Source: an uncultured Pseudomonadota bacterium
GTDB lineage: Bacteria; UBA10199; JADFYH01
DNA length: 60,558 nucleotides
Assembly (NCBI GenBank): GCA_964609335.1
Contig: CAZSRQ010000001.1
Span: 1-60,558 of the forward strand
Direction of reading: 5' to 3'
Position numbers and translations under genes: made by a program. The notes under the pieces are model-generated. The model made no database searches, was not told where the DNA came from, and saw only the letters and a program-made list of their open reading frames with translations. Below are positions 1 through 60,558 of this stretch, one piece after another. Positions within the stretch are counted from its first letter, which is position 1. Each line of letters starts with the position of its first letter.

Positions 1-1390
1 TTAAACGTGTAGGGCGTGATCTTAATGACTCGAATACTTCATCGTCTTGTGAACCTCTTTTTTCAGTTATAGAAGAAGTTGAATTGTCTGTACGATCAGC
101 ACTCATCTTCACCGCTAGAGCAGAGGGGATAGATGCTACAAACTGGAGAACACTTTCATATAAACTATTCAAGATTGAAGCATGGGATAGATGATTTCCA
201 TCACGATCCAAAAAGATTAGAGGATTTACTGAAGATCGGATTGGACCATCTTGAAGTTGACCCGGAGTTGCAAGAGGTTTCACAGGTAACACTTCCACCG
301 GTTGAGGTTTCGTAAACGCTGCCCTTGCCGTATTTCCGATGCAAACTAAAGTTCCATTTTCGATCTGAACCGCTGAACCTTCTCCGAGGCTCATCGTTGC
401 TGATTGTGTTTGTGTGGAAGGAGTAGAAGCCAAAATCGGAGCATTACTTTGAGTCGATTTCCCGTTCATTCGATTGAAAGAAAGCAAAGAAGGTCTTGAG
501 ACTGGAGCGCCTAAAACATTCGCATTGTCGTTGGCAGGTTCTGCTTTTTGAGCAAAAACAGGAATATCTTCTCTTGGCGCTGGATTCCTGAATGAAGTGA
601 GCTGATCTTCTGGAGTCGAAGATCGATTCGGTTGAATCGGAGGTTTTTTCGCTGCCGTTGGAAGTTTAACGACATTTTTCGGAGAAGTTTCTAATCCACG
701 AGCCGCAAAGACCATACTCAACGCAGAAAAGAGCATTGTAAAAGATCCACGAGCAAATTCTCGCTTCGCCTCTTTTCTCTCTTTTTCGTCTTGAATCTTC
801 CCTAATTCTTGAAACGCTTGTTCGGTTTTAGCCGCTCCATATCCAAATCCGACTCCACCTCCGAATAATCCTAAATAAGTGAGAAGTTTAGCGGGAAGAA
901 AATAGAATAAAATCGGCTTCAGCTTCGCTCCATCGGTTCGAAAATCAGGAAGCGCATCTAAAATATAAGTCAGATCACTCGCCAATTCCTCTTTTCCGGT
1001 GAGGTATTGAGTTCTTAAACTTTCCAGTTCAGGGCTGCGGATGAATGTATTTCTGAAATTAATTTTAGAGAATTCAGGATCTAAAAGATCAGCGACTAAT
1101 TTTCGATTGGAAATCGGATCGATACAATTCGGTTCTTTATTTTGGAAAATGACCTGACGAACGATTTTAGAATTTCGTCCTCCAAACCAATAATTCCATC
1201 CATGGAAAACAGATTTTGCTTCTAGGCAAACTACCTGATCAAAGGTTTTTTGAGTTTCAGAGGATTGTTGAAGAACCTCTTTTAAAAGACCTTGGGCGGT
1301 TTCTTCCCGAATTTGAATCTCGCTTTTCGCCGTTCCGAAAACCGTTAAATTCAGATAGTCAGAAACTAATTTTTTTAAATCAAAGGCCAT
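1..1390 (-). CDS. hypothetical protein; 5' end complete, 3' end runs off the window (at least 463 aa)
   Basis: Absent from the ORF track because it is open to the window edge. Hand translation of the minus strand from the ATG at 1390-1388 gives MAFDLKKLVSDYLNLTVFGTAKSEIQIREE... with no stop down to nt 2. GGAGA lies ~8 nt upstream. Central hydrophobic stretches LTYLGLFGGGVGFGYGAA and FTMLFSALSMVFAA. No family recognised. Confidence 0.6.
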   Translation of the reverse strand, partial: MAFDLKKLVSDYLNLTVFGTAKSEIQIREETAQGLLKEVLQQSSETQKTFDQVVCLEAKSVFHGWNYWFGGRNSKIVRQVIFQNKEPNCIDPISNRKLVADLLDPEFSKINFRNTFIRSPELESLRTQYLTGKEELASDLTYILDALPDFRTDGAKLKPILFYFLPAKLLTYLGLFGGGVGFGYGAAKTEQAFQELGKIQDEKERKEAKREFARGSFTMLFSALSMVFAARGLETSPKNVVKLPTAAKKPPIQPNRSSTPEDQLTSFRNPAPREDIPVFAQKAEPANDNANVLGAPVSRPSLLSFNRMNGKSTQSNAPILASTPSTQTQSATMSLGEGSAVQIENGTLVCIGNTARAAFTKPQPVEVLPVKPLATPGQLQDGPIRSSVNPLIFLDRDGNHLSHASILNSLYESVLQFVASIPSALAVKMSADRTDNSTSSITEKRGSQDDEVFESLRSRPTRL

Positions 1391-1459
1391 AAATAAATCT
1401 CCACAGCCCCAAGTATCGGCAAAAATTGCAAAAAAGTTGTTTTGAAAAATGAACTTCGA

Positions 1460-1498
1460 GGGGGGGGGTAAATAGAGCAGATAAATCAGGAGGTTATC
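1460..1498. repeat. poly-G(9) motif, copy 1 (G9-TAAATAGAGCAGATAAATCAGGAGGTTATC)
   Basis: About 80% identical to the copy at 2885-2926. It lies 70 nt upstream of the minus-strand gene that starts at 1390. Confidence 0.7.
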
Positions 1499-1604
1499 TC
1501 AGAAAGATTTCTTAATTTTTTTGAAGATTTGGTAAAAAAAGAGGGCAACATGAAACGGTGCCAGGCACGCGCATATTGTGATGGCGCACCTTGCGGGGGG
1601 TGGC

Positions 1605-2777
1605 CTAACTGCTGCCAAAAACATCCCTAACACCTGCCACCATGACTTCAGCTGTGGATCGATTATCGGGACGGATCCATCCGCTTCTTTGTTGCCGTGC
1701 TATTGTTTGATGGGCTTCAGCCAGAAGGATTTGGCTTTTTGCATCACCTTTTTGAGCCTTTCCGGCGATGTCAGAATAAATAAGCGCTTCAATATTGCCA
1801 GGCGTCAAAAAGCGGTCTGCGCTCCGCCATTTCCTTTCTAGCCATGACATTTCTCCCGCTTTACCGCTCAACACCTGGTCTGCCACGTACTTGCGTACGG
1901 CAGCTTTCTGTGGATCAGTATCTTTTGAGTAGTAATAATCAATCGCCCTTGCCGTCCCCACCGTTGCCACGGCCCCCACTGCCACAACCACAGCGGCAGC
2001 GGCGACGAGTTTATTGGGGTTATTTCTCCACGTATTAGCAACAATCTGTCCCGTGCTTTGCACTACGTTTGCGGCACTTGCCACCATCGCGCGGGATTGC
2101 AGGTAAATGCCGCGTCCCACTTCGCCTATTACTCCAACCCTCTCTTTGAGGGATAAGGCTCTTGTCACTACTTTAGTAGGGTTTTGGGGAACTATTTGCC
2201 CATTTACCTTTACTCGATCAAGATTGATGACGGTTCGATCGATAGTTGCAGGTGCATTCTCATGAAACGTACCGACTGCATCCGATAAGGTAGAAATTCC
2301 ACCTACAACAATTGCGCCTACTACGGCAGCCGCCCCGGCTTTTTGTCCAAGAGAATAAGTGTCCTTTGATTTTTCTGCAGTTGCTACTTGAGTTTGAGGC
2401 CCTGACCCAGCTTGACTGGCTGCAGTTTGCTCCTCGATACTTAGAGGAGCCGCAACAGAACCCGCTTGGGGTGGTGCTGCAGGACTTGGGTTTCCCAGTT
2501 TGACTGCACCACCACGTGCCGTTCCTCGGGTATGCGCTCGAGGACATCCTGAGGCTGGTCGTTCTGGATCGAAAGATGGCTTTTTATTAAAAGTAGAAGA
2601 TTTAGGGCGGTATTTTGATTGCGTAAGAAGACCAAGTTTTGCAGGTGCATCGGGATCGGGTTTTTGGATGGAGGTATCCCTGACCGGCTGGCGTGGTATC
2701 ATAGCTTGCCGTATATATTTCTCTTCGACCGGAATCGATTGATGAATGTCGTCTTGCTCTGCACGACTTACTGCCAT
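1605..2777 (-). CDS. hypothetical protein (390 aa) with two Ala/Val/Gly-rich hydrophobic segments
   Basis: Long ORF with AAAGGAG 5 nt upstream of the ATG. Segments AAAVVGAIVVGGISTL and LVAAAAVVVAVGAVATVGTA look like a membrane hairpin. Visibly more GC-rich than its neighbours. No family recognised. Confidence 0.6.
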   Translation of the reverse strand: MAVSRAEQDDIHQSIPVEEKYIRQAMIPRQPVRDTSIQKPDPDAPAKLGLLTQSKYRPKSSTFNKKPSFDPERPASGCPRAHTRGTARGGAVKLGNPSPAAPPQAGSVAAPLSIEEQTAASQAGSGPQTQVATAEKSKDTYSLGQKAGAAAVVGAIVVGGISTLSDAVGTFHENAPATIDRTVINLDRVKVNGQIVPQNPTKVVTRALSLKERVGVIGEVGRGIYLQSRAMVASAANVVQSTGQIVANTWRNNPNKLVAAAAVVVAVGAVATVGTARAIDYYYSKDTDPQKAAVRKYVADQVLSGKAGEMSWLERKWRSADRFLTPGNIEALIYSDIAGKAQKGDAKSQILLAEAHQTIARQQRSGWIRPDNRSTAEVMVAGVRDVFGSS

Positions 2778-2884
2778 TTTTTGCTCCTTTAACTTGGTCT
2801 GAGATAATACTTCGTATTGTTATCGGCACTTGGCCTCAAAAAGTTGCTCTTTAAAAAATAAGCCGGGGAGCGTAATCCCACACT

Positions 2885-2926
2885 GGGGGGGGTATAAAAA
2901 TAGTGTAGGGAAATTGGGAGGTTATC
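2885..2926. repeat. poly-G(8) motif, copy 2 (G8-TATAAAAATAGTGTAGGGAAATTGGGAGGTTATC)
   Basis: It lies 108 nt upstream of the minus-strand gene that starts at 2777. Its GTTATC end overlaps the ecm stop codon. Confidence 0.7.
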
Positions 2927-4895
2927 ATCTGGAGATATGAATCAACGCCACTTCCGCAATCTTCTCCATAATCTGATTCAACTCAAAATCTTTCGGCGTA
3001 TAAACCTGCGCAACCCCTTGTTGAATGAGAAAATCCTCATCTGCTTTTGGGATGATTCCGCCGACCACCACCGGAATATGAGCCAAACCTTTTTCTTTCA
3101 TCAATTTCAAAATTTCGGGGATGAGCGACAAATGAGATCCGGAGAGGATAGAGAGCCCGACGATATTAACCGCCTCTTGCAACGCCGATTCGGCAATCTG
3201 CTCAGGGGTTAAACGAATTCCTTGATAAATCACTTCCATTCCGACATCTCGTGCCCGGACAGCGATCTGCTCTGCGCCATTGCTATGGCCATCGAGCCCA
3301 GGCTTTCCGACCAAAATTCTCAGCTTTTCTTTGGTTTCATTTTCAAATTCTTTTACTTTTTGACGCGCTCTTTCAATTCCTTCGTTGTCCCCCTGAAGGT
3401 GAACTCCGCTAACCCCCGTGGGAGCACGAAATTCCCCAAACACCTCACGCAAAGTATTCGACCACTCCCCGGTCGTCACTCCCGCTTTTGCCGCCTGGAT
3501 GGAAACCGGCATCAGATTCGATCCGTTGAGAGCCGCTTCTTTTAAGGATTTGATGGCCGATTCAATTTGGAGTGGATTTCTTTTTTTACGGAAGGCCTGA
3601 AGCGATTGGATTTGATAGTCGACCAATTTTTCGTCGAGTTTTAGAATTCCTCCATCTCCTTCGGCGGTGAGCGGAGAGGCGGTCGTTTCGGTAAAACAGT
3701 TGACTCCAACGACTTGGATCAATTTTTCTTCGATCGATCGAATTCGATTGGCGTTGGAAGATACCAGCTGCTGCTTCATGTAGGAGAGGGCATTCACTGA
3801 TCCGCCCAACTCTAAAACCTTGGCTAGTTCTGATTCAGCCGCCTCCATTAACTCGGCTGTTTTTGCCTCGATCACTTTCGAACCTTCAAAAATATCTCCA
3901 TACTCCAAAAGATCGGTTTCAAAACTTAACACCTGCTGAATTCGAAGCGACCATTGTTGATCCCAAGGACGAGGAAGACCGAGTGCCTCATTCCAGCATG
4001 GGAGCTGAACGGCACGGGCGCGCGCATTTCTCGAAAGCGTGACTCCAAGAAGTTCAAAAATGATTCTTTGAACATTGTTTTCCGGCTGACGTTCAGTCAG
4101 ACCAAGGGAATTGACTTGCACACCATAACGAAAACGGCGGAATTTCTCATTTTTTACGCCGTATCTCTCTTTCGTGACTTTATCCCAAAGCTTTACAAAT
4201 GCCCGCATCTTGCAGATCTCTTCAACAAAGCGAATGCTCGAATCCATGAAAAACGAGATTCTTCCAACCGCTTTTTCAAATTCTTCCCCTTTAATCTCGC
4301 CGGATTTCTGGACTGCATCGAGAAAAGAGATCGCATTAGCTAAACCATAAGCCAATTCTTGGACGGGTGTCGCCCCCGCTTCCTGAAGATGATAAGGGCA
4401 AACGTTCACCGGATTCCATTTCGGCAATTCCCGAACCGTATAATTAATCATGTCGGTCGTGAGGCGAATCGACGGCTCAGGGGGGAAAACATAGGTTCCG
4501 CGGGAAAGATACTCTTTGAGGATGTCGTTTTGCGTCGTTCCCTGAAGCGATTTGGGATCAACCCCTTGTTGCTCCGCCACTGCAATATAAAGTGCCAACA
4601 GCCAAGCCGCAGTGGCGTTGATCGTCATCGAGGTATTCATTTGACCCAGTGGAATCTGGTCAAACAGCATCGCCATGTCTTCGATATGACAGATCGGAAC
4701 CCCGACTTTGCCCACCTCGGCTCTCGCGAGCGGATGGTCTGAATCGTAGCCGGTTTGGGTCGGAAGATCGAAGGCGACTGATAATCCGGTCTGCCCTTTT
4801 GCCAAATTGTTTCGGTAAAGCTCATTGGAGGCTTTGGCGGTCGAATGCCCCGAGTAGGTTCGCATCAGCCATGGTTCATCACGTTTGGTTTGCAT
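2925..4895 (-). CDS. ecm: B12-dependent acyl-CoA mutase, fused catalytic and B12-binding domains, Ecm/MeaA (ethylmalonyl-CoA mutase) type
   Basis: 656 aa. The N-terminal MRTYSGHSTAKASNELYRNNLAKGQTGLSVAFDLPTQTGYDSDH matches the AGHSTA variant I associate with MeaA/Ecm rather than the AGF(G/S)TA of Mcm/Icm. Also TQNDILKEYLSRGTYVFPP and a C-terminal GKPGLDGHSNGAEQIA cobalamin-binding DxHxxG-type segment. Confidence 0.85.
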   Translation of the reverse strand: MQTKRDEPWLMRTYSGHSTAKASNELYRNNLAKGQTGLSVAFDLPTQTGYDSDHPLARAEVGKVGVPICHIEDMAMLFDQIPLGQMNTSMTINATAAWLLALYIAVAEQQGVDPKSLQGTTQNDILKEYLSRGTYVFPPEPSIRLTTDMINYTVRELPKWNPVNVCPYHLQEAGATPVQELAYGLANAISFLDAVQKSGEIKGEEFEKAVGRISFFMDSSIRFVEEICKMRAFVKLWDKVTKERYGVKNEKFRRFRYGVQVNSLGLTERQPENNVQRIIFELLGVTLSRNARARAVQLPCWNEALGLPRPWDQQWSLRIQQVLSFETDLLEYGDIFEGSKVIEAKTAELMEAAESELAKVLELGGSVNALSYMKQQLVSSNANRIRSIEEKLIQVVGVNCFTETTASPLTAEGDGGILKLDEKLVDYQIQSLQAFRKKRNPLQIESAIKSLKEAALNGSNLMPVSIQAAKAGVTTGEWSNTLREVFGEFRAPTGVSGVHLQGDNEGIERARQKVKEFENETKEKLRILVGKPGLDGHSNGAEQIAVRARDVGMEVIYQGIRLTPEQIAESALQEAVNIVGLSILSGSHLSLIPEILKLMKEKGLAHIPVVVGGIIPKADEDFLIQQGVAQVYTPKDFELNQIMEKIAEVALIHISR

Positions 4896-5007
4896 AGGGG
4901 GTGGAACCTAGAAAATTTCAAAGCCAAGGTCAAGAGATGGAGTAAAAGGCCAATGATTTCTCCCATTGATCTCACTCCTCATCCAACACTTTTACGGAGA
5001 GGGATTG

Positions 5008-5173
5008 AAATAGATAAACTGAAAGTGACTCTTCGACCCGCTTCGCGGAAGCTTCAGCGAGGCGAGTAGGCTCAGGGTGTCCCCATTGGGTAAAAGGGGG
5101 ACAGGGTGAGCCCTTCGACTGAGCTCAGGATAAACTCCGTCGAACCATCATTTGGATTGACGCAAGGGATCCA
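5008..5173. repeat. REP/MITE-like nested palindrome, family A, composite copy (both core types)
   Basis: It contains CTTCGACCCGCTTCGCGGAAGCTTCAGCGAGGCGA (core 2), then CTCAGGGTGTCCCCATTGGGTAAAAGGGGGACAGGGTGAGC (core 1) and GTCGAACCATCATTTGGATTGACGCAAGGGATCC. Confidence 0.8.
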
Positions 5174-5219
5174 ATCATTTTTTTCTTCTTAAATCCTTGA
5201 AAAAAATATACATACTGAC

Positions 5220-5489
5220 GTGGCCACATTCACCCAAAAGAACCTTATGAAAAACATCACAGGACTCTGTCTGTTTATTTTATCTTTAATCGGAACATTT
5301 TGTTGTGGTGGTCTGGGAAATCAGGGGCTATTCAGCATCACCGAATGCGAAGGCCAGGGGGGAAATGTCGTTTTATCCGGTCCGCAGCAACCCGCCTCCT
5401 GTATCTCGGGCCAGCAGTCGATCGGCACCATTGAAACACCAAACTTTTCCGGAATTTGTTGCAAGTCAGCCGCGACCCATGAAAAGTAA
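5220..5489 (+). CDS. small Cys-rich secreted or membrane-anchored hypothetical protein
   Basis: 89-aa ORF with a GTG start; an alternative ATG at 5247 gives MKNITGLCLFILSLIGTFCCGG, a signal-like N-terminus. Six further Cys/Gly-rich motifs. No family recognised. Confidence 0.35.
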   Translation: MATFTQKNLMKNITGLCLFILSLIGTFCCGGLGNQGLFSITECEGQGGNVVLSGPQQPASCISGQQSIGTIETPNFSGICCKSAATHEK

Positions 5490-5497
5490 ACATTCAA

Positions 5498-6658
5498 TCA
5501 AGATCCCGTTTTAATCAATGCCCGCCGTTCAATCTCAAAAATCTTTTCGGGAATCTTCTCTTTTCCCAGTTTTTTCTTGTCATTTTCCTTGATGAACAGA
5601 TCGGCTCCATATTTCTCAATCGCCGCCTGGGGACGGATATTCTTGATCCCGATCAATTGGAAGTTGATCACACCGGCATTCATTTCTTTCGGCCCTTCCG
5701 ATTTTGAAAGAACTCTCGAAATCGCATAAACCGTATCTCCGCTCACTGCTGGCTGGGTATGATAACCTTCGGTATAACCCAAATCGGCAATCGCATTTTC
5801 GGTTGTATCACGACTCGCAAGGCCAGCGAGCCAGGCAAAAACCAGTCCACCATAAACAATCGGCTCACCGCTCATCGCACCCGTTCTGGCGGTAGAGTAA
5901 AGACGATCATAATGCAGAGGATGGGTATTCATCACCCGATAAGTCCATGGGAAATGCTCATCTGTAATCGTTCTCCCGTTTGCATGAACAATCAGATCTC
6001 CCACTTCAAAATTTTCAAAATAGGTTCGAACTCCGGTTAAATCTTTTGGATAAGATCCGGAAATGGTTGGAATCTCCATCGTAAGTTCCGACTGATCCGG
6101 AAATTTTTCCCCGCGGATCGTGCTTGCCTCGGTTTTTTTGCCGATCGGAGCGACCATGATCTTTCGATCGTATTGCAGCACCAACTCATTTTTCTGATTG
6201 AGCCCCAACGTGCGGATCGTCGCAATCCCCGGCTTTCCTTCTTTCATTTCCCGCTTCAAAACCTTCGTCATCGCCCGCAGCGTATCGCCTGGATAAACCG
6301 GTTTTACAAAGCAGACATTATAATAACCAAGATTTGCCACCGCTTTTTCGGAGTCGTTTTGAACTCCGAGAGAAAGAACAATGTTCATCACCATGAGAGG
6401 AGAAACAACGAGATCTTTGAATCCGTGCACTTTGGCATATTCGGCATTGGTATAGAGCGGATTGCATTCCATGAAACTGGTTGCAAACTCGACCGCAAAT
6501 GCTGGATAAATCGTAATTCCACGGGGATGGACAAAAATTTCCCCCTCGTCGAGATCTTCGAGAACTCGGCCGTATTGAGGGGATTTGATTTTGCTTAAAT
6601 CGGCTGGCTGTTTCGGAGCCAACTCTTCGAATTTGGGATAGGGGATTTTTAGGGTCAT
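5498..6658 (-). CDS. MaoC-family enoyl-CoA hydratase with two hot-dog domains; candidate mesaconyl-CoA hydratase (Mch-like)
   Basis: 386 aa. Two MaoC-like halves, with NPLYTN.. in the first and NTHPLHYD in the second. Its position between the Ecm-type mutase and the long ACAD supports the Mch assignment. Confidence 0.65.
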
Positions 6659-6692
6659 GGTTTATTTCCTTTAGATTTTTAATTTATAAAAT

Positions 6693-6807
6693 TCTCCCCC
6701 TTTGAAAAAGGGGGATTAAGGGGGATTTAGTGCTTAGAGTTGAGAAAAGCTAAATATAAAAACCTTGCAATAAATCCCTTCCAACCTCCCTTTTACAAAG
6801 GGAGGAG
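6693..6807. repeat. palindromic repeat, family B
   Basis: CTCCCCCTTTGAAAAAGGGGGATTAAGGGGGATTTAGTGC ... AAATCCCTTCCAACCTCCCTTTTACAAAGGGAGGAG. It lies between the Mcd-like and Mch-like genes. Confidence 0.8.
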
Positions 6808-6829
6808 TTATAGAAAATAGAAACAAGAT

Positions 6830-8482
6830 TTATTTCTTCATCCTCTCCTCAATCAACGATCGCGCAATCACCCGAAGCGCCAACACATCTTCAGCCCCTT
6901 CAAAAATACTAAAGACGCGGGCATCGACAAAATATCGACTGACGGCATATTCTTCGGCATATCCCATCCCGCCATGTAACTGCATCGCCTCACGGGTCAC
7001 CCATTCGCTCACCTTACTCGCATAAAACTTCACGAGAGACGCTTCCATCATCCCTTGATGTTCATCCATCAAACGGGCGGAGTGATAAGTGAGCTGGCGG
7101 GAAGCCTGGATAATCGCGGCCATCCGGACCAATTTATATTTCGTCATCTGATAATTAAAGATCGGTTGACCAAAAACATTCCGTTCGAGCGAATATTGCA
7201 ACCCTTTTTCAAACGCGGCCTGCATCACCCCAAGCGCTCTCGCTGCGGTTTGGAGACGTCCACCGGCGAATCCTTCCATCTGGAGATAAAAACCTTTTCC
7301 GAGCCCCGTTTCACCCCCGACGAGGTTTTCCCCAGGCACAAAATAGTTTTCGAAATGAACTTCATAGCTGTGCATGCCTCGGTAACCGATCGTTCCGATC
7401 GCACGCCCTTCGATATGTCCCCCTTCCGGCTGATCGTAGCTGAAGGAATGCCCGTCAAACGAAGGTTTCTCGGCGACGAGAATCGAAAGTCCTTTATGCC
7501 CTTTCGTCAAATCGGCATCGGTTCTGGCGAGAATCAACAGGAGATGCGCATAGCCGGCAAAGGTGCACCAGGTCTTGCAACCGTTAATCACCCATCCCTC
7601 CCCTTTTCGGGTCGCCGTCACTTTCATTCCGGCGACATCGGAACCGTAATCAGGTTCGGTGACTGCCACTGCGCACATCTTTTCTCCCATTGCGATTTGC
7701 GGAAGCCATCGCTGCTTTTGCTCTTCGGTTCCCCCTTTGAGAATCGCTTTGGAGAGGATCTCGGGACGGGTAATGAGACTACCGGCAATTCCAAGCGATC
7801 CGCGGGAAAGCTCTTCAGTGACCAGGATCATCCCCATATTATCCGGTTTGGAATCGTCTTGAAATCCACCAAATTTTTGTGGGATCGAAAGTCCGAAACA
7901 ACCCATCTCTTTCAATCCATCCATAATATTTTGGGGAATCAATAAATCTTGTCGATGCACTTTTTCAGCGACCGGCATCACATTTTCTTCTGCATATTTT
8001 TTGAAAGTTTCACGAATAATCGATTGATCTTCGGTCAAACCGTAATTTCCGCCACTCTGCGATTGTTGAATCAGTCCGGCAATCGGTTCATAGAATTTTG
8101 GGTCGAGTTTTTCAGTCACGAACTTTCCAACCTCATCGCTCCAGATCGTTTGATGGAGTTGATCCATTGTGAGGCCAATTCGAAACATGTGGGAAACGGT
8201 TTTTTTATTCAGATCATCGAGAATATCGGCCGTGAAAAATTCGGCCAATTTTTTCTCAAGCTCTCCACCGATTCGATCCGCGTATTCAACGATCTGCTCG
8301 GCCGCATAAAGTTCACTCTCCATCCAGCAGAGATCGTAAGCGAGAACTTGATGACGATCGAGTTTGGCAACAGAAAGTTTTCCATCGGCCACTGATTCTT
8401 GAGTCAAATAATCGAGAAACCAGTGACAAACCTGTTTTCCCTTTTGGATGAGGTTTAAAAGTTGATCTTTATTAAAGGACAT
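6830..8482 (-). CDS. acyl-CoA dehydrogenase with a ~170-aa N-terminal extension; candidate methylsuccinyl-CoA dehydrogenase (Mcd-like)
   Basis: 550 aa. ACAD core motifs include CVAVTEPDYGSDVAGM, GWVINGCKTWCT and QLHGGMGYAEEY. The size and N-terminal extension fit Mcd-type enzymes. Confidence 0.7.
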   Translation of the reverse strand: MSFNKDQLLNLIQKGKQVCHWFLDYLTQESVADGKLSVAKLDRHQVLAYDLCWMESELYAAEQIVEYADRIGGELEKKLAEFFTADILDDLNKKTVSHMFRIGLTMDQLHQTIWSDEVGKFVTEKLDPKFYEPIAGLIQQSQSGGNYGLTEDQSIIRETFKKYAEENVMPVAEKVHRQDLLIPQNIMDGLKEMGCFGLSIPQKFGGFQDDSKPDNMGMILVTEELSRGSLGIAGSLITRPEILSKAILKGGTEEQKQRWLPQIAMGEKMCAVAVTEPDYGSDVAGMKVTATRKGEGWVINGCKTWCTFAGYAHLLLILARTDADLTKGHKGLSILVAEKPSFDGHSFSYDQPEGGHIEGRAIGTIGYRGMHSYEVHFENYFVPGENLVGGETGLGKGFYLQMEGFAGGRLQTAARALGVMQAAFEKGLQYSLERNVFGQPIFNYQMTKYKLVRMAAIIQASRQLTYHSARLMDEHQGMMEASLVKFYASKVSEWVTREAMQLHGGMGYAEEYAVSRYFVDARVFSIFEGAEDVLALRVIARSLIEERMKK

Positions 8483-8581
8483 AAAATCTCCAATTGAATA
8501 GATTAAGAAATTAGACCGCTGAATGCGTATAATGAATTTTCAACTGGGGTGACAAGCGGAATTTGCAATCATAAGGTATGA

Positions 8582-8660
8582 ACCCCAGGGCAAGCCCTGG
8601 ACTAAAAGATTCCATGGCAAGCCACGCGGTTTTTGACCGGCTCGTCCCCAAAGGGGATAA
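8582..8660. repeat. singleton REP-like palindromic segment
   Basis: CCCAGGGCAAGCCCTGG...CCATGGCAAGCCACGCGG...CCCCAAAGGGG. These short hairpins lie in the divergent intergenic region upstream of the Mcd-like gene. Only one copy occurs in the window. Confidence 0.4.
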
Positions 8661-8761
8661 ACCTTATAGACCGAAGATCGAGCTTCCCTATTTAAAAGAC
8701 CAATGCTATCTGAGAAATTCCATTTAATTGAAATCTCTATCCTAATAGAAAGGACTAAACC

Positions 8762-9172
8762 ATGAAATCTTTCCTTCTCATCTGTTTGATGGTCGGCAGC
8801 TTACTTTCTGGAACCGCTCAAGCGGTAGTTTCCGTAAATATTGGACAGCCTGGTTTTTACGGTCGAATCGAGATCGGTAACTCTCCCCAGCCGCAAATCA
8901 TCTATCCAGAGCCGGTGATTATCCAACCGATCCCGACCCAAGTCGTCGTCCCTCAACCGCTTTATCTTCATGTCCCTCCCGGGCATGCCAAAAAATGGTC
9001 GAAACATTGCCATCGTTACAATGCCTGCAGTCAGCCGGTCTATTTTGTTCGAGAAGGATGGTACAACGAGGTTTATGTTCCATATTACCGCCACAAACAT
9101 GAACACAAGCACGGCAAAAAACACCCTCATGGACATCATCATGGAAAAGGGCATAAGAAGGGTCATTACTAA
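8762..9172 (+). CDS. secreted protein with a His/Lys-rich C-terminal tail
   Basis: 136 aa. Signal peptide MKSFLLICLMVGSLLSGTAQA, a conserved-looking core VPPGHAKKWSKHCHRYNACSQPVYFVREGWYN, and the tail HKHEHKHGKKHPHGHHHGKGHKKGHY. Confidence 0.55.
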   Translation: MKSFLLICLMVGSLLSGTAQAVVSVNIGQPGFYGRIEIGNSPQPQIIYPEPVIIQPIPTQVVVPQPLYLHVPPGHAKKWSKHCHRYNACSQPVYFVREGWYNEVYVPYYRHKHEHKHGKKHPHGHHHGKGHKKGHY

Positions 9173-9313
9173 TTTGGAAAAAATAATTGTTAAGTAGTTG
9201 GCCTGCTAATCATGATTTCTACCGCATTTCAAGGCGGAGCCTGACATCAGGCGATACAAGAGGTCGATTTAATAAATGACTGACAAAATGACATTTTTTA
9301 GATCGAATCCTGC

Positions 9314-10306
9314 TTAGGAAAAAAATGTCTTTTCAGCTTCTTCCGGCAATTTTTGCCCTGAGATTCTCACTCGCTGAATCAATTCCCAATAATAACGGTA
9401 AGTCGCTCGGTCATGCAGATCTCCTGCGAACTGGATCGGACCCCAATCGCTGCGATAAGCTTCAAGAAGAATATCGGATCCTTTTTTAACGAGCGAATAA
9501 TCAGGCGTCATCGCGGCAACAATCGATTCAATTTGGGTTGGATAAATCGACCACATTCGGAGGAACCCAAATTCATTTCTCGCACGATAGGCATCTTGGT
9601 AGGTTTTATACTGATCTTTCAGATCTAAAGTCACATTATGAGCCGGAACAATCCCATTCGCCAGTGCAGCCGCAACCACGTTTGACTTCGCACGAGCGAC
9701 CAATTTGTGCTCGAACTGTCCGGGGGATTTCATCGCGTTTTCAGGAATCGCCCCATGATGACCGGAAACGAAATCCATCAAGCCAAAATCAAGAACCTGC
9801 ATCCAGGGGAGTGACGCAATTTTATCGGCATCGCGAAGTGCGCCATGCGTTTCAACAAGAACATGAATCGGAATTTCCCGTTTGATATTCGCTTTTTTCG
9901 CTACCTGTTGGATATAACCAATCATCTCTTCGACTTGGGAAGCGGCAGTCGGTTTTGGAATGGTGATGTAAGCCACGATGTCACCGATCGCTGGAACAAG
10001 CTGATCGACATCTTGCCGCCAATGCTTGTTGGTATAATCATGAATTCGAACTCCACTCATCTTGTGCTGATTGAGAGCCGATTTCTGCATCGAGATAATC
10101 ATTTCGGCATGTTCTTTTTCTCGACCTTCTTGGGCACCATCTTCACAATCCATGGTAATATCAAAAACTCCCCCTTTTTTGTTTTGGAGCTCTAACGCTT
10201 TTGTGATCAGCTTTTCAGAGCCAGCAAAATGCTCACAGGCTGGGATGATTGGGAAAGGTTTTTCCCCTTCAAATAACGCTTCTTTTGGGTGGATATTTTT
10301 GGACAT
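9314..10306 (-). CDS. HpcH/CitE-family acyl-CoA lyase; candidate malyl-CoA/beta-methylmalyl-CoA lyase (Mcl-like)
   Basis: CitE-like motifs: DCEDGA, LVETHGALRDADKIA, GLMDFVS and WSIYPTQI. Start moved to the ATG at 10306 (MSKNIHPKE...), which has AAGGAG 7 nt upstream and removes the overlap with the epimerase gene. The ORF track's start at 10339 has no such support. Confidence 0.6.
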   Translation of the reverse strand: MSKNIHPKEALFEGEKPFPIIPACEHFAGSEKLITKALELQNKKGGVFDITMDCEDGAQEGREKEHAEMIISMQKSALNQHKMSGVRIHDYTNKHWRQDVDQLVPAIGDIVAYITIPKPTAASQVEEMIGYIQQVAKKANIKREIPIHVLVETHGALRDADKIASLPWMQVLDFGLMDFVSGHHGAIPENAMKSPGQFEHKLVARAKSNVVAAALANGIVPAHNVTLDLKDQYKTYQDAYRARNEFGFLRMWSIYPTQIESIVAAMTPDYSLVKKGSDILLEAYRSDWGPIQFAGDLHDRATYRYYWELIQRVRISGQKLPEEAEKTFFS

Positions 10307-10316
10307 AATTTTCTCC

Positions 10317-10742
10317 TTACTGTTTTTCAGATAATTCAATTAAAATTCCATTGGTTGATTTGGGATGAATAAACGCAATCTTCTTCCCATGCGCTCCAAT
10401 TCTAGGTTTCTCGTCGATCAATCTTATCCCCTTGCTCTTTAAATCAGCTAAATGGTGCTCCAAATCGCTCACCTCTAAACAGATATGATGAAGTCCGCTC
10501 CTCCCCTGAAGATTTGCTAAAAATTTTGAGATGGGGCTATCGGGAGCAGTGGGAAATAAAAGCTCAAGATTCGTTGGATCGCTTTCATGAGTACCGATCG
10601 CAAAAAAAGCAGCTTTGACTTTTTGGTCTTCCACCTCTTCAATATGATCCGGATCTTTCTTTAAAAGATTTTTAAAAAGTGAAATTGCCTCGTTGAGATC
10701 AGAAACAGCAATCGCGATATGATCGACTTTTTTGAAAGACAT
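10317..10742 (-). CDS. mce: methylmalonyl-CoA (ethylmalonyl-CoA) epimerase, glyoxalase/VOC fold
   Basis: 141 aa. VDHIAIAVSDLNEAISLF, GLHHICLEVSDLEHHLADLKSKGIRLIDEKPRIGAHGKKIAFIHPKSTNGILIEL matches the canonical MCE pattern. Confidence 0.8.
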   Translation of the reverse strand: MSFKKVDHIAIAVSDLNEAISLFKNLLKKDPDHIEEVEDQKVKAAFFAIGTHESDPTNLELLFPTAPDSPISKFLANLQGRSGLHHICLEVSDLEHHLADLKSKGIRLIDEKPRIGAHGKKIAFIHPKSTNGILIELSEKQ

Positions 10743-10874
10743 GAGAGCCTCGAATTCTTTTTTTTAGATGATCCGGCGATAAAGGCCGGAGGAAAATGTT
10801 GCTACTAAACGAGCGTCCGGATTGTCAAATTTAAAAACTATCTATCTTTTGGGATCTCCTCTATAATTCGCCGA

Positions 10875-11147
10875 ATGAGCATTGGCAGCTGGCTAAAAAA
10901 TGTGATGAATCTGAAAGTTCTCCCTTTCATAAAACCATCCCGTCCGATCGCCAAAGAGGCCGATGTCAAATCTCCTCGAAATTGGTTGAAAGAACTTTAC
11001 GGCGATTCGCCAGAACCAAAAAACGCTCCCAAATTTATCCATGCAGAAAAAAGACAGCCGATTCAATCCCTCAAAACAGGCGACCACAATCTATCGCAAA
11101 TATTGGATGAGGCATTGGAAGATCCCGTGAAAAAAAATCATTCTTGA
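10875..11147 (+). CDS. small hypothetical protein (90 aa)
   Basis: ORF only. No clear Shine-Dalgarno sequence and no family recognised. Confidence 0.3.
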   Translation: MSIGSWLKNVMNLKVLPFIKPSRPIAKEADVKSPRNWLKELYGDSPEPKNAPKFIHAEKRQPIQSLKTGDHNLSQILDEALEDPVKKNHS

Positions 11148-11256
11148 GCGTTGTGTATCCATGCAATCGTATTGGGGCACTTTTAAAAACAGTTCTGGTC
11201 ACTCCCCCATTAAGTATCATTGACAGCCCACTCAACTTCGCTTTAAGTAAAAAAAT

Positions 11257-12828
11257 ATGCCTCAAAAGCTCCTTTCCGATGAACCGATCGTCACCCTTGA
11301 AGCGATGATTCGTCATCCTTACGATTTGGCGGTTGCCACTGCTAGAACCTGCTACTCTTCGAAGGGAATCATCAAGGTTGATGAGGTGAGCAAAGATGAA
11401 AAAGCAATTCTCCTGAGGGATAAAATTGCAATCTCGACCCGCGATGCCGGTCATTTGACCACACGCCAGCATGCCCATTTTGTTTTTTCGATTGAGAAAG
11501 TTTCCAGGCAAGCTCTTTGGAGTTTTTTACATAGCCATCCCTTCTACAACTCAGAGCAGGTGAGCCAAAGATATGTCAAAGTGAAATCGGGGAATTGGAC
11601 CATTCCGTTACTACAAGAAAATCAACTTTCAATTTATGAAAATTGCCTCCATCAACAGACAAAAAATTATGAAGAGCTGATTCAATTACTCATCCCAAAA
11701 GTCGAGGAAGAATATTATTCAATTTTTCCAGTTCGACGAAAATGGGCAACAAAATATCAAAATACGATTGCGAAAAAAGCGTATGAGATTGCCCGCTACG
11801 TTTTGCCCGTTGCAACCCATGCCTATCTTTATCATACGATCAGCGCGGTCACGCTCCTCCGATATTGGAAGCTGGTGAATCTTTTTGATACTTCTGTCGA
11901 GCAACGGCTGATGGTTGAAAAGATGATTCAAGCAGTTTTGACCGTCGATCCCGATTTTCAGAAGGAGTTGGATGATCCTTATCCGTTAGAAACAACTCCG
12001 GAGTGGGAGATATTTAAAAAGCAGGAGACAAGAGACAGAAGACAGAAAACAGAAAACTTCATGAAAGAATTTGATCAATCGCTCGAAGGACATGTTTCAA
12101 AACTGGTCGATTATAAAATCAATTCCGAGCAAACCGTTGCCAACTCTGTGAGAGAAGTATTCGGACTGACAACACCTGAAATGTCGGATGCCGAGGCGAT
12201 TGACCATTTGATGAATCCGGCAAAAAACCGTTATCTTGCTGAAACCTTAAATGTGAACACTCTGTCAAAACTTTCCCGCTGCATGATGCATGCGCATTAC
12301 ACTTTTAGAAAAAAAATCTCCCATACCGCTGACAGCCAAGATCAAAGACATCGGATGACTCCAGGATCACGCCCCTTGCTCGCCAGCCATTACAGTGGGA
12401 CTCCGGATTATATTCTTCCCAAGCTGGTGCAACTGCATTCCCAAATTGAAGAGCTTTATCATCAGTCGATGAAACAGACGTTTGAAAGTATCAATCAACT
12501 GCTCAACGATGGAGTTTCGTTTGAGTCAGCTCTCTATCTCTTGCCCAATGCCTACCCGATCCGTTTTGAAGAATCGGGCGATCTTCTGAATCTGCATCAT
12601 AAATGGCACACCCGCGCCTGTTATACAGCGCAGGAAGAGATCTTTTTCGCCACCATCGATGAAATTTCCCAGGTGAAAGATTTGCATCCAGCGCTTGCCT
12701 CAAAAGTTTTGGCCCCCTGCTACATTCGCAAACAAGCCGGGGTAAAGCCGATCTGCCCCGAAGGAGAACGTTTCTGCGGAGTAAAAGTCTGGGAAAAAGA
12801 GATCAATCAATATACCCGAGTGATCTGA
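11257..12828 (+). CDS. thyX: FAD-dependent thymidylate synthase ThyX-like, long (~520 aa) form
   Basis: HLTTRQHAHFVFSIEKVSRQALWSFLHSHPFYNSEQVSQRYVKV resembles the ThyX core with its SQRY motif. A second segment, HTADSQDQRHRMTPGSRP, carries the RHR triad. At about twice the normal ThyX length, it suggests two ThyX-like halves. Confidence 0.55.
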   Translation: MPQKLLSDEPIVTLEAMIRHPYDLAVATARTCYSSKGIIKVDEVSKDEKAILLRDKIAISTRDAGHLTTRQHAHFVFSIEKVSRQALWSFLHSHPFYNSEQVSQRYVKVKSGNWTIPLLQENQLSIYENCLHQQTKNYEELIQLLIPKVEEEYYSIFPVRRKWATKYQNTIAKKAYEIARYVLPVATHAYLYHTISAVTLLRYWKLVNLFDTSVEQRLMVEKMIQAVLTVDPDFQKELDDPYPLETTPEWEIFKKQETRDRRQKTENFMKEFDQSLEGHVSKLVDYKINSEQTVANSVREVFGLTTPEMSDAEAIDHLMNPAKNRYLAETLNVNTLSKLSRCMMHAHYTFRKKISHTADSQDQRHRMTPGSRPLLASHYSGTPDYILPKLVQLHSQIEELYHQSMKQTFESINQLLNDGVSFESALYLLPNAYPIRFEESGDLLNLHHKWHTRACYTAQEEIFFATIDEISQVKDLHPALASKVLAPCYIRKQAGVKPICPEGERFCGVKVWEKEINQYTRVI

Positions 12829-13496
12829 TGCTCAGAAAAATCCACCACATTCTGGTCGACCACCTGTTTTATCCTCTGGCACTTTCCAGTCTGCTCGCCA
12901 CTCTCTTTTTATTTTTTCGGATTTATTATTTCGACCATTATTCCTATCTCTTTTTATTCTGGAATCTTTTTCTCGCCTGGATTCCCTATGGCTGCAGCCT
13001 TTTATTTCTCTATCTTCAAAGACATTTTTCAATCCAATGGCGCTATCTTTCTCCGCTTTTTTTCATCTGGCTTTTTTTCTTTCCGAATGCCCCCTATATT
13101 TTGACCGACTTCTGGCATTTGCGTGAGCGAGCACCTGTTCCACTTTGGTACGATATTGGATTGCTTCTCGCTTTTTCCTGGAGCGGATGTCTCCTTGCAT
13201 TCGCCTCTCTCAATTCGATTCAGGATCTGCTCGATAAAAAAGTCGGAAAAATCATCAGCGGAACTTTTACCGTCTCGATCTTTGCACTTTCAGGCTTGGG
13301 AATTTATCTCGGCCGATTCTTGAGATGGAACAGTTGGGATTTGCTGACAAAGCCTACGCTTCTTTTTCAGGAACTTTTCCAGAAGTTGACCGACTCAGAA
13401 TATCATCCACAAGTCATCGGATTTACCACGATGTTTTCGCTGATATTGGCAACCAACTATTTTGTTTTTAGAGGAATCCAAAAAAGAAAGGAGTAA
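12828..13496 (+). CDS. DUF1361-like polytopic membrane protein
   Basis: 222 aa with multiple TM segments and an FWNLFLAWIPY motif. Its ATG overlaps the thyX TGA (TGATG), indicating translational coupling. Confidence 0.6.
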   Translation: MLRKIHHILVDHLFYPLALSSLLATLFLFFRIYYFDHYSYLFLFWNLFLAWIPYGCSLLFLYLQRHFSIQWRYLSPLFFIWLFFFPNAPYILTDFWHLRERAPVPLWYDIGLLLAFSWSGCLLAFASLNSIQDLLDKKVGKIISGTFTVSIFALSGLGIYLGRFLRWNSWDLLTKPTLLFQELFQKLTDSEYHPQVIGFTTMFSLILATNYFVFRGIQKRKE

Positions 13497-13511
13497 GCAC
13501 ACTTTACACTC

Positions 13512-13538
13512 TTGACTACACATAGATATGTGTAATAT
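13512..13538 (+). promoter_or_regulatory. putative vapBC promoter with an embedded palindromic operator
   Basis: TTGACT (13512-13517) is followed by the perfect inverted repeat ACACATA-GA-TATGTGT (13518-13533), which overlaps a TAATAT -10-like hexamer. It lies about 25 nt upstream of vapB. Confidence 0.45.
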
Positions 13539-13563
13539 TCTTTTATGAAAAGGAGTGATAAAA

Positions 13564-13764
13564 ATGGCAACCAATCTTGCAATTGATGATCGTTTAATTC
13601 TCGAGGCGCAAAAAATGGGAAAGAAAAAAACGAAGAAAGAAGCAGTGACAGCGGCTCTCATCGAATATATCCAAAAAAGAAAACAATCAGAAATCATCGA
13701 GTTGTTCGGAACTATTCCCTACGATAAAAATTATCATTATAAAAAAGGAAGAAATAGAAAATGA
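13564..13764 (+). CDS. vapB: type II antitoxin, VapB family
   Basis: MATNLAIDDRLILEAQKMGKKKTKKEAVTAALIEYIQKRKQ. AAGGAG lies 8 nt upstream of the ATG at 13564. The gene overlaps the following PIN gene by 4 nt. Confidence 0.75.
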   Translation: MATNLAIDDRLILEAQKMGKKKTKKEAVTAALIEYIQKRKQSEIIELFGTIPYDKNYHYKKGRNRK

Positions 13765-14165
13765 ACGTTTTGGTCGATACCAGCATCTGGTCGTTGGCAC
13801 TTAGACACAAGTCTCATAATATTAAAAAAAGAGAGATTGAAGAACTCGAAAATTTGATCCGAGAAAATCGAGCAAGTATTATTGGGCCTGTTCGACAAGA
13901 ACTTCTCTCAGGGATTTCAGATGATCTTTTTTTTAGAAAACTGAAACAAAAACTACACTCATTTAGCGATATCCCCCTAGAGAAGGAACATTACGAATTA
14001 GCCGCCGAAATGTATAATCAATGCCGTAAAAAGGGAATTCAAGGCTCCCATGTCGATTTCATGATTTGCGCTATAGCTCGCACCTATCAACTTCCGATTT
14101 TTACCCACGATCTTGACTTTCATTCTTATTCTAAAATACTCAAGTTAACCCTTTACCAATTGTAA
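13761..14165 (+). CDS. vapC: type II toxin, PIN-domain ribonuclease VapC
   Basis: 134 aa. The N-terminal VLVDTSIW carries the PIN Asp, and FTHDLDF lies near the C-terminus. Its start overlaps the upstream antitoxin gene (ATGA overlap). Confidence 0.75.
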   Translation: MNVLVDTSIWSLALRHKSHNIKKREIEELENLIRENRASIIGPVRQELLSGISDDLFFRKLKQKLHSFSDIPLEKEHYELAAEMYNQCRKKGIQGSHVDFMICAIARTYQLPIFTHDLDFHSYSKILKLTLYQL

Positions 14166-14174
14166 AACAAAAAA

Positions 14175-14202
14175 GGCGAATCAAAAATTGATTCGCCTTT
14201 TT
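14175..14202. terminator. bidirectional Rho-independent terminator between the convergent vapC and 14223-14912 genes
   Basis: GGCGAATCAA-AAA-TTGATTCGCC hairpin, flanked by an A-run upstream and a T-run downstream. Confidence 0.7.
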
Positions 14203-14222
14203 AAATTCAAAAATAAAACAGA

Positions 14223-14912
14223 TCAGTTTCCGAACAACTTGCTCGAAAGACTTTTCGCATTTTCTGCAGTTGCAGGATTTTTGGTATGAGATGCCAAACT
14301 GTTTTTTAGCTTATCGTCTTTATTAATATTTCCACTATAAAGAAGGGCTCCTTTAATCGCATTATTAATCTGTTCCGGCTCCATTCCAGGCTTCGTCAAA
14401 TAAGCAACGGGAGGGGCATCGTACGGTTTGAATTCGGAATGAATTTCGGTCGAGACGAGTCTCGCATGCCCTTGTGCTTCACCAGGAATCTCTTTTGAGT
14501 AGTGATTATACTCAACCACTCCCCCTTTTTTTGCCTGCTTGATTTCATTCGGATTCAATTCTGTCTTGAAGGTGAGACCGTTTTTGAAATGATCCATGGT
14601 GATATAATGATTTGGATTTTCTACCACTTCTAGCGGAAGCAAGGTCACTTCCCACTCTTTGCTGTTCGGAATCTGTTTATAATCAACTAAAGCTCCGCGA
14701 ACAAAAAAGTCAGGATTATGAATTGCGTAAGAATCTGGCCAATCATTTTTCCAGGCAAGAAGTTTTTTCTCACGTGCGGTGACAACTCCAGAAGCTTCCT
14801 TCTTGGCAGCTCCCTTTTTTTTCGTTGCTGCTTGTGTGTTTGAACCTAAAACAAAAGCAGCCACTAAAAATAAAACCGCTAAAAAGCCAATCTTCTTTAA
14901 ATGCTTTTTCAT
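14223..14912 (-). CDS. secreted hypothetical protein (229 aa)
   Basis: AAGGAGG RBS and signal peptide MKKHLKKIGFLAVLFLVAAFVLGSNTQA. No family recognised. Confidence 0.6.
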   Translation of the reverse strand: MKKHLKKIGFLAVLFLVAAFVLGSNTQAATKKKGAAKKEASGVVTAREKKLLAWKNDWPDSYAIHNPDFFVRGALVDYKQIPNSKEWEVTLLPLEVVENPNHYITMDHFKNGLTFKTELNPNEIKQAKKGGVVEYNHYSKEIPGEAQGHARLVSTEIHSEFKPYDAPPVAYLTKPGMEPEQINNAIKGALLYSGNINKDDKLKNSLASHTKNPATAENAKSLSSKLFGN

Positions 14913-15010
14913 GAATCCTCCTTAGAATGTTTTTTATAATATGAAAGGATAAACGATCTACTTTGTATCACAAAAGGGGAAGAGCAACAAGGGCGGTTTT
15001 TCAATCAGAC

Positions 15011-15325
15011 TCACTTGAAGAGCATCAAGCGTTCAACTTTTTGGCCATGAATGAGATGTGAATCAATAATTTCTTTGGCATCTTCAATAGTTGCAACTTT
15101 ATACCACACCGCGTCAGGATAAATAACCACCGTGGGACCTTTCGCACAAAAATCCAGACACCCCGCGGCATTTGCCCGGATTTTGCTCGAGAGCCCCAGT
15201 TTTTTCAATTCATCCTTGAAATAATCGCGGATCGCCTCCGAACCTTTGGAAGCACAACATCCACGGGGATCGGCGGGATCTCGTTGATTAGTACAGATAA
15301 AAAGATGTCTTTCAAATGGAGGCAT
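15011..15325 (-). CDS. thioredoxin-like [2Fe-2S] ferredoxin
   Basis: 104 aa. HLFICTNQR...GCCA...AGCLDFCAKGPTVVIYPDAVWY fits the four-Cys pattern of (2Fe-2S) ferredoxin-domain proteins. Confidence 0.7.
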   Translation of the reverse strand: MPPFERHLFICTNQRDPADPRGCCASKGSEAIRDYFKDELKKLGLSSKIRANAAGCLDFCAKGPTVVIYPDAVWYKVATIEDAKEIIDSHLIHGQKVERLMLFK

Positions 15326-15327
15326 TT

Positions 15328-15729
15328 TTATTCTTTCTCCCCGCTTGATAAAGGAGGGGCTGGGATAGGTCTCTTCCGATGAATTTCAACTCCCACCTCC
15401 CCTGCATTCGGAATAATCTTCGGCTTGAAAATTTTCAGCTTCAACTCTTCAATCAAAAATTCCTTGAAAATAAGATTCGCAATCTCCTCAGCCAACGCCT
15501 CGAGCAGATGAAAACTGGATTGCGCGACAAACCTCGTCACTGCTTTGCAAACCTGATCATAGTCAATCGCATCTTCAATTTGATCGGTTTGGGCCGCTTT
15601 GGAAAAATTCGTATAAAGTTTTAAATCGATCAAAATAGTTTGAGGAGATTTTCTCTCTTCTTCGGTAACACCAAGAATGCAAGAGACTTGGAGTTGATGA
15701 ATCAATATTTTGTCATGAGAAGAGTTCAC
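15328..15729 (-). CDS. folB: dihydroneopterin aldolase
   Basis: 133 aa. ILIHQLQVSCILGVTEEERKSPQTILIDLKLY...DQIEDAIDYDQVCKAV is a typical FolB pattern. Confidence 0.75.
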   Translation of the reverse strand: MNSSHDKILIHQLQVSCILGVTEEERKSPQTILIDLKLYTNFSKAAQTDQIEDAIDYDQVCKAVTRFVAQSSFHLLEALAEEIANLIFKEFLIEELKLKIFKPKIIPNAGEVGVEIHRKRPIPAPPLSSGEKE

Positions 15730-15802
15730 AAAGAAAACTTACTCATGACAAAAATATTTTCTCAAGAAGTTTATAGAATTATTTTTCATTTCTTTCGACG
15801 GT

Positions 15803-18800
15803 TCACCCTTTTCCCCCTCGTGCAAGTTCAAGAAGCCGCTCCGCTATCTGACGAGCATGTTCATGGGGATCAACGCTTCCAGAGTTTATAAATCCTTGCA
15901 AGAGCCGTCTGGCAGTTTCTTCTGGAGGTAACTCAGCCGATCTTTCTGCATGCCGCGAAAGCTCTAATCCTTGGCGAGTCGGAGAGTAAGTTTGATGCGC
16001 GGCCACTGCCTCATTAAAATGCCGAACCATGGAAGAATACAAATCTTTCAGATCGACCAAATCATCAATCGCTCCAACCTCCAAGGCACGCTGGGTTGTG
16101 TGGGCCGCATTGTATTTCTCTCCCTCTCGCACTTCAATTTCGCCAATCACTTGATGCAAAGCTTCCTGGTATTTTTCATCAGATATTTTTTTGGCTTCCT
16201 GAACTCTAGGATCTTTCTCGGCTCTTCTCGCAATTTCTCCCCGAGCAACAATATTGGTATAGATATTCGCTCCAACCACACGAACCGCTGTAATCAGATT
16301 TTCGTGGCGAATCGCAATAATTCGATGTTGGCCTTGTTCTTCCGGCCGCCTGAGCTGCTTACTGACTGAAACCATGTATCCGCCAATCAACGAAGAAAGA
16401 TCGACACAAAGGTAGGGGTAGCGAAGCCGGCTCACTGCATCTTGCAGAGAAGCACCCCAGGTTAACTGTTTTTCAATCATCGCTTGGGGATCGGCCATAT
16501 AAAATGGATTTCCTGCATTCAAATTAATGACCGGCAAACCAAGCAGATCGGCCTTTCGAACCGCCTTGGTATAAATTTCAGAATCGAGGGGAGTCAACGC
16601 ACCACTGAGAGCGATCCAGAGAGTCGAACGGCCTTGATATTGCTGAATTCGTACCTGAATATTGGGAGGTTTTCTTAAAATTCCGCCAATCCGATTTTTA
16701 TCTCCTCGAACGGTCGGTAGATGTTCAGGTGGAACTTTTCCCAAAAGATCTTCAATTTCTCCCCACAATCGAATTTCAGGAGGAGAACCTGGATCTCGAA
16801 ACGCATCCATCACCGCCTGCATATTCCAGGGAGGTCGGTTTCCAATCATCGCAATCAATTCGTCTTTCACCGTTCGGCTAAGAGCAAGAGATTTCGGATG
16901 TTCTTTTCGAAGCAAATCGATGATCTCTTGAGGATTCACCTCTTGACCACGAGAAATCTGTTCTAAAGTTTCTTTTAAAGTGGCACCCGAAGCAAGACGA
17001 AGATTCAAGGCAGCCGCATCAGAGGATTGTTGAAAAAGCGCAATAACCTCCGCAGGTCTCAGTCTTTTTCCCTCGGCAAGTCCCAGTAGCTGAGCTTGAA
17101 AAGAGGGGCCGGAAACAAAAGTCAAAGGATCGATTGGAGAAATCGGAGCAGAACGACGAAGCGGAATAAGCGTTTCAGGCCTTCGAAGTGCCGTATAATA
17201 ATAAGCCCGATTCAACAGATCGAACGCCTCACTCAAATCTTGGGTACCGATCATCCCTTCGCCATTTCGTCCGTAGATCTCGCGGTATCCCCCCATCGAT
17301 CTTGTTCCTTCGGGATAAGACCGCTTCACTTCTCCATCGATATCCCAACTTTTCAAAGTAGGCTTATAGGCAATAATCTGCGCCCCAGGGCCGGTCAGAA
17401 TTGCGGTTCCGGTATCTCGTACAAAAACATTCAATCCTGCCGTATCCAGAAGCATCGTTCGCCGAGCCGTATCATAGGCTGCTCCGCCAACCACATAACG
17501 ATAAACAATTTCATGAATCGGCCCCTGCTCTTCGGCAATATAACGATTCGTCACTCCAAGGTGAGAGGCAATTCCATCCAGATGCTCAACTCCGGTTTCC
17601 GCGTTTACATCGGCGCCAGGAGAAGCGGAAACCGATTCCACCGGAACTTCAAATCCATATTGACGACTCAATTTTCGCGCTAAAGCCAAGGCGCCGTTCT
17701 TGCGCGCCGATGTTTCAGGATCCAGTGCTCCGCCATTTCGGGTAAGATCACCAATCATCATAACCACGGGAAAAGGTCGCTCTAATCCGAGATCTCGATA
17801 GCTGACAGCCACCACGACTCCTGCTTTATTTTTTCCTGGCAATCTCGATGTTCCGTCTTTCTCAACAGCAGGAACCAGCTCACCCGAGAAATAATCGATC
17901 TGTCCTGTCTTGGGATTTTTCCGGATGGAAGCAGGATCAAAATCATATTCCACTTCATGATCGATAAATATCCCCTCTGGAACTGATTGAGATCGATCCA
18001 AAAGATCTTGCGGACTTTGTATTCCCAAAGATTCCCGAAACTTTCTCGCAGAAAGCCTGGCGACCGATGGAATTCTGGCAGCAAAAATACCGGCTTTTGC
18101 CACCTCTCTTTCTTCCCGAAGACCGACTTCATCCCTCGGCAAAATCGGCTGATCGGCCAGCTGATAAGATCCCGCCGAAAAAATTACCAAAGGATCTTTC
18201 TTCCAAAGAGAATAATTGAACGGATCGAGATGAACTTCTCTTTTAACCGCCCTTTCCCCCTCTTCCAAAATCACGTTTCCCTGAACCACATACTTCAAAT
18301 TATGAACAAACTGATATCCCGTGGGATTTGCAATCTCGGTGATGATCGGCTGACATTCTCCTGTTTGCGGATCCTGAATCAAACCTCTCACCGTTGTTTT
18401 TTGCAGGCGAAGCCCCTTCAATCGGCCATCTTTCTCCGTTTGCTTGGCGAGCCGTTCGGAGTAGTTTGTAAACTCTTCCGCAGAGATCGGAAGCGGAGGA
18501 AGAATCTCGACATGCGCCTGATTCCAGCCCGGCTGTTGTTCTTTCGGTCTGCTTTGAAGAGATTTTTTCATCACATCGAGAAGCGCCTCAAATCGGGTTC
18601 TGATTTCTGGAATCTCCTGAAGCGTTCCATCGGCTGTTCGAATGACGCGGGCTTCAGAAACGATCGATCTTCCAAACATTCGTCGATCTTTCTTTTGAGG
18701 ATGCTCGACGTAAAAAACATGGGAAGAAACATCCGAATGAAGCGAATCCCGTTCTCTCTTCGGAAATAATGCAAGGTTTCCGAGCCGTAAATAATGATGT

Positions 18801-21800
18801 CCAACCAGCGGATGATATCCACGACAAAGACGGTCTTCTGACAAAACTCCTCCCCTCACCTGACCCAAAAGCTGAGGCTGATACTCACTTAATTTTGGTG
18901 TTCCAGCGAGTGAAGTGACAAATCTCTGAAGATCTTCGGTTCTTCGATAAGTAAAATAAGTGGGGGGATTTCCCAATCGCTCTTTTGAGGCGGGATCAAT
19001 CACGGTAAAAGTGACCCTCTTCAGATAAGTTGCAGCGACAAGATCATTGGTAAACACAGCGTTGGCCGCGGTTGCCAAAAAATCGGAGGTCGCTTCATCG
19101 GAAAGCAATCCGCCGGTCTTTGAATCGTAGGGACGCTTCACCACCAACTCAATCACATTTTGTTCATGGCCAACGCGGGAATTCCGGCGAACGATTTCAG
19201 CCGCTTCAAGCAGATCCTTTTCGCAACTTCCCTCCAAAGACCATCGGTGAAGCATCAGCCGACCTTTTTTCGGTTCTTGGGGATGACCATTTTCCTCGGC
19301 AAAAAAAGTAAGAGAGGTCCGGGGATCGATCCGTTGATATCCAACCACTTCTCTTGAAGCCTGATGTTCTTCTCCCTGTCTTTTTTCGCGCAATTTTCTT
19401 CTAACAATAACTTCATCCAAAAGAGTTCTTTCACTTTCAGTTCTCGTCTCCTGAACCATTTCCAACAGTCTTGAAATCAGCGAACGGGGCAGACTTCCCA
19501 TCTCTTCGATAAAACGGGCTCTCGCCGGTGCATTCGACGGAAGCTCTGCAATCCCGGACAAGAGGGGATTATTTCGGGCCAATACCCTCTCCCGAACATA
19601 TTCCGGTAAATCGTGGGGAGGTCTGTCAATCAGCTGGGCATAGGTAATTTCAGGATGAACATTGGCTTCGTGGGGAACAAGCGAAAAAAAGAGGTTTCCC
19701 CGTTTGTCACGGACTTGGAGAAGAGTTTGACCAACCGCCGGAATCAGTTCCAAGGTAAAACGATTTCCCTCCGCATCGTCGTGTGGAATTTGAAAAAGCT
19801 GCCCTCTCTGTTTTTTGGACGTTTGTGCAGAAAGAGAAAGTTCAACAGGAGCTTGTCCATGCGAATAATAATGAAGAGCGGGAATAAACTGATCCCCTTC
19901 TCTTGTGAAAGCAAAATCATAATAAGCCGGAGAGGCACTGCCTGTTGGAAGATGAGCGAGTGGAGCATCATCGGCCAACAACAAACGGGTCGGCTGACCA
20001 TTTTCAAAAGCAGCCAATTGTAAAAGATGACCTTCGGGATTCACTTGAACCCAGAGACGTTGGAGAGATCGATCGACCGTGTGGGAAGTGGCAAGCGAGG
20101 CGCGAAACGGTTCATCGGTTTGCAATCTTTCGACGATTGGTCCTTTCAGATGTTTCAGTGGAGCGGTTTCACCCCGAAGCAGGGCAGAAAATTCAGCACC
20201 GATCCCCTCTCCTGTTTCAGCGGAAATTGGATGATCGGATCCAATCTCGAGATAGATCGGCGGAAAAGGTTCGACATTCGGAAAAGCCTGCGCCCGATAT
20301 GGCGAAAGAGTCAGATCTTCTCCCCCAGCTGCTTTCCATCTTTCGATGGTTTGGTTGGTGTAATCTCCCCGGCGAATGAAACGGGTCGCAAAAACATTTT
20401 GCAAAAGGAGAAGATTGCTTTGAAAACCTTTTTCTCCCGTCAGCTGCACCGATCGGAGGACAAATTGCATTTTTTCAATGGCATCTTCTCTCGTCTCTCC
20501 ACGAACCACAAGTTTTGCAATCAACGGATTCGAATGTGCTGAAACGACATCTCCTTCTGTATAAGTCGGATAGACAATCACCCCATGTTTACGAAGATGA
20601 TGAAACTCTGGAGTCCCCAAAATTCTAAATCGAGTCATCGGCCCAGGCATCACCGCATTGATACGAACCTCAACGGCTGCCCCTTTGGATGGAAGCCCTA
20701 CGCTCGAGAGCGGAAGTCCTTTTCCAACGCGAATCGCTTCACCAATCAGATTTACTCCTGTCACCGCTTCGGTGACGACATGCTCCACCTGAATTCGGGG
20801 ATTGTCTTCCATGAAGAAAAAATTTCCATCCGGAGTGAGCATTCCTTCAACCGTATTGTGGGAGGTAAGCCCCAAAACCATCGCTGCCCGAATTGCTTTT
20901 CTTCTGAGCTCCTCGCGAAGTGCCGGATCTTTTACAAAATCGAGTGCCGGATGCATCTCAACAATTTTTGACCCTCCTACTTGTAAAGTACATTCCCTCT
21001 CTCCATCCGAAACTCCATTGCCGTAGGTATCAATCCTCACCTGAAATTCAATATGCCGGAATGCGGAAACGAAACCTTCAGCCAACATATCTCCGAGTCC
21101 AAACGCATTTTGAGCCTCCTGAAATTTGGTCGGGAAATTTGCCCGAAGTTGTCCTTCATCGAGGGCGTTGAATTGACCCATCCCCGATCCTCCTGCAACC
21201 GCCTTGATTCGGAGAGGATAGGAAAGCCCCCTTGCCCTGATTTCGGCAATCATTCCCTCCACATTGCTATATTGGTGAATCGTTCCCGGAACAATCGGTA
21301 ACCCTGCCGCATCCCATGCCTGTTTCGTGGCGAGCTTGTTTCCTGCCTTGCGAAGCCCCGCGACCGGAGGTCCAAGCCACACATAGCCTGCACCGTAAAC
21401 CCGCTCCGCGAAGACTTCATTCTCAGCCAGAAAACCGTATCCAGGATGAAGCGCATCTGCTCCTGCTTTGCTGGCAGCCTCTAAAATTCTTTCATGATTG
21501 ATATAGCTCTCTTTTGGACTTAAACCGCCAATCGAAACCAGCTCTCCTCCCATTTCCCGAACTCGCCTCATCCAGCTCAACTCTTTTCCTCCCGCAATCT
21601 CTGCATCCGAATAAACCACCATCGGAACAAGCTCCTCTCCTGTTGCCTTCGCATAATCCAAAACCCCTTGTGTAATCTTGACGGCAATTTCTCCACGATT
21701 AACGACCAATACTCTTCTCAAATGTGGATTAATTCTTGTTTGCAGTCCTGGATATAAAACCTGCGACAATAGCTCTCTTTTATCCGGAGGAATATCGCTT

Positions 21801-22810
21801 CTCCCAATCAAGGCAACTCTTGCAGCCTCCGGATCGCGTTTGATCGCGTCAATCGCCCGGCCATACTCCTGGGAACCATGAGGGGCTTTGAAATAGGCAT
21901 CCAGAGTCTCTTTCGCTCTTGGAGTGGCTGATTCGCTGGAAATGGCCACACCCCCTTCAGAAGAGCCCAGAGGAATTCCATGCCAATCATTCGATTCATT
22001 CGACACAGAAAACAGATGCGTTTTTCTCGCTTCTGCCTCTTTGCCACCCGAAACCTCCGAAGCACTCATCAAAATCCCTTCGGGTGTGACCAACTGTTCT
22101 GCGCTGCGAAAGCCAAAACCGAATGAAAATCTGGAACCTTTTGAGGTTTTACTGAGTTCAAAGTTTAACCGGAATTTTGCCTCATACATCGCCACCGCAG
22201 GGGCCACCTGTCTCACCAGACATCCACTCGCCATCATCTGCCAATTGATCACCTCATTCGAACAGACTTTCTCAAAGAAGCTTCCCTGGCTTGCCTCTGT
22301 CAAACCGGCAACCACACAAACGCTGTCAAGACCGACCATCAGAACATCCTGACTGATATGTTGCAGAGCAATATTATTGGCGGGAAGGATACAGCCGGTC
22401 GTCTTCATCAACATAATCGTCAAGGTTGTGTGAGCCCACCCCTTTAACCCTTCACTGAACTTGGTCTCAAGGGTAGGAGTTCCCCGGAGATACTCAGGCA
22501 GACTATGCATCCCGACCGCCTCGGTCATGCAGGCCGCTGCCGAGGAAATCACCTGGGCACCCATCGATCCATAGGCAGATTTTTGAAAAAATGAGACAGA
22601 GGAAAGCAAACGGGAACAGTAAGCCTTGGTGGCAGTTCCGAAGATCCCCCCTGCCACCATTCCGCACAACATGTACCCATCGGTCGCCTGTTTGAAAAAA
22701 GATTGAAAAAGCTGCGAAGTGGCAAGCTGGGAAGAACTCAACTCACACTCATTGGAATCCTGCAAAAACCCGGAAGAAACAAGAGTTTCTGAAATCGTTA
22801 AACCGGCCAT
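15803..22810 (-). CDS. giant (~2,335 aa) multidomain carboxylase-like protein: novel ~365-aa N-terminal region, biotin-carboxylase (ATP-grasp) domain, ~790-aa central region and carboxyltransferase domain; no biotinyl (BCCP) motif seen
   Basis: Single uninterrupted ORF. BC-like motifs at aa ~369-830 (nt ~20336-21721): VLVVNRGEIAVK, HPGYGFLAENEVFA, KAVAGGSGMG, ERECTLQVGGSKIVE and MEDNPRIQVEHVVTE. CT-like motifs at aa ~1620-2265 (nt ~16031-17968): VVMMIGDLTRNGGALDPETSARKNGALALA, SASPGADVNAETG, VVGGAAYD, ILTGPG, LPVINLNAGNPFYM, SSLIGGYMVSV and ALEVGAIDDLVD. No (A/V)MKM was found by eye. The ATG at 22810 is preferred over the GTG at 22825. Confidence 0.75.
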   Translation of the reverse strand: MAGLTISETLVSSGFLQDSNECELSSSQLATSQLFQSFFKQATDGYMLCGMVAGGIFGTATKAYCSRLLSSVSFFQKSAYGSMGAQVISSAAACMTEAVGMHSLPEYLRGTPTLETKFSEGLKGWAHTTLTIMLMKTTGCILPANNIALQHISQDVLMVGLDSVCVVAGLTEASQGSFFEKVCSNEVINWQMMASGCLVRQVAPAVAMYEAKFRLNFELSKTSKGSRFSFGFGFRSAEQLVTPEGILMSASEVSGGKEAEARKTHLFSVSNESNDWHGIPLGSSEGGVAISSESATPRAKETLDAYFKAPHGSQEYGRAIDAIKRDPEAARVALIGRSDIPPDKRELLSQVLYPGLQTRINPHLRRVLVVNRGEIAVKITQGVLDYAKATGEELVPMVVYSDAEIAGGKELSWMRRVREMGGELVSIGGLSPKESYINHERILEAASKAGADALHPGYGFLAENEVFAERVYGAGYVWLGPPVAGLRKAGNKLATKQAWDAAGLPIVPGTIHQYSNVEGMIAEIRARGLSYPLRIKAVAGGSGMGQFNALDEGQLRANFPTKFQEAQNAFGLGDMLAEGFVSAFRHIEFQVRIDTYGNGVSDGERECTLQVGGSKIVEMHPALDFVKDPALREELRRKAIRAAMVLGLTSHNTVEGMLTPDGNFFFMEDNPRIQVEHVVTEAVTGVNLIGEAIRVGKGLPLSSVGLPSKGAAVEVRINAVMPGPMTRFRILGTPEFHHLRKHGVIVYPTYTEGDVVSAHSNPLIAKLVVRGETREDAIEKMQFVLRSVQLTGEKGFQSNLLLLQNVFATRFIRRGDYTNQTIERWKAAGGEDLTLSPYRAQAFPNVEPFPPIYLEIGSDHPISAETGEGIGAEFSALLRGETAPLKHLKGPIVERLQTDEPFRASLATSHTVDRSLQRLWVQVNPEGHLLQLAAFENGQPTRLLLADDAPLAHLPTGSASPAYYDFAFTREGDQFIPALHYYSHGQAPVELSLSAQTSKKQRGQLFQIPHDDAEGNRFTLELIPAVGQTLLQVRDKRGNLFFSLVPHEANVHPEITYAQLIDRPPHDLPEYVRERVLARNNPLLSGIAELPSNAPARARFIEEMGSLPRSLISRLLEMVQETRTESERTLLDEVIVRRKLREKRQGEEHQASREVVGYQRIDPRTSLTFFAEENGHPQEPKKGRLMLHRWSLEGSCEKDLLEAAEIVRRNSRVGHEQNVIELVVKRPYDSKTGGLLSDEATSDFLATAANAVFTNDLVAATYLKRVTFTVIDPASKERLGNPPTYFTYRRTEDLQRFVTSLAGTPKLSEYQPQLLGQVRGGVLSEDRLCRGYHPLVGHHYLRLGNLALFPKRERDSLHSDVSSHVFYVEHPQKKDRRMFGRSIVSEARVIRTADGTLQEIPEIRTRFEALLDVMKKSLQSRPKEQQPGWNQAHVEILPPLPISAEEFTNYSERLAKQTEKDGRLKGLRLQKTTVRGLIQDPQTGECQPIITEIANPTGYQFVHNLKYVVQGNVILEEGERAVKREVHLDPFNYSLWKKDPLVIFSAGSYQLADQPILPRDEVGLREEREVAKAGIFAARIPSVARLSARKFRESLGIQSPQDLLDRSQSVPEGIFIDHEVEYDFDPASIRKNPKTGQIDYFSGELVPAVEKDGTSRLPGKNKAGVVVAVSYRDLGLERPFPVVMMIGDLTRNGGALDPETSARKNGALALARKLSRQYGFEVPVESVSASPGADVNAETGVEHLDGIASHLGVTNRYIAEEQGPIHEIVYRYVVGGAAYDTARRTMLLDTAGLNVFVRDTGTAILTGPGAQIIAYKPTLKSWDIDGEVKRSYPEGTRSMGGYREIYGRNGEGMIGTQDLSEAFDLLNRAYYYTALRRPETLIPLRRSAPISPIDPLTFVSGPSFQAQLLGLAEGKRLRPAEVIALFQQSSDAAALNLRLASGATLKETLEQISRGQEVNPQEIIDLLRKEHPKSLALSRTVKDELIAMIGNRPPWNMQAVMDAFRDPGSPPEIRLWGEIEDLLGKVPPEHLPTVRGDKNRIGGILRKPPNIQVRIQQYQGRSTLWIALSGALTPLDSEIYTKAVRKADLLGLPVINLNAGNPFYMADPQAMIEKQLTWGASLQDAVSRLRYPYLCVDLSSLIGGYMVSVSKQLRRPEEQGQHRIIAIRHENLITAVRVVGANIYTNIVARGEIARRAEKDPRVQEAKKISDEKYQEALHQVIGEIEVREGEKYNAAHTTQRALEVGAIDDLVDLKDLYSSMVRHFNEAVAAHQTYSPTRQGLELSRHAERSAELPPEETARRLLQGFINSGSVDPHEHARQIAERLLELARGGKG

Positions 22811-23074
22811 AAAACAAAAAACCACTTCTTCTCTGCTCCCTTCACCTTTGGCAGAAGAAAAAGCAGGAAAAGTAGTTCTTCAAGATTAAATATTTGGTTA
22901 GTGGGACTGTATCTGTTTCGAGAAAGAATGAAAAAAGTTGCGCAAAAAATGAGATTTTTTAAAAAAATATTTTTTAATTTTCAAAACCTGCTTTAAACAT
23001 TTGTCTTTTTATTTTCAAAAAGTATAATCCGCGGAAATCATCCTAAATAACCAAATAAATTCAAAGGAGGGGTC

Positions 23075-23776
23075 ATGAAAAAAATTCCCGTTTTTTTCTT
23101 TTGTGCGTGCCTGTTTTTGGGGGCTTACCGGCTGTCTGCAACAGAGCTATCGGGAGCTGAGCTGTCTTCTCATTCCGAAAAAACTGAAATTCCACTGAAC
23201 ACCCTAAAAGTGAAAGGGAACTGCGGATCCGGATTTACCAATCATCCGCCGGTAATCAACGTTTTTCATGAGGTGAGAAACGACGTCGACTCTAGGGTCA
23301 GCGGTGGAGTCTGGGCGGTTGACAACTATAAAAGAACCATCAAGGTCTGGGATCAAACCGTTCCATTCCCCCCTTTCAAACTTTACTGTGCCAAAGTTGA
23401 ATATGATGGTTTGTTCACCACGCTCGGCGGAGAAAGCCCTCAAGGGACCGATCCAAGCCTCGCGGTTGGAATTACCGGTTCGATGAGTGGAGGATATTTA
23501 ACCACTATTTTTTCCGGTACCCTGAATCCAACCCCCGGCAAACCGACCTCGGGAAATTTGGGAACTATTAACTATCGTTGCACTTCGTCTGATCCGGGCG
23601 ATCACAGCTCCTGCACCAATCTCTGGATCTGGCAAACCACCTATTTCACCTCAACCACCGGGCTCGATTACGATTATTGGGGATGGAGTTACGATGGGGA
23701 TGAGCATGGAACCTGGCTCAACTCTTGCGCCGGAAAACCGGGATGTCCTGGAAATAACGGGGATATTACAGACTGA
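23075..23776 (+). CDS. secreted hypothetical protein (233 aa)
   Basis: AAAGGAGG RBS and signal peptide MKKIPVFFFCACLFLGAYRLSA. The mature part is Gly/Thr/Trp-rich. No family recognised. Confidence 0.6.
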   Translation: MKKIPVFFFCACLFLGAYRLSATELSGAELSSHSEKTEIPLNTLKVKGNCGSGFTNHPPVINVFHEVRNDVDSRVSGGVWAVDNYKRTIKVWDQTVPFPPFKLYCAKVEYDGLFTTLGGESPQGTDPSLAVGITGSMSGGYLTTIFSGTLNPTPGKPTSGNLGTINYRCTSSDPGDHSSCTNLWIWQTTYFTSTTGLDYDYWGWSYDGDEHGTWLNSCAGKPGCPGNNGDITD

Positions 23777-23792
23777 TTTTTGCTGGAATTTT

Positions 23793-23815
23793 GGGGCGAC
23801 CCGCCAGGTCGCCCC
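23793..23815. terminator. GC-rich hairpin between convergent genes
   Basis: GGGGCGACC-CGCCA-GGTCGCCCC, a 9-bp stem. The T-tract is weak. Confidence 0.45.
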
Positions 23816-23820
23816 CATAT

Positions 23821-24525
23821 TTAGGAAGCCGGCTTTCCAAATTCGACTCTTCCACTTTCAATCGAATAAATCGCCGGAACAATCACAATTCTTTTTCTTT
23901 CAAACTGGCTTTCCAAAAGCCGGCTTTCTTTCAGAAGTGATTTGATCACCCCTCTCGCATTGGCAAAAGCAGCCTGATAATATCCATTTCCCGATGCACC
24001 ATTCTCCAGACTCCCTTCTCCAATCAAAATATTTTTTCGAATCGAACTGTTCAAACGCTCAAGCGCCGGGGAAATTACCGCAGAGCTGGGGGATGAATTG
24101 ATCGCTGAATGAACCGCACCACACGAGTCATGCCCCATCACGATAATCAGATGCGCTTCCAATTTCTTTACCGCATATTCAATGCTGGCGATATTGTCGG
24201 AGTTTAAAACATTTCCGGCAACCCGAATCACAAAGAGATCCCCCAATCCCTGATCAAAAACCATTTCGGGTGGAACACGGGAGTCGGAACAGGAGAGAAC
24301 TATGGCAAAAGGTTTTTGTTCATTGGCAAACTTTTCCCTTTTGGAAACAATATTCTGGTTTACATTCACCAGCTTTCCCTGGATAAAACGCCCGTTTCCC
24401 TCCTGCAGTTTTTCAATAAACTGGGTTTGAAGCGAATCAACCAGCCTCAAATCATCGGCGAAGGAAAAAAAGGGGGAATAAAAAAAGAAGAGAAAAAAAA
24501 CAAAAACGGTTTTTTGAATTTTCAT
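23821..24525 (-). CDS. beta-class carbonic anhydrase with a signal peptide
   Basis: CSDSRVPPEMVFDQGLGDLFVIRVAGN and GHDSCGAV are the beta-CA zinc-ligand motifs. Start set at MKIQKTVFVFFLFFFYSPFFSFA (24525), which avoids overlap with the upstream gene. Confidence 0.75.
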   Translation of the reverse strand: MKIQKTVFVFFLFFFYSPFFSFADDLRLVDSLQTQFIEKLQEGNGRFIQGKLVNVNQNIVSKREKFANEQKPFAIVLSCSDSRVPPEMVFDQGLGDLFVIRVAGNVLNSDNIASIEYAVKKLEAHLIIVMGHDSCGAVHSAINSSPSSAVISPALERLNSSIRKNILIGEGSLENGASGNGYYQAAFANARGVIKSLLKESRLLESQFERKRIVIVPAIYSIESGRVEFGKPAS

Positions 24526-24541
24526 AGAAGAAAATTTTAAA

Positions 24542-26044
24542 CTAACTGAGCGGGGCAGACAATTGAATAATATCAGGATTCGTCTCGACATAATGAATGG
24601 CAAAGTGGAGCTCTTCTTTGCTTTCTGCAAAAATCGTAAAAAGAACCTCCCCTTTCTTCACCTCTTCCCCCATTTTTTTATGGAGATAAACTCCGGCACC
24701 CGGATCTTGGGGAGCACCGGCAAGTTTTGCCACTTTCGCAATTTTAAGATTTTGGATGGACAAGATTTTTCCGCTCTTCATACTCTTGATTTCATGTTGG
24801 TAAATGGCTTTTACCAGTTTTTTGAGGGGACCCTGACTCTTCGCAATTGCCCAGAATTTTTCGAGTGCTTTTCCGGAATCGAGAATGTTTTCGGCAATCT
24901 CCTGTTCTTTTCCATTTTCAACTTTTCCGCTCAACTTCAGAAGTTCAGCTGCCAAAAAAAGTGATTTTTTTCTCAGATCTTGTGGGGCATTTGGATCTCT
25001 TTGCAAAACCTTCAGGACATCTTCCGCTTCAAGCACCGGACCGATCCCTCTTCCAATCGGTTCGGAACCATCGGTACAAAGCACTTTCAAGGTTAAACCG
25101 ATTTTGGTTCCGATTTTCTCAAAAAACGCGGAAAGTCTTTCCGCCTCTTCTTTCGATCGAATCTTCGCAAGCGGACCGACCGGAATATCAATCAGAACAT
25201 GCGTGGAACCTGCCGCCTTCTTTTTGGAAAGAATCGAGGCGATCATCTGCCCTTCAGAGTCAAGATTCAGCGATCTTTCTACCGAGATGATAATATCATC
25301 GACCGGAGCGAGTGAGAGCGCTCCTCCCCAGGTGATACAGGCATTTTCTTCAGAAACCACTTTTTTCATTTCGGGGAGAGAAAGAGTCACATTCGTAATC
25401 GCCTCCATCGTATCGGCGGTTCCGGCCGGAGAGGTAATCGCACGAGAAGAGGTTTTTGGAATCGGCAAACCGTAGGCCGCAACGATTGGAACCACAATCA
25501 TCGTAGTCCGGTTTCCAGGAATTCCTCCAATCGAATGTTTGTCGAGAACGAGTGGAAGATCCCAACTGATCTGTTCTCCTGTTTCAATCATCACCTCGGT
25601 CAAATGTTGAATCTCCTCTAAGCTCAAACGCTGTTTGGCACAGGCGATCACAAAAGCGGTCAGTTCAATATTGGAATATCGATAGGATAAAATATCCCGT
25701 ACAATTTCAGAGAATTGACTTTTGGTAAAAACGGCACCATCCAGTTTGTTTCGGGTGTAATCGGTCGAAAGGAGAGGATTTGGATGAGCCAACGAAACCA
25801 GCGTCTCTTCATGAACCCCCAACCGCTCAAAGGCAATATTGCTCAGCCCAATCTCGCCTGATTTCACGAGACCATTTTCCGTCATATTAATGGTCGCCAA
25901 AATGCTATGCGCCCCATGATAAACCTCAATTCTTGAAAGCGCGCGAAATCCCTGACTTTTGCAAATCTCGCAGTCATGCGGAAGATAGGCGATATTTTCC
26001 TTGTAAGTATCAATGCGGATTCGTTTGACTTTGAGTTGGGACAT
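24542..26044 (-). CDS. thymidine phosphorylase family protein (long ~500-aa, AMP-phosphorylase-like form)
   Basis: HSIGGIPGNRTTMIVVPIVAAYGLPIPKTSSRAITSPAGTADTME and the domain order fit the family. The first 18 codons of the ORF-track version are encoded by a palindromic repeat, so the start is moved to MSQLKVKRIRID (26044). The start remains uncertain because no SD is present. Confidence 0.7.
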   Translation of the reverse strand: MSQLKVKRIRIDTYKENIAYLPHDCEICKSQGFRALSRIEVYHGAHSILATINMTENGLVKSGEIGLSNIAFERLGVHEETLVSLAHPNPLLSTDYTRNKLDGAVFTKSQFSEIVRDILSYRYSNIELTAFVIACAKQRLSLEEIQHLTEVMIETGEQISWDLPLVLDKHSIGGIPGNRTTMIVVPIVAAYGLPIPKTSSRAITSPAGTADTMEAITNVTLSLPEMKKVVSEENACITWGGALSLAPVDDIIISVERSLNLDSEGQMIASILSKKKAAGSTHVLIDIPVGPLAKIRSKEEAERLSAFFEKIGTKIGLTLKVLCTDGSEPIGRGIGPVLEAEDVLKVLQRDPNAPQDLRKKSLFLAAELLKLSGKVENGKEQEIAENILDSGKALEKFWAIAKSQGPLKKLVKAIYQHEIKSMKSGKILSIQNLKIAKVAKLAGAPQDPGAGVYLHKKMGEEVKKGEVLFTIFAESKEELHFAIHYVETNPDIIQLSAPLS

Positions 26045-26058
26045 AGAAATGGTTGGGA

Positions 26059-26127
26059 GTTTGGGGTCGGGGGTTAGGGGTTTGGAGATTTTTTTCACTC
26101 CTAACTCCTAACCCCCGACCCCAAACT
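26059..26127. repeat. GC-rich hairpin repeat, family C
   Basis: AGTTTGGGGTCGGGGGTTAGGGGTTTGGAG - loop - CCTAACTCCTAACCCCCGACCCCAAACT. It fills the gap between the response-regulator gene and the phosphorylase gene. Confidence 0.75.
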
Positions 26128-26133
26128 ACAGCA

Positions 26134-27519
26134 TCATTCTTCTTCCAAATTGCTTAATTCCGGATACATCGCAATTTTATTATAAAGAGTTTTACGATCA
26201 ATTCCCAAAACCTTGGCCGCCTGACTCCGATTGTTTTTTACCTTTTTCAATACCTGTAAAATATATCTTTTTTCCATCTCTTCCAAAGTTGAAATATTTT
26301 CTGCAGAAGAAAACTGAAAGTCGTCAGGATTTTTATTCTCAACCGATGGAAGTTGCAGATCCTGCGGAGTAATCCATTCCCCTTCTGCCAGCGCCACCGC
26401 CCGCTCGATCATATTTTCAAGCTCCCGGATATTGCCTGGCCAATCATAATTCACCAGCAGGTGGAGAGCCGCCTCATCGACCCCCTTGATCTGTTTTTGA
26501 AAACGGGTCGACATTTTTTCGATAAAATGTCTGACAAGAATCGGGATATCTTCGCGCCGATCTTTCAAGGGAGGAAGTTCAATACTCACCACATTCAGAC
26601 GATAAAAAAGATCTTCCCGGAATCTTTTCTCTGCCACCATTTTTTTGAGATCCTGATTCGCCGCTGCAATCCACCTTACATTGATAATCTGGTTATTCGT
26701 CGATCCAAGCGACCGGATTTCACGCTGCTGGATTGCCCGAAGAAGTTTCGGTTGAAGTGAAAGAGGAAGATCGGCAATCTCATCCATAAAAAAGGTTCCG
26801 CCATCCGCCTGCTCAATCAATCCCTCTTTATCCCCCTTCGCATCGGTAAATGCCCCTTTTTTATATCCAAACAGTTCTCCTTCGAGAAGCGCTTCGGGAA
26901 TGGCGGAACAGTTCAGTGTCACAAAAGGGCCACTCGCACGAGTCGAGCTGTCATGAATCGCGCGGGCAAAGAGCTCTTTTCCGGTTCCGCTCGGGCCGGT
27001 GATCAACACATTGATATCGCTTGTCTTGATTTTTTCAATCAGCGAAAAAATCGAACGCATCTTCGCACTTTGGGAAATGATATGATGATAGGTGGAATCA
27101 CGGATTAAAGTCGTTCGGAGCTGATGAATCTCGGTTCGAAGTGCCGAGGTTTCGATGGCACGAGCGACCGTCAAAAGAATTTTCTCCGAATGAAAAGGTT
27201 TCTCAATATAATCAAATGCCCCATTCCGGATCGCCTCAATCGCCGAATCAACGGTTCCGTAGGCGGTCATGATGATGACCGGAATCCAGGAAAAATCCTT
27301 CTGAACCATCTTCATCAGATCAAACCCGCTTTCGCTTTTTAATCTCAAATCGCTGATCACCAGATGAACATTGTGTTTTTGAAGATTCTCGACCGCCTCT
27401 TCGATCGAATGCGCTTCGAGAATTGTATAATGTCCCACTTCTTCGAGAAGATCGGAGAGAAGCGAAAGAACTTCCGGGTTATCATCAACCACCAAAATTT
27501 TTGATTGGGATTTAGTCAT
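26134..27519 (-). CDS. sigma-54-dependent response regulator (NtrC family: REC, AAA+ and Fis-type HTH domains)
   Basis: KILVVDDN, ITGPSGTGKELFARAIH, the GAFTDA variant of GAFTGA, the WPGNIRELEN motif, and a C-terminal AAKVLGIDRKTLYNKI. Confidence 0.85.
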   Translation of the reverse strand: MTKSQSKILVVDDNPEVLSLLSDLLEEVGHYTILEAHSIEEAVENLQKHNVHLVISDLRLKSESGFDLMKMVQKDFSWIPVIIMTAYGTVDSAIEAIRNGAFDYIEKPFHSEKILLTVARAIETSALRTEIHQLRTTLIRDSTYHHIISQSAKMRSIFSLIEKIKTSDINVLITGPSGTGKELFARAIHDSSTRASGPFVTLNCSAIPEALLEGELFGYKKGAFTDAKGDKEGLIEQADGGTFFMDEIADLPLSLQPKLLRAIQQREIRSLGSTNNQIINVRWIAAANQDLKKMVAEKRFREDLFYRLNVVSIELPPLKDRREDIPILVRHFIEKMSTRFQKQIKGVDEAALHLLVNYDWPGNIRELENMIERAVALAEGEWITPQDLQLPSVENKNPDDFQFSSAENISTLEEMEKRYILQVLKKVKNNRSQAAKVLGIDRKTLYNKIAMYPELSNLEEE

Positions 27520-27521
27520 TG

Positions 27522-29021
27522 TTATACACTCAATCTTTGGGTCATGAGACGCTTGGATGAAGTTGAAACCGCTTTTCGTTCGCGAATCGGCAAATAGACA
27601 TCAAATTGAGATCCCTGATTCGGTTTGCTTTGAACCAGAATATGCCCTTCATGCTCCTGAATAATTCCATAGACAATGGAAAGCCCGAGGCCGGTTCCTT
27701 CTCCATTTGCCCTCTGGGAAAAAAACGGTTCAAAGAGATGCGCTTTTGCCTCTTCTTTGATTCCAACTCCGGTATCTTTGATACTGATCCGAACCCAGGG
27801 GAGAAGATTTCCATTGTCTGTCACCTGATCGGTACTCAACGTCAGCTTTCCCCCGCGCGGCATCGCTTCAATCGCATTCTGGATCAAATTGATAAAAACC
27901 TGCAACAGTTGATCGGGATCCCCCTCCACTTTTGGTAAATGCGGAGAAATCCTCTTTTCCAGCTCCAGGGGAGAACGAATTTTCTCCTCAAAAAGTTCAA
28001 GTGCCTGAGATAAAACCCGATTTAAATCAATCGAGGTTTTATGAATCGGTCTTCTTCTTCCAAAGGCCAAAACATCTTTAATCATTTTACTCAACCGTTG
28101 GGATTGGGTCACAATCAAATTCAGATTTTTCTCAACGACTTGAGCTTCATTTGCTTTTTTCAACGCTTGAGCCGCTCTCCCTTCAATCACCGAAATAGGG
28201 CTTCCCATTTCATGAGCCAGATCGGCGGCAAATTTTCCGATGACAGCCAGCTTTTCTGATTGTTGCAATTGATCGAGCAACTCCTCTTTTTCCTGCACTG
28301 ATTCAAAAAGCACATTTTCAAGCTGCTGAAGATGAGATTCCCTTTTGGTAAACTCCTGTTTCAGAATGGTTAACTCATGACCTTTTTGAACTGAACCTTC
28401 ATTTCCATTTTTATTTTGAACCTCTCGAATCAGGGTGGCAATCGGTTGATTAATATTTTTACGGATAACAAAAAAGATGACGGTCAAACTAAACAGGAAA
28501 AAAAGCATCAAAGAGGTAAAAACCTTTCTTTGATATCCCTTTAAATCTCCACTGATCACTGATTGATAGTCAAAAATCTGTAAAATACCGAGCAAATTTC
28601 CCTCTTCGGATTCAATCGGAAAACTGCAGACAATAAATGCTTTTCCAAGATAATTCTTTTTTTCGACAAACGCCTCATCTTCACCCATTTCTTGAATCAG
28701 TTGGGAAATGCTGATATCGGGAATTTTTTTGAGGCTTTTCGTTTGATAAAAGTTTTCTCCATTTTTTAGGTAGATTCGAAGCCCCATCGGTTGCTCAAAA
28801 ACAGTAATTCGATTGAGCAGTTTTTTTAGATAGGGGAGATTTTCAGAGGTGAGATTCGCTTCAATAATTTCGCGCATCGACTCCCCAAAAGCCTGGGTTC
28901 TCTTGATCAGTTGAGCTTCCGCATACTTTTTCTGCTCTCCGAGAAAAACATATCCATAGATAGAAGCGGCCAACGTGCAGAGGATAAGAATATTGATTAA
29001 AACTTTGTTTCCGATGGTCAT
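27522..29021 (-). CDS. sensor histidine kinase
   Basis: 499 aa. Two TM segments flank a ~150-aa extracytoplasmic domain. H-box AADLAHEMGSPISVIEG, N/G boxes NLIQNAIEAM and GTGLGLSIVYGII. The gene sits 2 nt from the response-regulator gene. Confidence 0.85.
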   Translation of the reverse strand: MTIGNKVLINILILCTLAASIYGYVFLGEQKKYAEAQLIKRTQAFGESMREIIEANLTSENLPYLKKLLNRITVFEQPMGLRIYLKNGENFYQTKSLKKIPDISISQLIQEMGEDEAFVEKKNYLGKAFIVCSFPIESEEGNLLGILQIFDYQSVISGDLKGYQRKVFTSLMLFFLFSLTVIFFVIRKNINQPIATLIREVQNKNGNEGSVQKGHELTILKQEFTKRESHLQQLENVLFESVQEKEELLDQLQQSEKLAVIGKFAADLAHEMGSPISVIEGRAAQALKKANEAQVVEKNLNLIVTQSQRLSKMIKDVLAFGRRRPIHKTSIDLNRVLSQALELFEEKIRSPLELEKRISPHLPKVEGDPDQLLQVFINLIQNAIEAMPRGGKLTLSTDQVTDNGNLLPWVRISIKDTGVGIKEEAKAHLFEPFFSQRANGEGTGLGLSIVYGIIQEHEGHILVQSKPNQGSQFDVYLPIRERKAVSTSSKRLMTQRLSV

Positions 29022-29227
29022 AAAGAGTCAGTCTGAACGGGATAAATCCCAAACAGATTCAAACCGGATTGATTATCTCTAAGCAATGATTTTTCAAATA
29101 AATCGATCATAATTTTTATGTGGAGTTTTTACCTGATCCGTAGAAAATTTACACAAATCCTGAGCTTATGTAAAATATCTTTTTTAAAAAACAATTGAAA
29201 TTTAAATAGTTATACAAATTCTATTTT

Positions 29228-29243
29228 TGGCATGAGAACTGCT
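29228..29243 (+). promoter_or_regulatory. sigma-54 (-24/-12) promoter
   Basis: TGGCATGAGAACTGCT has canonical GG-N10-GC spacing. It lies 66 nt upstream of the 29309 ATG and diverges from the NtrC-type two-component operon. Confidence 0.6.
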
Positions 29244-29308
29244 TTATACAAGAATCGAGTCTTGTGAATGGTTCACAGCTCAAATCAAACTTAAAAAGGA
29301 GATTTCAA

Positions 29309-29554
29309 ATGTCCAAAAAATTACTCGCTTTAGCAATCGCTATCGCATTCGGTCTTTCAGTTTCTGCTTCCATCCAGGCTTCAGATAAAAAGGAAAAGCA
29401 GGTAGCAAAAACTGAAAAAACAGAAACAAAAACTGAAGAAGCAGCTCCAGCAAAAGAAGAAGCAAAAACCGAAAAGAAACACCACAAAGGAAAGAAAAAA
29501 GAAAAAACAGCCGAAGAAAAACCGGCAGTAGAAAAAGCTCCAGAAACCAAGTAA
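29309..29554 (+). CDS. small secreted Lys/Glu-rich low-complexity protein
   Basis: AAGGAG RBS and signal peptide MSKKLLALAIAIAFGLSVSASIQA, followed by KE/T-rich repeats (KTEKTETKTEE...). The GTG start at 29264 in the track is unlikely. Confidence 0.6.
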   Translation: MSKKLLALAIAIAFGLSVSASIQASDKKEKQVAKTEKTETKTEEAAPAKEEAKTEKKHHKGKKKEKTAEEKPAVEKAPETK

Positions 29555-29586
29555 TTGATTGTTTAGAAGATGAAAAACTAACAAAA

Positions 29587-29613
29587 GGGACAAGAATTTT
29601 TTGTCCCTTTTTT
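29587..29613 (+). terminator. Rho-independent terminator
   Basis: GGGACAA-GAATTTT-TTGTCCC followed by TTTTTT. Confidence 0.7.
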
Positions 29614-29755
29614 AGTTTGTGGTTTTGTCAGAACAAGGTCCCCCCGCTTAAGATTAAGAGGGTCGCTAACGCACCATAGCTGTAGCGACGGAGCGGTCTA
29701 GGGGGAGTTAAAGCATTGGAAGAACTATAAAAGTTTGAAATCTACACAAATCGCG

Positions 29756-31153
29756 TTACGAATGAATGGAAGATTTTACTTCCCGCAAAAACCCTTTCTC
29801 TCTCGATTCAAAATAAATCCGCAACAAAGGTTCGGTCTTAGAAGCACGAATCAACAACCAGCTTTCATTTTCAAATCGAAATTTTATTCCATCCACCTCA
29901 TCGATCGAAATAATTTTTCTCTTCAACTTTTTTTCCCAGAAAGAAACGGTTTGATATTTTTCAGGTTCTTTTTCCGATTCGACTTTCAAATCGACTCTCT
30001 CATAAAAAAATCTTCCATACTTTTTGTAAAGATCTTGAATCAGTTGGCGGATCGATTTTTTTTGGGTCGCCAGCATCTCCAGAAAAAATGCATGAGCAAC
30101 CAACCCATCCTTGAAACAGAGATGCGGCGCATAGGCAAAACCGCCTGTTTCTTCGAGACCAATCAGGGAGGATTTGCTTTCCCGCATTTCATCCCCCATC
30201 ACCTGAAAACCGACCGGCATGATCCGGAGAGCGGTTCTGTTTTTTTCACAAATCTTTTCGTTCAGGGCAGAACAGCTGACTGTCTGATAGACAACTCCTC
30301 TCTCTTTTCGAACTTCCAAAAGATACCAGAGAATCAAACTTCCCAAGAGATTATTCAGGAGATAATTTCCCTTTTCATCGAGGATCGCAAACCGGTCTCC
30401 ATCGACATCCGTGGCAAGCCCCAAGTCTGCCTTCTTTTTTCTCACCGTTTTTCCAAGCGCGATCAGGGAAGTCGCATCCGGTTCCAATTTTCGTTTTTGA
30501 TAGGTCGGTTCAAGTAGAAAGGGGACCGAATCGTTTTTCACTTTCAGAAATTTCAGAAATTTTGGAAAAAGAAAACTGGTTGTTCCACCAAATCCGTCCC
30601 AAACCACTGAAAGATTTTCTTTTCGAATCGCCTTCACATCCACCCATTTGAAAACAGATTCGAGATAAAACTGCTCAAAGTTTTCCAGACCGGATTCCGG
30701 GAAAAATTTTTTCTGTGGATCAAACGAAGGCATTTTCTCCCGCTGTAAAAGCGCATTCGCCTGATCCTGAATCTTCTGGACCAGATCGCGCCCAATCAAG
30801 ATCCCATCCGAATTGAAAATCTTAATGCCGGTATAATAGTAGGGATTATGGCTCGCCGTAATGACAAAACCCCAGTCATACCGTTTCTCCCTCACCCCTT
30901 TCGCCACTCCCGGGGTTGGAAACGAATCAGAAATCAAAGTCACTTTCCACTTTTTCGATTGAAGAAAAATCGCCAGATGATGGGCAAATTCTTTCGAGAG
31001 AAAACGATTGTCAAATCCAATCAAAATTTTTTGGGATCGGTAAAATTGGGTCAGGGCGAACGCAATCGCGCTCAAACGATCTACGGTAAACCCGGCAGTG
31101 TAGATCGCACGCCATCCGGAGTCGCCGATATGAATGGGTTGAAAAGTTGACAT
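29756..31153 (-). CDS. phosphoglucomutase/phosphomannomutase family protein
   Basis: The active-site loop TASHNPYYYTGIK and the metal loop ATDVDGDR are present. The N-terminal 46 codons of the ORF-track version are encoded by a palindromic repeat, so the start is moved to MSTFQPIHIGDSGWR (31153). Confidence 0.8.
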   Translation of the reverse strand: MSTFQPIHIGDSGWRAIYTAGFTVDRLSAIAFALTQFYRSQKILIGFDNRFLSKEFAHHLAIFLQSKKWKVTLISDSFPTPGVAKGVREKRYDWGFVITASHNPYYYTGIKIFNSDGILIGRDLVQKIQDQANALLQREKMPSFDPQKKFFPESGLENFEQFYLESVFKWVDVKAIRKENLSVVWDGFGGTTSFLFPKFLKFLKVKNDSVPFLLEPTYQKRKLEPDATSLIALGKTVRKKKADLGLATDVDGDRFAILDEKGNYLLNNLLGSLILWYLLEVRKERGVVYQTVSCSALNEKICEKNRTALRIMPVGFQVMGDEMRESKSSLIGLEETGGFAYAPHLCFKDGLVAHAFFLEMLATQKKSIRQLIQDLYKKYGRFFYERVDLKVESEKEPEKYQTVSFWEKKLKRKIISIDEVDGIKFRFENESWLLIRASKTEPLLRIYFESREKGFLREVKSSIHS

Positions 31154-31166
31154 AAGCTTTAACATT

Positions 31167-31289
31167 AGATCTCTTGTGTCCATTATCCAAAGCGACCCTT
31201 CGACAAGCTCAGGGTGTCCCAATTGGGTAAAAGTGGGACATGGTGAGCGTAGTCGAACCATCACTTTGGATAATGGACACAAGAGATCC
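31167..31289. repeat. REP/MITE-like nested palindrome, family A (core 1)
   Basis: The outer inverted repeat TAGATCTCTTGTGTCCATTATCCAAAG / CTTTGGATAATGGACACAAGAGATC encloses CCTTCGACAAGCTCAGGGTGTCCC...GGGACATGGTGAGCGTAGTCGAACC. It fills the glpK-to-phosphohexomutase gap. Confidence 0.85.
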
Positions 31290-31299
31290 AATCATTGAA

Positions 31300-32778
31300 T
31301 CACGATTTCCGAACTGCGAGCTCCCAAGCCGCGATTTTTTTCTTCAGCTCTTGCGTGGAAATTCTGGGAACAAACGACTGATCTTCCTTCCACGATCGAC
31401 GAATCATCTCCTGGTTTTCCCAAACCCCCGTCGCCAAACCGGCTAAAAATGCTGCTCCCAGAGCAGTCGTCTCGATCATTTTCGGACGGGAAAGTTTTAC
31501 CCCCAAAATATCCGATTGGAATTGCATGAGAAGAGAATTGGCAGAAGCACCACCGTCGACTTTGAGGATTTTCAGCTTCTTGCCGAGATCTTTCGTCATT
31601 GCCTGGAGGATATCGTATTGGAGATAGGCAATCCCCTCCAAGGTCGCTCGGGCGATCTGCGCAGCGGTTGTGGCACGGGTAATGCCGGTAATCGATCCTC
31701 TCGCGTCCGGTCGCCAATGCGGAGCTCCGAGCCCGACAAGTGCCGGAACAAAAATGACTCCATCACTATCCGGGACTGATTTTGCCAACTCCTCGATTTC
31801 AGAGGCGGAGCGAACGAGCTTCAATCCGTCGCGTAGCCATTGAACGGCCGCTCCTGCGATGAATGCGGATCCCTCCAGGGCGTAACAAACCTCTTTTCCC
31901 ACTTTCCAGGCGACGGTGGTGAGCAATCTGTTTTTGGAGTGGACGATTTTTTTTCCGGTGTTGAGAAGAATGAACGAACCGGTTCCGTAAGTGCATTTTG
32001 CCTCTCCCGCTGCAAAGCACGCTTGGCCGAATAATGCGGCCTGTTGATCTCCGGCAATCCCGGCGATTGGAATTCCGTCGGGAAGAGAGGCGAGCCCTTT
32101 CGTCGTTCCATAAACTTCGGAGGAAGAGGCGATCGCTGGAAGAATCGATGCTGGAACACCGAAAATTTTCAACAGTTCGGAATCCCATTTCAACGTTTCG
32201 AGATTCATTAAAAGCGTTCGAGAGGCGTTGGAAGGATCGGTAACGTGGGCTTTTCCGGCGGTCAAACGCCAGACAAGATAAGTATCAATGGTTCCAAAGG
32301 CGATTTCTCCCCTCTTTGCCCTCTCTTTTGCCTGTGGGACATGATCGAGTAGCCAGCGGATTTTTGTGCCGGAGAAATACGGATCGAGGACAAGTCCTGT
32401 TTTCTTCTTGATCTTTTTTTCAAATCCTTTTTTCTTGAGCTGCTCACAAAACTTCGCCGTTCGGCGATCTTGCCAGACAATCGCCTTGTGGATCGGTTTC
32501 CCACTCGATCGATCCCACAAGAGAGTCGTTTCACGCTGATTCGTAATTCCAATTCCGGCGATTCGCGAAACGTCGATCGAGCCGGCCTGAATCGCTTCGT
32601 GAATCGTTTTTTCGGTCGATTGCCAGATCTCTTCGGGATCATGCTCCACCCAACCCACTTGGGGATAATGTTGGCGGAACTCGCTGTTTTTTTTTGCAAG
32701 AAGATTGAGGTTTTTGTCGAGAATGACAACGGTAGTGCCGGTCGTTCCCTGATCGATGGAGAGAATGAGATCTTTCAT
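31300..32778 (-). CDS. glpK: glycerol kinase
   Basis: 492 aa. LSIDQGTTGTTVVILD, GITNQRETTLLWD and GDQQAALFGQ are canonical GlpK/FGGY motifs. Confidence 0.9.
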   Translation of the reverse strand: MKDLILSIDQGTTGTTVVILDKNLNLLAKKNSEFRQHYPQVGWVEHDPEEIWQSTEKTIHEAIQAGSIDVSRIAGIGITNQRETTLLWDRSSGKPIHKAIVWQDRRTAKFCEQLKKKGFEKKIKKKTGLVLDPYFSGTKIRWLLDHVPQAKERAKRGEIAFGTIDTYLVWRLTAGKAHVTDPSNASRTLLMNLETLKWDSELLKIFGVPASILPAIASSSEVYGTTKGLASLPDGIPIAGIAGDQQAALFGQACFAAGEAKCTYGTGSFILLNTGKKIVHSKNRLLTTVAWKVGKEVCYALEGSAFIAGAAVQWLRDGLKLVRSASEIEELAKSVPDSDGVIFVPALVGLGAPHWRPDARGSITGITRATTAAQIARATLEGIAYLQYDILQAMTKDLGKKLKILKVDGGASANSLLMQFQSDILGVKLSRPKMIETTALGAAFLAGLATGVWENQEMIRRSWKEDQSFVPRISTQELKKKIAAWELAVRKS

Positions 32779-32804
32779 GTGAAGTTAACTTTCTTTTTTT
32801 ATGG

Positions 32805-32921
32805 CTCCTCCCTTTGAAAAAGGGAGGTTGGGAGGGATTTAGTGCAAATAACACTAGACTTTATATGCTCTAATTTTTGAGCACTAAATCCCCCTTGATC
32901 CCCCTTTTCAAAAGGGGGAGG
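32805..32921. repeat. palindromic repeat, family B
   Basis: CTCCTCCCTTTGAAAAAGGGAGGTTGGGAGGGATTTAGTGC ... GCACTAAATCCCCCTTGATCCCCCTTTTCAAAAGGGGGAGG. It is adjacent to family A copy 32948-33069. Confidence 0.8.
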
Positions 32922-32947
32922 TTTTGTGAGTGAAAAAATTTAAAAAT

Positions 32948-33069
32948 TAGATCTCTTGCGTAAATCCAAATTGATGGTTCGACTACGCTCACCATGTCCC
33001 GCTTTTACCCAATTGGGACACCCTGAGCTTGTCGAAGGGTCATTTTGGATGATTTACGCAAGAGATCTA
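32948..33069. repeat. REP/MITE-like nested palindrome, family A (core 1, opposite orientation)
   Basis: TAGATCTCTTGCGTAAAT...GGTTCGACTACGCTCACCATGTCCC...GGGACACCCTGAGCTTGTCGAAGGGTC...ATTTACGCAAGAGATCTA. Confidence 0.85.
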
Positions 33070-33075
33070 TTACTG

Positions 33076-33855
33076 TTAAGAATACTTCTTAATAAATTTA
33101 AGCAGCCTTTTTGCCACAATTTCACGGTCGTAATCAACCGTCACCACATGATTCGAATTTTTCAAAGTCGCGGTTTCAACCTCTTTAGAACCGATACAAG
33201 CTCGAATATATTCAAGGTTTTCATAGGGTACCGTTTTATCTCCCGTCGCATGCGCCACCAAAACAGGTTGATGAATAAATTTCAGTTTCTGTCGAACCTC
33301 TTTTTGAAGATCGAGAAGATTGGCAACCGAAACGAGCGGAATTTTGTCGTAAGCCTCGTGCGCCGCTTCTTCGTGGGGATCATTCACCGAGGCGATAAAT
33401 TTTTTCTGGTATTTGTAAAGAAATCTTAAAGGGGTTTTCCAGACGAGCGGGAAAAGAAGCTTGATCACCCAGCTATCGAGAAAAAGTGGGGTGGAAAAAA
33501 GGGCTATCCCCCTGATTTCAGGATGAAGATAGGCAAGACGAAGCGCCAACAATCCCCCCATCGAAAGACCGGCGACGATCACCGAATCACATTTTTTTGC
33601 CAATCGGAGATACGCTTTTTCAACACCTTTGTACCAATCCTCATAATTGGTTTTTTCAAACTCTTCAATGGAACTGCCATGCCCCTCGAGTAAAGGAACA
33701 AAAACGGTAAAATCGGCTTTCAAAAGAGGTTTCAACAGATAATGAAACGATTGCGGAGTTGCCGTAAAACCATGAATCAGCAACACCCCTTTTTTACCCC
33801 GAACCTGTTCAATCGATCGAATCGGTTTCGTAAATTTGGATTTTAAATTTTTCAT
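33076..33855 (-). CDS. alpha/beta-fold carboxylesterase
   Basis: VLLIHGFTATP, the nucleophile elbow GLSMGG, and a late GDKTVP..H segment. Start set at MKNLKSKF (33855). Confidence 0.7.
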   Translation of the reverse strand: MKNLKSKFTKPIRSIEQVRGKKGVLLIHGFTATPQSFHYLLKPLLKADFTVFVPLLEGHGSSIEEFEKTNYEDWYKGVEKAYLRLAKKCDSVIVAGLSMGGLLALRLAYLHPEIRGIALFSTPLFLDSWVIKLLFPLVWKTPLRFLYKYQKKFIASVNDPHEEAAHEAYDKIPLVSVANLLDLQKEVRQKLKFIHQPVLVAHATGDKTVPYENLEYIRACIGSKEVETATLKNSNHVVTVDYDREIVAKRLLKFIKKYS

Positions 33856-34024
33856 CCTCTCAAACCCCCAAAAAAGACCCCTGTTGAAATTTCTCGTTCG
33901 AGTCTTAGAAAATCCAAAACGCCTTGACAACCTCAAAATTCACATGTTAACGATCCGCGCCGTCTTTTCTATTTTAGAGGGCAGTTCTTAAAACAACATT
34001 CATTCATTTTTTTTTAAAGATCCC

Positions 34025-34471
34025 ATGCAACTTTTTCCTGAAAGTTTATCGAGTTTTCTGATCCAGGTTTCAATCTTCCTGGCGATTTTTCTGATTCTTC
34101 TTTTTTCTCTGAATGGTTTGCTTTTTCAGCCAATTTTACGAATTATTGAAAAGAGAAAAAAGGCAACTGAAGGAACCAAAGAAGAGGTAACAGAACTTCA
34201 GATCAAGGCAAATGCACTCCATCAGGAAACAGAAGCAAGAATCGCCGAGGCGAAAGTAAAAGCTTCTCTTTTAAGAGATAAAATCAAGAAAGAGGGGGAA
34301 GAAATTGCGCATCAAATTCTTTCCGAAACCAAAGAAAAATCTTCCCATTTTTTAAAAGAGATTCGAACCCATTTAAGCTCTGAAGAGAAAGAATCAAGAC
34401 TCAAAATAAAAGATGAAGTCGAATTAATCGCCCAAAAAATGACAAAAACGATTTTACTAACCGGTCTTTAG
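34025..34471 (+). CDS. F0 ATP synthase subunit b' (b-like)
   Basis: 148 aa. One N-terminal TM segment followed by a long charged helix. It is the first gene of the atp cluster. Confidence 0.6.
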   Translation: MQLFPESLSSFLIQVSIFLAIFLILLFSLNGLLFQPILRIIEKRKKATEGTKEEVTELQIKANALHQETEARIAEAKVKASLLRDKIKKEGEEIAHQILSETKEKSSHFLKEIRTHLSSEEKESRLKIKDEVELIAQKMTKTILLTGL

Positions 34472-34579
34472 TTTAGAAAACATGACAATCCCGGTTGTAC
34501 TAGAGGGGATGCTCCTTTTAAACAAAAAGGTAGTCTAAATAACGGACCCGTCAGTAGAAAAATCTTTAAACTAGGTTCT

Positions 34580-35164
34580 ATGCGTAAAAAAACCATTTTC
34601 AATTCTCTTCTTTTACTTCTTTTCTTTTTCGCTTCGGCCGTTGCGTTTGGCGAAGAAAATGGGGAACATGCGGCTCATTCTTTGAATGTTCTCAAAGAAA
34701 TTGTTTATCCTTATATCAACTTTGTCATTCTTCTCAGTTTGTTCATTTATCTTTTAAGAAATCCGGCCAAAGAATTTTTTCTGGCCCGTTCAAAAAATAT
34801 CGCCCAATTCATCGAACAGTCAGCCCACGAAAAACAGCAGGCAGAAATCTTGTTTCAAAAAAACCAGAGTCGTTTGAATGGAATCGAAAAAGAGATCTCT
34901 TCTTTGACTGAAACCCTTAAAAAAGAAGGGGAATTAACGAAAGAAAAAATCATCGAGGAGGCAAAAATTTCCAGTCAAAGAACCGAAGAAATTACGAAAT
35001 GGATCGGAGATCAAGAATTCAAAAAAAGCCGTGAAAAATTGAAAGAAGAGATGATCAATTTAGCTTCTCAAGCGGCTGAAAAAATGATTCGCGAAAAACT
35101 TAAATCCGAAGATCAGGAAAAAAGAATTAAAAACTCTTTGAATCGATTGGAGAGTTTCTCATGA
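34580..35164 (+). CDS. atpF: F0 ATP synthase subunit b
   Basis: 194 aa with TM-plus-coiled-coil architecture. It overlaps atpH by 4 nt. Confidence 0.65.
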   Translation: MRKKTIFNSLLLLLFFFASAVAFGEENGEHAAHSLNVLKEIVYPYINFVILLSLFIYLLRNPAKEFFLARSKNIAQFIEQSAHEKQQAEILFQKNQSRLNGIEKEISSLTETLKKEGELTKEKIIEEAKISSQRTEEITKWIGDQEFKKSREKLKEEMINLASQAAEKMIREKLKSEDQEKRIKNSLNRLESFS

Positions 35165-35709
35165 TTGCAGGTTCCATCGGCCGTAGATATGCAAAAGCAT
35201 TACTTGAAATTGCCAAAAAGCAAAATCAGGTGGATGAATATTTGAGCCAGCTTGATTTATTTGAAGAAAGTCTAAAAAATTCATCCGAATTACATTTTTT
35301 GCTTTTTGATCCGGCTTTTGAAATTTCAAGCCGAAAAAAGGTTTTGGATTCAGTCGTCAAAAAAATGCAGCTTTCTGCCACAGTTCACCATTTTTTGAAT
35401 TTGTTGATCGATCACGGAAGAATCAATTTTTTCAGAGATATTTTACTCTCTTATAGAGATCTGGCCGATGAAGTGCTTCATCGGGTGCATGTGCAAGTGA
35501 CAGTCCCCCATAAAATTCCTGAAGAAATCATGCAGGTGTTAAAAGAAAAATTGGAAAAAGCAACCAAGCGAAATGTAATTTTGGAAATTTTTTCAAACCC
35601 CGATCTGCTCGGTGGAATGGTTTTAAAAGTGAAAAACGAAGTTTTTGATAGCAGCATTCAAACTGCCTTGGCTCAATTGAAAGAAAAGATGAGCCAGGCC
35701 GCGATATAA
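35161..35709 (+). CDS. atpH: F1 ATP synthase subunit delta (OSCP)
   Basis: 182 aa. The RYAKALLEIAKK start and a C-terminal LGGMVLKVKNEVFDSSIQ are typical delta motifs. Confidence 0.8.
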   Translation: MIAGSIGRRYAKALLEIAKKQNQVDEYLSQLDLFEESLKNSSELHFLLFDPAFEISSRKKVLDSVVKKMQLSATVHHFLNLLIDHGRINFFRDILLSYRDLADEVLHRVHVQVTVPHKIPEEIMQVLKEKLEKATKRNVILEIFSNPDLLGGMVLKVKNEVFDSSIQTALAQLKEKMSQAAI

Positions 35710-35730
35710 ATATTGAAGGAGATTGAAATC

Positions 35731-37239
35731 ATGCAAATTCGCCCTGAAGAAATTAGTCAAATTATCCGTGAACAGATTGAAGGATACGACAAAATCGCTG
35801 AACGTTCTGAAGTCGGAACCGTTCTTTCCGTCGGTGATGGAATTGCCCGAATTCATGGTCTGGGACAGGTCATGGCAGGAGAGCTGATCGAATTCCCCCA
35901 TCACATCTACGGAATCGCTCTCAACCTAGAAGAAGATAACGTCGGTGCAGCGATTCTTGGTCATGACTTTGAAATCCGCGAAGGGGATACCGTCAAAAGA
36001 ACCGGAAAAATCGCGGAAGTGCCAGTCGGAAATGCCATGCTCGGTCGAGTCGTGAATGCGCTCGGACAACCAATCGACGGACTTGGCCCAATCGACACCC
36101 AAGAAACCCGAAAAATCGAAGTAAAAGCTTTGGGAATTGTCGCTCGTGAACCGGTGAAAGAACCTCTGCAAACCGGATTAAAAGCGGTCGATGCGATGAT
36201 TCCAATCGGTCGTGGACAGCGAGAATTAATCATCGGAGATCGACAGACCGGGAAAACCGCGATCGCTCTCGATACGATCATCAATCAAAAAGGGAAAAAC
36301 GTATTCTGTATCTATGTGGCTATCGGACAAAAACAATCGACCGTTGCCCAAGTCGTCGAAAAACTCCGAAAATTTGGAGCACTTGAATATACCACGATTG
36401 TCGCAGCCAATGCCTCTGATCCAGCCCCTCAACAATTCATTGCTCCATACTCTGGCGCAACGATCGGGGAGTTTTTTAGAGACAATGGTCAACATGCCTT
36501 AATCGTTTATGACGATCTTTCAAAACATGCCGTTGCCTATCGGCAGCTTTCTCTGCTTCTTCGCCGTCCTCCAGGTCGTGAAGCGTTTCCCGGAGACGTT
36601 TTCTATGTTCACTCAAGACTTTTGGAACGAGCCGCAAAGCTCTCCCAAGAAAGAGGAGGCGGTTCTCTCACAGCGCTTCCAATCATTGAAACCCAGGCGG
36701 GAGACGTTTCGGCTTATATCCCCACGAACGTTATTTCGATTACCGATGGACAGATCTATCTCGACACCGACCTTTTCTATTCTGGCGTACGTCCCGCAAT
36801 CAACGTCGGTCTCTCAGTTTCCCGAGTCGGTGGTAACGCCCAGATCAAGGCGATGAAACAGGTTGCAGGAACCTTGAGATTGGAACTCGCACAATATCGA
36901 GAACTCGCCGCTTTTGCCCAGTTTGGTTCTGATTTGGATCAGGCAACCCAAAAACAGTTAAACCGAGGAAAACGACTCGTTGAAATCTTGAAACAGGGAC
37001 AATATCAACCGATGCCGGTTGAAAAACAGGTTTTAACGATTTATGCAGCAACCAACGGATTTGTCGATGAATACCCTGAAACCAAAATTCAAAAATATCT
37101 TTCAGAGATGATTCTTTTTGTTGAATCGAAATATCCAAAAATCCTGGAAGACCTTCGAACCAAAAAAACTTTAGATGAGGATCTGAAAAAATTGATTAAA
37201 ACAGCCTTAGATGAATTTAAAGGAAGCTTTGGAATTTAA
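35731..37239 (+). CDS. atpA: F1 ATP synthase subunit alpha
   Basis: [17 protein letters not shown] start, Walker A GDRQTGKT, and the whole sequence is canonical. GAAGGAG RBS precedes the ATG at 35731. Confidence 0.95.
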
Positions 37240-37242
37240 AAA

Positions 37243-37306
37243 GTCGGGAGTTGGGAGAAAAAAGTGATAAAAAATTTCCCCTAACTCCCAACCCCCGACC
37301 CCTAAC
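37243..37306. repeat. GC-rich hairpin repeat, family C (imperfect)
   Basis: GTCGGGAGTTGGGAG - loop - CCTAACTCCCAACCCCCGACCCCTAAC. It lies between atpA and atpG. Confidence 0.65.
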
Positions 37307-37311
37307 ACTTT

Positions 37312-38178
37312 ATGGCTACATTAAACGTCATTAAAAAAAGAATTGTCAGTGCTCGTAATACGCAGAAGATTACGAAAGCGACCAAAATGGTTGCCGCTGC
37401 GAAACTTCGTCGCGCGCAAAACGCCTTGATTCAAGCTCGTCCTTACGAAGCTCATCTGGCCGATGTTTTAAAACGGCTGGCGGCGCATCTTAACGAAGAA
37501 GATTCTCCCTATTTACGAAAATCTGAAAATGAAGAGGTCGCAGAATTGATGGTTTACAACTCCGATCGTGGACTTTGCGGCGGATTTAACTCCAATCTTC
37601 TCCGAAAAGTTCAATTCTTTCTGAATTTTGAAACCAGGCAATATACAAAAACAGAAATCACCTCGATCGGAAAAAAAGGGCGCGATTTTTTCAAGGCGAG
37701 AAAAGTTCGAGTCAAACAAGAACTCACCGGGCTCAATGAATCCTTTGATTTTTCAAAAGCACTTGAGCTGGCGAATGAGTTTTTAAAAAGATTTGAACAG
37801 GGAGAATTCACCGCTTTATATCTTGCCTATAATGGATTCAAGTCGGCTATCTCCCAGGAAATTCGTATTCGAAAAATTTTACCTTTGGAGATCGATCGTT
37901 CCTCGACCGAAGAGGTTTTACTTCCAGTGATTTACGAACCTTCAGCCGTCGAACTTTTTCATCAACTTCTCCCCCGCTATCTCGCAAGCCAATTTTACTT
38001 GGCTCACCTAGAATCTCAGGCTTCGGAGCTGGGAGCAAGAATGTCTGCGATGGAAAGTGCAACCAACAATGCAAAAGAGATGATCGGGATGCTCACTTTG
38101 CAATATAACCGGGCTCGCCAAGCCTCAATCACCAAAGAGTTGATGGATATTGTCAATGGAGCAGAAGCTTTAAAATAA
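37312..38178 (+). CDS. atpG: F1 ATP synthase subunit gamma
   Basis: MATLNVIKKRIVSARNTQKITKATKMVAAAKLRRAQ and a C-terminal RQASITKELMDIVNGAEAL. Confidence 0.9.
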   Translation: MATLNVIKKRIVSARNTQKITKATKMVAAAKLRRAQNALIQARPYEAHLADVLKRLAAHLNEEDSPYLRKSENEEVAELMVYNSDRGLCGGFNSNLLRKVQFFLNFETRQYTKTEITSIGKKGRDFFKARKVRVKQELTGLNESFDFSKALELANEFLKRFEQGEFTALYLAYNGFKSAISQEIRIRKILPLEIDRSSTEEVLLPVIYEPSAVELFHQLLPRYLASQFYLAHLESQASELGARMSAMESATNNAKEMIGMLTLQYNRARQASITKELMDIVNGAEALK

Positions 38179-38192
38179 AAAGAGAGGGATCT

Positions 38193-38495
38193 TTGAAATA
38201 TACTTTTGAGTGGGATCCGAATAAGGCACGAAAAAATTTGCAAAAACACAAAATAAGTTTTGAATATGCTGCTGAGGTTTTCCTGGATCCATTTGCAATA
38301 TCTGTTTTTGACCAGGAACATAGTGAAAATGAAGATCGCTGGATCACTATTGGAAAAAATAAAAACGAATCGGTATTGGTAATCATTCATACTTTTCTGT
38401 ATCAAAATGAAAACCAATGTCACATCCGAATGATTTCTGCCAGGAAAGCGACTCAAAAAGAGACGAAACAATATCAACGAGAGGGTCAACGATGA
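38193..38495 (+). CDS. brnT: BrnT-family (DUF497) type II toxin
   Basis: 100 aa with a TTG start. YTFEWDPNKARKNLQKHKISFEYAAEVFLDPFAISVFDQEHSENEDRWITIG is the classic BrnT/DUF497 pattern. Confidence 0.75.
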   Translation: MKYTFEWDPNKARKNLQKHKISFEYAAEVFLDPFAISVFDQEHSENEDRWITIGKNKNESVLVIIHTFLYQNENQCHIRMISARKATQKETKQYQREGQR

Positions 38496-38692
38496 AAAAA
38501 GAATATGATTTCTCTAAAGGAGAAAGAGGGAAATTTTATCGATCTGGAATAGAGTTAGATCTTCCTGTCTATCTTGAGCCGGACGTTGCTGAATTCGTAA
38601 GAAAATATGCAAAGAAAAAGAAAATAGATTCACAAAAAGTCATTAATGAATGGTTGCGAAACGATATTAAAATCATACGATCGATTTTATAG
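38492..38692 (+). CDS. cognate antitoxin (BrnA-like, 66 aa)
   Basis: The ATG overlaps the brnT TGA (ATGA). MKKEYDFSKGERGKFY is a common antitoxin N-terminus. The longer track ORF from 38417 lies inside brnT and is rejected. Confidence 0.6.
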   Translation: MKKEYDFSKGERGKFYRSGIELDLPVYLEPDVAEFVRKYAKKKKIDSQKVINEWLRNDIKIIRSIL

Positions 38693-38704
38693 TCTTCATT
38701 TTAA

Positions 38705-40144
<1,440 letters not shown>

Positions 40145-40148
40145 GAAT

Positions 40149-40231
40149 AGAAGACAGAAGTCAGAAGACAGGAGTCAGAACAAAGAAGAAAAATCATTCT
40201 TCTGATTTCTGTCTTCTGACTTCTGTCTTCT
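40149..40231. repeat. 32-bp-stem hairpin (AGAAGACAGAAG-type), family D
   Basis: AGAAGACAGAAGTCAGAAGACAGGAGTCAGAA pairs with TTCTGATTTCTGTCTTCTGACTTCTGTCTTCT; the two mismatches are G-U compatible. It occupies 83 of the 97 nt between atpD and atpC. Confidence 0.8.
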
Positions 40232-40241
40232 GATTTCTCAT

Positions 40242-40499
40242 ATGAAACTAAACATCGCCACTCCCAAAAAAAGTTTTCCCTCTGTCGAAGTCAAAGATGT
40301 CACTTTGCCGACTGAAGAAAAAGGTGAAATCGTGATTTTACCTGGACATGCACGATTGCTTTCAAAACTCGGAGTCGGAACTCTCACCTATCACTCCTCG
40401 TCCGAACAAAAACAGCTCTCGATTTCAAATGGAGTTGTCGAAGTCAAAGAAGATCAAATCACTGTTCTTGCTGATGAAGCCGAATGGAAAAACTCCTAG
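40242..40499 (+). CDS. atpC: F1 ATP synthase subunit epsilon, short form (beta-sandwich domain only)
   Basis: 85 aa. LNIATPKKSF...GEIVILPGHARLLSKLGVGTL...ITVLADEAE is followed shortly by a stop. The usual C-terminal helical hairpin is absent. Confidence 0.8.
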   Translation: MKLNIATPKKSFPSVEVKDVTLPTEEKGEIVILPGHARLLSKLGVGTLTYHSSSEQKQLSISNGVVEVKEDQITVLADEAEWKNS

Positions 40500-40566
40500 T
40501 GCTTGTTCCATTTAATTTCAATGGATAACCTCCAAAAACATTAAATGGATTACAAGCAGTTGTGCC

Positions 40567-41379
40567 GTGACCATAAGTGAAAATAAAATGGATAGGGTAT
40601 TAAATAAACTCGAATATCGTTTTGGAAGATATGCGCTCGCAAACTTCACTTATTATTTAGTCGGCGCGCAGGCGATCGTCTTTGTTTTAAATATTATGCA
40701 ACCTGGGTTTGCAAACTTGCTCACTCTCGATAGTCATCTGGTAAAACAAGGAGAGCTTTGGCGACTACTCACCTGGCTTTTCATTCCTCTTTCCGATAGC
40801 CCGATCTGGATTCTGTTTTCACTCTATTGGCTTTATCTCATGGGGACTGCACTGGAGAGCCATTGGGGAGCTTTTAAATACCAGATTTACTGGTTCACCG
40901 GCATTTTGGGGACCACCCTCTTCGCATTTATTTTGGATATTCCGGTGACTAACAGCTATCTGCTGATGTCGCTCTTCTTCGCCTTCGCAACGCTCTGGCC
41001 CAATTATGAACTGATGATTTTTTTCATTTTACCGGTCAAGGTAAAATGGCTCGCCCTCTTAAGCGGAGCGACTCTGCTTTATATGGTGGGAGTTCTTCCG
41101 CTCACCTATAAAATCATCCCGATTTTAGCGGTCGGAAACTATTTTTTATTTTTCACCTCGACCCTTATTCGAATGGTTCGCCAAGGTTTTTTCCGAGCTG
41201 GCCATGCCAAAAAATTTCACCAGTTTAAACAATCAGTCAAAGAAAGCGAAATCGGTGAACGACATTGCCCAATCTGCGGAATTACGGATGCAGATAAAAC
41301 AGCTGAATTTCGGGTTTGCAATTGTGAAAAATGCGGAAAGCCGACGGAATATTGCATCAAGCATGCTTGGGAACATTAA
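40567..41379 (+). CDS. rhomboid-like polytopic membrane protein with a C-terminal Cys4 zinc-ribbon; catalytic Ser/His not evident
   Basis: GELWRLLTWLFIP...LYLMGTALESHWG resembles the rhomboid WR/TM2 signature. GILG stands where GxSG is expected. The C-terminus is CPICG...CNCEKCG. Confidence 0.4.
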   Translation: MTISENKMDRVLNKLEYRFGRYALANFTYYLVGAQAIVFVLNIMQPGFANLLTLDSHLVKQGELWRLLTWLFIPLSDSPIWILFSLYWLYLMGTALESHWGAFKYQIYWFTGILGTTLFAFILDIPVTNSYLLMSLFFAFATLWPNYELMIFFILPVKVKWLALLSGATLLYMVGVLPLTYKIIPILAVGNYFLFFTSTLIRMVRQGFFRAGHAKKFHQFKQSVKESEIGERHCPICGITDADKTAEFRVCNCEKCGKPTEYCIKHAWEH

Positions 41380-41388
41380 AAAGAATCA

Positions 41389-42048
41389 TTAAATACCTTT
41401 TAAACCAACTCCTCTTTGATGAGAAATCTCTCGAATTTGAGGAAGTTCGCTTTTTAAAGCGGTTGCTCGCGTTGATGCAAGTGGATGATCAAGCCTACCT
41501 TCTATAAATGATGCCGTTTGACCAGTGTTAGCAATCTCCTGTTGCTGAGCTGGAATTTCCCGTTCAACTACTTCTACCGCTTTTTCTGGATTAAATTTTG
41601 CCTGAGAAATTCTTTGTAATGCATTTCTATCTGATCGCATTTCTAATGATCTTTTAAATGCCAATAATTGTGGATTGTTCGAATCTTCAGCTACTCCAAG
41701 CTCTTTGGCTTTTTGTGCAACAGCATCTTGATCGTTATTGACGCAATGATCAAACTCATGCGCGACCACAAGTGCCAATTCATCATTATTTTTAACAGCT
41801 CCGGGTGAACCTTTTTGAAATAACCCAGCTCCAACAGTCACTTCACATTGACCACTTTCTTTATGTGCTTGCGCCCCACTGTTTTGAGGATTTGGATCAA
41901 ATTTGAATTTGAAACGATCTTTAGAATAATAATCTGGATTTCCAGTAACAACTCGATCGGCAACTTTTAGAAGTCTTCCACGAGGATCTTCTCGAGAATC
42001 TAAGAAATTTGTCACTTTAGTCCATATTTTACCTAAACCAAGCTCCAT
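41389..42048 (-). CDS. putative zinc metallopeptidase (HExxH, M48-like)
   Basis: 219 aa. LALVVAHEFDHCV, and downstream SLEMRSDRNAL resembling the E..AD segment of M48 peptidases. The gene is more AT-rich than its surroundings. Confidence 0.45.
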   Translation of the reverse strand: MELGLGKIWTKVTNFLDSREDPRGRLLKVADRVVTGNPDYYSKDRFKFKFDPNPQNSGAQAHKESGQCEVTVGAGLFQKGSPGAVKNNDELALVVAHEFDHCVNNDQDAVAQKAKELGVAEDSNNPQLLAFKRSLEMRSDRNALQRISQAKFNPEKAVEVVEREIPAQQQEIANTGQTASFIEGRLDHPLASTRATALKSELPQIREISHQRGVGLKGI

Positions 42049-42251
42049 ACGTTGCTTTCCTCCACTGTACTTTATTAAGCAACTTAGATACCAAAATATA
42101 AAATTTGGAATTTATCTACTATTTCAGGAGGTTGTATAAATTTGCAATCCACTTAAAATAAAACTATGGAGACAAAACACATCATTTATATCGGTTTTTG
42201 GATAATTTCTTGACCTTTTTAAGAGATGCCAGTTAAACAATCTACAATTTC

Positions 42252-42325
42252 AGGCGCGTAGCTCAGCTGGTTAGAGCACTGCCTTCACATGGCAGGGGTC
42301 ATCGGTTCAAATCCGATCGCGCCTA
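42252..42325 (+). tRNA. tRNA-Val (anticodon CAC)
   Basis: Hand-folded cloverleaf: acceptor AGGCGCG/CGCGCCT, D stem GCTC/GAGC, anticodon stem CTGCC/GGCAG with loop TTCACAT, 5-nt variable loop, T stem ATCGG/CCGAT with loop TTCAAAT, discriminator A. CCA is not encoded. Confidence 0.9.
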
Positions 42326-42514
42326 TTTCCTCTTAAAATATTTTAAATCCTTCCAACGTAGAATTTTTATAACCTATTGAAATTACTATATAAAATAAAT
42401 AATCCTTATTTATCATCAATTCTTTAAATCGGTATTGATAGAAAACGAAACAGGGTGCTAAGGCTTTTGAAAGGCTCTTATCCGTTTATCAGTCGTCGAG
42501 GTTAAAAAAATTTT

Positions 42515-43003
42515 ATGACTCAATCCAAATGTGTTCGATCATCGAAAAAAATTAGAACCAATCGTCAAAAACGATCGAGAGAATTGGTAACTGTTCGCTC
42601 AAAAGTTTCTCCCCAACTTGCCTGGATTTATCCCTATTTAAAAAAAGCAAAAGTAAAAATGCCTTCGCTGATGTTACCCAAACAGGTTCGTCCGTTTAAA
42701 CCGACACGAAGCAAGATCATGAGAGTATTGGGGAATGTTTATTTCGCAAAAAAGGTCATTGTCATCGCCACCCATACGCAGGTAACATATTTAAGTAAAA
42801 AGGGTGAATTGAAGGTAAAAAAGATTATCAAACTTCCAAAATCGAGAATGTTAGATACGCTGGCGCATGAGCTGGCGCATTTCAAGTATCCTGAACATGG
42901 TTATGAACATGAGCAGTTTACCAAGATAATCTTCAAAACTTTCAACCTCACCGAAAAATGCCCACACTGCCGAGGGAGTGGGAAAAAACGAATTGGGGGG
43001 TAA
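42515..43003 (+). CDS. basic protein with a SprT/DUF45-like HExxH...H metal site and a C-terminal CxxC
   Basis: 162 aa. LAHELAHFKYPEHGYEHEQF and CPHCRGSG. The N-terminus is very Lys/Arg-rich. Confidence 0.4.
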   Translation: MTQSKCVRSSKKIRTNRQKRSRELVTVRSKVSPQLAWIYPYLKKAKVKMPSLMLPKQVRPFKPTRSKIMRVLGNVYFAKKVIVIATHTQVTYLSKKGELKVKKIIKLPKSRMLDTLAHELAHFKYPEHGYEHEQFTKIIFKTFNLTEKCPHCRGSGKKRIGG

Positions 43004-43006
43004 ATT

Positions 43007-43861
43007 ATGTTTCGAGGGGGGAATCAAGGAATTCTGTTCCTTTTTTTTGTCTTTGCAACTGTCACTCATCTTTTCTCATTTCAGGTTTCCGCCGTAGAAA
43101 ATAGTTCTCCAAGTTCTGATCGAATTAATCTTAAAAAACTGACCGCAAACAAAGAAGATTTCAATTCCTTGAAATCCGCTTTTGAAATTTACACTCGGCT
43201 GATTCCTAGCAACCCGCAAGACTACGAATTACGCGTAGAAGGAGCCGACGATGTCTATTATCTCGCCAGCCTGAGCAGTGATAAATACGAAAAAAAGAAT
43301 TATTTGAATACCGGAATTGAATGGTCACAACAGGCGATCGCCTTGCAACCGAATAAAGCGGGTGGCCATTTTTACTATGGAATTTTAACCGGCTTAAAAG
43401 CGGAGGTAAGCGGAATTCTGGTCGGTTTAAAAAGCAAAGATATTATCAAAGAAGAAATGGAAAAAGTGGTTCAGATCGAACCAAGTTATTCAAATGGCGA
43501 TGCGCATCTCGCTTTAGGACGGTGGTATATGCAGGTTCCCTCTTTTATAGGTGGGAGTATTACTCTAGCAAAAGAACATCTGCAAAAAGCGATCAATATT
43601 GCGCCTAATAGCACTAAAGCCCGTGTCGCCCTCGCGGAGCTTTATGCGAATGACTACCAATACGATCAGGCAAAAGCAGAAATTAATAAAGTGCTCTCGA
43701 CTCCGCTAACCGCCACTAACTCGTTTGAAATCAAACGGGATAAAGCCGATGCAACTAATTTATTAAATAAAATAGATAAAAGGCTTTCCCAACCGACTCG
43801 CGGATATCAACAGAGCAATACAAGAACTTCTATCAACGGGCCTGCATCCGATGAACAGTAA
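43007..43861 (+). CDS. TPR-like repeat protein with an N-terminal signal/anchor
   Basis: 284 aa. Hydrophobic N-terminus GILFLFFVFATVTHLFSF, and helical-repeat segments such as AKEHLQKAINIAPNSTKARVALAELYANDYQYDQAKAEINKVL. Confidence 0.5.
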   Translation: MFRGGNQGILFLFFVFATVTHLFSFQVSAVENSSPSSDRINLKKLTANKEDFNSLKSAFEIYTRLIPSNPQDYELRVEGADDVYYLASLSSDKYEKKNYLNTGIEWSQQAIALQPNKAGGHFYYGILTGLKAEVSGILVGLKSKDIIKEEMEKVVQIEPSYSNGDAHLALGRWYMQVPSFIGGSITLAKEHLQKAINIAPNSTKARVALAELYANDYQYDQAKAEINKVLSTPLTATNSFEIKRDKADATNLLNKIDKRLSQPTRGYQQSNTRTSINGPASDEQ

Positions 43862-43954
43862 TCTTTTCACCCAAACTTATTTTTAAGGATCACCACTTGA
43901 TTTGTTATACTTTTTTATTTTAGGGATTAAATATCTTAAAAATTGGAGGTAAAA

Positions 43955-44194
43955 ATGAGCACTAATTCACTGATTCAATCTGATCCTTCCATTATGATGG
44001 GAAAACCTGTTGTTCGCGGAACACGTATTACTGTCGAGTTTATTTTGGAAAAACTTGCTGCTGGAGAAACCATTGAGCAAATTCTCAACGCACATCCTCG
44101 ACTCACAAAAGAATCTATATTGGCCTCTTTAGATTTTGCTGCCCAGGCTCTGCGAGCAGATGTTGTTTATCCAACTCCAGAAAGAGCTGCATGA
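43955..44194 (+). CDS. DUF433-family antitoxin-like protein
   Basis: DPSIMMGKPVVRGTRITVEFILEKLAAGETIEQILNAHPRLTKESI is the typical DUF433 pattern. GGAGG RBS precedes the ATG at 43955. Confidence 0.7.
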   Translation: MSTNSLIQSDPSIMMGKPVVRGTRITVEFILEKLAAGETIEQILNAHPRLTKESILASLDFAAQALRADVVYPTPERAA

Positions 44195-44544
44195 ATCTTC
44201 TTGTCGATGAAAGTGTTGACTCGCCTATTGTGAAAGAACTGCGCGCCGGAAACTATTCAGTAATTTATATTGCAGAATTAGAGCCAGGTATTCCAGATGA
44301 AGTCGTTTTGAAATTGGCTAATGAAAAAAATGCTTTGTTGATCACGGGAGACAAAGATTTTGGAGAACTCGTATTCAGACAAAAATTAGTTGATTCGGGA
44401 GTAGTTCTTCTAAGATTGGAGGGATTGTCGATAAATGCAAAGGCAGATATTGTCATAAAAGCTTTGCGTCATTATGAAAATGAAATGGCTTCTGCTTTCA
44501 CCGTAATCTCCGCAGGAAATATTCGAATTCGTAAAAAAGAGTGA
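44191..44544 (+). CDS. DUF5615 (PIN-like) toxin-like protein
   Basis: LLVDESVD...ALLITGDKDFGELVF is a typical partner of DUF433. Its start overlaps the DUF433 stop (ATGA). Confidence 0.7.
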   Translation: MNLLVDESVDSPIVKELRAGNYSVIYIAELEPGIPDEVVLKLANEKNALLITGDKDFGELVFRQKLVDSGVVLLRLEGLSINAKADIVIKALRHYENEMASAFTVISAGNIRIRKKE

Positions 44545-44553
44545 TTTCATAAA

Positions 44554-45492
44554 ATGATTTTTCCGCCTGCATTGATTGTTCCCTCTCTGCTCAAACCAAT
44601 TCGACTCGATTCCTATTTAGTCCATTATTTTCCCAAAACCTCGAGAACCTTCTGGAAAAAAAATCTTCAAAAACTAGTTCGCTTGAATGGGCGAGTTTTT
44701 AAAAAAGGAATTTTTCTCAAAGGAGGAGAAAAGTTATCCTTTGAAACGAATTGGAATGAATCTATTCAACCTGATCCGAAAATAAAAATTAAAGTTATTT
44801 TGGAAGATCCTAATTTCTTAGTAGTTGAGAAACCGACTGGAATCGCGGTTCATCCACTCTCTGTGGAAGAAAAAGGAACTTTGATTCAGGGAGTTTTGTC
44901 GGAGTTTCCCGAAATCGCCTCAATCGGAAATTCTCCCTTAGAAGGAGGATTAGTTCATCGCCTCGACAACGAGACTTCAGGGTTATTACTCATCGCCAGA
45001 ACCAAAGAAGCTTATCAATTTTTCCGAGAAGAATTTAAAAAAAGAAAAGTTGAAAAAGAATATTTAGCGCTAGTCGTGAGGAAAATGGATGCGAAAAAAA
45101 TTCCGCTTAATGGAAAAATAGATTTGCCGATCATTCACCATCCAAAAAATAAAAAGAAAATGAAAGTCGTTGAAAAAGATTCATCAAATCTAAAAAAACA
45201 AACAGCAATTACTTTATTTTCTATCGAGAAAACTTTTAAAAATTTCACTTTACTCAAAGTAAAAATATTGACGGGAGTAAGACATCAAATTCGTGCCCAC
45301 CTCTCTTTCTTAGGTTTTCCGATTGTTGGAGACAAACTTTATGGTGGAGAAAAAATAAGTTTCAAAAATTTTGAGAGAATTTTTCTACATGCAGCAAAGT
45401 TAAAGTTTAGACATCCACAGAATAATAAATGGGTTGAATGCCATTCCGCCTTATCAAAAGATCTATTCTCCTTTTTAAAAACTGCGTCATAA
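44554..45492 (+). CDS. RluA-family 23S rRNA pseudouridine synthase
   Basis: The catalytic motif HRLDNETSGLLLIART, GVRHQIRAHL and an S4-like N-terminus. Confidence 0.8.
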   Translation: MIFPPALIVPSLLKPIRLDSYLVHYFPKTSRTFWKKNLQKLVRLNGRVFKKGIFLKGGEKLSFETNWNESIQPDPKIKIKVILEDPNFLVVEKPTGIAVHPLSVEEKGTLIQGVLSEFPEIASIGNSPLEGGLVHRLDNETSGLLLIARTKEAYQFFREEFKKRKVEKEYLALVVRKMDAKKIPLNGKIDLPIIHHPKNKKKMKVVEKDSSNLKKQTAITLFSIEKTFKNFTLLKVKILTGVRHQIRAHLSFLGFPIVGDKLYGGEKISFKNFERIFLHAAKLKFRHPQNNKWVECHSALSKDLFSFLKTAS

Positions 45493-45534
45493 TTTTTTAG
45501 AACTGCGTCATAAAGTTGGAATAGTGCGTCATTT
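45481..45534 (+). promoter_or_regulatory. three direct repeats phased exactly 21 bp apart (putative protein-binding array)
   Basis: ACTGCGTCATAA at 45481, ACTGCGTCATAA at 45502 and AGTGCGTCATTT at 45523. The first copy overlaps the rluA-family stop codon. The array lies 165-220 nt upstream of the 45700 ORF. Confidence 0.5.
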
Positions 45535-45699
45535 ATTTTTCGCAACTTTCTTCTATTCTCGCCGAGAATCTAATTAGAACCACAAAAAATTAATTCATCC
45601 ATTCTAATATTTAAAGGAGCACAAATATCAGAAAAAAATCTTACATGCTCTTCCGAATCAGCGACTCGATTAAATGTTTCTGAACTTCAATCCTACTTC

Positions 45700-47634
45700 A
45701 TGCCTGCGACTTCATTAGGGGATGGTGATTCTATCGTTCATCTTTCCGATATCGATCCTCTTCATCCTGAGCATTTGAGTTCTACCTTTGCGTATTATTC
45801 TCAAGTTTATAATCCACTCGATAAAAATAAAAAATTTAGCGCCCTAAGCTTAAGACAACAAAAACGTGCTGAACTCACTCGAATGCTATGGAACAATCTC
45901 CAAGAACTGCGTCAAAGAATAGATTCTTCCGCGTCAAATCCACCGACTCCTTTTAGCTCCCTGAGCAAAGATGCTGCCTCCCAATCAATCTATTCTCTCT
46001 GGTATTTGTTGAAATGCCAGTATGGAGAAAAACTTCAAACAATATTCCCAGAAAAGAAACTTGTTAAAACCGCTGTTGTAGCTGGCGATAGCGGCACAAC
46101 ACAAGCACTCAATGAATTATTGAAAATTGCAGGGTATAAGGGCGCTGTTGGCTTCGTTGATTTAGATCAGTTGAGCTATTTCAATGTCTTGTTTGGATTC
46201 AATACAGTTTATGAGAATCCCGATTCGAATATGCTTGTGCATCGTTTTTCAGGCGCAACGCTCGGTCCAGATTTTATTTCAGAAACGAGAATCATTGATC
46301 CATTTGACGCAAAATTCAATCTTTCTATCATCAGGGATGGATTCATTAAACCTGCTCTTCAAAGAGATTATAAAACCGGACAAACTCATTTAGATTATTT
46401 GATGGATGAATTTAAGAAGAGAATGAAGAGTTCTCTCTCATCTTCCTCTGCTCCTCTTTTTCAGATCAGGCTGGGTGGAAACAACCTAATCGATTCAATG
46501 GTGGGGAACGAACGGATCGATCGGTCGCGAATTCGAACCTATACAGAAGAACTCGATCAAAAAACGCGATCCTTAGTCGATGAATATCCAGGGATTTTAA
46601 GGGTGTTTACGCTTCCCCCCGATATTTCTTCTATCATTTTAAGAGAAATCCGTCCTGAGAATAAGATTTATACAGAAGATGGAAAGCAACTGACCGAGGG
46701 ATATACCATTCACTCCTGGTTTGAAGAAAAAGACCCGAAATCAGGAAAAGTACTTATCCCCAAAAATATGATTTTCTCTCAAGCGACTTATCAAAGGTTA
46801 AAGAGGGAGTATGCTGAACTCCATCGCACCATCCAAGAAACCTTAGAACCTCTTGGTTGGACGGTTCTAAATTCAAGCAACGATTTCTCTAATCGAATCC
46901 TCAAAGAGGGATTATCGGTGGATCAACTCGAAGGATTTGGCAAGGTTGATCTCTCTGGACTGGAGGATCTTCTAACCGCTGATGGACTTCATCCAAAGCC
47001 GATCACTGCTTTGGGAATGGCTCTCATCGAAGCTTGGGAGTTGGGTCAACATGGAGTTGCCGTAAGCTTCCATCCTACAAACTATTTTCAAGCGGCCGAT
47101 GAAATCATTTTGGAAGAGCTTAAAAGAATCGTGCGTCAAAACCCATCGCAATGGTTCTCGGATCTACGAATGCCTAAACAAAAAATCCTAAAACTTAAGG
47201 AAGGATTGAAAACCGTTTCTCTGAATTTTTCAACTTTAGAAACCGTTCTCTCTCCTTACTGGGTTTATTTTGATCGCGAACATTTAGTACAACTTTTAAA
47301 GTTGCTGAGCCCTTCTCTTCATTCCCTCTCCTTCGAGAAGGAAGCTATGGAAGAGTATAGACATCTCTCTTCGAAAGAATCCATCTCTCCCGTTGAAGGA
47401 GAAAAACTCCAAAGACATCAATTGACTCATCTTATCCGAAAAAAAATGAAAGATTTTTTGGAAATGGAGCAACCGCAAACGCTATCAAAAATTCTTAAAA
47501 TTGTTTACGACCAACTGGAACGGAAAGAGGAGGAATATTCAAGAGGAATAAACTCGTCAAAAACTTTTTTTGAAGGAACTGTTTATTCTTACACTCCGTT
47601 TTCAAAGAATTTTTATCGATGGATCAGAGCATAA
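45700..47634 (+). CDS. hypothetical protein (644 aa), no family recognised
   Basis: Long ORF with no SD at the ATG. An AAAGGAG at 45613-45619 lies in the same open frame (open from 45574) but has no canonical start codon after it, so the start is uncertain. Confidence 0.55.
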   Translation: MPATSLGDGDSIVHLSDIDPLHPEHLSSTFAYYSQVYNPLDKNKKFSALSLRQQKRAELTRMLWNNLQELRQRIDSSASNPPTPFSSLSKDAASQSIYSLWYLLKCQYGEKLQTIFPEKKLVKTAVVAGDSGTTQALNELLKIAGYKGAVGFVDLDQLSYFNVLFGFNTVYENPDSNMLVHRFSGATLGPDFISETRIIDPFDAKFNLSIIRDGFIKPALQRDYKTGQTHLDYLMDEFKKRMKSSLSSSSAPLFQIRLGGNNLIDSMVGNERIDRSRIRTYTEELDQKTRSLVDEYPGILRVFTLPPDISSIILREIRPENKIYTEDGKQLTEGYTIHSWFEEKDPKSGKVLIPKNMIFSQATYQRLKREYAELHRTIQETLEPLGWTVLNSSNDFSNRILKEGLSVDQLEGFGKVDLSGLEDLLTADGLHPKPITALGMALIEAWELGQHGVAVSFHPTNYFQAADEIILEELKRIVRQNPSQWFSDLRMPKQKILKLKEGLKTVSLNFSTLETVLSPYWVYFDREHLVQLLKLLSPSLHSLSFEKEAMEEYRHLSSKESISPVEGEKLQRHQLTHLIRKKMKDFLEMEQPQTLSKILKIVYDQLERKEEEYSRGINSSKTFFEGTVYSYTPFSKNFYRWIRA

Positions 47635-48069
47635 ACAAACAGTCTTATCTCCCTTCCAATCCCAAATGAGATCGGACTCTCCTTAGGATTAGGAGGAGAA
47701 ATTGGAAAACGGTCGATTGAAAAAGGGAGTGTTGTTCTACTTCCTTTCGCTGCGAGCCTTTGGGGGCGCTTGCAGGTTTTGGGAAATCTTCCTCAGCCAA
47801 TCGGGTTCCAATTTGCTTTAAGAATCAACAGTTGCCAATACCTCTCTGGACTTCGCCTAAGTTTCTGCGAAGGGGTAGAGGGGACCATCTCTCTTTCACT
47901 TCAACAATCTTTGGAAAATGGTTCTATTGATATGAAGAACTTTTGGGGAATAAACCCTTTTGTAAGGACCGCTTTTCACCCAACTCATTTGTTGTCTCGA
48001 TTTTTTTTGGAGTCTTCGTATGATGTCTTGAATAGAAAAGTTTCATTACAGCTTGGATTTGCACGTTAA
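47635..48069 (+). other. 145-codon open frame continuing in frame directly after the TAA of the 644-aa ORF
   Basis: 45700 and 47770 are in the same phase. Hand translation of 47635-47769 shows no stop, so a single TAA (47632-47634) separates 644 and 145 codons. The track lists only its TTG-initiated part (47770-48069). Confidence 0.45.
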
Positions 48070-48158
48070 GTATAAAAGAATAGATAGAGAAATTCTAAGA
48101 GTTCAAGAATATCATCAAATTCCTATTCTGGTTCCTAAAGAATTTCTCAATAAATTTA

Positions 48159-48716
48159 CTAACCTTTCTTCCACTTAATCGAACATCCCATCGAAGTAAA
48201 CTGCGGTTCAGCCGGAGCCTGACCCTCAAGAATTGCAAGAATTGCATCCCTCAAATCGTGCTTTTTCACTTTGGAGGCATCTTTCCAGTTGTCATCGATT
48301 CTTCCATGATAGGCAAGTTTTCGATCCTGATCGTAGACATATATATCGGGGGTACAAACAGCATCATAAGCTTTGGCGACCTCTTGGGTATCATCGACGA
48401 GATAGGGAAAACCATACCCCTTCGCCAAGGCATGTTTTTTCAGGTTTTCAGGGGAATCTTCCGGATAATCGGTTGGATCATTGGCGCAGATTCCGATTAA
48501 TTGAACTGATTTACCTTCAAAATCTTTTCTTAACTGGGTGAGCCGATCTTCAATCGCCTGGACGTATGGACAATGAACACAGATGAATAGGATCACCAAA
48601 ACTTTTTTATCGGCGAAACTGGCGAGAGAATATTTTTGATGGTCGATGGCGTTGACGAGATTAAAATCAGTCGCTTTCGTGCCGAGCTCAATCGATTCAG
48701 AATTTAACAAAACCAT
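48159..48716 (-). CDS. thioredoxin-fold thiol-disulfide oxidoreductase (redoxin/AhpC-TSA-like)
   Basis: 185 aa. The VLVILFICVHCPYV CxxC motif sits in a thioredoxin-like context. Confidence 0.7.
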   Translation of the reverse strand: MVLLNSESIELGTKATDFNLVNAIDHQKYSLASFADKKVLVILFICVHCPYVQAIEDRLTQLRKDFEGKSVQLIGICANDPTDYPEDSPENLKKHALAKGYGFPYLVDDTQEVAKAYDAVCTPDIYVYDQDRKLAYHGRIDDNWKDASKVKKHDLRDAILAILEGQAPAEPQFTSMGCSIKWKKG

Positions 48717-48884
48717 ACATTCATCCTTTCATTTTAAGGTTTCACGTTGGCTTAACTTCCATTGTTTTTTTTTGCAATTTTTTTTTACCCCCTTCAACAC
48801 TATTTTTTGACATCTCTGCTCTCTTTTTTCGCCTGTTTTTACAGGCTTTGCGGGGAAAAGTCCACTTTTGGTAAGAGCAAAATC

Positions 48885-48900
48885 TGGCAAATTTTTTGCT
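48885..48900 (+). promoter_or_regulatory. sigma-54 (-24/-12) promoter
   Basis: TGGCAAATTTTTTGCT has canonical GG-N10-GC spacing. It lies 35 nt upstream of the 48935 ATG. A perfect palindrome GCCTGT-TTTT-ACAGGC sits at 48831-48846. Confidence 0.55.
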
Positions 48901-48934
48901 ACTCTGAAGGAAGAGATTTCATAAAGGAATTGAT

Positions 48935-49132
48935 ATGAAAAAATGGTTTTCAGATCTGGTTAAAATTGTTTTTTCGCTTCTGGGGATCTTTTTTTCGCAA
49001 GTGATTCCATCTCAGGGGACTTTTACCTCGCTGATCTGCCTCCTGACTCTTTTCGGACTTTCGACCCTGAAAAAGAGAAGGGTCGTCCCAATCGGCAAGA
49101 AAGAGGCACTGAAACAACTTAAATCGGTTTAA
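48935..49132 (+). CDS. small membrane protein (65 aa)
   Basis: Two hydrophobic segments and a basic tail. It directly follows the sigma-54 promoter. Confidence 0.4.
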   Translation: MKKWFSDLVKIVFSLLGIFFSQVIPSQGTFTSLICLLTLFGLSTLKKRRVVPIGKKEALKQLKSV

Positions 49133-49155
49133 AGCAGTTAAAAAACGACTTTCTT

Positions 49156-52074
49156 TTGCCTTCTCACCAAATTCCCTCTAGCCAAGACTCTTCTGTTTCG
49201 CTATTCTGCCAAGTCGCTATGGTTTTATCTCACAAAAAAGAAGATCGCTTTCCAATCGGCTCTGATACAGAAGAAGCGGAGGGGGTCGAGTTCGCCTACA
49301 AAATCGCCTTTCATCCGAGACAAGATGGGCTTTTTCTACGGGTAGTTTACAAGGATAAACTGATCAACCGGTTTGAAAAATTCGGCATCAATCTGGTGAA
49401 TCTGACCCAGGCATCCCCTGCAGTGCACGAGCTTGATTCTGCCCATCGCAGTTTTATCCAGCAAATTCTCCGTTTCGCAAAATTTGATACCGCGGAAGAG
49501 GCTTTTGTCATCCCCAAAAAACAGATCGCCTTTTTCTTGGCAAGACTTTCAAAGTTTTCGAAAGTCGATGCTTTTGAATCGTTTGATCCGATCCGTTTTT
49601 CGGCTGTTCCCTTGAATCCGGTGGTTCACCTGCTGAAAGAAACCTCCAATCAGATTGTTTTGCAGGCAAGTTTTGAAAATGAAGAAACGAAAAAACATTT
49701 TTCACTTTCAGAAGGTTTTCTCTTTCAGGGAAATCGCCCCTGGCTGTTTCATGAAAATGTTTTTTATCCGATCAAAAGTACTGCGGTAACTTCTTTATTG
49801 AATGACTTCAACTCTGAAGGGGTTCTAACCCTCACCGGTCATGAAGCAGCCGATTTTATCGAAAATATTCTACCCAACCTGTCAAAAAAATCCGAGCTGA
49901 TTACGCCTGAAAATTTTTATGTCCCCCAGATTTTCAAATCGACACCCGAGGTGAGCTATTCGATTTCAGAAGATGACATCAAAGACAAACTGATTCTCAA
50001 TATTCATTTCATTTATCGTGGACAGAAAGTTCCTCCAAGCCAGGGAGAATCTGATTTGCTGGTTGAATTAAAAGAGGATGGGAAAAATATCCTGATTCAG
50101 CGGGATCTTGTCTTCGAAAAACAGACCCTCGACCAGTTTTATGCCCAAGGTTTCAGAAGAGTCGCCTCCAATCAATTCGAAACCGGCGGAGAATCGGCTC
50201 TCGACTTCATTTCGGAAGAGCTTCCCCAATTGAAAAAACAGGCGAACCTGCAAGGAGATGATCATCTAAAACATTTCAAGGTTTTTTCAAATCTGGGAAA
50301 AAGCGAGCTGAAAGGAAACATCTCTTCCGTCGGAATGGACTGGTTTTCGGTGAATCTTGATTTCGAGATTGAGAAGATCAAGATCCCCTTTGAAATTATC
50401 CGGAACTTGATCCAGTCGGGAAAACGTTATCTGGCAGTTCCTGGAAAAGGTTTTGCAAAAATAAACCAGGATCAGATTCTTGATTTTGAAAAAAGGCTGG
50501 CAGAATTTGAAACCGAATTTGACGAAGAGGGAAAAATAAAACTTTCACAGTTTCATGCGCCGTATCTCGACAGCCTGATCAAAGTTGACTGGAGTCAGCA
50601 TGAAAGTCTGCAGAGTGCGATTCAGTCGTTAAAAACCGCTGAAAAAATTCCGAATTATCCGGCCCCGGCCCATTTAAGCGCGATTTTAAGAAATTATCAG
50701 CTTCACGGATTTGACTGGCTCAATTTCCTTCATGAACACCACTTTCATGGAATTTTGGCCGATGACATGGGGCTCGGAAAAACGATCCAGCTGCTCACTT
50801 TTCTGCAAAGCCAGAAAGATCGCGGAGAAAAAGGGGCAAGTCTCGTGATCGCACCCACTTCGGTTGTTTTTAACTGGCTGAGTGAGGCGAAGAAATTTAC
50901 TCCCGATCTGAAAGTTTTATTGCATGTCGATTCCCAAAGACAAAAAAACTTTTCCGAAATGGATCAGATGGATATGGTGATTACCAGTTATGCCATTTTC
51001 AGGAGAGATGCCGATCAATTGGCGAAAATCAAATGGGCAACGGTTGCGCTCGATGAGGCTCAGAATATAAAAAACTACCGGAGCAAAACTGCAATCCTGA
51101 TGAAAGAACTGAAATCGAGACAGCGATGGGCACTCACCGGAACTCCGCTTGAAAACAGGCTTTCCGAGTTATGGTCGATATTCAATTTTTTGATGCCCGG
51201 ATTTTTGGGAAGCTTCACCCACTTTCAACGAAAATATCAGCAGCCGATTGAGTTGCAACAAGAGGGGGAAGTGCTCGAACATCTGAGAAAAAGGATTTTT
51301 CCATTCGTTTTAAGACGATTGAAAGATGAAGTGGCGACGGAACTTCCACCGAAAACAGAAATCATCCACTATTCAGAGATGGAAGAGGATCAACGAAAAC
51401 TTTATCAAGAGATTCTTGCCGCCTGTCGAACCCAGATTTTTTCCCAGGTGGAAGAAGAGGGAATCGAGAAAAGCCAGATTTCAATCTTCACCGCTTTATT
51501 GCGTCTTCGCCAAGCCTGTTGTCATCCGCATCTGCTCGGACATCCTTTCAACAAAAAGAAAATTGAATCGGGGAAAATGAACGATTTTAAAGATCTGATT
51601 CTGGAGGTTTTGAGTGAAGGGCATCGAATACTTGTTTTCAGCCAGTTTGTCGAGATGCTCGGAATCATCCGCAAATGGTTCGAGGAACAAAATATTGTCT
51701 ATGAATATCTCGATGGACGAACCCGCAAACGGGAAGAAAAAATCAGCAACTTCCAAAACAACAAAAATGTTTCAGCCTTTTTGATCAGTTTGCGAGCCGG
51801 AGGAACCGGGCTGAATCTGACCGGTGCTGATTATGTGATTCATTATGATCCCTGGTGGAACCCGGCCGTGCAAGATCAGGCGACCGATCGGGCGCATCGA
51901 TTGGGCCAGCTTCAGCATGTTTTTTCCTACAAGCTCATCACCAAAGACAGTGTTGAAGAAAAAATTCTCGCCCTGCAAGAGAGAAAGAAAAGCCTGGCAC
52001 AGGGGGTTTTGAGAGCCGATTCTTCTCTGGGGAAAAAGCTGAGTATCGAAGATCTTGAATATTTGTTCTCTTAA
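49156..52074 (+). CDS. SNF2-family helicase with a long bacterial SNF2-associated N-terminal region
   Basis: LRNYQLHGFDWL, ILADDMGLGKTIQ, the DEAQNIKN (DEAH-like) motif, the LTGTPLENRL motif, and C-terminal helicase motifs LISLRAGGTGLNLTGADYVIHYDPWWNPAVQDQATDRAHRLGQ. The start is uncertain: TTG at 49156 or ATG at 49219. Confidence 0.85.
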   Translation: MPSHQIPSSQDSSVSLFCQVAMVLSHKKEDRFPIGSDTEEAEGVEFAYKIAFHPRQDGLFLRVVYKDKLINRFEKFGINLVNLTQASPAVHELDSAHRSFIQQILRFAKFDTAEEAFVIPKKQIAFFLARLSKFSKVDAFESFDPIRFSAVPLNPVVHLLKETSNQIVLQASFENEETKKHFSLSEGFLFQGNRPWLFHENVFYPIKSTAVTSLLNDFNSEGVLTLTGHEAADFIENILPNLSKKSELITPENFYVPQIFKSTPEVSYSISEDDIKDKLILNIHFIYRGQKVPPSQGESDLLVELKEDGKNILIQRDLVFEKQTLDQFYAQGFRRVASNQFETGGESALDFISEELPQLKKQANLQGDDHLKHFKVFSNLGKSELKGNISSVGMDWFSVNLDFEIEKIKIPFEIIRNLIQSGKRYLAVPGKGFAKINQDQILDFEKRLAEFETEFDEEGKIKLSQFHAPYLDSLIKVDWSQHESLQSAIQSLKTAEKIPNYPAPAHLSAILRNYQLHGFDWLNFLHEHHFHGILADDMGLGKTIQLLTFLQSQKDRGEKGASLVIAPTSVVFNWLSEAKKFTPDLKVLLHVDSQRQKNFSEMDQMDMVITSYAIFRRDADQLAKIKWATVALDEAQNIKNYRSKTAILMKELKSRQRWALTGTPLENRLSELWSIFNFLMPGFLGSFTHFQRKYQQPIELQQEGEVLEHLRKRIFPFVLRRLKDEVATELPPKTEIIHYSEMEEDQRKLYQEILAACRTQIFSQVEEEGIEKSQISIFTALLRLRQACCHPHLLGHPFNKKKIESGKMNDFKDLILEVLSEGHRILVFSQFVEMLGIIRKWFEEQNIVYEYLDGRTRKREEKISNFQNNKNVSAFLISLRAGGTGLNLTGADYVIHYDPWWNPAVQDQATDRAHRLGQLQHVFSYKLITKDSVEEKILALQERKKSLAQGVLRADSSLGKKLSIEDLEYLFS

Positions 52075-52078
52075 AACT

Positions 52079-52675
52079 TTATCTGATTCTGATAAAGTTT
52101 GAGAAAATTTTTCCACAGAGCTCTAACGGTTGCATCCTCAAACCAATGAGTCGGGTTATTTTGCCGCCAGCTTCCACAATCTTGGCAGGTCCAAAAAGAT
52201 AACAAATTCCCCCTCCGACAAGACAGGTGATCATTGTATTCACGAGCAGCTGATCTAAAAATTGAGTTTCCGGATTTGAAAGAGAAATGGGATGGATAAA
52301 AGGCAAAGAAAACAATTCTACCATTTTGGAGAACAAATCCGATTCCACTTTTTGGCGATTCGGCAACTCCAGACCATTCGGACGCATCAACTCCTGACAG
52401 CGAAGCTGATTTCCCCCCCTGATCACGAGATCCATGATTTCTGAAAACACAATTTTTGAAACGCTCTCTGCAGTTCGTGGAGTGAGTTGAGAAGGTGGAA
52501 CAAGAGTTGGAATTCTATTTGAAAAAAAGTCCCTGCATTTTTGCTCACTCACTTCACGAATATTGGAAGTCAACTGCGCCACTTCCCGATCCGAGGAGGC
52601 AAAAGGGAGACAAATCTCCAAGACCGATTTTGTCACCCCCTTCACACAAGCTGAAATAATTTCATCCAATGGCAT
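52079..52675 (-). CDS. hypothetical protein (198 aa) with one C-terminal hydrophobic segment
   Basis: Purine-rich GGGGGA lies ~9 nt upstream. The gene starts 24 nt after the stop of the 133-aa gene, so the two probably form an operon. No family recognised. Confidence 0.5.
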   Translation of the reverse strand: MPLDEIISACVKGVTKSVLEICLPFASSDREVAQLTSNIREVSEQKCRDFFSNRIPTLVPPSQLTPRTAESVSKIVFSEIMDLVIRGGNQLRCQELMRPNGLELPNRQKVESDLFSKMVELFSLPFIHPISLSNPETQFLDQLLVNTMITCLVGGGICYLFGPAKIVEAGGKITRLIGLRMQPLELCGKIFSNFIRIR

Positions 52676-52699
52676 CTGGCTTTTCCCCCAAAGAATGTA

Positions 52700-53101
52700 T
52701 CAACAGGAACCGTCGGTACTCGAAGAATCATGAATCACAACATTTCCACATGTTTTCGTAATGGTACATTCACAAGTAGTTTCTGTCGTACTATGGGCTT
52801 TACCTTCTGAATCGTAGGTTGTTTTGGTCGTGGTCATTGTCCTGCAATTTTTTGTCTCGCTCCAGGTACATTCGTCATCCAATGGGATCGGCGAATGATA
52901 AGAATCCTCTGCCGGTTTTGGTTTTTCGGCTGTTCTTCCCCGGATTTCCCCTTTTAAAAGAGATTGAAATTTTGTCTCGTCTGTTCTGTGTATGAAAGAG
53001 GCCTGCGGTTCCTCACACTTCAAACCAACTGAAATAGGATCCGAAACAACGGACGAACAAACGGCTCCATCAAATTGAATTGCTTTTGCTCCCTCAAGCA
53101 T
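52700..53101 (-). CDS. hypothetical 133-aa protein with a Thr/Cys/Ser-rich C-terminal third
   Basis: AAGGGGAG RBS 5 nt upstream and no signal peptide. The C-terminus is DDECTWSETKNCRTMTTTKTTYDSEGKAHSTTETTCECTITKTCGNVVIHDSSSTDGSC. Confidence 0.55.
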   Translation of the reverse strand: MLEGAKAIQFDGAVCSSVVSDPISVGLKCEEPQASFIHRTDETKFQSLLKGEIRGRTAEKPKPAEDSYHSPIPLDDECTWSETKNCRTMTTTKTTYDSEGKAHSTTETTCECTITKTCGNVVIHDSSSTDGSC

Positions 53102-53238
53102 CGCTTCTCCCCTTTTTTGAAATTGTGGTTATTATTTCATAGATTCCTTTTTTAAATCGACTCATTCCTTCAATAAATCATTCGTTTCTCCAAATTTGAA
53201 GTTGCTAAATTTTCAGAATTTATTTTTACTGATTTTCT

Positions 53239-54627
53239 ATGAATCTTCCCATTCCCTATCTCGAATCCCATTTTGATCGTTTTCTCCAAGAACTGGTTCA
53301 GCTCTCGAAAATCCCCAGCGTCAGTTTTCCGGGATATCCTCCGGAAGCATTGGAGCAATCAGCCGAATGGACCGCAAAAAGAATGAAAGAGGTCGGACTT
53401 GAAAATGTTGAAATATTGCGTATTCCCGGAGCCCACCCCTATATTTATGGGGATTGGTTGCATGCCGAAGAAAAACCGATCGTCCTTTTATATGGTCATC
53501 ACGATGTTCAACCTCCCGGAAGATCCGACTATTGGAAAAACGCTCCCTTCGAACCAACCTTGAGGGAAGACAACCGGCTTTATGGACGCGGAGTGGTCGA
53601 CGACAAAGCAGGAGTTTTATTGCATCTCAACGCGATCGAGGCTTATCTGAAAACAGCGGGAAAACTTCCACTCAATGTCCGTTTCATAGTCGAAGGAGAA
53701 GAAGAAACCGGCAGCGAACATTTGGGAGTTTTCTTGAATCAGTATAAAAATAAGCTGAAATCCGATGTCATGGTATTAACTGACACTGGAAATTTGGAGG
53801 AGGGGCTCCCCTCGATTACCTACCGCTTGAGAGGAATTGTCGACGCGATTGTAGAGGTGAGAACGTTGGATCATCCGGTCCATAGCGGGATGTGGGGTGG
53901 GCCGGTCGTCGATGCGGTCACGGTTTTAAACAAGATTTTATCCCGACTCACAAATCAAGATGGGACGATTGCGATCCCGAATTTTTATGAGGATGTTCCC
54001 AAACCCGACTTACACGAAAAAGCTCTTTTGGAAAAACTTCCCTTAGATGAAAAAAGATTTCGGAAAGAACTTCAATCGGTCGATTCTTTGGAATGGATCG
54101 GAAATCGACAACTCTCTTTATACGAAAAAATCTGGTGTTATCCTTCGATCAATATTTTGGGAATCGATGCCCCCTCAGTTGAAAAAACAAGCAACCAGAT
54201 CGTTGAATTCGCCCGGGCAAAAGTCTCGATTCGAATCGTCGCCGGACAAAATCCGAAAAAATGTTTGACGCAACTTTGTCATTTTTTGACGCAAAATCCA
54301 CCTTTTGGAGCGGAGGTAAAAGTGATTGAAGGAGCGGCGGGTGAACCTTGGCGGGTCGAACCGAAAGGAGCCGCTTTTGACGCAGCTTCCAGAGCCCTGG
54401 AAAAAGGATTTGAAAGAGAGGCTGTCTTTATCGGTTGTGGTGCCTCGATCCCTTTTGTGAAACCTTTCACTGAAACGTTTGGAAATATTCCTGCACTACT
54501 GATTGGCATTGAAGATCCGATCTGCAACGCCCATGGAGAAAACGAGAGCTTGTCGATTTCGGATTGGAAAAAAGGGATGAAAGCGGCGGTTTATTTGTAT
54601 GAGGAGTTGGGCAAATTGCGCAGATAA
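53239..54627 (+). CDS. M20-family metallopeptidase/dipeptidase
   Basis: 462 aa. LLYGHHDVQPPG, GRGVVDDKAG and EGEEETGS are M20/M25/M40 motifs. Confidence 0.8.
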   Translation: MNLPIPYLESHFDRFLQELVQLSKIPSVSFPGYPPEALEQSAEWTAKRMKEVGLENVEILRIPGAHPYIYGDWLHAEEKPIVLLYGHHDVQPPGRSDYWKNAPFEPTLREDNRLYGRGVVDDKAGVLLHLNAIEAYLKTAGKLPLNVRFIVEGEEETGSEHLGVFLNQYKNKLKSDVMVLTDTGNLEEGLPSITYRLRGIVDAIVEVRTLDHPVHSGMWGGPVVDAVTVLNKILSRLTNQDGTIAIPNFYEDVPKPDLHEKALLEKLPLDEKRFRKELQSVDSLEWIGNRQLSLYEKIWCYPSINILGIDAPSVEKTSNQIVEFARAKVSIRIVAGQNPKKCLTQLCHFLTQNPPFGAEVKVIEGAAGEPWRVEPKGAAFDAASRALEKGFEREAVFIGCGASIPFVKPFTETFGNIPALLIGIEDPICNAHGENESLSISDWKKGMKAAVYLYEELGKLRR

Positions 54628-54664
54628 AACTCTCCACCGCTTTCACACATTCACTTCACCGGTA

Positions 54665-55075
54665 TCACTTTTTCCCTTTTATCAACTCCGCCGCTTTTTT
54701 CACTCCCTGCGGATTAAAACGAAGATCTCTCGCCAAACTCGAATTCTGGATCGATCGCGGATCTATTTTTCCACCCTGAACAGGAATTCTGGACTCTACA
54801 ATCGAACCTGTTCCATCTTTTAGAACCTTCAGTTGCCTTTCAATGATCGTGTAATCCCTGTCTTCGGGATTATCTTTATCCTGAAAAATTGTTTTGACAA
54901 ACAGGAGCGATCCATCGTCGTACGCGGTTGCGGAAGCGCTGGAGTAATCTTTGCAGATATTCTCTTTTTTGAGAGGATATCGCTGATCTTTTATCTGATC
55001 GGCTATTTCTTTCAATGTAGAGCCCTGATCTGCATCACAAAGTTTGACAAACCCGATCGCTTTTGAACCTTCCAT
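54665..55075 (-). CDS. hypothetical protein (136 aa)
   Basis: Start moved to MEGSKAIGFVKL (55075), which has AAGGAG 7 nt upstream. The track's TTG start at 55162 would overlap the MscK stop. No family recognised. Confidence 0.5.
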   Translation of the reverse strand: MEGSKAIGFVKLCDADQGSTLKEIADQIKDQRYPLKKENICKDYSSASATAYDDGSLLFVKTIFQDKDNPEDRDYTIIERQLKVLKDGTGSIVESRIPVQGGKIDPRSIQNSSLARDLRFNPQGVKKAAELIKGKK

Positions 55076-55158
55076 ATGGATCTCCTTTTTGAATGATTTG
55101 AAATGATTTGACTTGAAGGTGATCTCGCGGAGACTTGAAAATAGTTGCTCAAATAAAA

Positions 55159-57696
55159 TCAATTCTTTTCATGGAGAATTACTTCGCGATGCGGATAGGG
55201 AATCTCAATCTTGTTCTGTTTGAAAGTTTCATGGATCTTGTAGAAAAGATCGGTTTGAACTTCCCCTTTTTTCTCGACATCTTTGACCCAGGCTTTGAGG
55301 ATAAGATCAATGGAGGATTCACCAAATCCTTTAAATTCAACGTGCGGAGCAGGGTCGGAAAGAATGAAAGAGTTGGAGGAGGCAACTTCCACCAGAAGCT
55401 TTTTCACATTCTCCAGATTGGTATCATAGGCAACGCTGATTGGAATTGAAAATCCGGCGATCGAGTTTCCGTAGGTCCAGTTGGTCACATGAGAAGAAAC
55501 CAGTTCACCGTTTGGAATAAGAATAGTTGCCCGTTCTCCCGTTTCAAGAGCGGTCGATCTTGCACCAATCTGCCTGACTCGACCAATGACATTTCCAAGC
55601 TGAATCAAATCTCCCACTTTCACCGGACGTTCGATTAAAAGAACGATTCCACTCGCAAAATTATTCGCAAGGTTTTGCAATCCAAAGCCCAATCCAACTC
55701 CGAGAGCTCCGGCGAGAACCGTAATATTCTGGATATCAAAACCCAAAAGACGAAGTGCCACAAGAATTCCAACGAGAACAATCACATAATGGATTCCGGT
55801 ATTCAAGGCATGCTGAATTCCGATATCCCATTGCTGTTTTTTATAAAAATTTCTTTCTAAGATTGCCCGGATCAATCTCGAAACCACCATCGATAAATAG
55901 AGGGTCAGAAAAACAGAAACTCCCAAACCGATCGTCAAATTCATTTTTCCGATCAAGAAACCCTGGGCAAGAAATTGGTGACCCAGATTGACAAATTCAG
56001 GTCGAACATCCCAGATAGTGACAATCCAAAAAACAAACAGAACTGAAAATCCGAGGCTGACCCAATGATGCAGCGTTTTTTTCCATTTCGAAAGAAGATC
56101 AAAATTTATTTTAAAACGGGAAAATCCCTTTTCAAAAAAATTGTGATTGATCAGTTCATCGAATCCCTTTTTCAAGAACAAGAGAAGTGGAATGATTCCG
56201 AGCGATTTCAGACTTCCATCCGCCAGATAATCGGAAAGATAGGTATATCCCATTCCATCGAGCGCAATGATCGAGACCAAGATCAGCAGAATAAAAACTC
56301 TCAGAACAATCTTCAGAAAACGGGGCATCCATCGATTGGGATAGTGGGTAAGACTTGAAATCCAGCTGGCACGCGCAGAAAAGAACAGAAGGCCAAAAAT
56401 AAAAATATCCAGACACCATTGAATCAGACGACTCGCCTCGGATTCATATTCGAGAATAGAGGAGAGTAAATCAATGCAAAGATGAAGATAAATAAAACCG
56501 AAAAGGAAAATCGATCGAAAACTCATCCGATCGGCAATTTGTGGAGGAATCGTCAAAAGAGGGGGAAATGACCGATAGTTTCTGAGCAAAAGATAGATCG
56601 ATTGAACGATCAGAAAAAATCCATAGGCAAAACATCCTGAAACAAAAATGAACCATCCAATCGGCTGACGAAGATCGGAAAAGAGAAAAAGAATAATCCC
56701 CAAGACAAGAAAAGGGGAAAAGAAAACAACCGTCGCAGAAAAACTCGCGAAAAATCTTCTTCCGAATTTCTCCAAAATTGAAAACTCCCCATCCAGGAGA
56801 ACTTTTCCGGCAATTTTTCTGATCCAAAAAAGAACAAATCCGAGCCCCAAAATGGAAAGCAGGGCGATCAATCCCTGAAAATTTTTCGAGGTGAGCGTTT
56901 TAAAAACCTCTTTAAAATAATCGTGGATCAGATCGAGAGAAGAGGAAAAATTCTGGGCTCTGTATTTCAGTTCATGTTTCGCCAAAAAGAAGGTTTCTTC
57001 GGAAAATTTGGGCTGTTGGCGCATTTTAAAACGTGTAAAGCGGATCGATTCCCATCGTTGTTCCAAAAGCTGACGATTCTGCTCACAGAGTTGATAGGAA
57101 AGCGTCAATGCGGTCTTGTTTTTTCCCAACTGGGATAATATTTTTTCGATTCGATCATTCTGGGTTTCATAAAGCCGATTGAGCAAATTGAATTGTGCCA
57201 GTGAACTTGCAAGATCGGGGCTTTTTTCCCCTTTGGGAAGTTGACTCAAGGATAACTTAAGATCACCGATTTTTATCTGAAGAAGTTTCAATCGGCTGCT
57301 CAATCGAACCTGCATCTGGCTCACTTCATCAATCGGATGATCGATATCTTTCAAAACATCCCGATAGGAGTCGGCCATGAGTCGCCATTGATTGAGATAC
57401 GGCTTGAATTCTTCCGGAGTAATCTCCTCAATTTCCAAAAAAGCATTGGCCTTGGCTGTTTCGGTTTTAAGACTCGTCTGCCCTTCGACAATTCTATTTT
57501 GCAAAATCAGCTGATCACCTTGGATTTCGTCGAGTCGTTTTTTATAAGTTTCTAAACTGGCCAGATCTTCTGCAATAAGTGGATTCGCCGGTTGGGAGGT
57601 TGGAGAACTTTCGGGAGTTTCAGCCTGAACGATAAAAGAGCGGGTAAAAGCAAAAAAAGATAAAAACAGCAGGATGAAAAGAAGGGTTTTCTTCAT
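55159..57696 (-). CDS. large mechanosensitive channel, MscK/KefA-like (MscS family)
   Basis: 845 aa. Signal peptide, long coiled-coil periplasmic domain, ~10 TM segments, and the MscS core GVGLGFGLQNLANNFASGIVLLIERPVKVGDLIQLG. Confidence 0.85.
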   Translation of the reverse strand: MKKTLLFILLFLSFFAFTRSFIVQAETPESSPTSQPANPLIAEDLASLETYKKRLDEIQGDQLILQNRIVEGQTSLKTETAKANAFLEIEEITPEEFKPYLNQWRLMADSYRDVLKDIDHPIDEVSQMQVRLSSRLKLLQIKIGDLKLSLSQLPKGEKSPDLASSLAQFNLLNRLYETQNDRIEKILSQLGKNKTALTLSYQLCEQNRQLLEQRWESIRFTRFKMRQQPKFSEETFFLAKHELKYRAQNFSSSLDLIHDYFKEVFKTLTSKNFQGLIALLSILGLGFVLFWIRKIAGKVLLDGEFSILEKFGRRFFASFSATVVFFSPFLVLGIILFLFSDLRQPIGWFIFVSGCFAYGFFLIVQSIYLLLRNYRSFPPLLTIPPQIADRMSFRSIFLFGFIYLHLCIDLLSSILEYESEASRLIQWCLDIFIFGLLFFSARASWISSLTHYPNRWMPRFLKIVLRVFILLILVSIIALDGMGYTYLSDYLADGSLKSLGIIPLLLFLKKGFDELINHNFFEKGFSRFKINFDLLSKWKKTLHHWVSLGFSVLFVFWIVTIWDVRPEFVNLGHQFLAQGFLIGKMNLTIGLGVSVFLTLYLSMVVSRLIRAILERNFYKKQQWDIGIQHALNTGIHYVIVLVGILVALRLLGFDIQNITVLAGALGVGLGFGLQNLANNFASGIVLLIERPVKVGDLIQLGNVIGRVRQIGARSTALETGERATILIPNGELVSSHVTNWTYGNSIAGFSIPISVAYDTNLENVKKLLVEVASSNSFILSDPAPHVEFKGFGESSIDLILKAWVKDVEKKGEVQTDLFYKIHETFKQNKIEIPYPHREVILHEKN

Positions 57697-57723
57697 TTTT
57701 TATTCAATGATAGACTGCTTTGG

Positions 57724-57854
57724 GGGCACCTCTAAAAACTCAAATGTATGGTTCGACTACGCTCACCATGTCCCTATAGCTTATTGATTTCCTGGGTGGG
57801 ACATCCTGAGCCTGTCGAAGGATCATTGAGAATCATGAGTTTTTAGAGGTGCCC
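57724..57854. repeat. REP/MITE-like nested palindrome, family A (core 1, different outer arms)
   Basis: The outer arms GGGCACCTCTAAAAACTCA / TGAGTTTTTAGAGGTGCCC enclose GGTTCGACTACGCTCACCATGTCCC...GGGACATCCTGAGCCTGTCGAAGGATC. Confidence 0.8.
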
Positions 57855-57907
57855 TTGGACTTAATTCTTAAAACAAGAAGTTAATCTAAAATAAGAAGGA
57901 AATAAAT

Positions 57908-58534
57908 ATGTCTTTTACAAAAATTAACCTTTTTTTGGTTTTATTGACATTCTTTTTTTCAACCGCTCACGCTGTAGAAATTCAAGGATACGTTCGAAGT
58001 GTCAATTATGAAGGGCATAGTTTTTCAGTCGATCTTCCTCCACTCCAAAGAGTCTGGGTATTTCCGACAACAAACTTTGATTCCGGAACCGGTTATGAAG
58101 GATTTAAATCGATCAAGGAAAAGGATTATGTTTCTGTGGATGGCTCTCTGCAAAAAAATGGTCTCTTTACCGCGAAAACAGTGAAACTGGTAAAACCGAT
58201 CCAAGCCTCAAAAAACAGATCCGAATTGAATGTCGATCTGAATCAAACTTTTACACTCGAAGTAAATCAAAAAGCAAAAATTAATGGAGAGAATCTGACT
58301 CTGAAAGCGATTGAGATGGTCGATACTCTTTGCAAAGATGGGTTAAACTGTGAAGGAGAAGGATCAATCGGAATCCGAATTCTCGTTTCAAACAATAAAG
58401 GAAAAAAAGATCTTCTTCTTTCATCTTCCGGCGGACGAAAACCGGCAAAACCTGTTCAGATGGAAGCTTTGGGATATCAGATTGAATTGATCGAACTGGG
58501 TGAATCGGCAGCGGTTTTAGCGGTGAGAAAATAA
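57908..58534 (+). CDS. secreted hypothetical protein (208 aa)
   Basis: Signal peptide MSFTKINLFLVLLTFFFSTAHA. No family recognised. Confidence 0.55.
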   Translation: MSFTKINLFLVLLTFFFSTAHAVEIQGYVRSVNYEGHSFSVDLPPLQRVWVFPTTNFDSGTGYEGFKSIKEKDYVSVDGSLQKNGLFTAKTVKLVKPIQASKNRSELNVDLNQTFTLEVNQKAKINGENLTLKAIEMVDTLCKDGLNCEGEGSIGIRILVSNNKGKKDLLLSSSGGRKPAKPVQMEALGYQIELIELGESAAVLAVRK

Positions 58535-58580
58535 AAAGTACAGAGTTCGAAATTTTGAACCCTACAAAAACTGTTAGAAA

Positions 58581-59255
58581 TTATTTGAAAAAATCCAAAC
58601 CGGCTAGCTCTTCAAACCGGTCAACCAGAAAATCTGGTTTTGCCTTTTCAAGATCTGCCCTGCTCCTAAAACCATAACTGATGGCACAAGTGACGATACC
58701 AGCCGCTTTTCCACATTCAATATCGATCTCCGAATCACCGATAATGATGGTTTCTGGCCTCGTTTCAAAATCCTTGAAAATCGGGTTTAAAACTTCGGGA
58801 GAAGGTTTTTGAACTTTCAAGGTATCTCCTCCGATCAGCCATTTGAAATGAGGATCGATTTGTAGCCCTTCGAGAATTTTTTTCGAGAGAAGATAAGGTT
58901 TGTTTGTCACTACCGCTTTGGGATGATGAGAAAATTTTTCTAAGAAATCTATCACGCCAGAATATAAAACCGTTTCGTCGAGTAAATGTTCAAAATAATA
59001 TTCCCAAAAAGTTTTCACGACTCTTTTTAAATCTTTGGGGGATCGGTTTCCAAGCGCATCTTGAATCAGCTGAATCATTCCCCGGCCGACAAAATTGTCA
59101 ATCACCTCTCCCGGTAAAGATGGAAATCCTTCCTGATTCAAGGCGTAATTGAGGGAATTCCGAATATCCATTCGCGAATCGACCAGAGTTCCATCGAGAT
59201 CAAAAATTAAAAGTGAATTCATATATTTTTTTATCTCCTTGATTGAATTTGACAT
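58581..59255 (-). CDS. HAD-IA hydrolase, phosphoglycolate-phosphatase-like
   Basis: LIFDLDGTLVDS (motif I), VTNK (motif II) and GDSEIDIECGKAAG (motif III). An alternative start at 59222 (MNSLLIFDLDG) has AAGGAG 12 nt upstream. Confidence 0.75.
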   Translation of the reverse strand: MSNSIKEIKKYMNSLLIFDLDGTLVDSRMDIRNSLNYALNQEGFPSLPGEVIDNFVGRGMIQLIQDALGNRSPKDLKRVVKTFWEYYFEHLLDETVLYSGVIDFLEKFSHHPKAVVTNKPYLLSKKILEGLQIDPHFKWLIGGDTLKVQKPSPEVLNPIFKDFETRPETIIIGDSEIDIECGKAAGIVTCAISYGFRSRADLEKAKPDFLVDRFEELAGLDFFK

Positions 59256-59269
59256 TTATCTTGAGAAAA

Positions 59270-59370
59270 TAGATCTCTTACGTAAATCATCCAAAGTGAC
59301 CCTTCGACCCGCTTCGCGGAAGCTTCAGCGAGGCGAAGCGGGTCGAACCATCAATTTGGATTTAGATCTA
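59270..59370. repeat. REP/MITE-like nested palindrome, family A (core 2)
   Basis: TAGATCTCTTACGTAAATCATCCAAAGTGACCCTTCGACCCGCTTCGCGGAAGCTTCAGCGAGGCGAAGCGGGTCGAACCATCAATTTGGATTTAGATCTA. Confidence 0.85.
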
Positions 59371-59391
59371 ATGTCTTAAATTTGAAAACCT

Positions 59392-60558
59392 ATGCCGGCC
59401 AGAATCTATACTATTTCTGAAATCAACTCAGAGATCAAATCCCTTCTTGAAGGAAATTTCCAGTCGGTTTGGATTTCAGGCGAGATCTCCAACTTCAAAA
59501 ACCATTCTTCAGGACATTACTACTTCTCTTTAAAGGATGAAGGGGGACAAATTCAATCAGTGATGTTTCGCGGTTCAAATCGCCTTTTAAAATTCAAGAT
59601 GGAGGATGGACTGGAAGTCATCGCCAACGGGAGAATCACGGTTTACGAACCTCGTGGCAACTATCAAATCGTTGTCGAGTATCTGGAACCCAAAGGAGTT
59701 GGCGCACTCCAGCTCGCTTTCGAACAACTGAAGAAAAAACTCGAAGCAGAAGGATTATTTGACGCCGCCCGAAAAAAGCCATTTCCTTTTCTCCCCAAAA
59801 AAATTGGAATCGTTACCTCCCCCACCGGCGCAGCGATTCGCGATTTAATTCATATTCTGCAACGACGATATCCGAACATCGAAATTTTATTGAATCCGGT
59901 GAACGTGCAAGGAGATTCAGCCGCCAACGAAATCGCCCAAGCGATCGAAGAGTTAAACAAATTTGAGGATATCGATCTTCTCATCGTCGGCCGCGGAGGG
60001 GGATCTTTGGAGGATTTATGGGCATTCAACACCGAAGTGGTTGCCCGGGCGATTGCTGCGTCTCGCCTACCGGTCATCTCGGCCGTTGGACATGAAATCG
60101 ATATTACCATCTCCGATTATGTTGCGGATCTCCGTGCCCCAACCCCCTCTGCCGCTGCAGAGCTGGCAGTGCCGGTGAAGATGGATCTGGAGATGACCGT
60201 CCAATCAATTAAAATGGATCTTTATCAATCGATGAAAAGAATGCTCGATACTTTAAACGAAAAACTGAAATTTTATCGAAGCCATTTGAAACATCCAAAA
60301 ACCAAAATCGAAGAACTTACTCAAAAACTCGACGAATCAATCGATCGGCTAAAGTTAGCGATGGCAAACCATCTCATCCAGATAAAAGGGGAATTAGCGG
60401 TTTTTAGCAAAGCATTGAAAACACTCTCTCCGCTGGCGGTGTTGGAGAGAGGATATTCGATTACCTACCGGGAAGAGTTGAAAAAAGGAAAATTGAATTT
60501 GATTCCGATCAAAAATTCCTCGGAAGTAAATCCGGGAGAAAATCTGCAAATTCAATTC
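59392..60558 (+). CDS. xseA: exodeoxyribonuclease VII large subunit, 3' end off the window
   Basis: Absent from the ORF track because it runs to the window edge. Hand translation from the ATG at 59392 gives MPARIYTISEINSEIKSLLEGNFQSVWISGEISNFKNHSSGHYYFSLKDEGGQIQSVMFRG..., followed by GIVTSPTGAAIRD and VGRGGGSLEDLW. This is canonical XseA. Confidence 0.9.
   Translation, partial: MPARIYTISEINSEIKSLLEGNFQSVWISGEISNFKNHSSGHYYFSLKDEGGQIQSVMFRGSNRLLKFKMEDGLEVIANGRITVYEPRGNYQIVVEYLEPKGVGALQLAFEQLKKKLEAEGLFDAARKKPFPFLPKKIGIVTSPTGAAIRDLIHILQRRYPNIEILLNPVNVQGDSAANEIAQAIEELNKFEDIDLLIVGRGGGSLEDLWAFNTEVVARAIAASRLPVISAVGHEIDITISDYVADLRAPTPSAAAELAVPVKMDLEMTVQSIKMDLYQSMKRMLDTLNEKLKFYRSHLKHPKTKIEELTQKLDESIDRLKLAMANHLIQIKGELAVFSKALKTLSPLAVLERGYSITYREELKKGKLNLIPIKNSSEVNPGENLQIQF

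Follow-up and report, generated by a model that had tools for sequence, protein, structure and literature searches.

To our knowledge, every single-chain biotin carboxylase characterised so far carries its own tethered biotin carrier (BCCP). A gene of about 7 kb from an uncultured Pseudomonadota bacterium (assembly GCA_964609335.1, contig CAZSRQ010000001.1) was reported, in a first-pass annotation made from the sequence, to encode a biotin carboxylase (BC) and a carboxyltransferase (CT) in one chain that lacks any such carrier. The locus thus raises the question of what this protein is and how it could function. The window refers below to the whole stretch of DNA analysed (60,558 nt). The window protein is a rare relative of eukaryote-type acetyl-CoA carboxylase (ACC), whose built-in biotin carrier was lost or never present. 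The novelty lies in its N-terminal domain (N-domain); the eukaryote-type ACC architecture is of an already known kind, varied here by the absence of the carrier.

The gene and its family

The gene is a single unbroken ORF (Table 1). The GTG start is preceded by GGGAG about 10 nt upstream; the protein considered in the first-pass annotation is the 2335-aa version that starts at the ATG. The motifs cited there (MEDNPRIQVEH, KAVAGGSGMG and ERECTLQVGGSK) are all found in the translation. Rfam searches and promoter and terminator scans around the gene gave nothing notable.

Table 1. Features of the gene and its product in the window

Feature	Protein residues	Window positions	Strand	Basis or remarks
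Whole ORF	2340 aa (GTG 22825); 2335 aa (ATG 22810)	15803..22825	minus	Stop codon 15803-15805
New all-alpha N-terminal domain	~20-225	22136..22753	minus	Seven predicted helices; phmmer, alignment A5, AF2
Linker	226-363	21722..22135	minus	Low complexity and predicted disorder at its start; pLDDT <50 after aa ~233
Biotin carboxylase (ATP-grasp)	364-828	20327..21721	minus	Pfam and NCBIfam matches; PDB profile E 1e-111
Post-BC region	829-1236	19103..20326	minus	AF2 model: helices, 11-strand all-beta block (aa ~917-1044, BT-like), short helical segment
ACC-central-homologous region (AC4-AC5-like alpha/beta part)	~1237-1560	18131..19102	minus	Pfam ACC_central; PDB profile; Foldseek
Divergent carboxyltransferase	~1640-2265	16016..17893	minus	Family profile against yeast and human ACC CT; Pfam Carboxyl_trans in relatives

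The family comprises eight members, namely the window protein, P0002-P0006, P0092 and additional copies at L087 and L088. Identity among them is 31-41%, and they align collinearly from end to end. It is a rare family of bacterial proteins that resemble single-chain acyl-CoA carboxylases of the eukaryote type, and the gene product is a divergent member of it, with the domain order BC, BT-like beta block, ACC central domain, CT. The domain calls agree with the four parts proposed from the sequence, namely an N-terminal region, BC, a central region and CT. Pfam found four domains in the window protein, and neither Biotin_lipoyl nor Carboxyl_trans at E<1.

The unusual length of the ORF and the metagenomic origin of the contig could point to an assembly or gene-calling artefact joining separate genes, a possibility that the first-pass annotation had itself raised. 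Against this, the frame is single and continuous, nucleotide composition is uniform along the whole gene, and collinear full-length relatives (2421-2504 aa) with an identical domain order are found in seven independent assemblies. The latter exclude mis-assembly or fusion of separate genes, and the artefact explanation retains practically no probability.

Catalytic domains

Pfam matches in the BC domain of the window protein are Biotin_carb_N (aa 364-483), CPSase_L_D2 (aa 493-702) and Biotin_carb_C (aa 736-823). Sixteen BC residues are identical in the seven aligned members: the equivalents of E. coli Y82, K116, K159, E201, H209, E211, Q233, K238, E276, E288, N290, R292, Q294, V295, E296 and R338. 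The ligands of biotin and bicarbonate (R338, E296, K238, R292) are among them. Numbering follows the E. coli BC reference sequence, in which residue identity was confirmed at every key position. The equivalent of H236 is replaced in every aligned member and is the sole key BC residue changed family-wide. In the window protein and in P0092, the glycine loop (GGSGMG) carries the substitutions G165S and R167M. The BC of eukaryote-type or homodimeric ACC needs intact ligands of ATP, Mg, bicarbonate and biotin; judged by sequence, all are present, H236 excepted. For the BC domain, eukaryotic ACC is a lower-scoring match than bacterial BC, MCC and PC.

The CT motifs are SPGA and VVGGAAY in the N lobe and PFYMADP and LIGGYMVSV in the C lobe. 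Insertions specific to the window protein are found between the lobes, and its GF motif is interrupted by an insertion. The window CT segment by itself gave no PDB match with phmmer and no Pfam Carboxyl_trans match at E<1. The family profile matches both CT lobes of yeast and human ACC (E 1e-10), and four relatives pass Pfam Carboxyl_trans. The two-lobed CT recognised at first reading is therefore real, but is detectable only via the family, not with the window segment alone. The oxyanion-hole positions are invariant in the family: A1733 corresponds to yeast A1627 (SGA motif), and G2143-G2144 to yeast G1997-G1998.

Region between BC and CT

About 790 aa between BC and CT had been described as unknown sequence. 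They are homologous to the central domain of eukaryotic ACC. The C-terminal part of Pfam ACC_central matches aa 1325-1501 of the window protein with 32.6 bits (cut-off 23.2) and the relatives with 65-91 bits; the central-region profile matches yeast ACC in the PDB (5CS4/5CSK, E 2e-11); Foldseek with the central region matches yeast ACC (E 3e-20), ACC structures being the only matches. These results uphold the likeness to eukaryotic ACC that had been noted from the architecture. Sequence detects only the C-terminal (AC4-5-like) part of the central domain, and identity to eukaryotic ACC in the central region is merely 12-16%. A homologous-protein search with the central-region alignment returned no scoring matches.

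In the post-BC region, where a BT domain (long helix and beta barrel) would be expected, the AF2 model has helices followed by the beta block, with a pLDDT of 60-78. Foldseek finds this region collinear with yeast BT-BCCP-AC1-5, without residue-level mapping. It contains neither a biotinyl domain (hhalign against BCCP, 0.06-0.13%) nor an invariant lysine.

Absence of a biotin carrier

The biotinyl domain is absent from the window protein and its seven known relatives according to Pfam, motif and profile-profile tests, for which the positive control worked. The motif [AVSEC]MK[MLAV] does not occur in the CoA-carboxylase part of any member; its sole match, AMKL of P0005, is inside the N-domain, and P0092 has zero MK dipeptides. 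hhalign of the family against a BCCP alignment gave probabilities of 0.06-2.7% (positive control, 99.1%). A lysine census showed that none of the lysines between aa 766 and 1264 is invariant. The tethered BCCP with its (A/V)MKM lysine, which characterises eukaryote-type and homodimeric ACC, is thus found neither in the window protein nor in its relatives, as the first-pass annotation had stated for the former. tblastn found no BCCP gene in the window or in ~100 kb of the relatives' loci. The conserved ~250-aa gene that lies downstream in the relatives was considered as a candidate carrier and rejected, as it has no counterpart in the window. Literature searches found no report of a BCCP-less ACC or of a bacterial ACC_central.

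The family keeps its BC catalytic residues and CT oxyanion-hole glycines without variation, a pattern that points to an enzyme that is probably active, with its carrier supplied in trans. This agrees with the earlier suggestion that either a BCCP in trans or another mechanism would be required.

Gene neighbourhood

In six loci, the ACC-like gene is followed by the conserved ~250-aa gene and then by a gene encoding a protein of 1725-2129 aa with FabF-like ketosynthase domains. This array links the family to malonyl-consuming chemistry. Tandem N-domain proteins of no assigned function also flank relatives. In the window and in L089, no lipid gene adjoins the ACC-like gene.

The first-pass annotation had tentatively proposed that the protein is the missing carboxylase of a nearby ethylmalonyl-CoA-type cluster, and had pointed to a beta-carbonic anhydrase close by; in such a role, the latter could assist it. 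The window does contain genes for a mutase, a mesaconyl-CoA hydratase, an acyl-CoA dehydrogenase, an HpcH/malyl-CoA-lyase-like protein and an epimerase (2925-10742) and for a beta-carbonic anhydrase (23821-24630), and neither a Ccr nor a PCC gene was seen in it. However, this linkage is not kept: the syntenic relative L089 still has FolB, two small ORFs and ThyX next to the gene but has neither ethylmalonyl-CoA genes nor carbonic anhydrase within 10 kb, and the other relatives are placed in the ketosynthase array. Within the window, several unrelated genes (ThyX, DUF1361, PIN, FolB), on both strands, lie between the ACC-like gene and the cluster. Furthermore, carboxylation in the ethylmalonyl-CoA pathway is carried out by crotonyl-CoA carboxylase/reductase (Ccr), which depends on NADPH, belongs to a different superfamily and is not a biotin enzyme. 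Its medium-chain dehydrogenase/reductase fold with an NADPH site is absent from the window protein, in which Pfam shows only BC and ACC_central. A role in this pathway is very unlikely.

N-terminal domain and linker

The N-terminus, previously called unrecognisable, is a conserved domain. phmmer with the window N-terminus against 1.84 billion representatives matched 138 other protein clusters (E down to 4e-46), all at their own N-terminus. The modules located C-terminal to it are highly varied: kinases, histidine kinases, GGDEF, DNA-binding proteins, lipid enzymes, aminotransferases and others. The N-domain is a previously undescribed helical family of ~220 aa, attached by the same uncultured bacteria to many unrelated enzymes through a flexible linker. 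It has no Pfam or NCBIfam match, and its AF2 model (pLDDT 79.7, pTM 0.72) has no structural match in PDB or BFVD. Conserved residues are E97, K136 and H151, and conserved motifs QATD..L..M..GG, G.LK..G, QN..LQH and AE..N.QM (alignment A5). K136 is invariant in the seven aligned ACC-like members and conserved in at least 90% of aligned N-domains.

jackhmmer and HMM searches link the window N-domain to those of UBA10199-type relatives (E 1e-14 to 1e-22). The homology emerged only from the window's own N-terminus and from the bridging protein P0092; an HMM of the UBA10199-type N-domain gave no significant match to the window ORFs (E 1.1). A homologous-protein search with the N-domain alignment returned chiefly short unnamed fragments. 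Locus L001 contains six N-domain genes in tandem, and one MAG encodes at least 12 N-domain proteins, including the ACC-like protein, a PlsC-like acyltransferase and class I/II aminotransferases. More distant relatives have tandem arrays of N-domain giants, one of them a ketosynthase. A transmembrane reading of the domain was rejected, hydropathy being too low in most members (median maximum 1.25). The linker ends with a conserved pre-BC motif, PEAARVALIGRSD (alignment A1). A hydrophobic-x-x-E-G motif after the N-domain is weakly enriched (34/142 vs 7/89).

Judged by its distribution, the N-domain is most likely a site-placement or assembly module. It is new and widely reused in a poorly known phylum, and its pattern (always N-terminal, flexible linker, many paralogues per genome, tandem arrays with lipid enzymes) suggests an unrecognised organisation of bacterial enzymes.

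Proposed function and alternatives

The explanation that best accounts for the whole, to which about an even chance is given, is a carrier-less eukaryote-type single-chain carboxylase served by a separate BCCP, with the N-domain as its placement or assembly module. The BC domain would retain biotin carboxylation with ATP and bicarbonate; biotin would be borne on a BCCP encoded by a gene of its own, the arrangement of ordinary multi-subunit bacterial ACCs; the CT domain would pass the carboxyl group on to a short acyl-CoA, most probably acetyl-CoA, to form malonyl-CoA. The N-domain, which appears to be a lineage-specific module of many enzymes and signalling proteins, would most likely place or assemble the enzyme at a cellular site common to other N-domain proteins. 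Its partners there could be lipid-synthesis enzymes and, in more distant relatives, the ketosynthase megaprotein. The ketosynthase array of six loci counts for this explanation. Counted against it are the lack of a BCCP gene in the searched loci, the replaced H236, the altered glycine loop, the divergent window CT, the lack of a lipid-gene neighbour in the window and L089, and an N-domain that is not clearly membrane-spanning and whose fold has no known relative.

Several of these features would also suit a pseudoenzyme, i.e. an ACC-derived protein that has lost its carrier and serves, without carboxylating, as a structural or regulatory platform recruited by the N-domain. BCCP is missing from every member, H236 is lost family-wide, the glycine loop is changed in the window protein and P0092, the window CT is invisible to Pfam and to phmmer against PDB, and the non-catalytic central domain is retained. 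However, 16 catalytic or substrate-binding BC residues, including R338, E296, K238 and R292, are invariant at only 31-41% identity, as are the CT oxyanion-hole positions. This is the pattern expected under selection for catalysis and counts against a pseudoenzyme, which is considered unlikely. It is likewise improbable that the protein carboxylates with an unconventional carrier or none, whether free biotin, a carrier on a co-assembling N-domain protein or a cofactor on K136 of the N-domain, at the end of the linker. The BCCP-less gene neighbourhoods, the resemblance of the long disordered linker to a swinging arm, the conservation of K136 and the tandem N-domain proteins flanking relatives would fit such a mechanism. 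Yet the same N-domain is found on kinases, histidine kinases, GGDEF and DNA-binding proteins, where a carboxyl carrier would be senseless, its all-alpha fold is unlike the biotinyl/lipoyl fold, and known BC and CT enzymes use free biotin very poorly.

A broader proposal is put forward tentatively and with considerable doubt. UBA10199-like MAGs and unclassified relatives may possess a previously unknown protein-addressing or assembly system. The N-domain would be present on dozens of proteins per genome and would gather at one cellular structure the ACC-like carboxylase, ketosynthase megaproteins, a PlsC-like acyltransferase, CDP-alcohol phosphatidyltransferase, phosphatidylserine decarboxylase, aminotransferases, kinases, histidine kinases and AAA ATPases. 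The carrier-less ACC would then act in a non-covalent lipid-synthesis megacomplex and receive its carrier from a partner protein.

A conserved family with intact BC and CT sites, a eukaryote-type scaffold and no carrier provides a test of whether tethering is needed in such an architecture. It is the natural counterpart of engineered BCCP-deletion constructs.

Comparison with known carboxylases

Judged by its published description, SACE_4237 of Saccharopolyspora erythraea comes nearest to the window protein among characterised bacterial enzymes. This actinobacterial homodimeric ACC is a multidomain protein of ~200 kDa with BT and BCCP and no extra N-terminal domain, which produces malonyl-CoA for fatty-acid synthesis (PMC6491548). 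Both are bacterial single chains with BC first and CT last; their CT is related to the eukaryotic CT, and eukaryotic ACC is the only other place where their central region is known. By this description, the window protein differs in having no BCCP, a 360-aa N-terminal extension and a size of ~260 kDa, and in coming from an uncultured lineage rather than Actinobacteria. Outside Actinobacteria, this is a second bacterial lineage with a "eukaryotic" ACC central domain, which bears on the origin of eukaryotic ACC.

Eukaryotic ACCs (yeast Acc1, 5CSK/5CSL; human ACC1, 6G2D/8XL2) are the sole solved structures matching the central region and give the CT profile its best matches. They have the same order (BC, BT-like, central, CT) but differ by a biotinyl domain placed after BT and before the central domain. 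The interval from BC to the AC4-5-like part is shorter in the window protein (~410 aa) than in eukaryotic ACC (about 640 aa in yeast). The multi-subunit ACC of E. coli (AccC, AccB, AccA/AccD) has the same BC catalytic residues and, as proposed here, a BCCP that is a separate polypeptide, shuttling between BC and CT. Its BC and CT are separate and it has no central domain, whereas the window protein fuses both around a eukaryote-type scaffold.

The first-pass annotation had also invoked the single-chain bacterial long-chain acyl-CoA carboxylases (LCC). LCC of Mycobacterium avium subsp. paratuberculosis and the Leptospira-type carboxylases (P0067-P0081, 1940-2030 aa) are likewise large bacterial single chains with BC and CT. 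The comparison with LCC is poor: its CT is N-terminal, its BC-BCCP is C-terminal and it has no central domain (PMC6491548), whereas BC comes first, CT comes last and a central domain is present in the window protein. The Leptospira-type proteins differ by a clear biotinyl domain (hhalign 99.1%) and were rejected as relatives, their homology being confined to the BC part.

Domain organization and family

As proposed in the first-pass annotation, a single uninterrupted ORF occupies 15803..22825 (-), and the motifs quoted there are found in its translation. Its base composition is even along the whole gene. The product has 2340 aa if translation starts at GTG (GGGAG about 10 nt 5′ of it) or 2335 aa if it starts at the ATG at 22810, the start chosen previously and used here for residue numbering. 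Biotin carboxylase (BC) domains and part of ACC_central are recognized by Pfam (see table); Carboxyl_trans and Biotin_lipoyl give no Pfam match at E<1. In NCBIfam, only generic biotin-carboxylase models match, all far under their cut-offs.

Among 5.8 billion proteins, no more than five relatives are full-length (P0002-P0006; 31-34% identity, 2421-2461 aa); the remaining matches have the BC domain alone in common with the window protein. BC, ACC_central and Carboxyl_trans are annotated in all five, Biotin_lipoyl in none. MAGs carrying full-length relatives in a genome scan are labelled UBA10199-1, "Deltaproteobacteria SJ577", MAG045 and JTS-RE212, and a metagenome scan gave two more loci. A seventh relative, P0092 (2504 aa, GCA_046346885.1), surfaced through the N-terminal search; its identity is 41% to P0004 and 31% to the window protein, the latter measured across aa 19-2283. 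The collinear architecture is identical among independent assemblies, which rules out mis-assembly or artefactual fusion of the window ORF.

The central sequence, previously described as unknown, is related to that of eukaryotic ACC. Searched against the PDB, a 760-aa central family profile matches the ACC central domain alone, from yeast (residues 1212-1421), human and Chaetomium (E 2e-11). Along the chain, the AlphaFold2 model of aa 822-1581 (mean pLDDT 64) passes from helices to an all-beta block of 11 strands (aa ~917-1044), then through a short helical part to alpha/beta domains. Its only Foldseek matches are eukaryotic ACC structures, including the yeast holoenzyme (E 3e-20) and a BT-BCCP-AC1-AC5 fragment. 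The C-terminal family profile (800 aa) matches both carboxyltransferase (CT) lobes of yeast and human ACC (E 1e-10), the bacterial PCC beta subunit ranking lower (E 4e-7). The two-lobed CT proposed earlier is thus recovered with the family profile, but the window segment searched alone gives zero matches in the PDB; its CT identity therefore rests on family homology. From these profile and ACC-only structural matches, the window protein is of eukaryote-type ACC architecture. Judged by sequence, the gene is a predicted carrier-less eukaryote-type ACC-like enzyme fused to an N-terminal domain (N-domain).

Three insertions (~37, ~32 and ~15 aa) lie between the window CT lobes (aa 1880-2030, nt ~16720-17170). 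They are missing from UBA10199-type relatives; P0092 has the last one (~15 aa) only.

Active sites and biotin carrier

The BC reference was the E. coli AccC sequence, with the expected residue confirmed at every key position. Identical in 7/7 members (E. coli AccC numbering): Y82, K116, K159, E201, H209, E211, Q233, K238, E276, E288, N290, R292, Q294, V295, E296 and R338. At H236 all seven differ from E. coli, having G, N or D instead. The glycine loop changes G165S and R167M are common to the window protein and P0092. For CT, the numbering offset was set by HMMER alignment to yeast CT. Yeast A1627 (SGA) corresponds to A1733 and G1997-G1998 to G2143-G2144, all invariant in the family; the position of yeast R1954 is not conserved. 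The GF motif of the window CT has a one-residue insertion.

The absence of a biotin carrier, noted from the sequence in the first pass, holds in every search made. The motif [AVSEC]MK[MLAV] is found outside the N-domain in 0/7 aligned members (window protein, P0002-P0006, P0092), and P0092 has not one MK dipeptide. In profile-profile comparison against a BCCP alignment, the BC-to-central region reaches a probability of 0.06-0.13% and the whole-length family alignment at best 2.7%; Leptospira-type enzymes, the positive control, have their BCCP detected at 99.1% in the same test. No lysine is conserved within aa 766-1264. A BCCP gene is absent from the window and from the relatives' loci. That the residues binding biotin and bicarbonate stay invariant among members with 31-41% overall identity speaks for a functional BC and, by inference, for a carrier supplied in trans; BCCP would be provided in this way to the carrier-less enzyme.

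Among characterized bacterial enzymes, the closest is SACE_4237 (Saccharopolyspora erythraea), a homodimeric multidomain ACC with BCCP (PMC6491548). In contrast to it, the window family lacks BCCP, possesses the N-domain and belongs to a different, uncultured lineage. Leptospira-type single-chain carboxylases have only the BC domain in common with the family. Literature searches found no publication on carrier-less ACC or bacterial ACC_central.

N-terminal domain

The N-terminus, initially considered unrecognizable, is a conserved domain. With phmmer, aa 1-363 match 138 other clusters at E<1e-3 (17 below 1e-10) among 1.84 billion representatives; all align by their own N-terminus (lengths 174-2575 aa). 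The domain has no model in Pfam or NCBIfam, and the family appears undescribed. In 57 of these proteins surveyed with Pfam, the modules C-terminal to the domain are unrelated. They comprise histidine-kinase ATPase, Ser/Thr kinase, GGDEF, PAS, receiver and FHA; class I/II aminotransferase, CDP-alcohol phosphatidyltransferase and phosphatidylserine decarboxylase; FGE-sulfatase and ADP-ribosylglycohydrolase; and HTH and sigma-70 region 4.

In the alignment (n=32), E97 is invariant and Q28, F38, L48, K136 and H151 are nearly so. In the AlphaFold2 model, predicted with confidence (pLDDT 79.7, pTM 0.72), seven helices form a bundle and a disordered linker comes after it; no Foldseek relative is found in PDB or BFVD (best E 0.25-0.3). 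The domain is Gly/Ala/Ser-rich (GRAVY 0.06). A classic membrane domain is rejected because hydrophobicity is too low: the maximum 19-residue hydropathy has a median of 1.25 and reaches 1.6 in only 9/137 members. The N-domain may be an addressing or assembly module.

A short motif, [ST][IV]L[SDE]R..S, precedes the bundle in most N-domain proteins; its window counterpart is ISETLVSS, within aa 1-25 (nt ~22736-22810). Predicted to be disordered, it could be a recognition peptide.

Gene neighbourhoods

At locus L001 (JASOAK010000009.1, MAG UBA10199-1; 3999-26609), six consecutive same-strand giant genes are all headed by an N-domain: one ACC-like, one ketosynthase and four without Pfam match. These N-domains (~300 aa, 40-67% identity) differ from the window form by an insertion and by additional sequence at the N-terminus. 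Such arrays are also found at L082, L084, L086, L087 and L088. In these UBA10199-type relatives, the ACC-like gene is followed by a conserved ~250-274-aa gene and directly afterwards by the ketosynthase giant (1725-2129 aa, FabF/FabB-like ketosynthase domains). The window has only one N-domain gene.

The neighbourhood of the ACC-like gene in the window matches that at L089, a locus of GCA_046346885.1 and the closest syntenic relative: in both, the gene is accompanied by FolB, a thioredoxin-like ferredoxin, the 229/236-aa ORF and a double-domain ThyX (see table). In this MAG (locus tags U1F57_), at least 12 N-domain proteins occur among 20 cluster representatives sampled. One is a PlsC-like protein of 1803 aa with the name 1-acyl-sn-glycerol-3-phosphate acyltransferase; others are a class I/II aminotransferase (1486 aa), an AAA ATPase (2575 aa) and three Ser/Thr-kinase/FGE proteins.

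The genes at 2925-10742 resemble those of the ethylmalonyl-CoA or methylaspartate cycle. Proximity to this ethylmalonyl-CoA-type cluster and to the carbonic anhydrase gene had suggested that the ACC-like gene might encode the missing carboxylase of that cluster. This assignment is not supported: linkage to the ethylmalonyl-type genes or the carbonic anhydrase gene is absent at L089 (within 10 kb) and at the other relatives' loci. The ethylmalonyl-CoA pathway uses a carboxylase of another type, Ccr. Neither a Ccr nor a PCC gene is seen within the window. Overall, the first-pass observation is confirmed; its interpretation was right only in part.

Features of the window protein, the window and locus L089. 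Paired lengths: window/L089.
Feature	Position	Remarks
Biotin_carb_N	aa 364-483	Pfam
CPSase_L_D2	aa 493-702	Pfam
Biotin_carb_C	aa 736-823	Pfam
ACC_central	aa 1325-1501	Pfam; C-terminal third only
ORF	1605-2777	390 aa; no Pfam match
Mutase	2925-4895	656 aa; fused MM_CoA_mutase and B12-binding
Mesaconyl-CoA hydratase	5498-6658	
Acyl-CoA dehydrogenase	6830-8482	550 aa; N-terminal extension
HpcH/malyl-CoA-lyase-like	9314-10339	
Epimerase	10317-10742	glyoxalase-fold
ThyX, double-domain	11257-12828; L089 21728-23290	523/520 aa; two Thy1 stretches; ~2x usual length
ORF	14223-14912	229/236 aa; 52% identity to L089 copy; window ORF without Pfam match
FolB		shared with L089
Thioredoxin-like ferredoxin		104/109 aa; shared with L089, 68% identity
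Ser/Ala/Gln-rich protein	L089 17615-19195	526 aa; low-complexity; no Pfam match; between ACC-like gene and FolB; no window counterpart
ORF	23075-23776	233 aa; no Pfam match
Beta-carbonic anhydrase	23821-24630	~108 aa ahead of Pro_CA domain
Thymidine-phosphorylase-like	24542-26098	N-terminal extension ~110 aa
Two-component pair	26134-29021	sigma-54-dependent
ORF	45700-47634	644 aa; no Pfam match

If it starts at TTG, the carbonic anhydrase ORF overlaps the end of the thymidine-phosphorylase-like ORF by 89 nt, both starts being uncertain. The two-component pair (histidine kinase; response regulator with AAA+ domain and HTH_8) lies upstream of these two genes.
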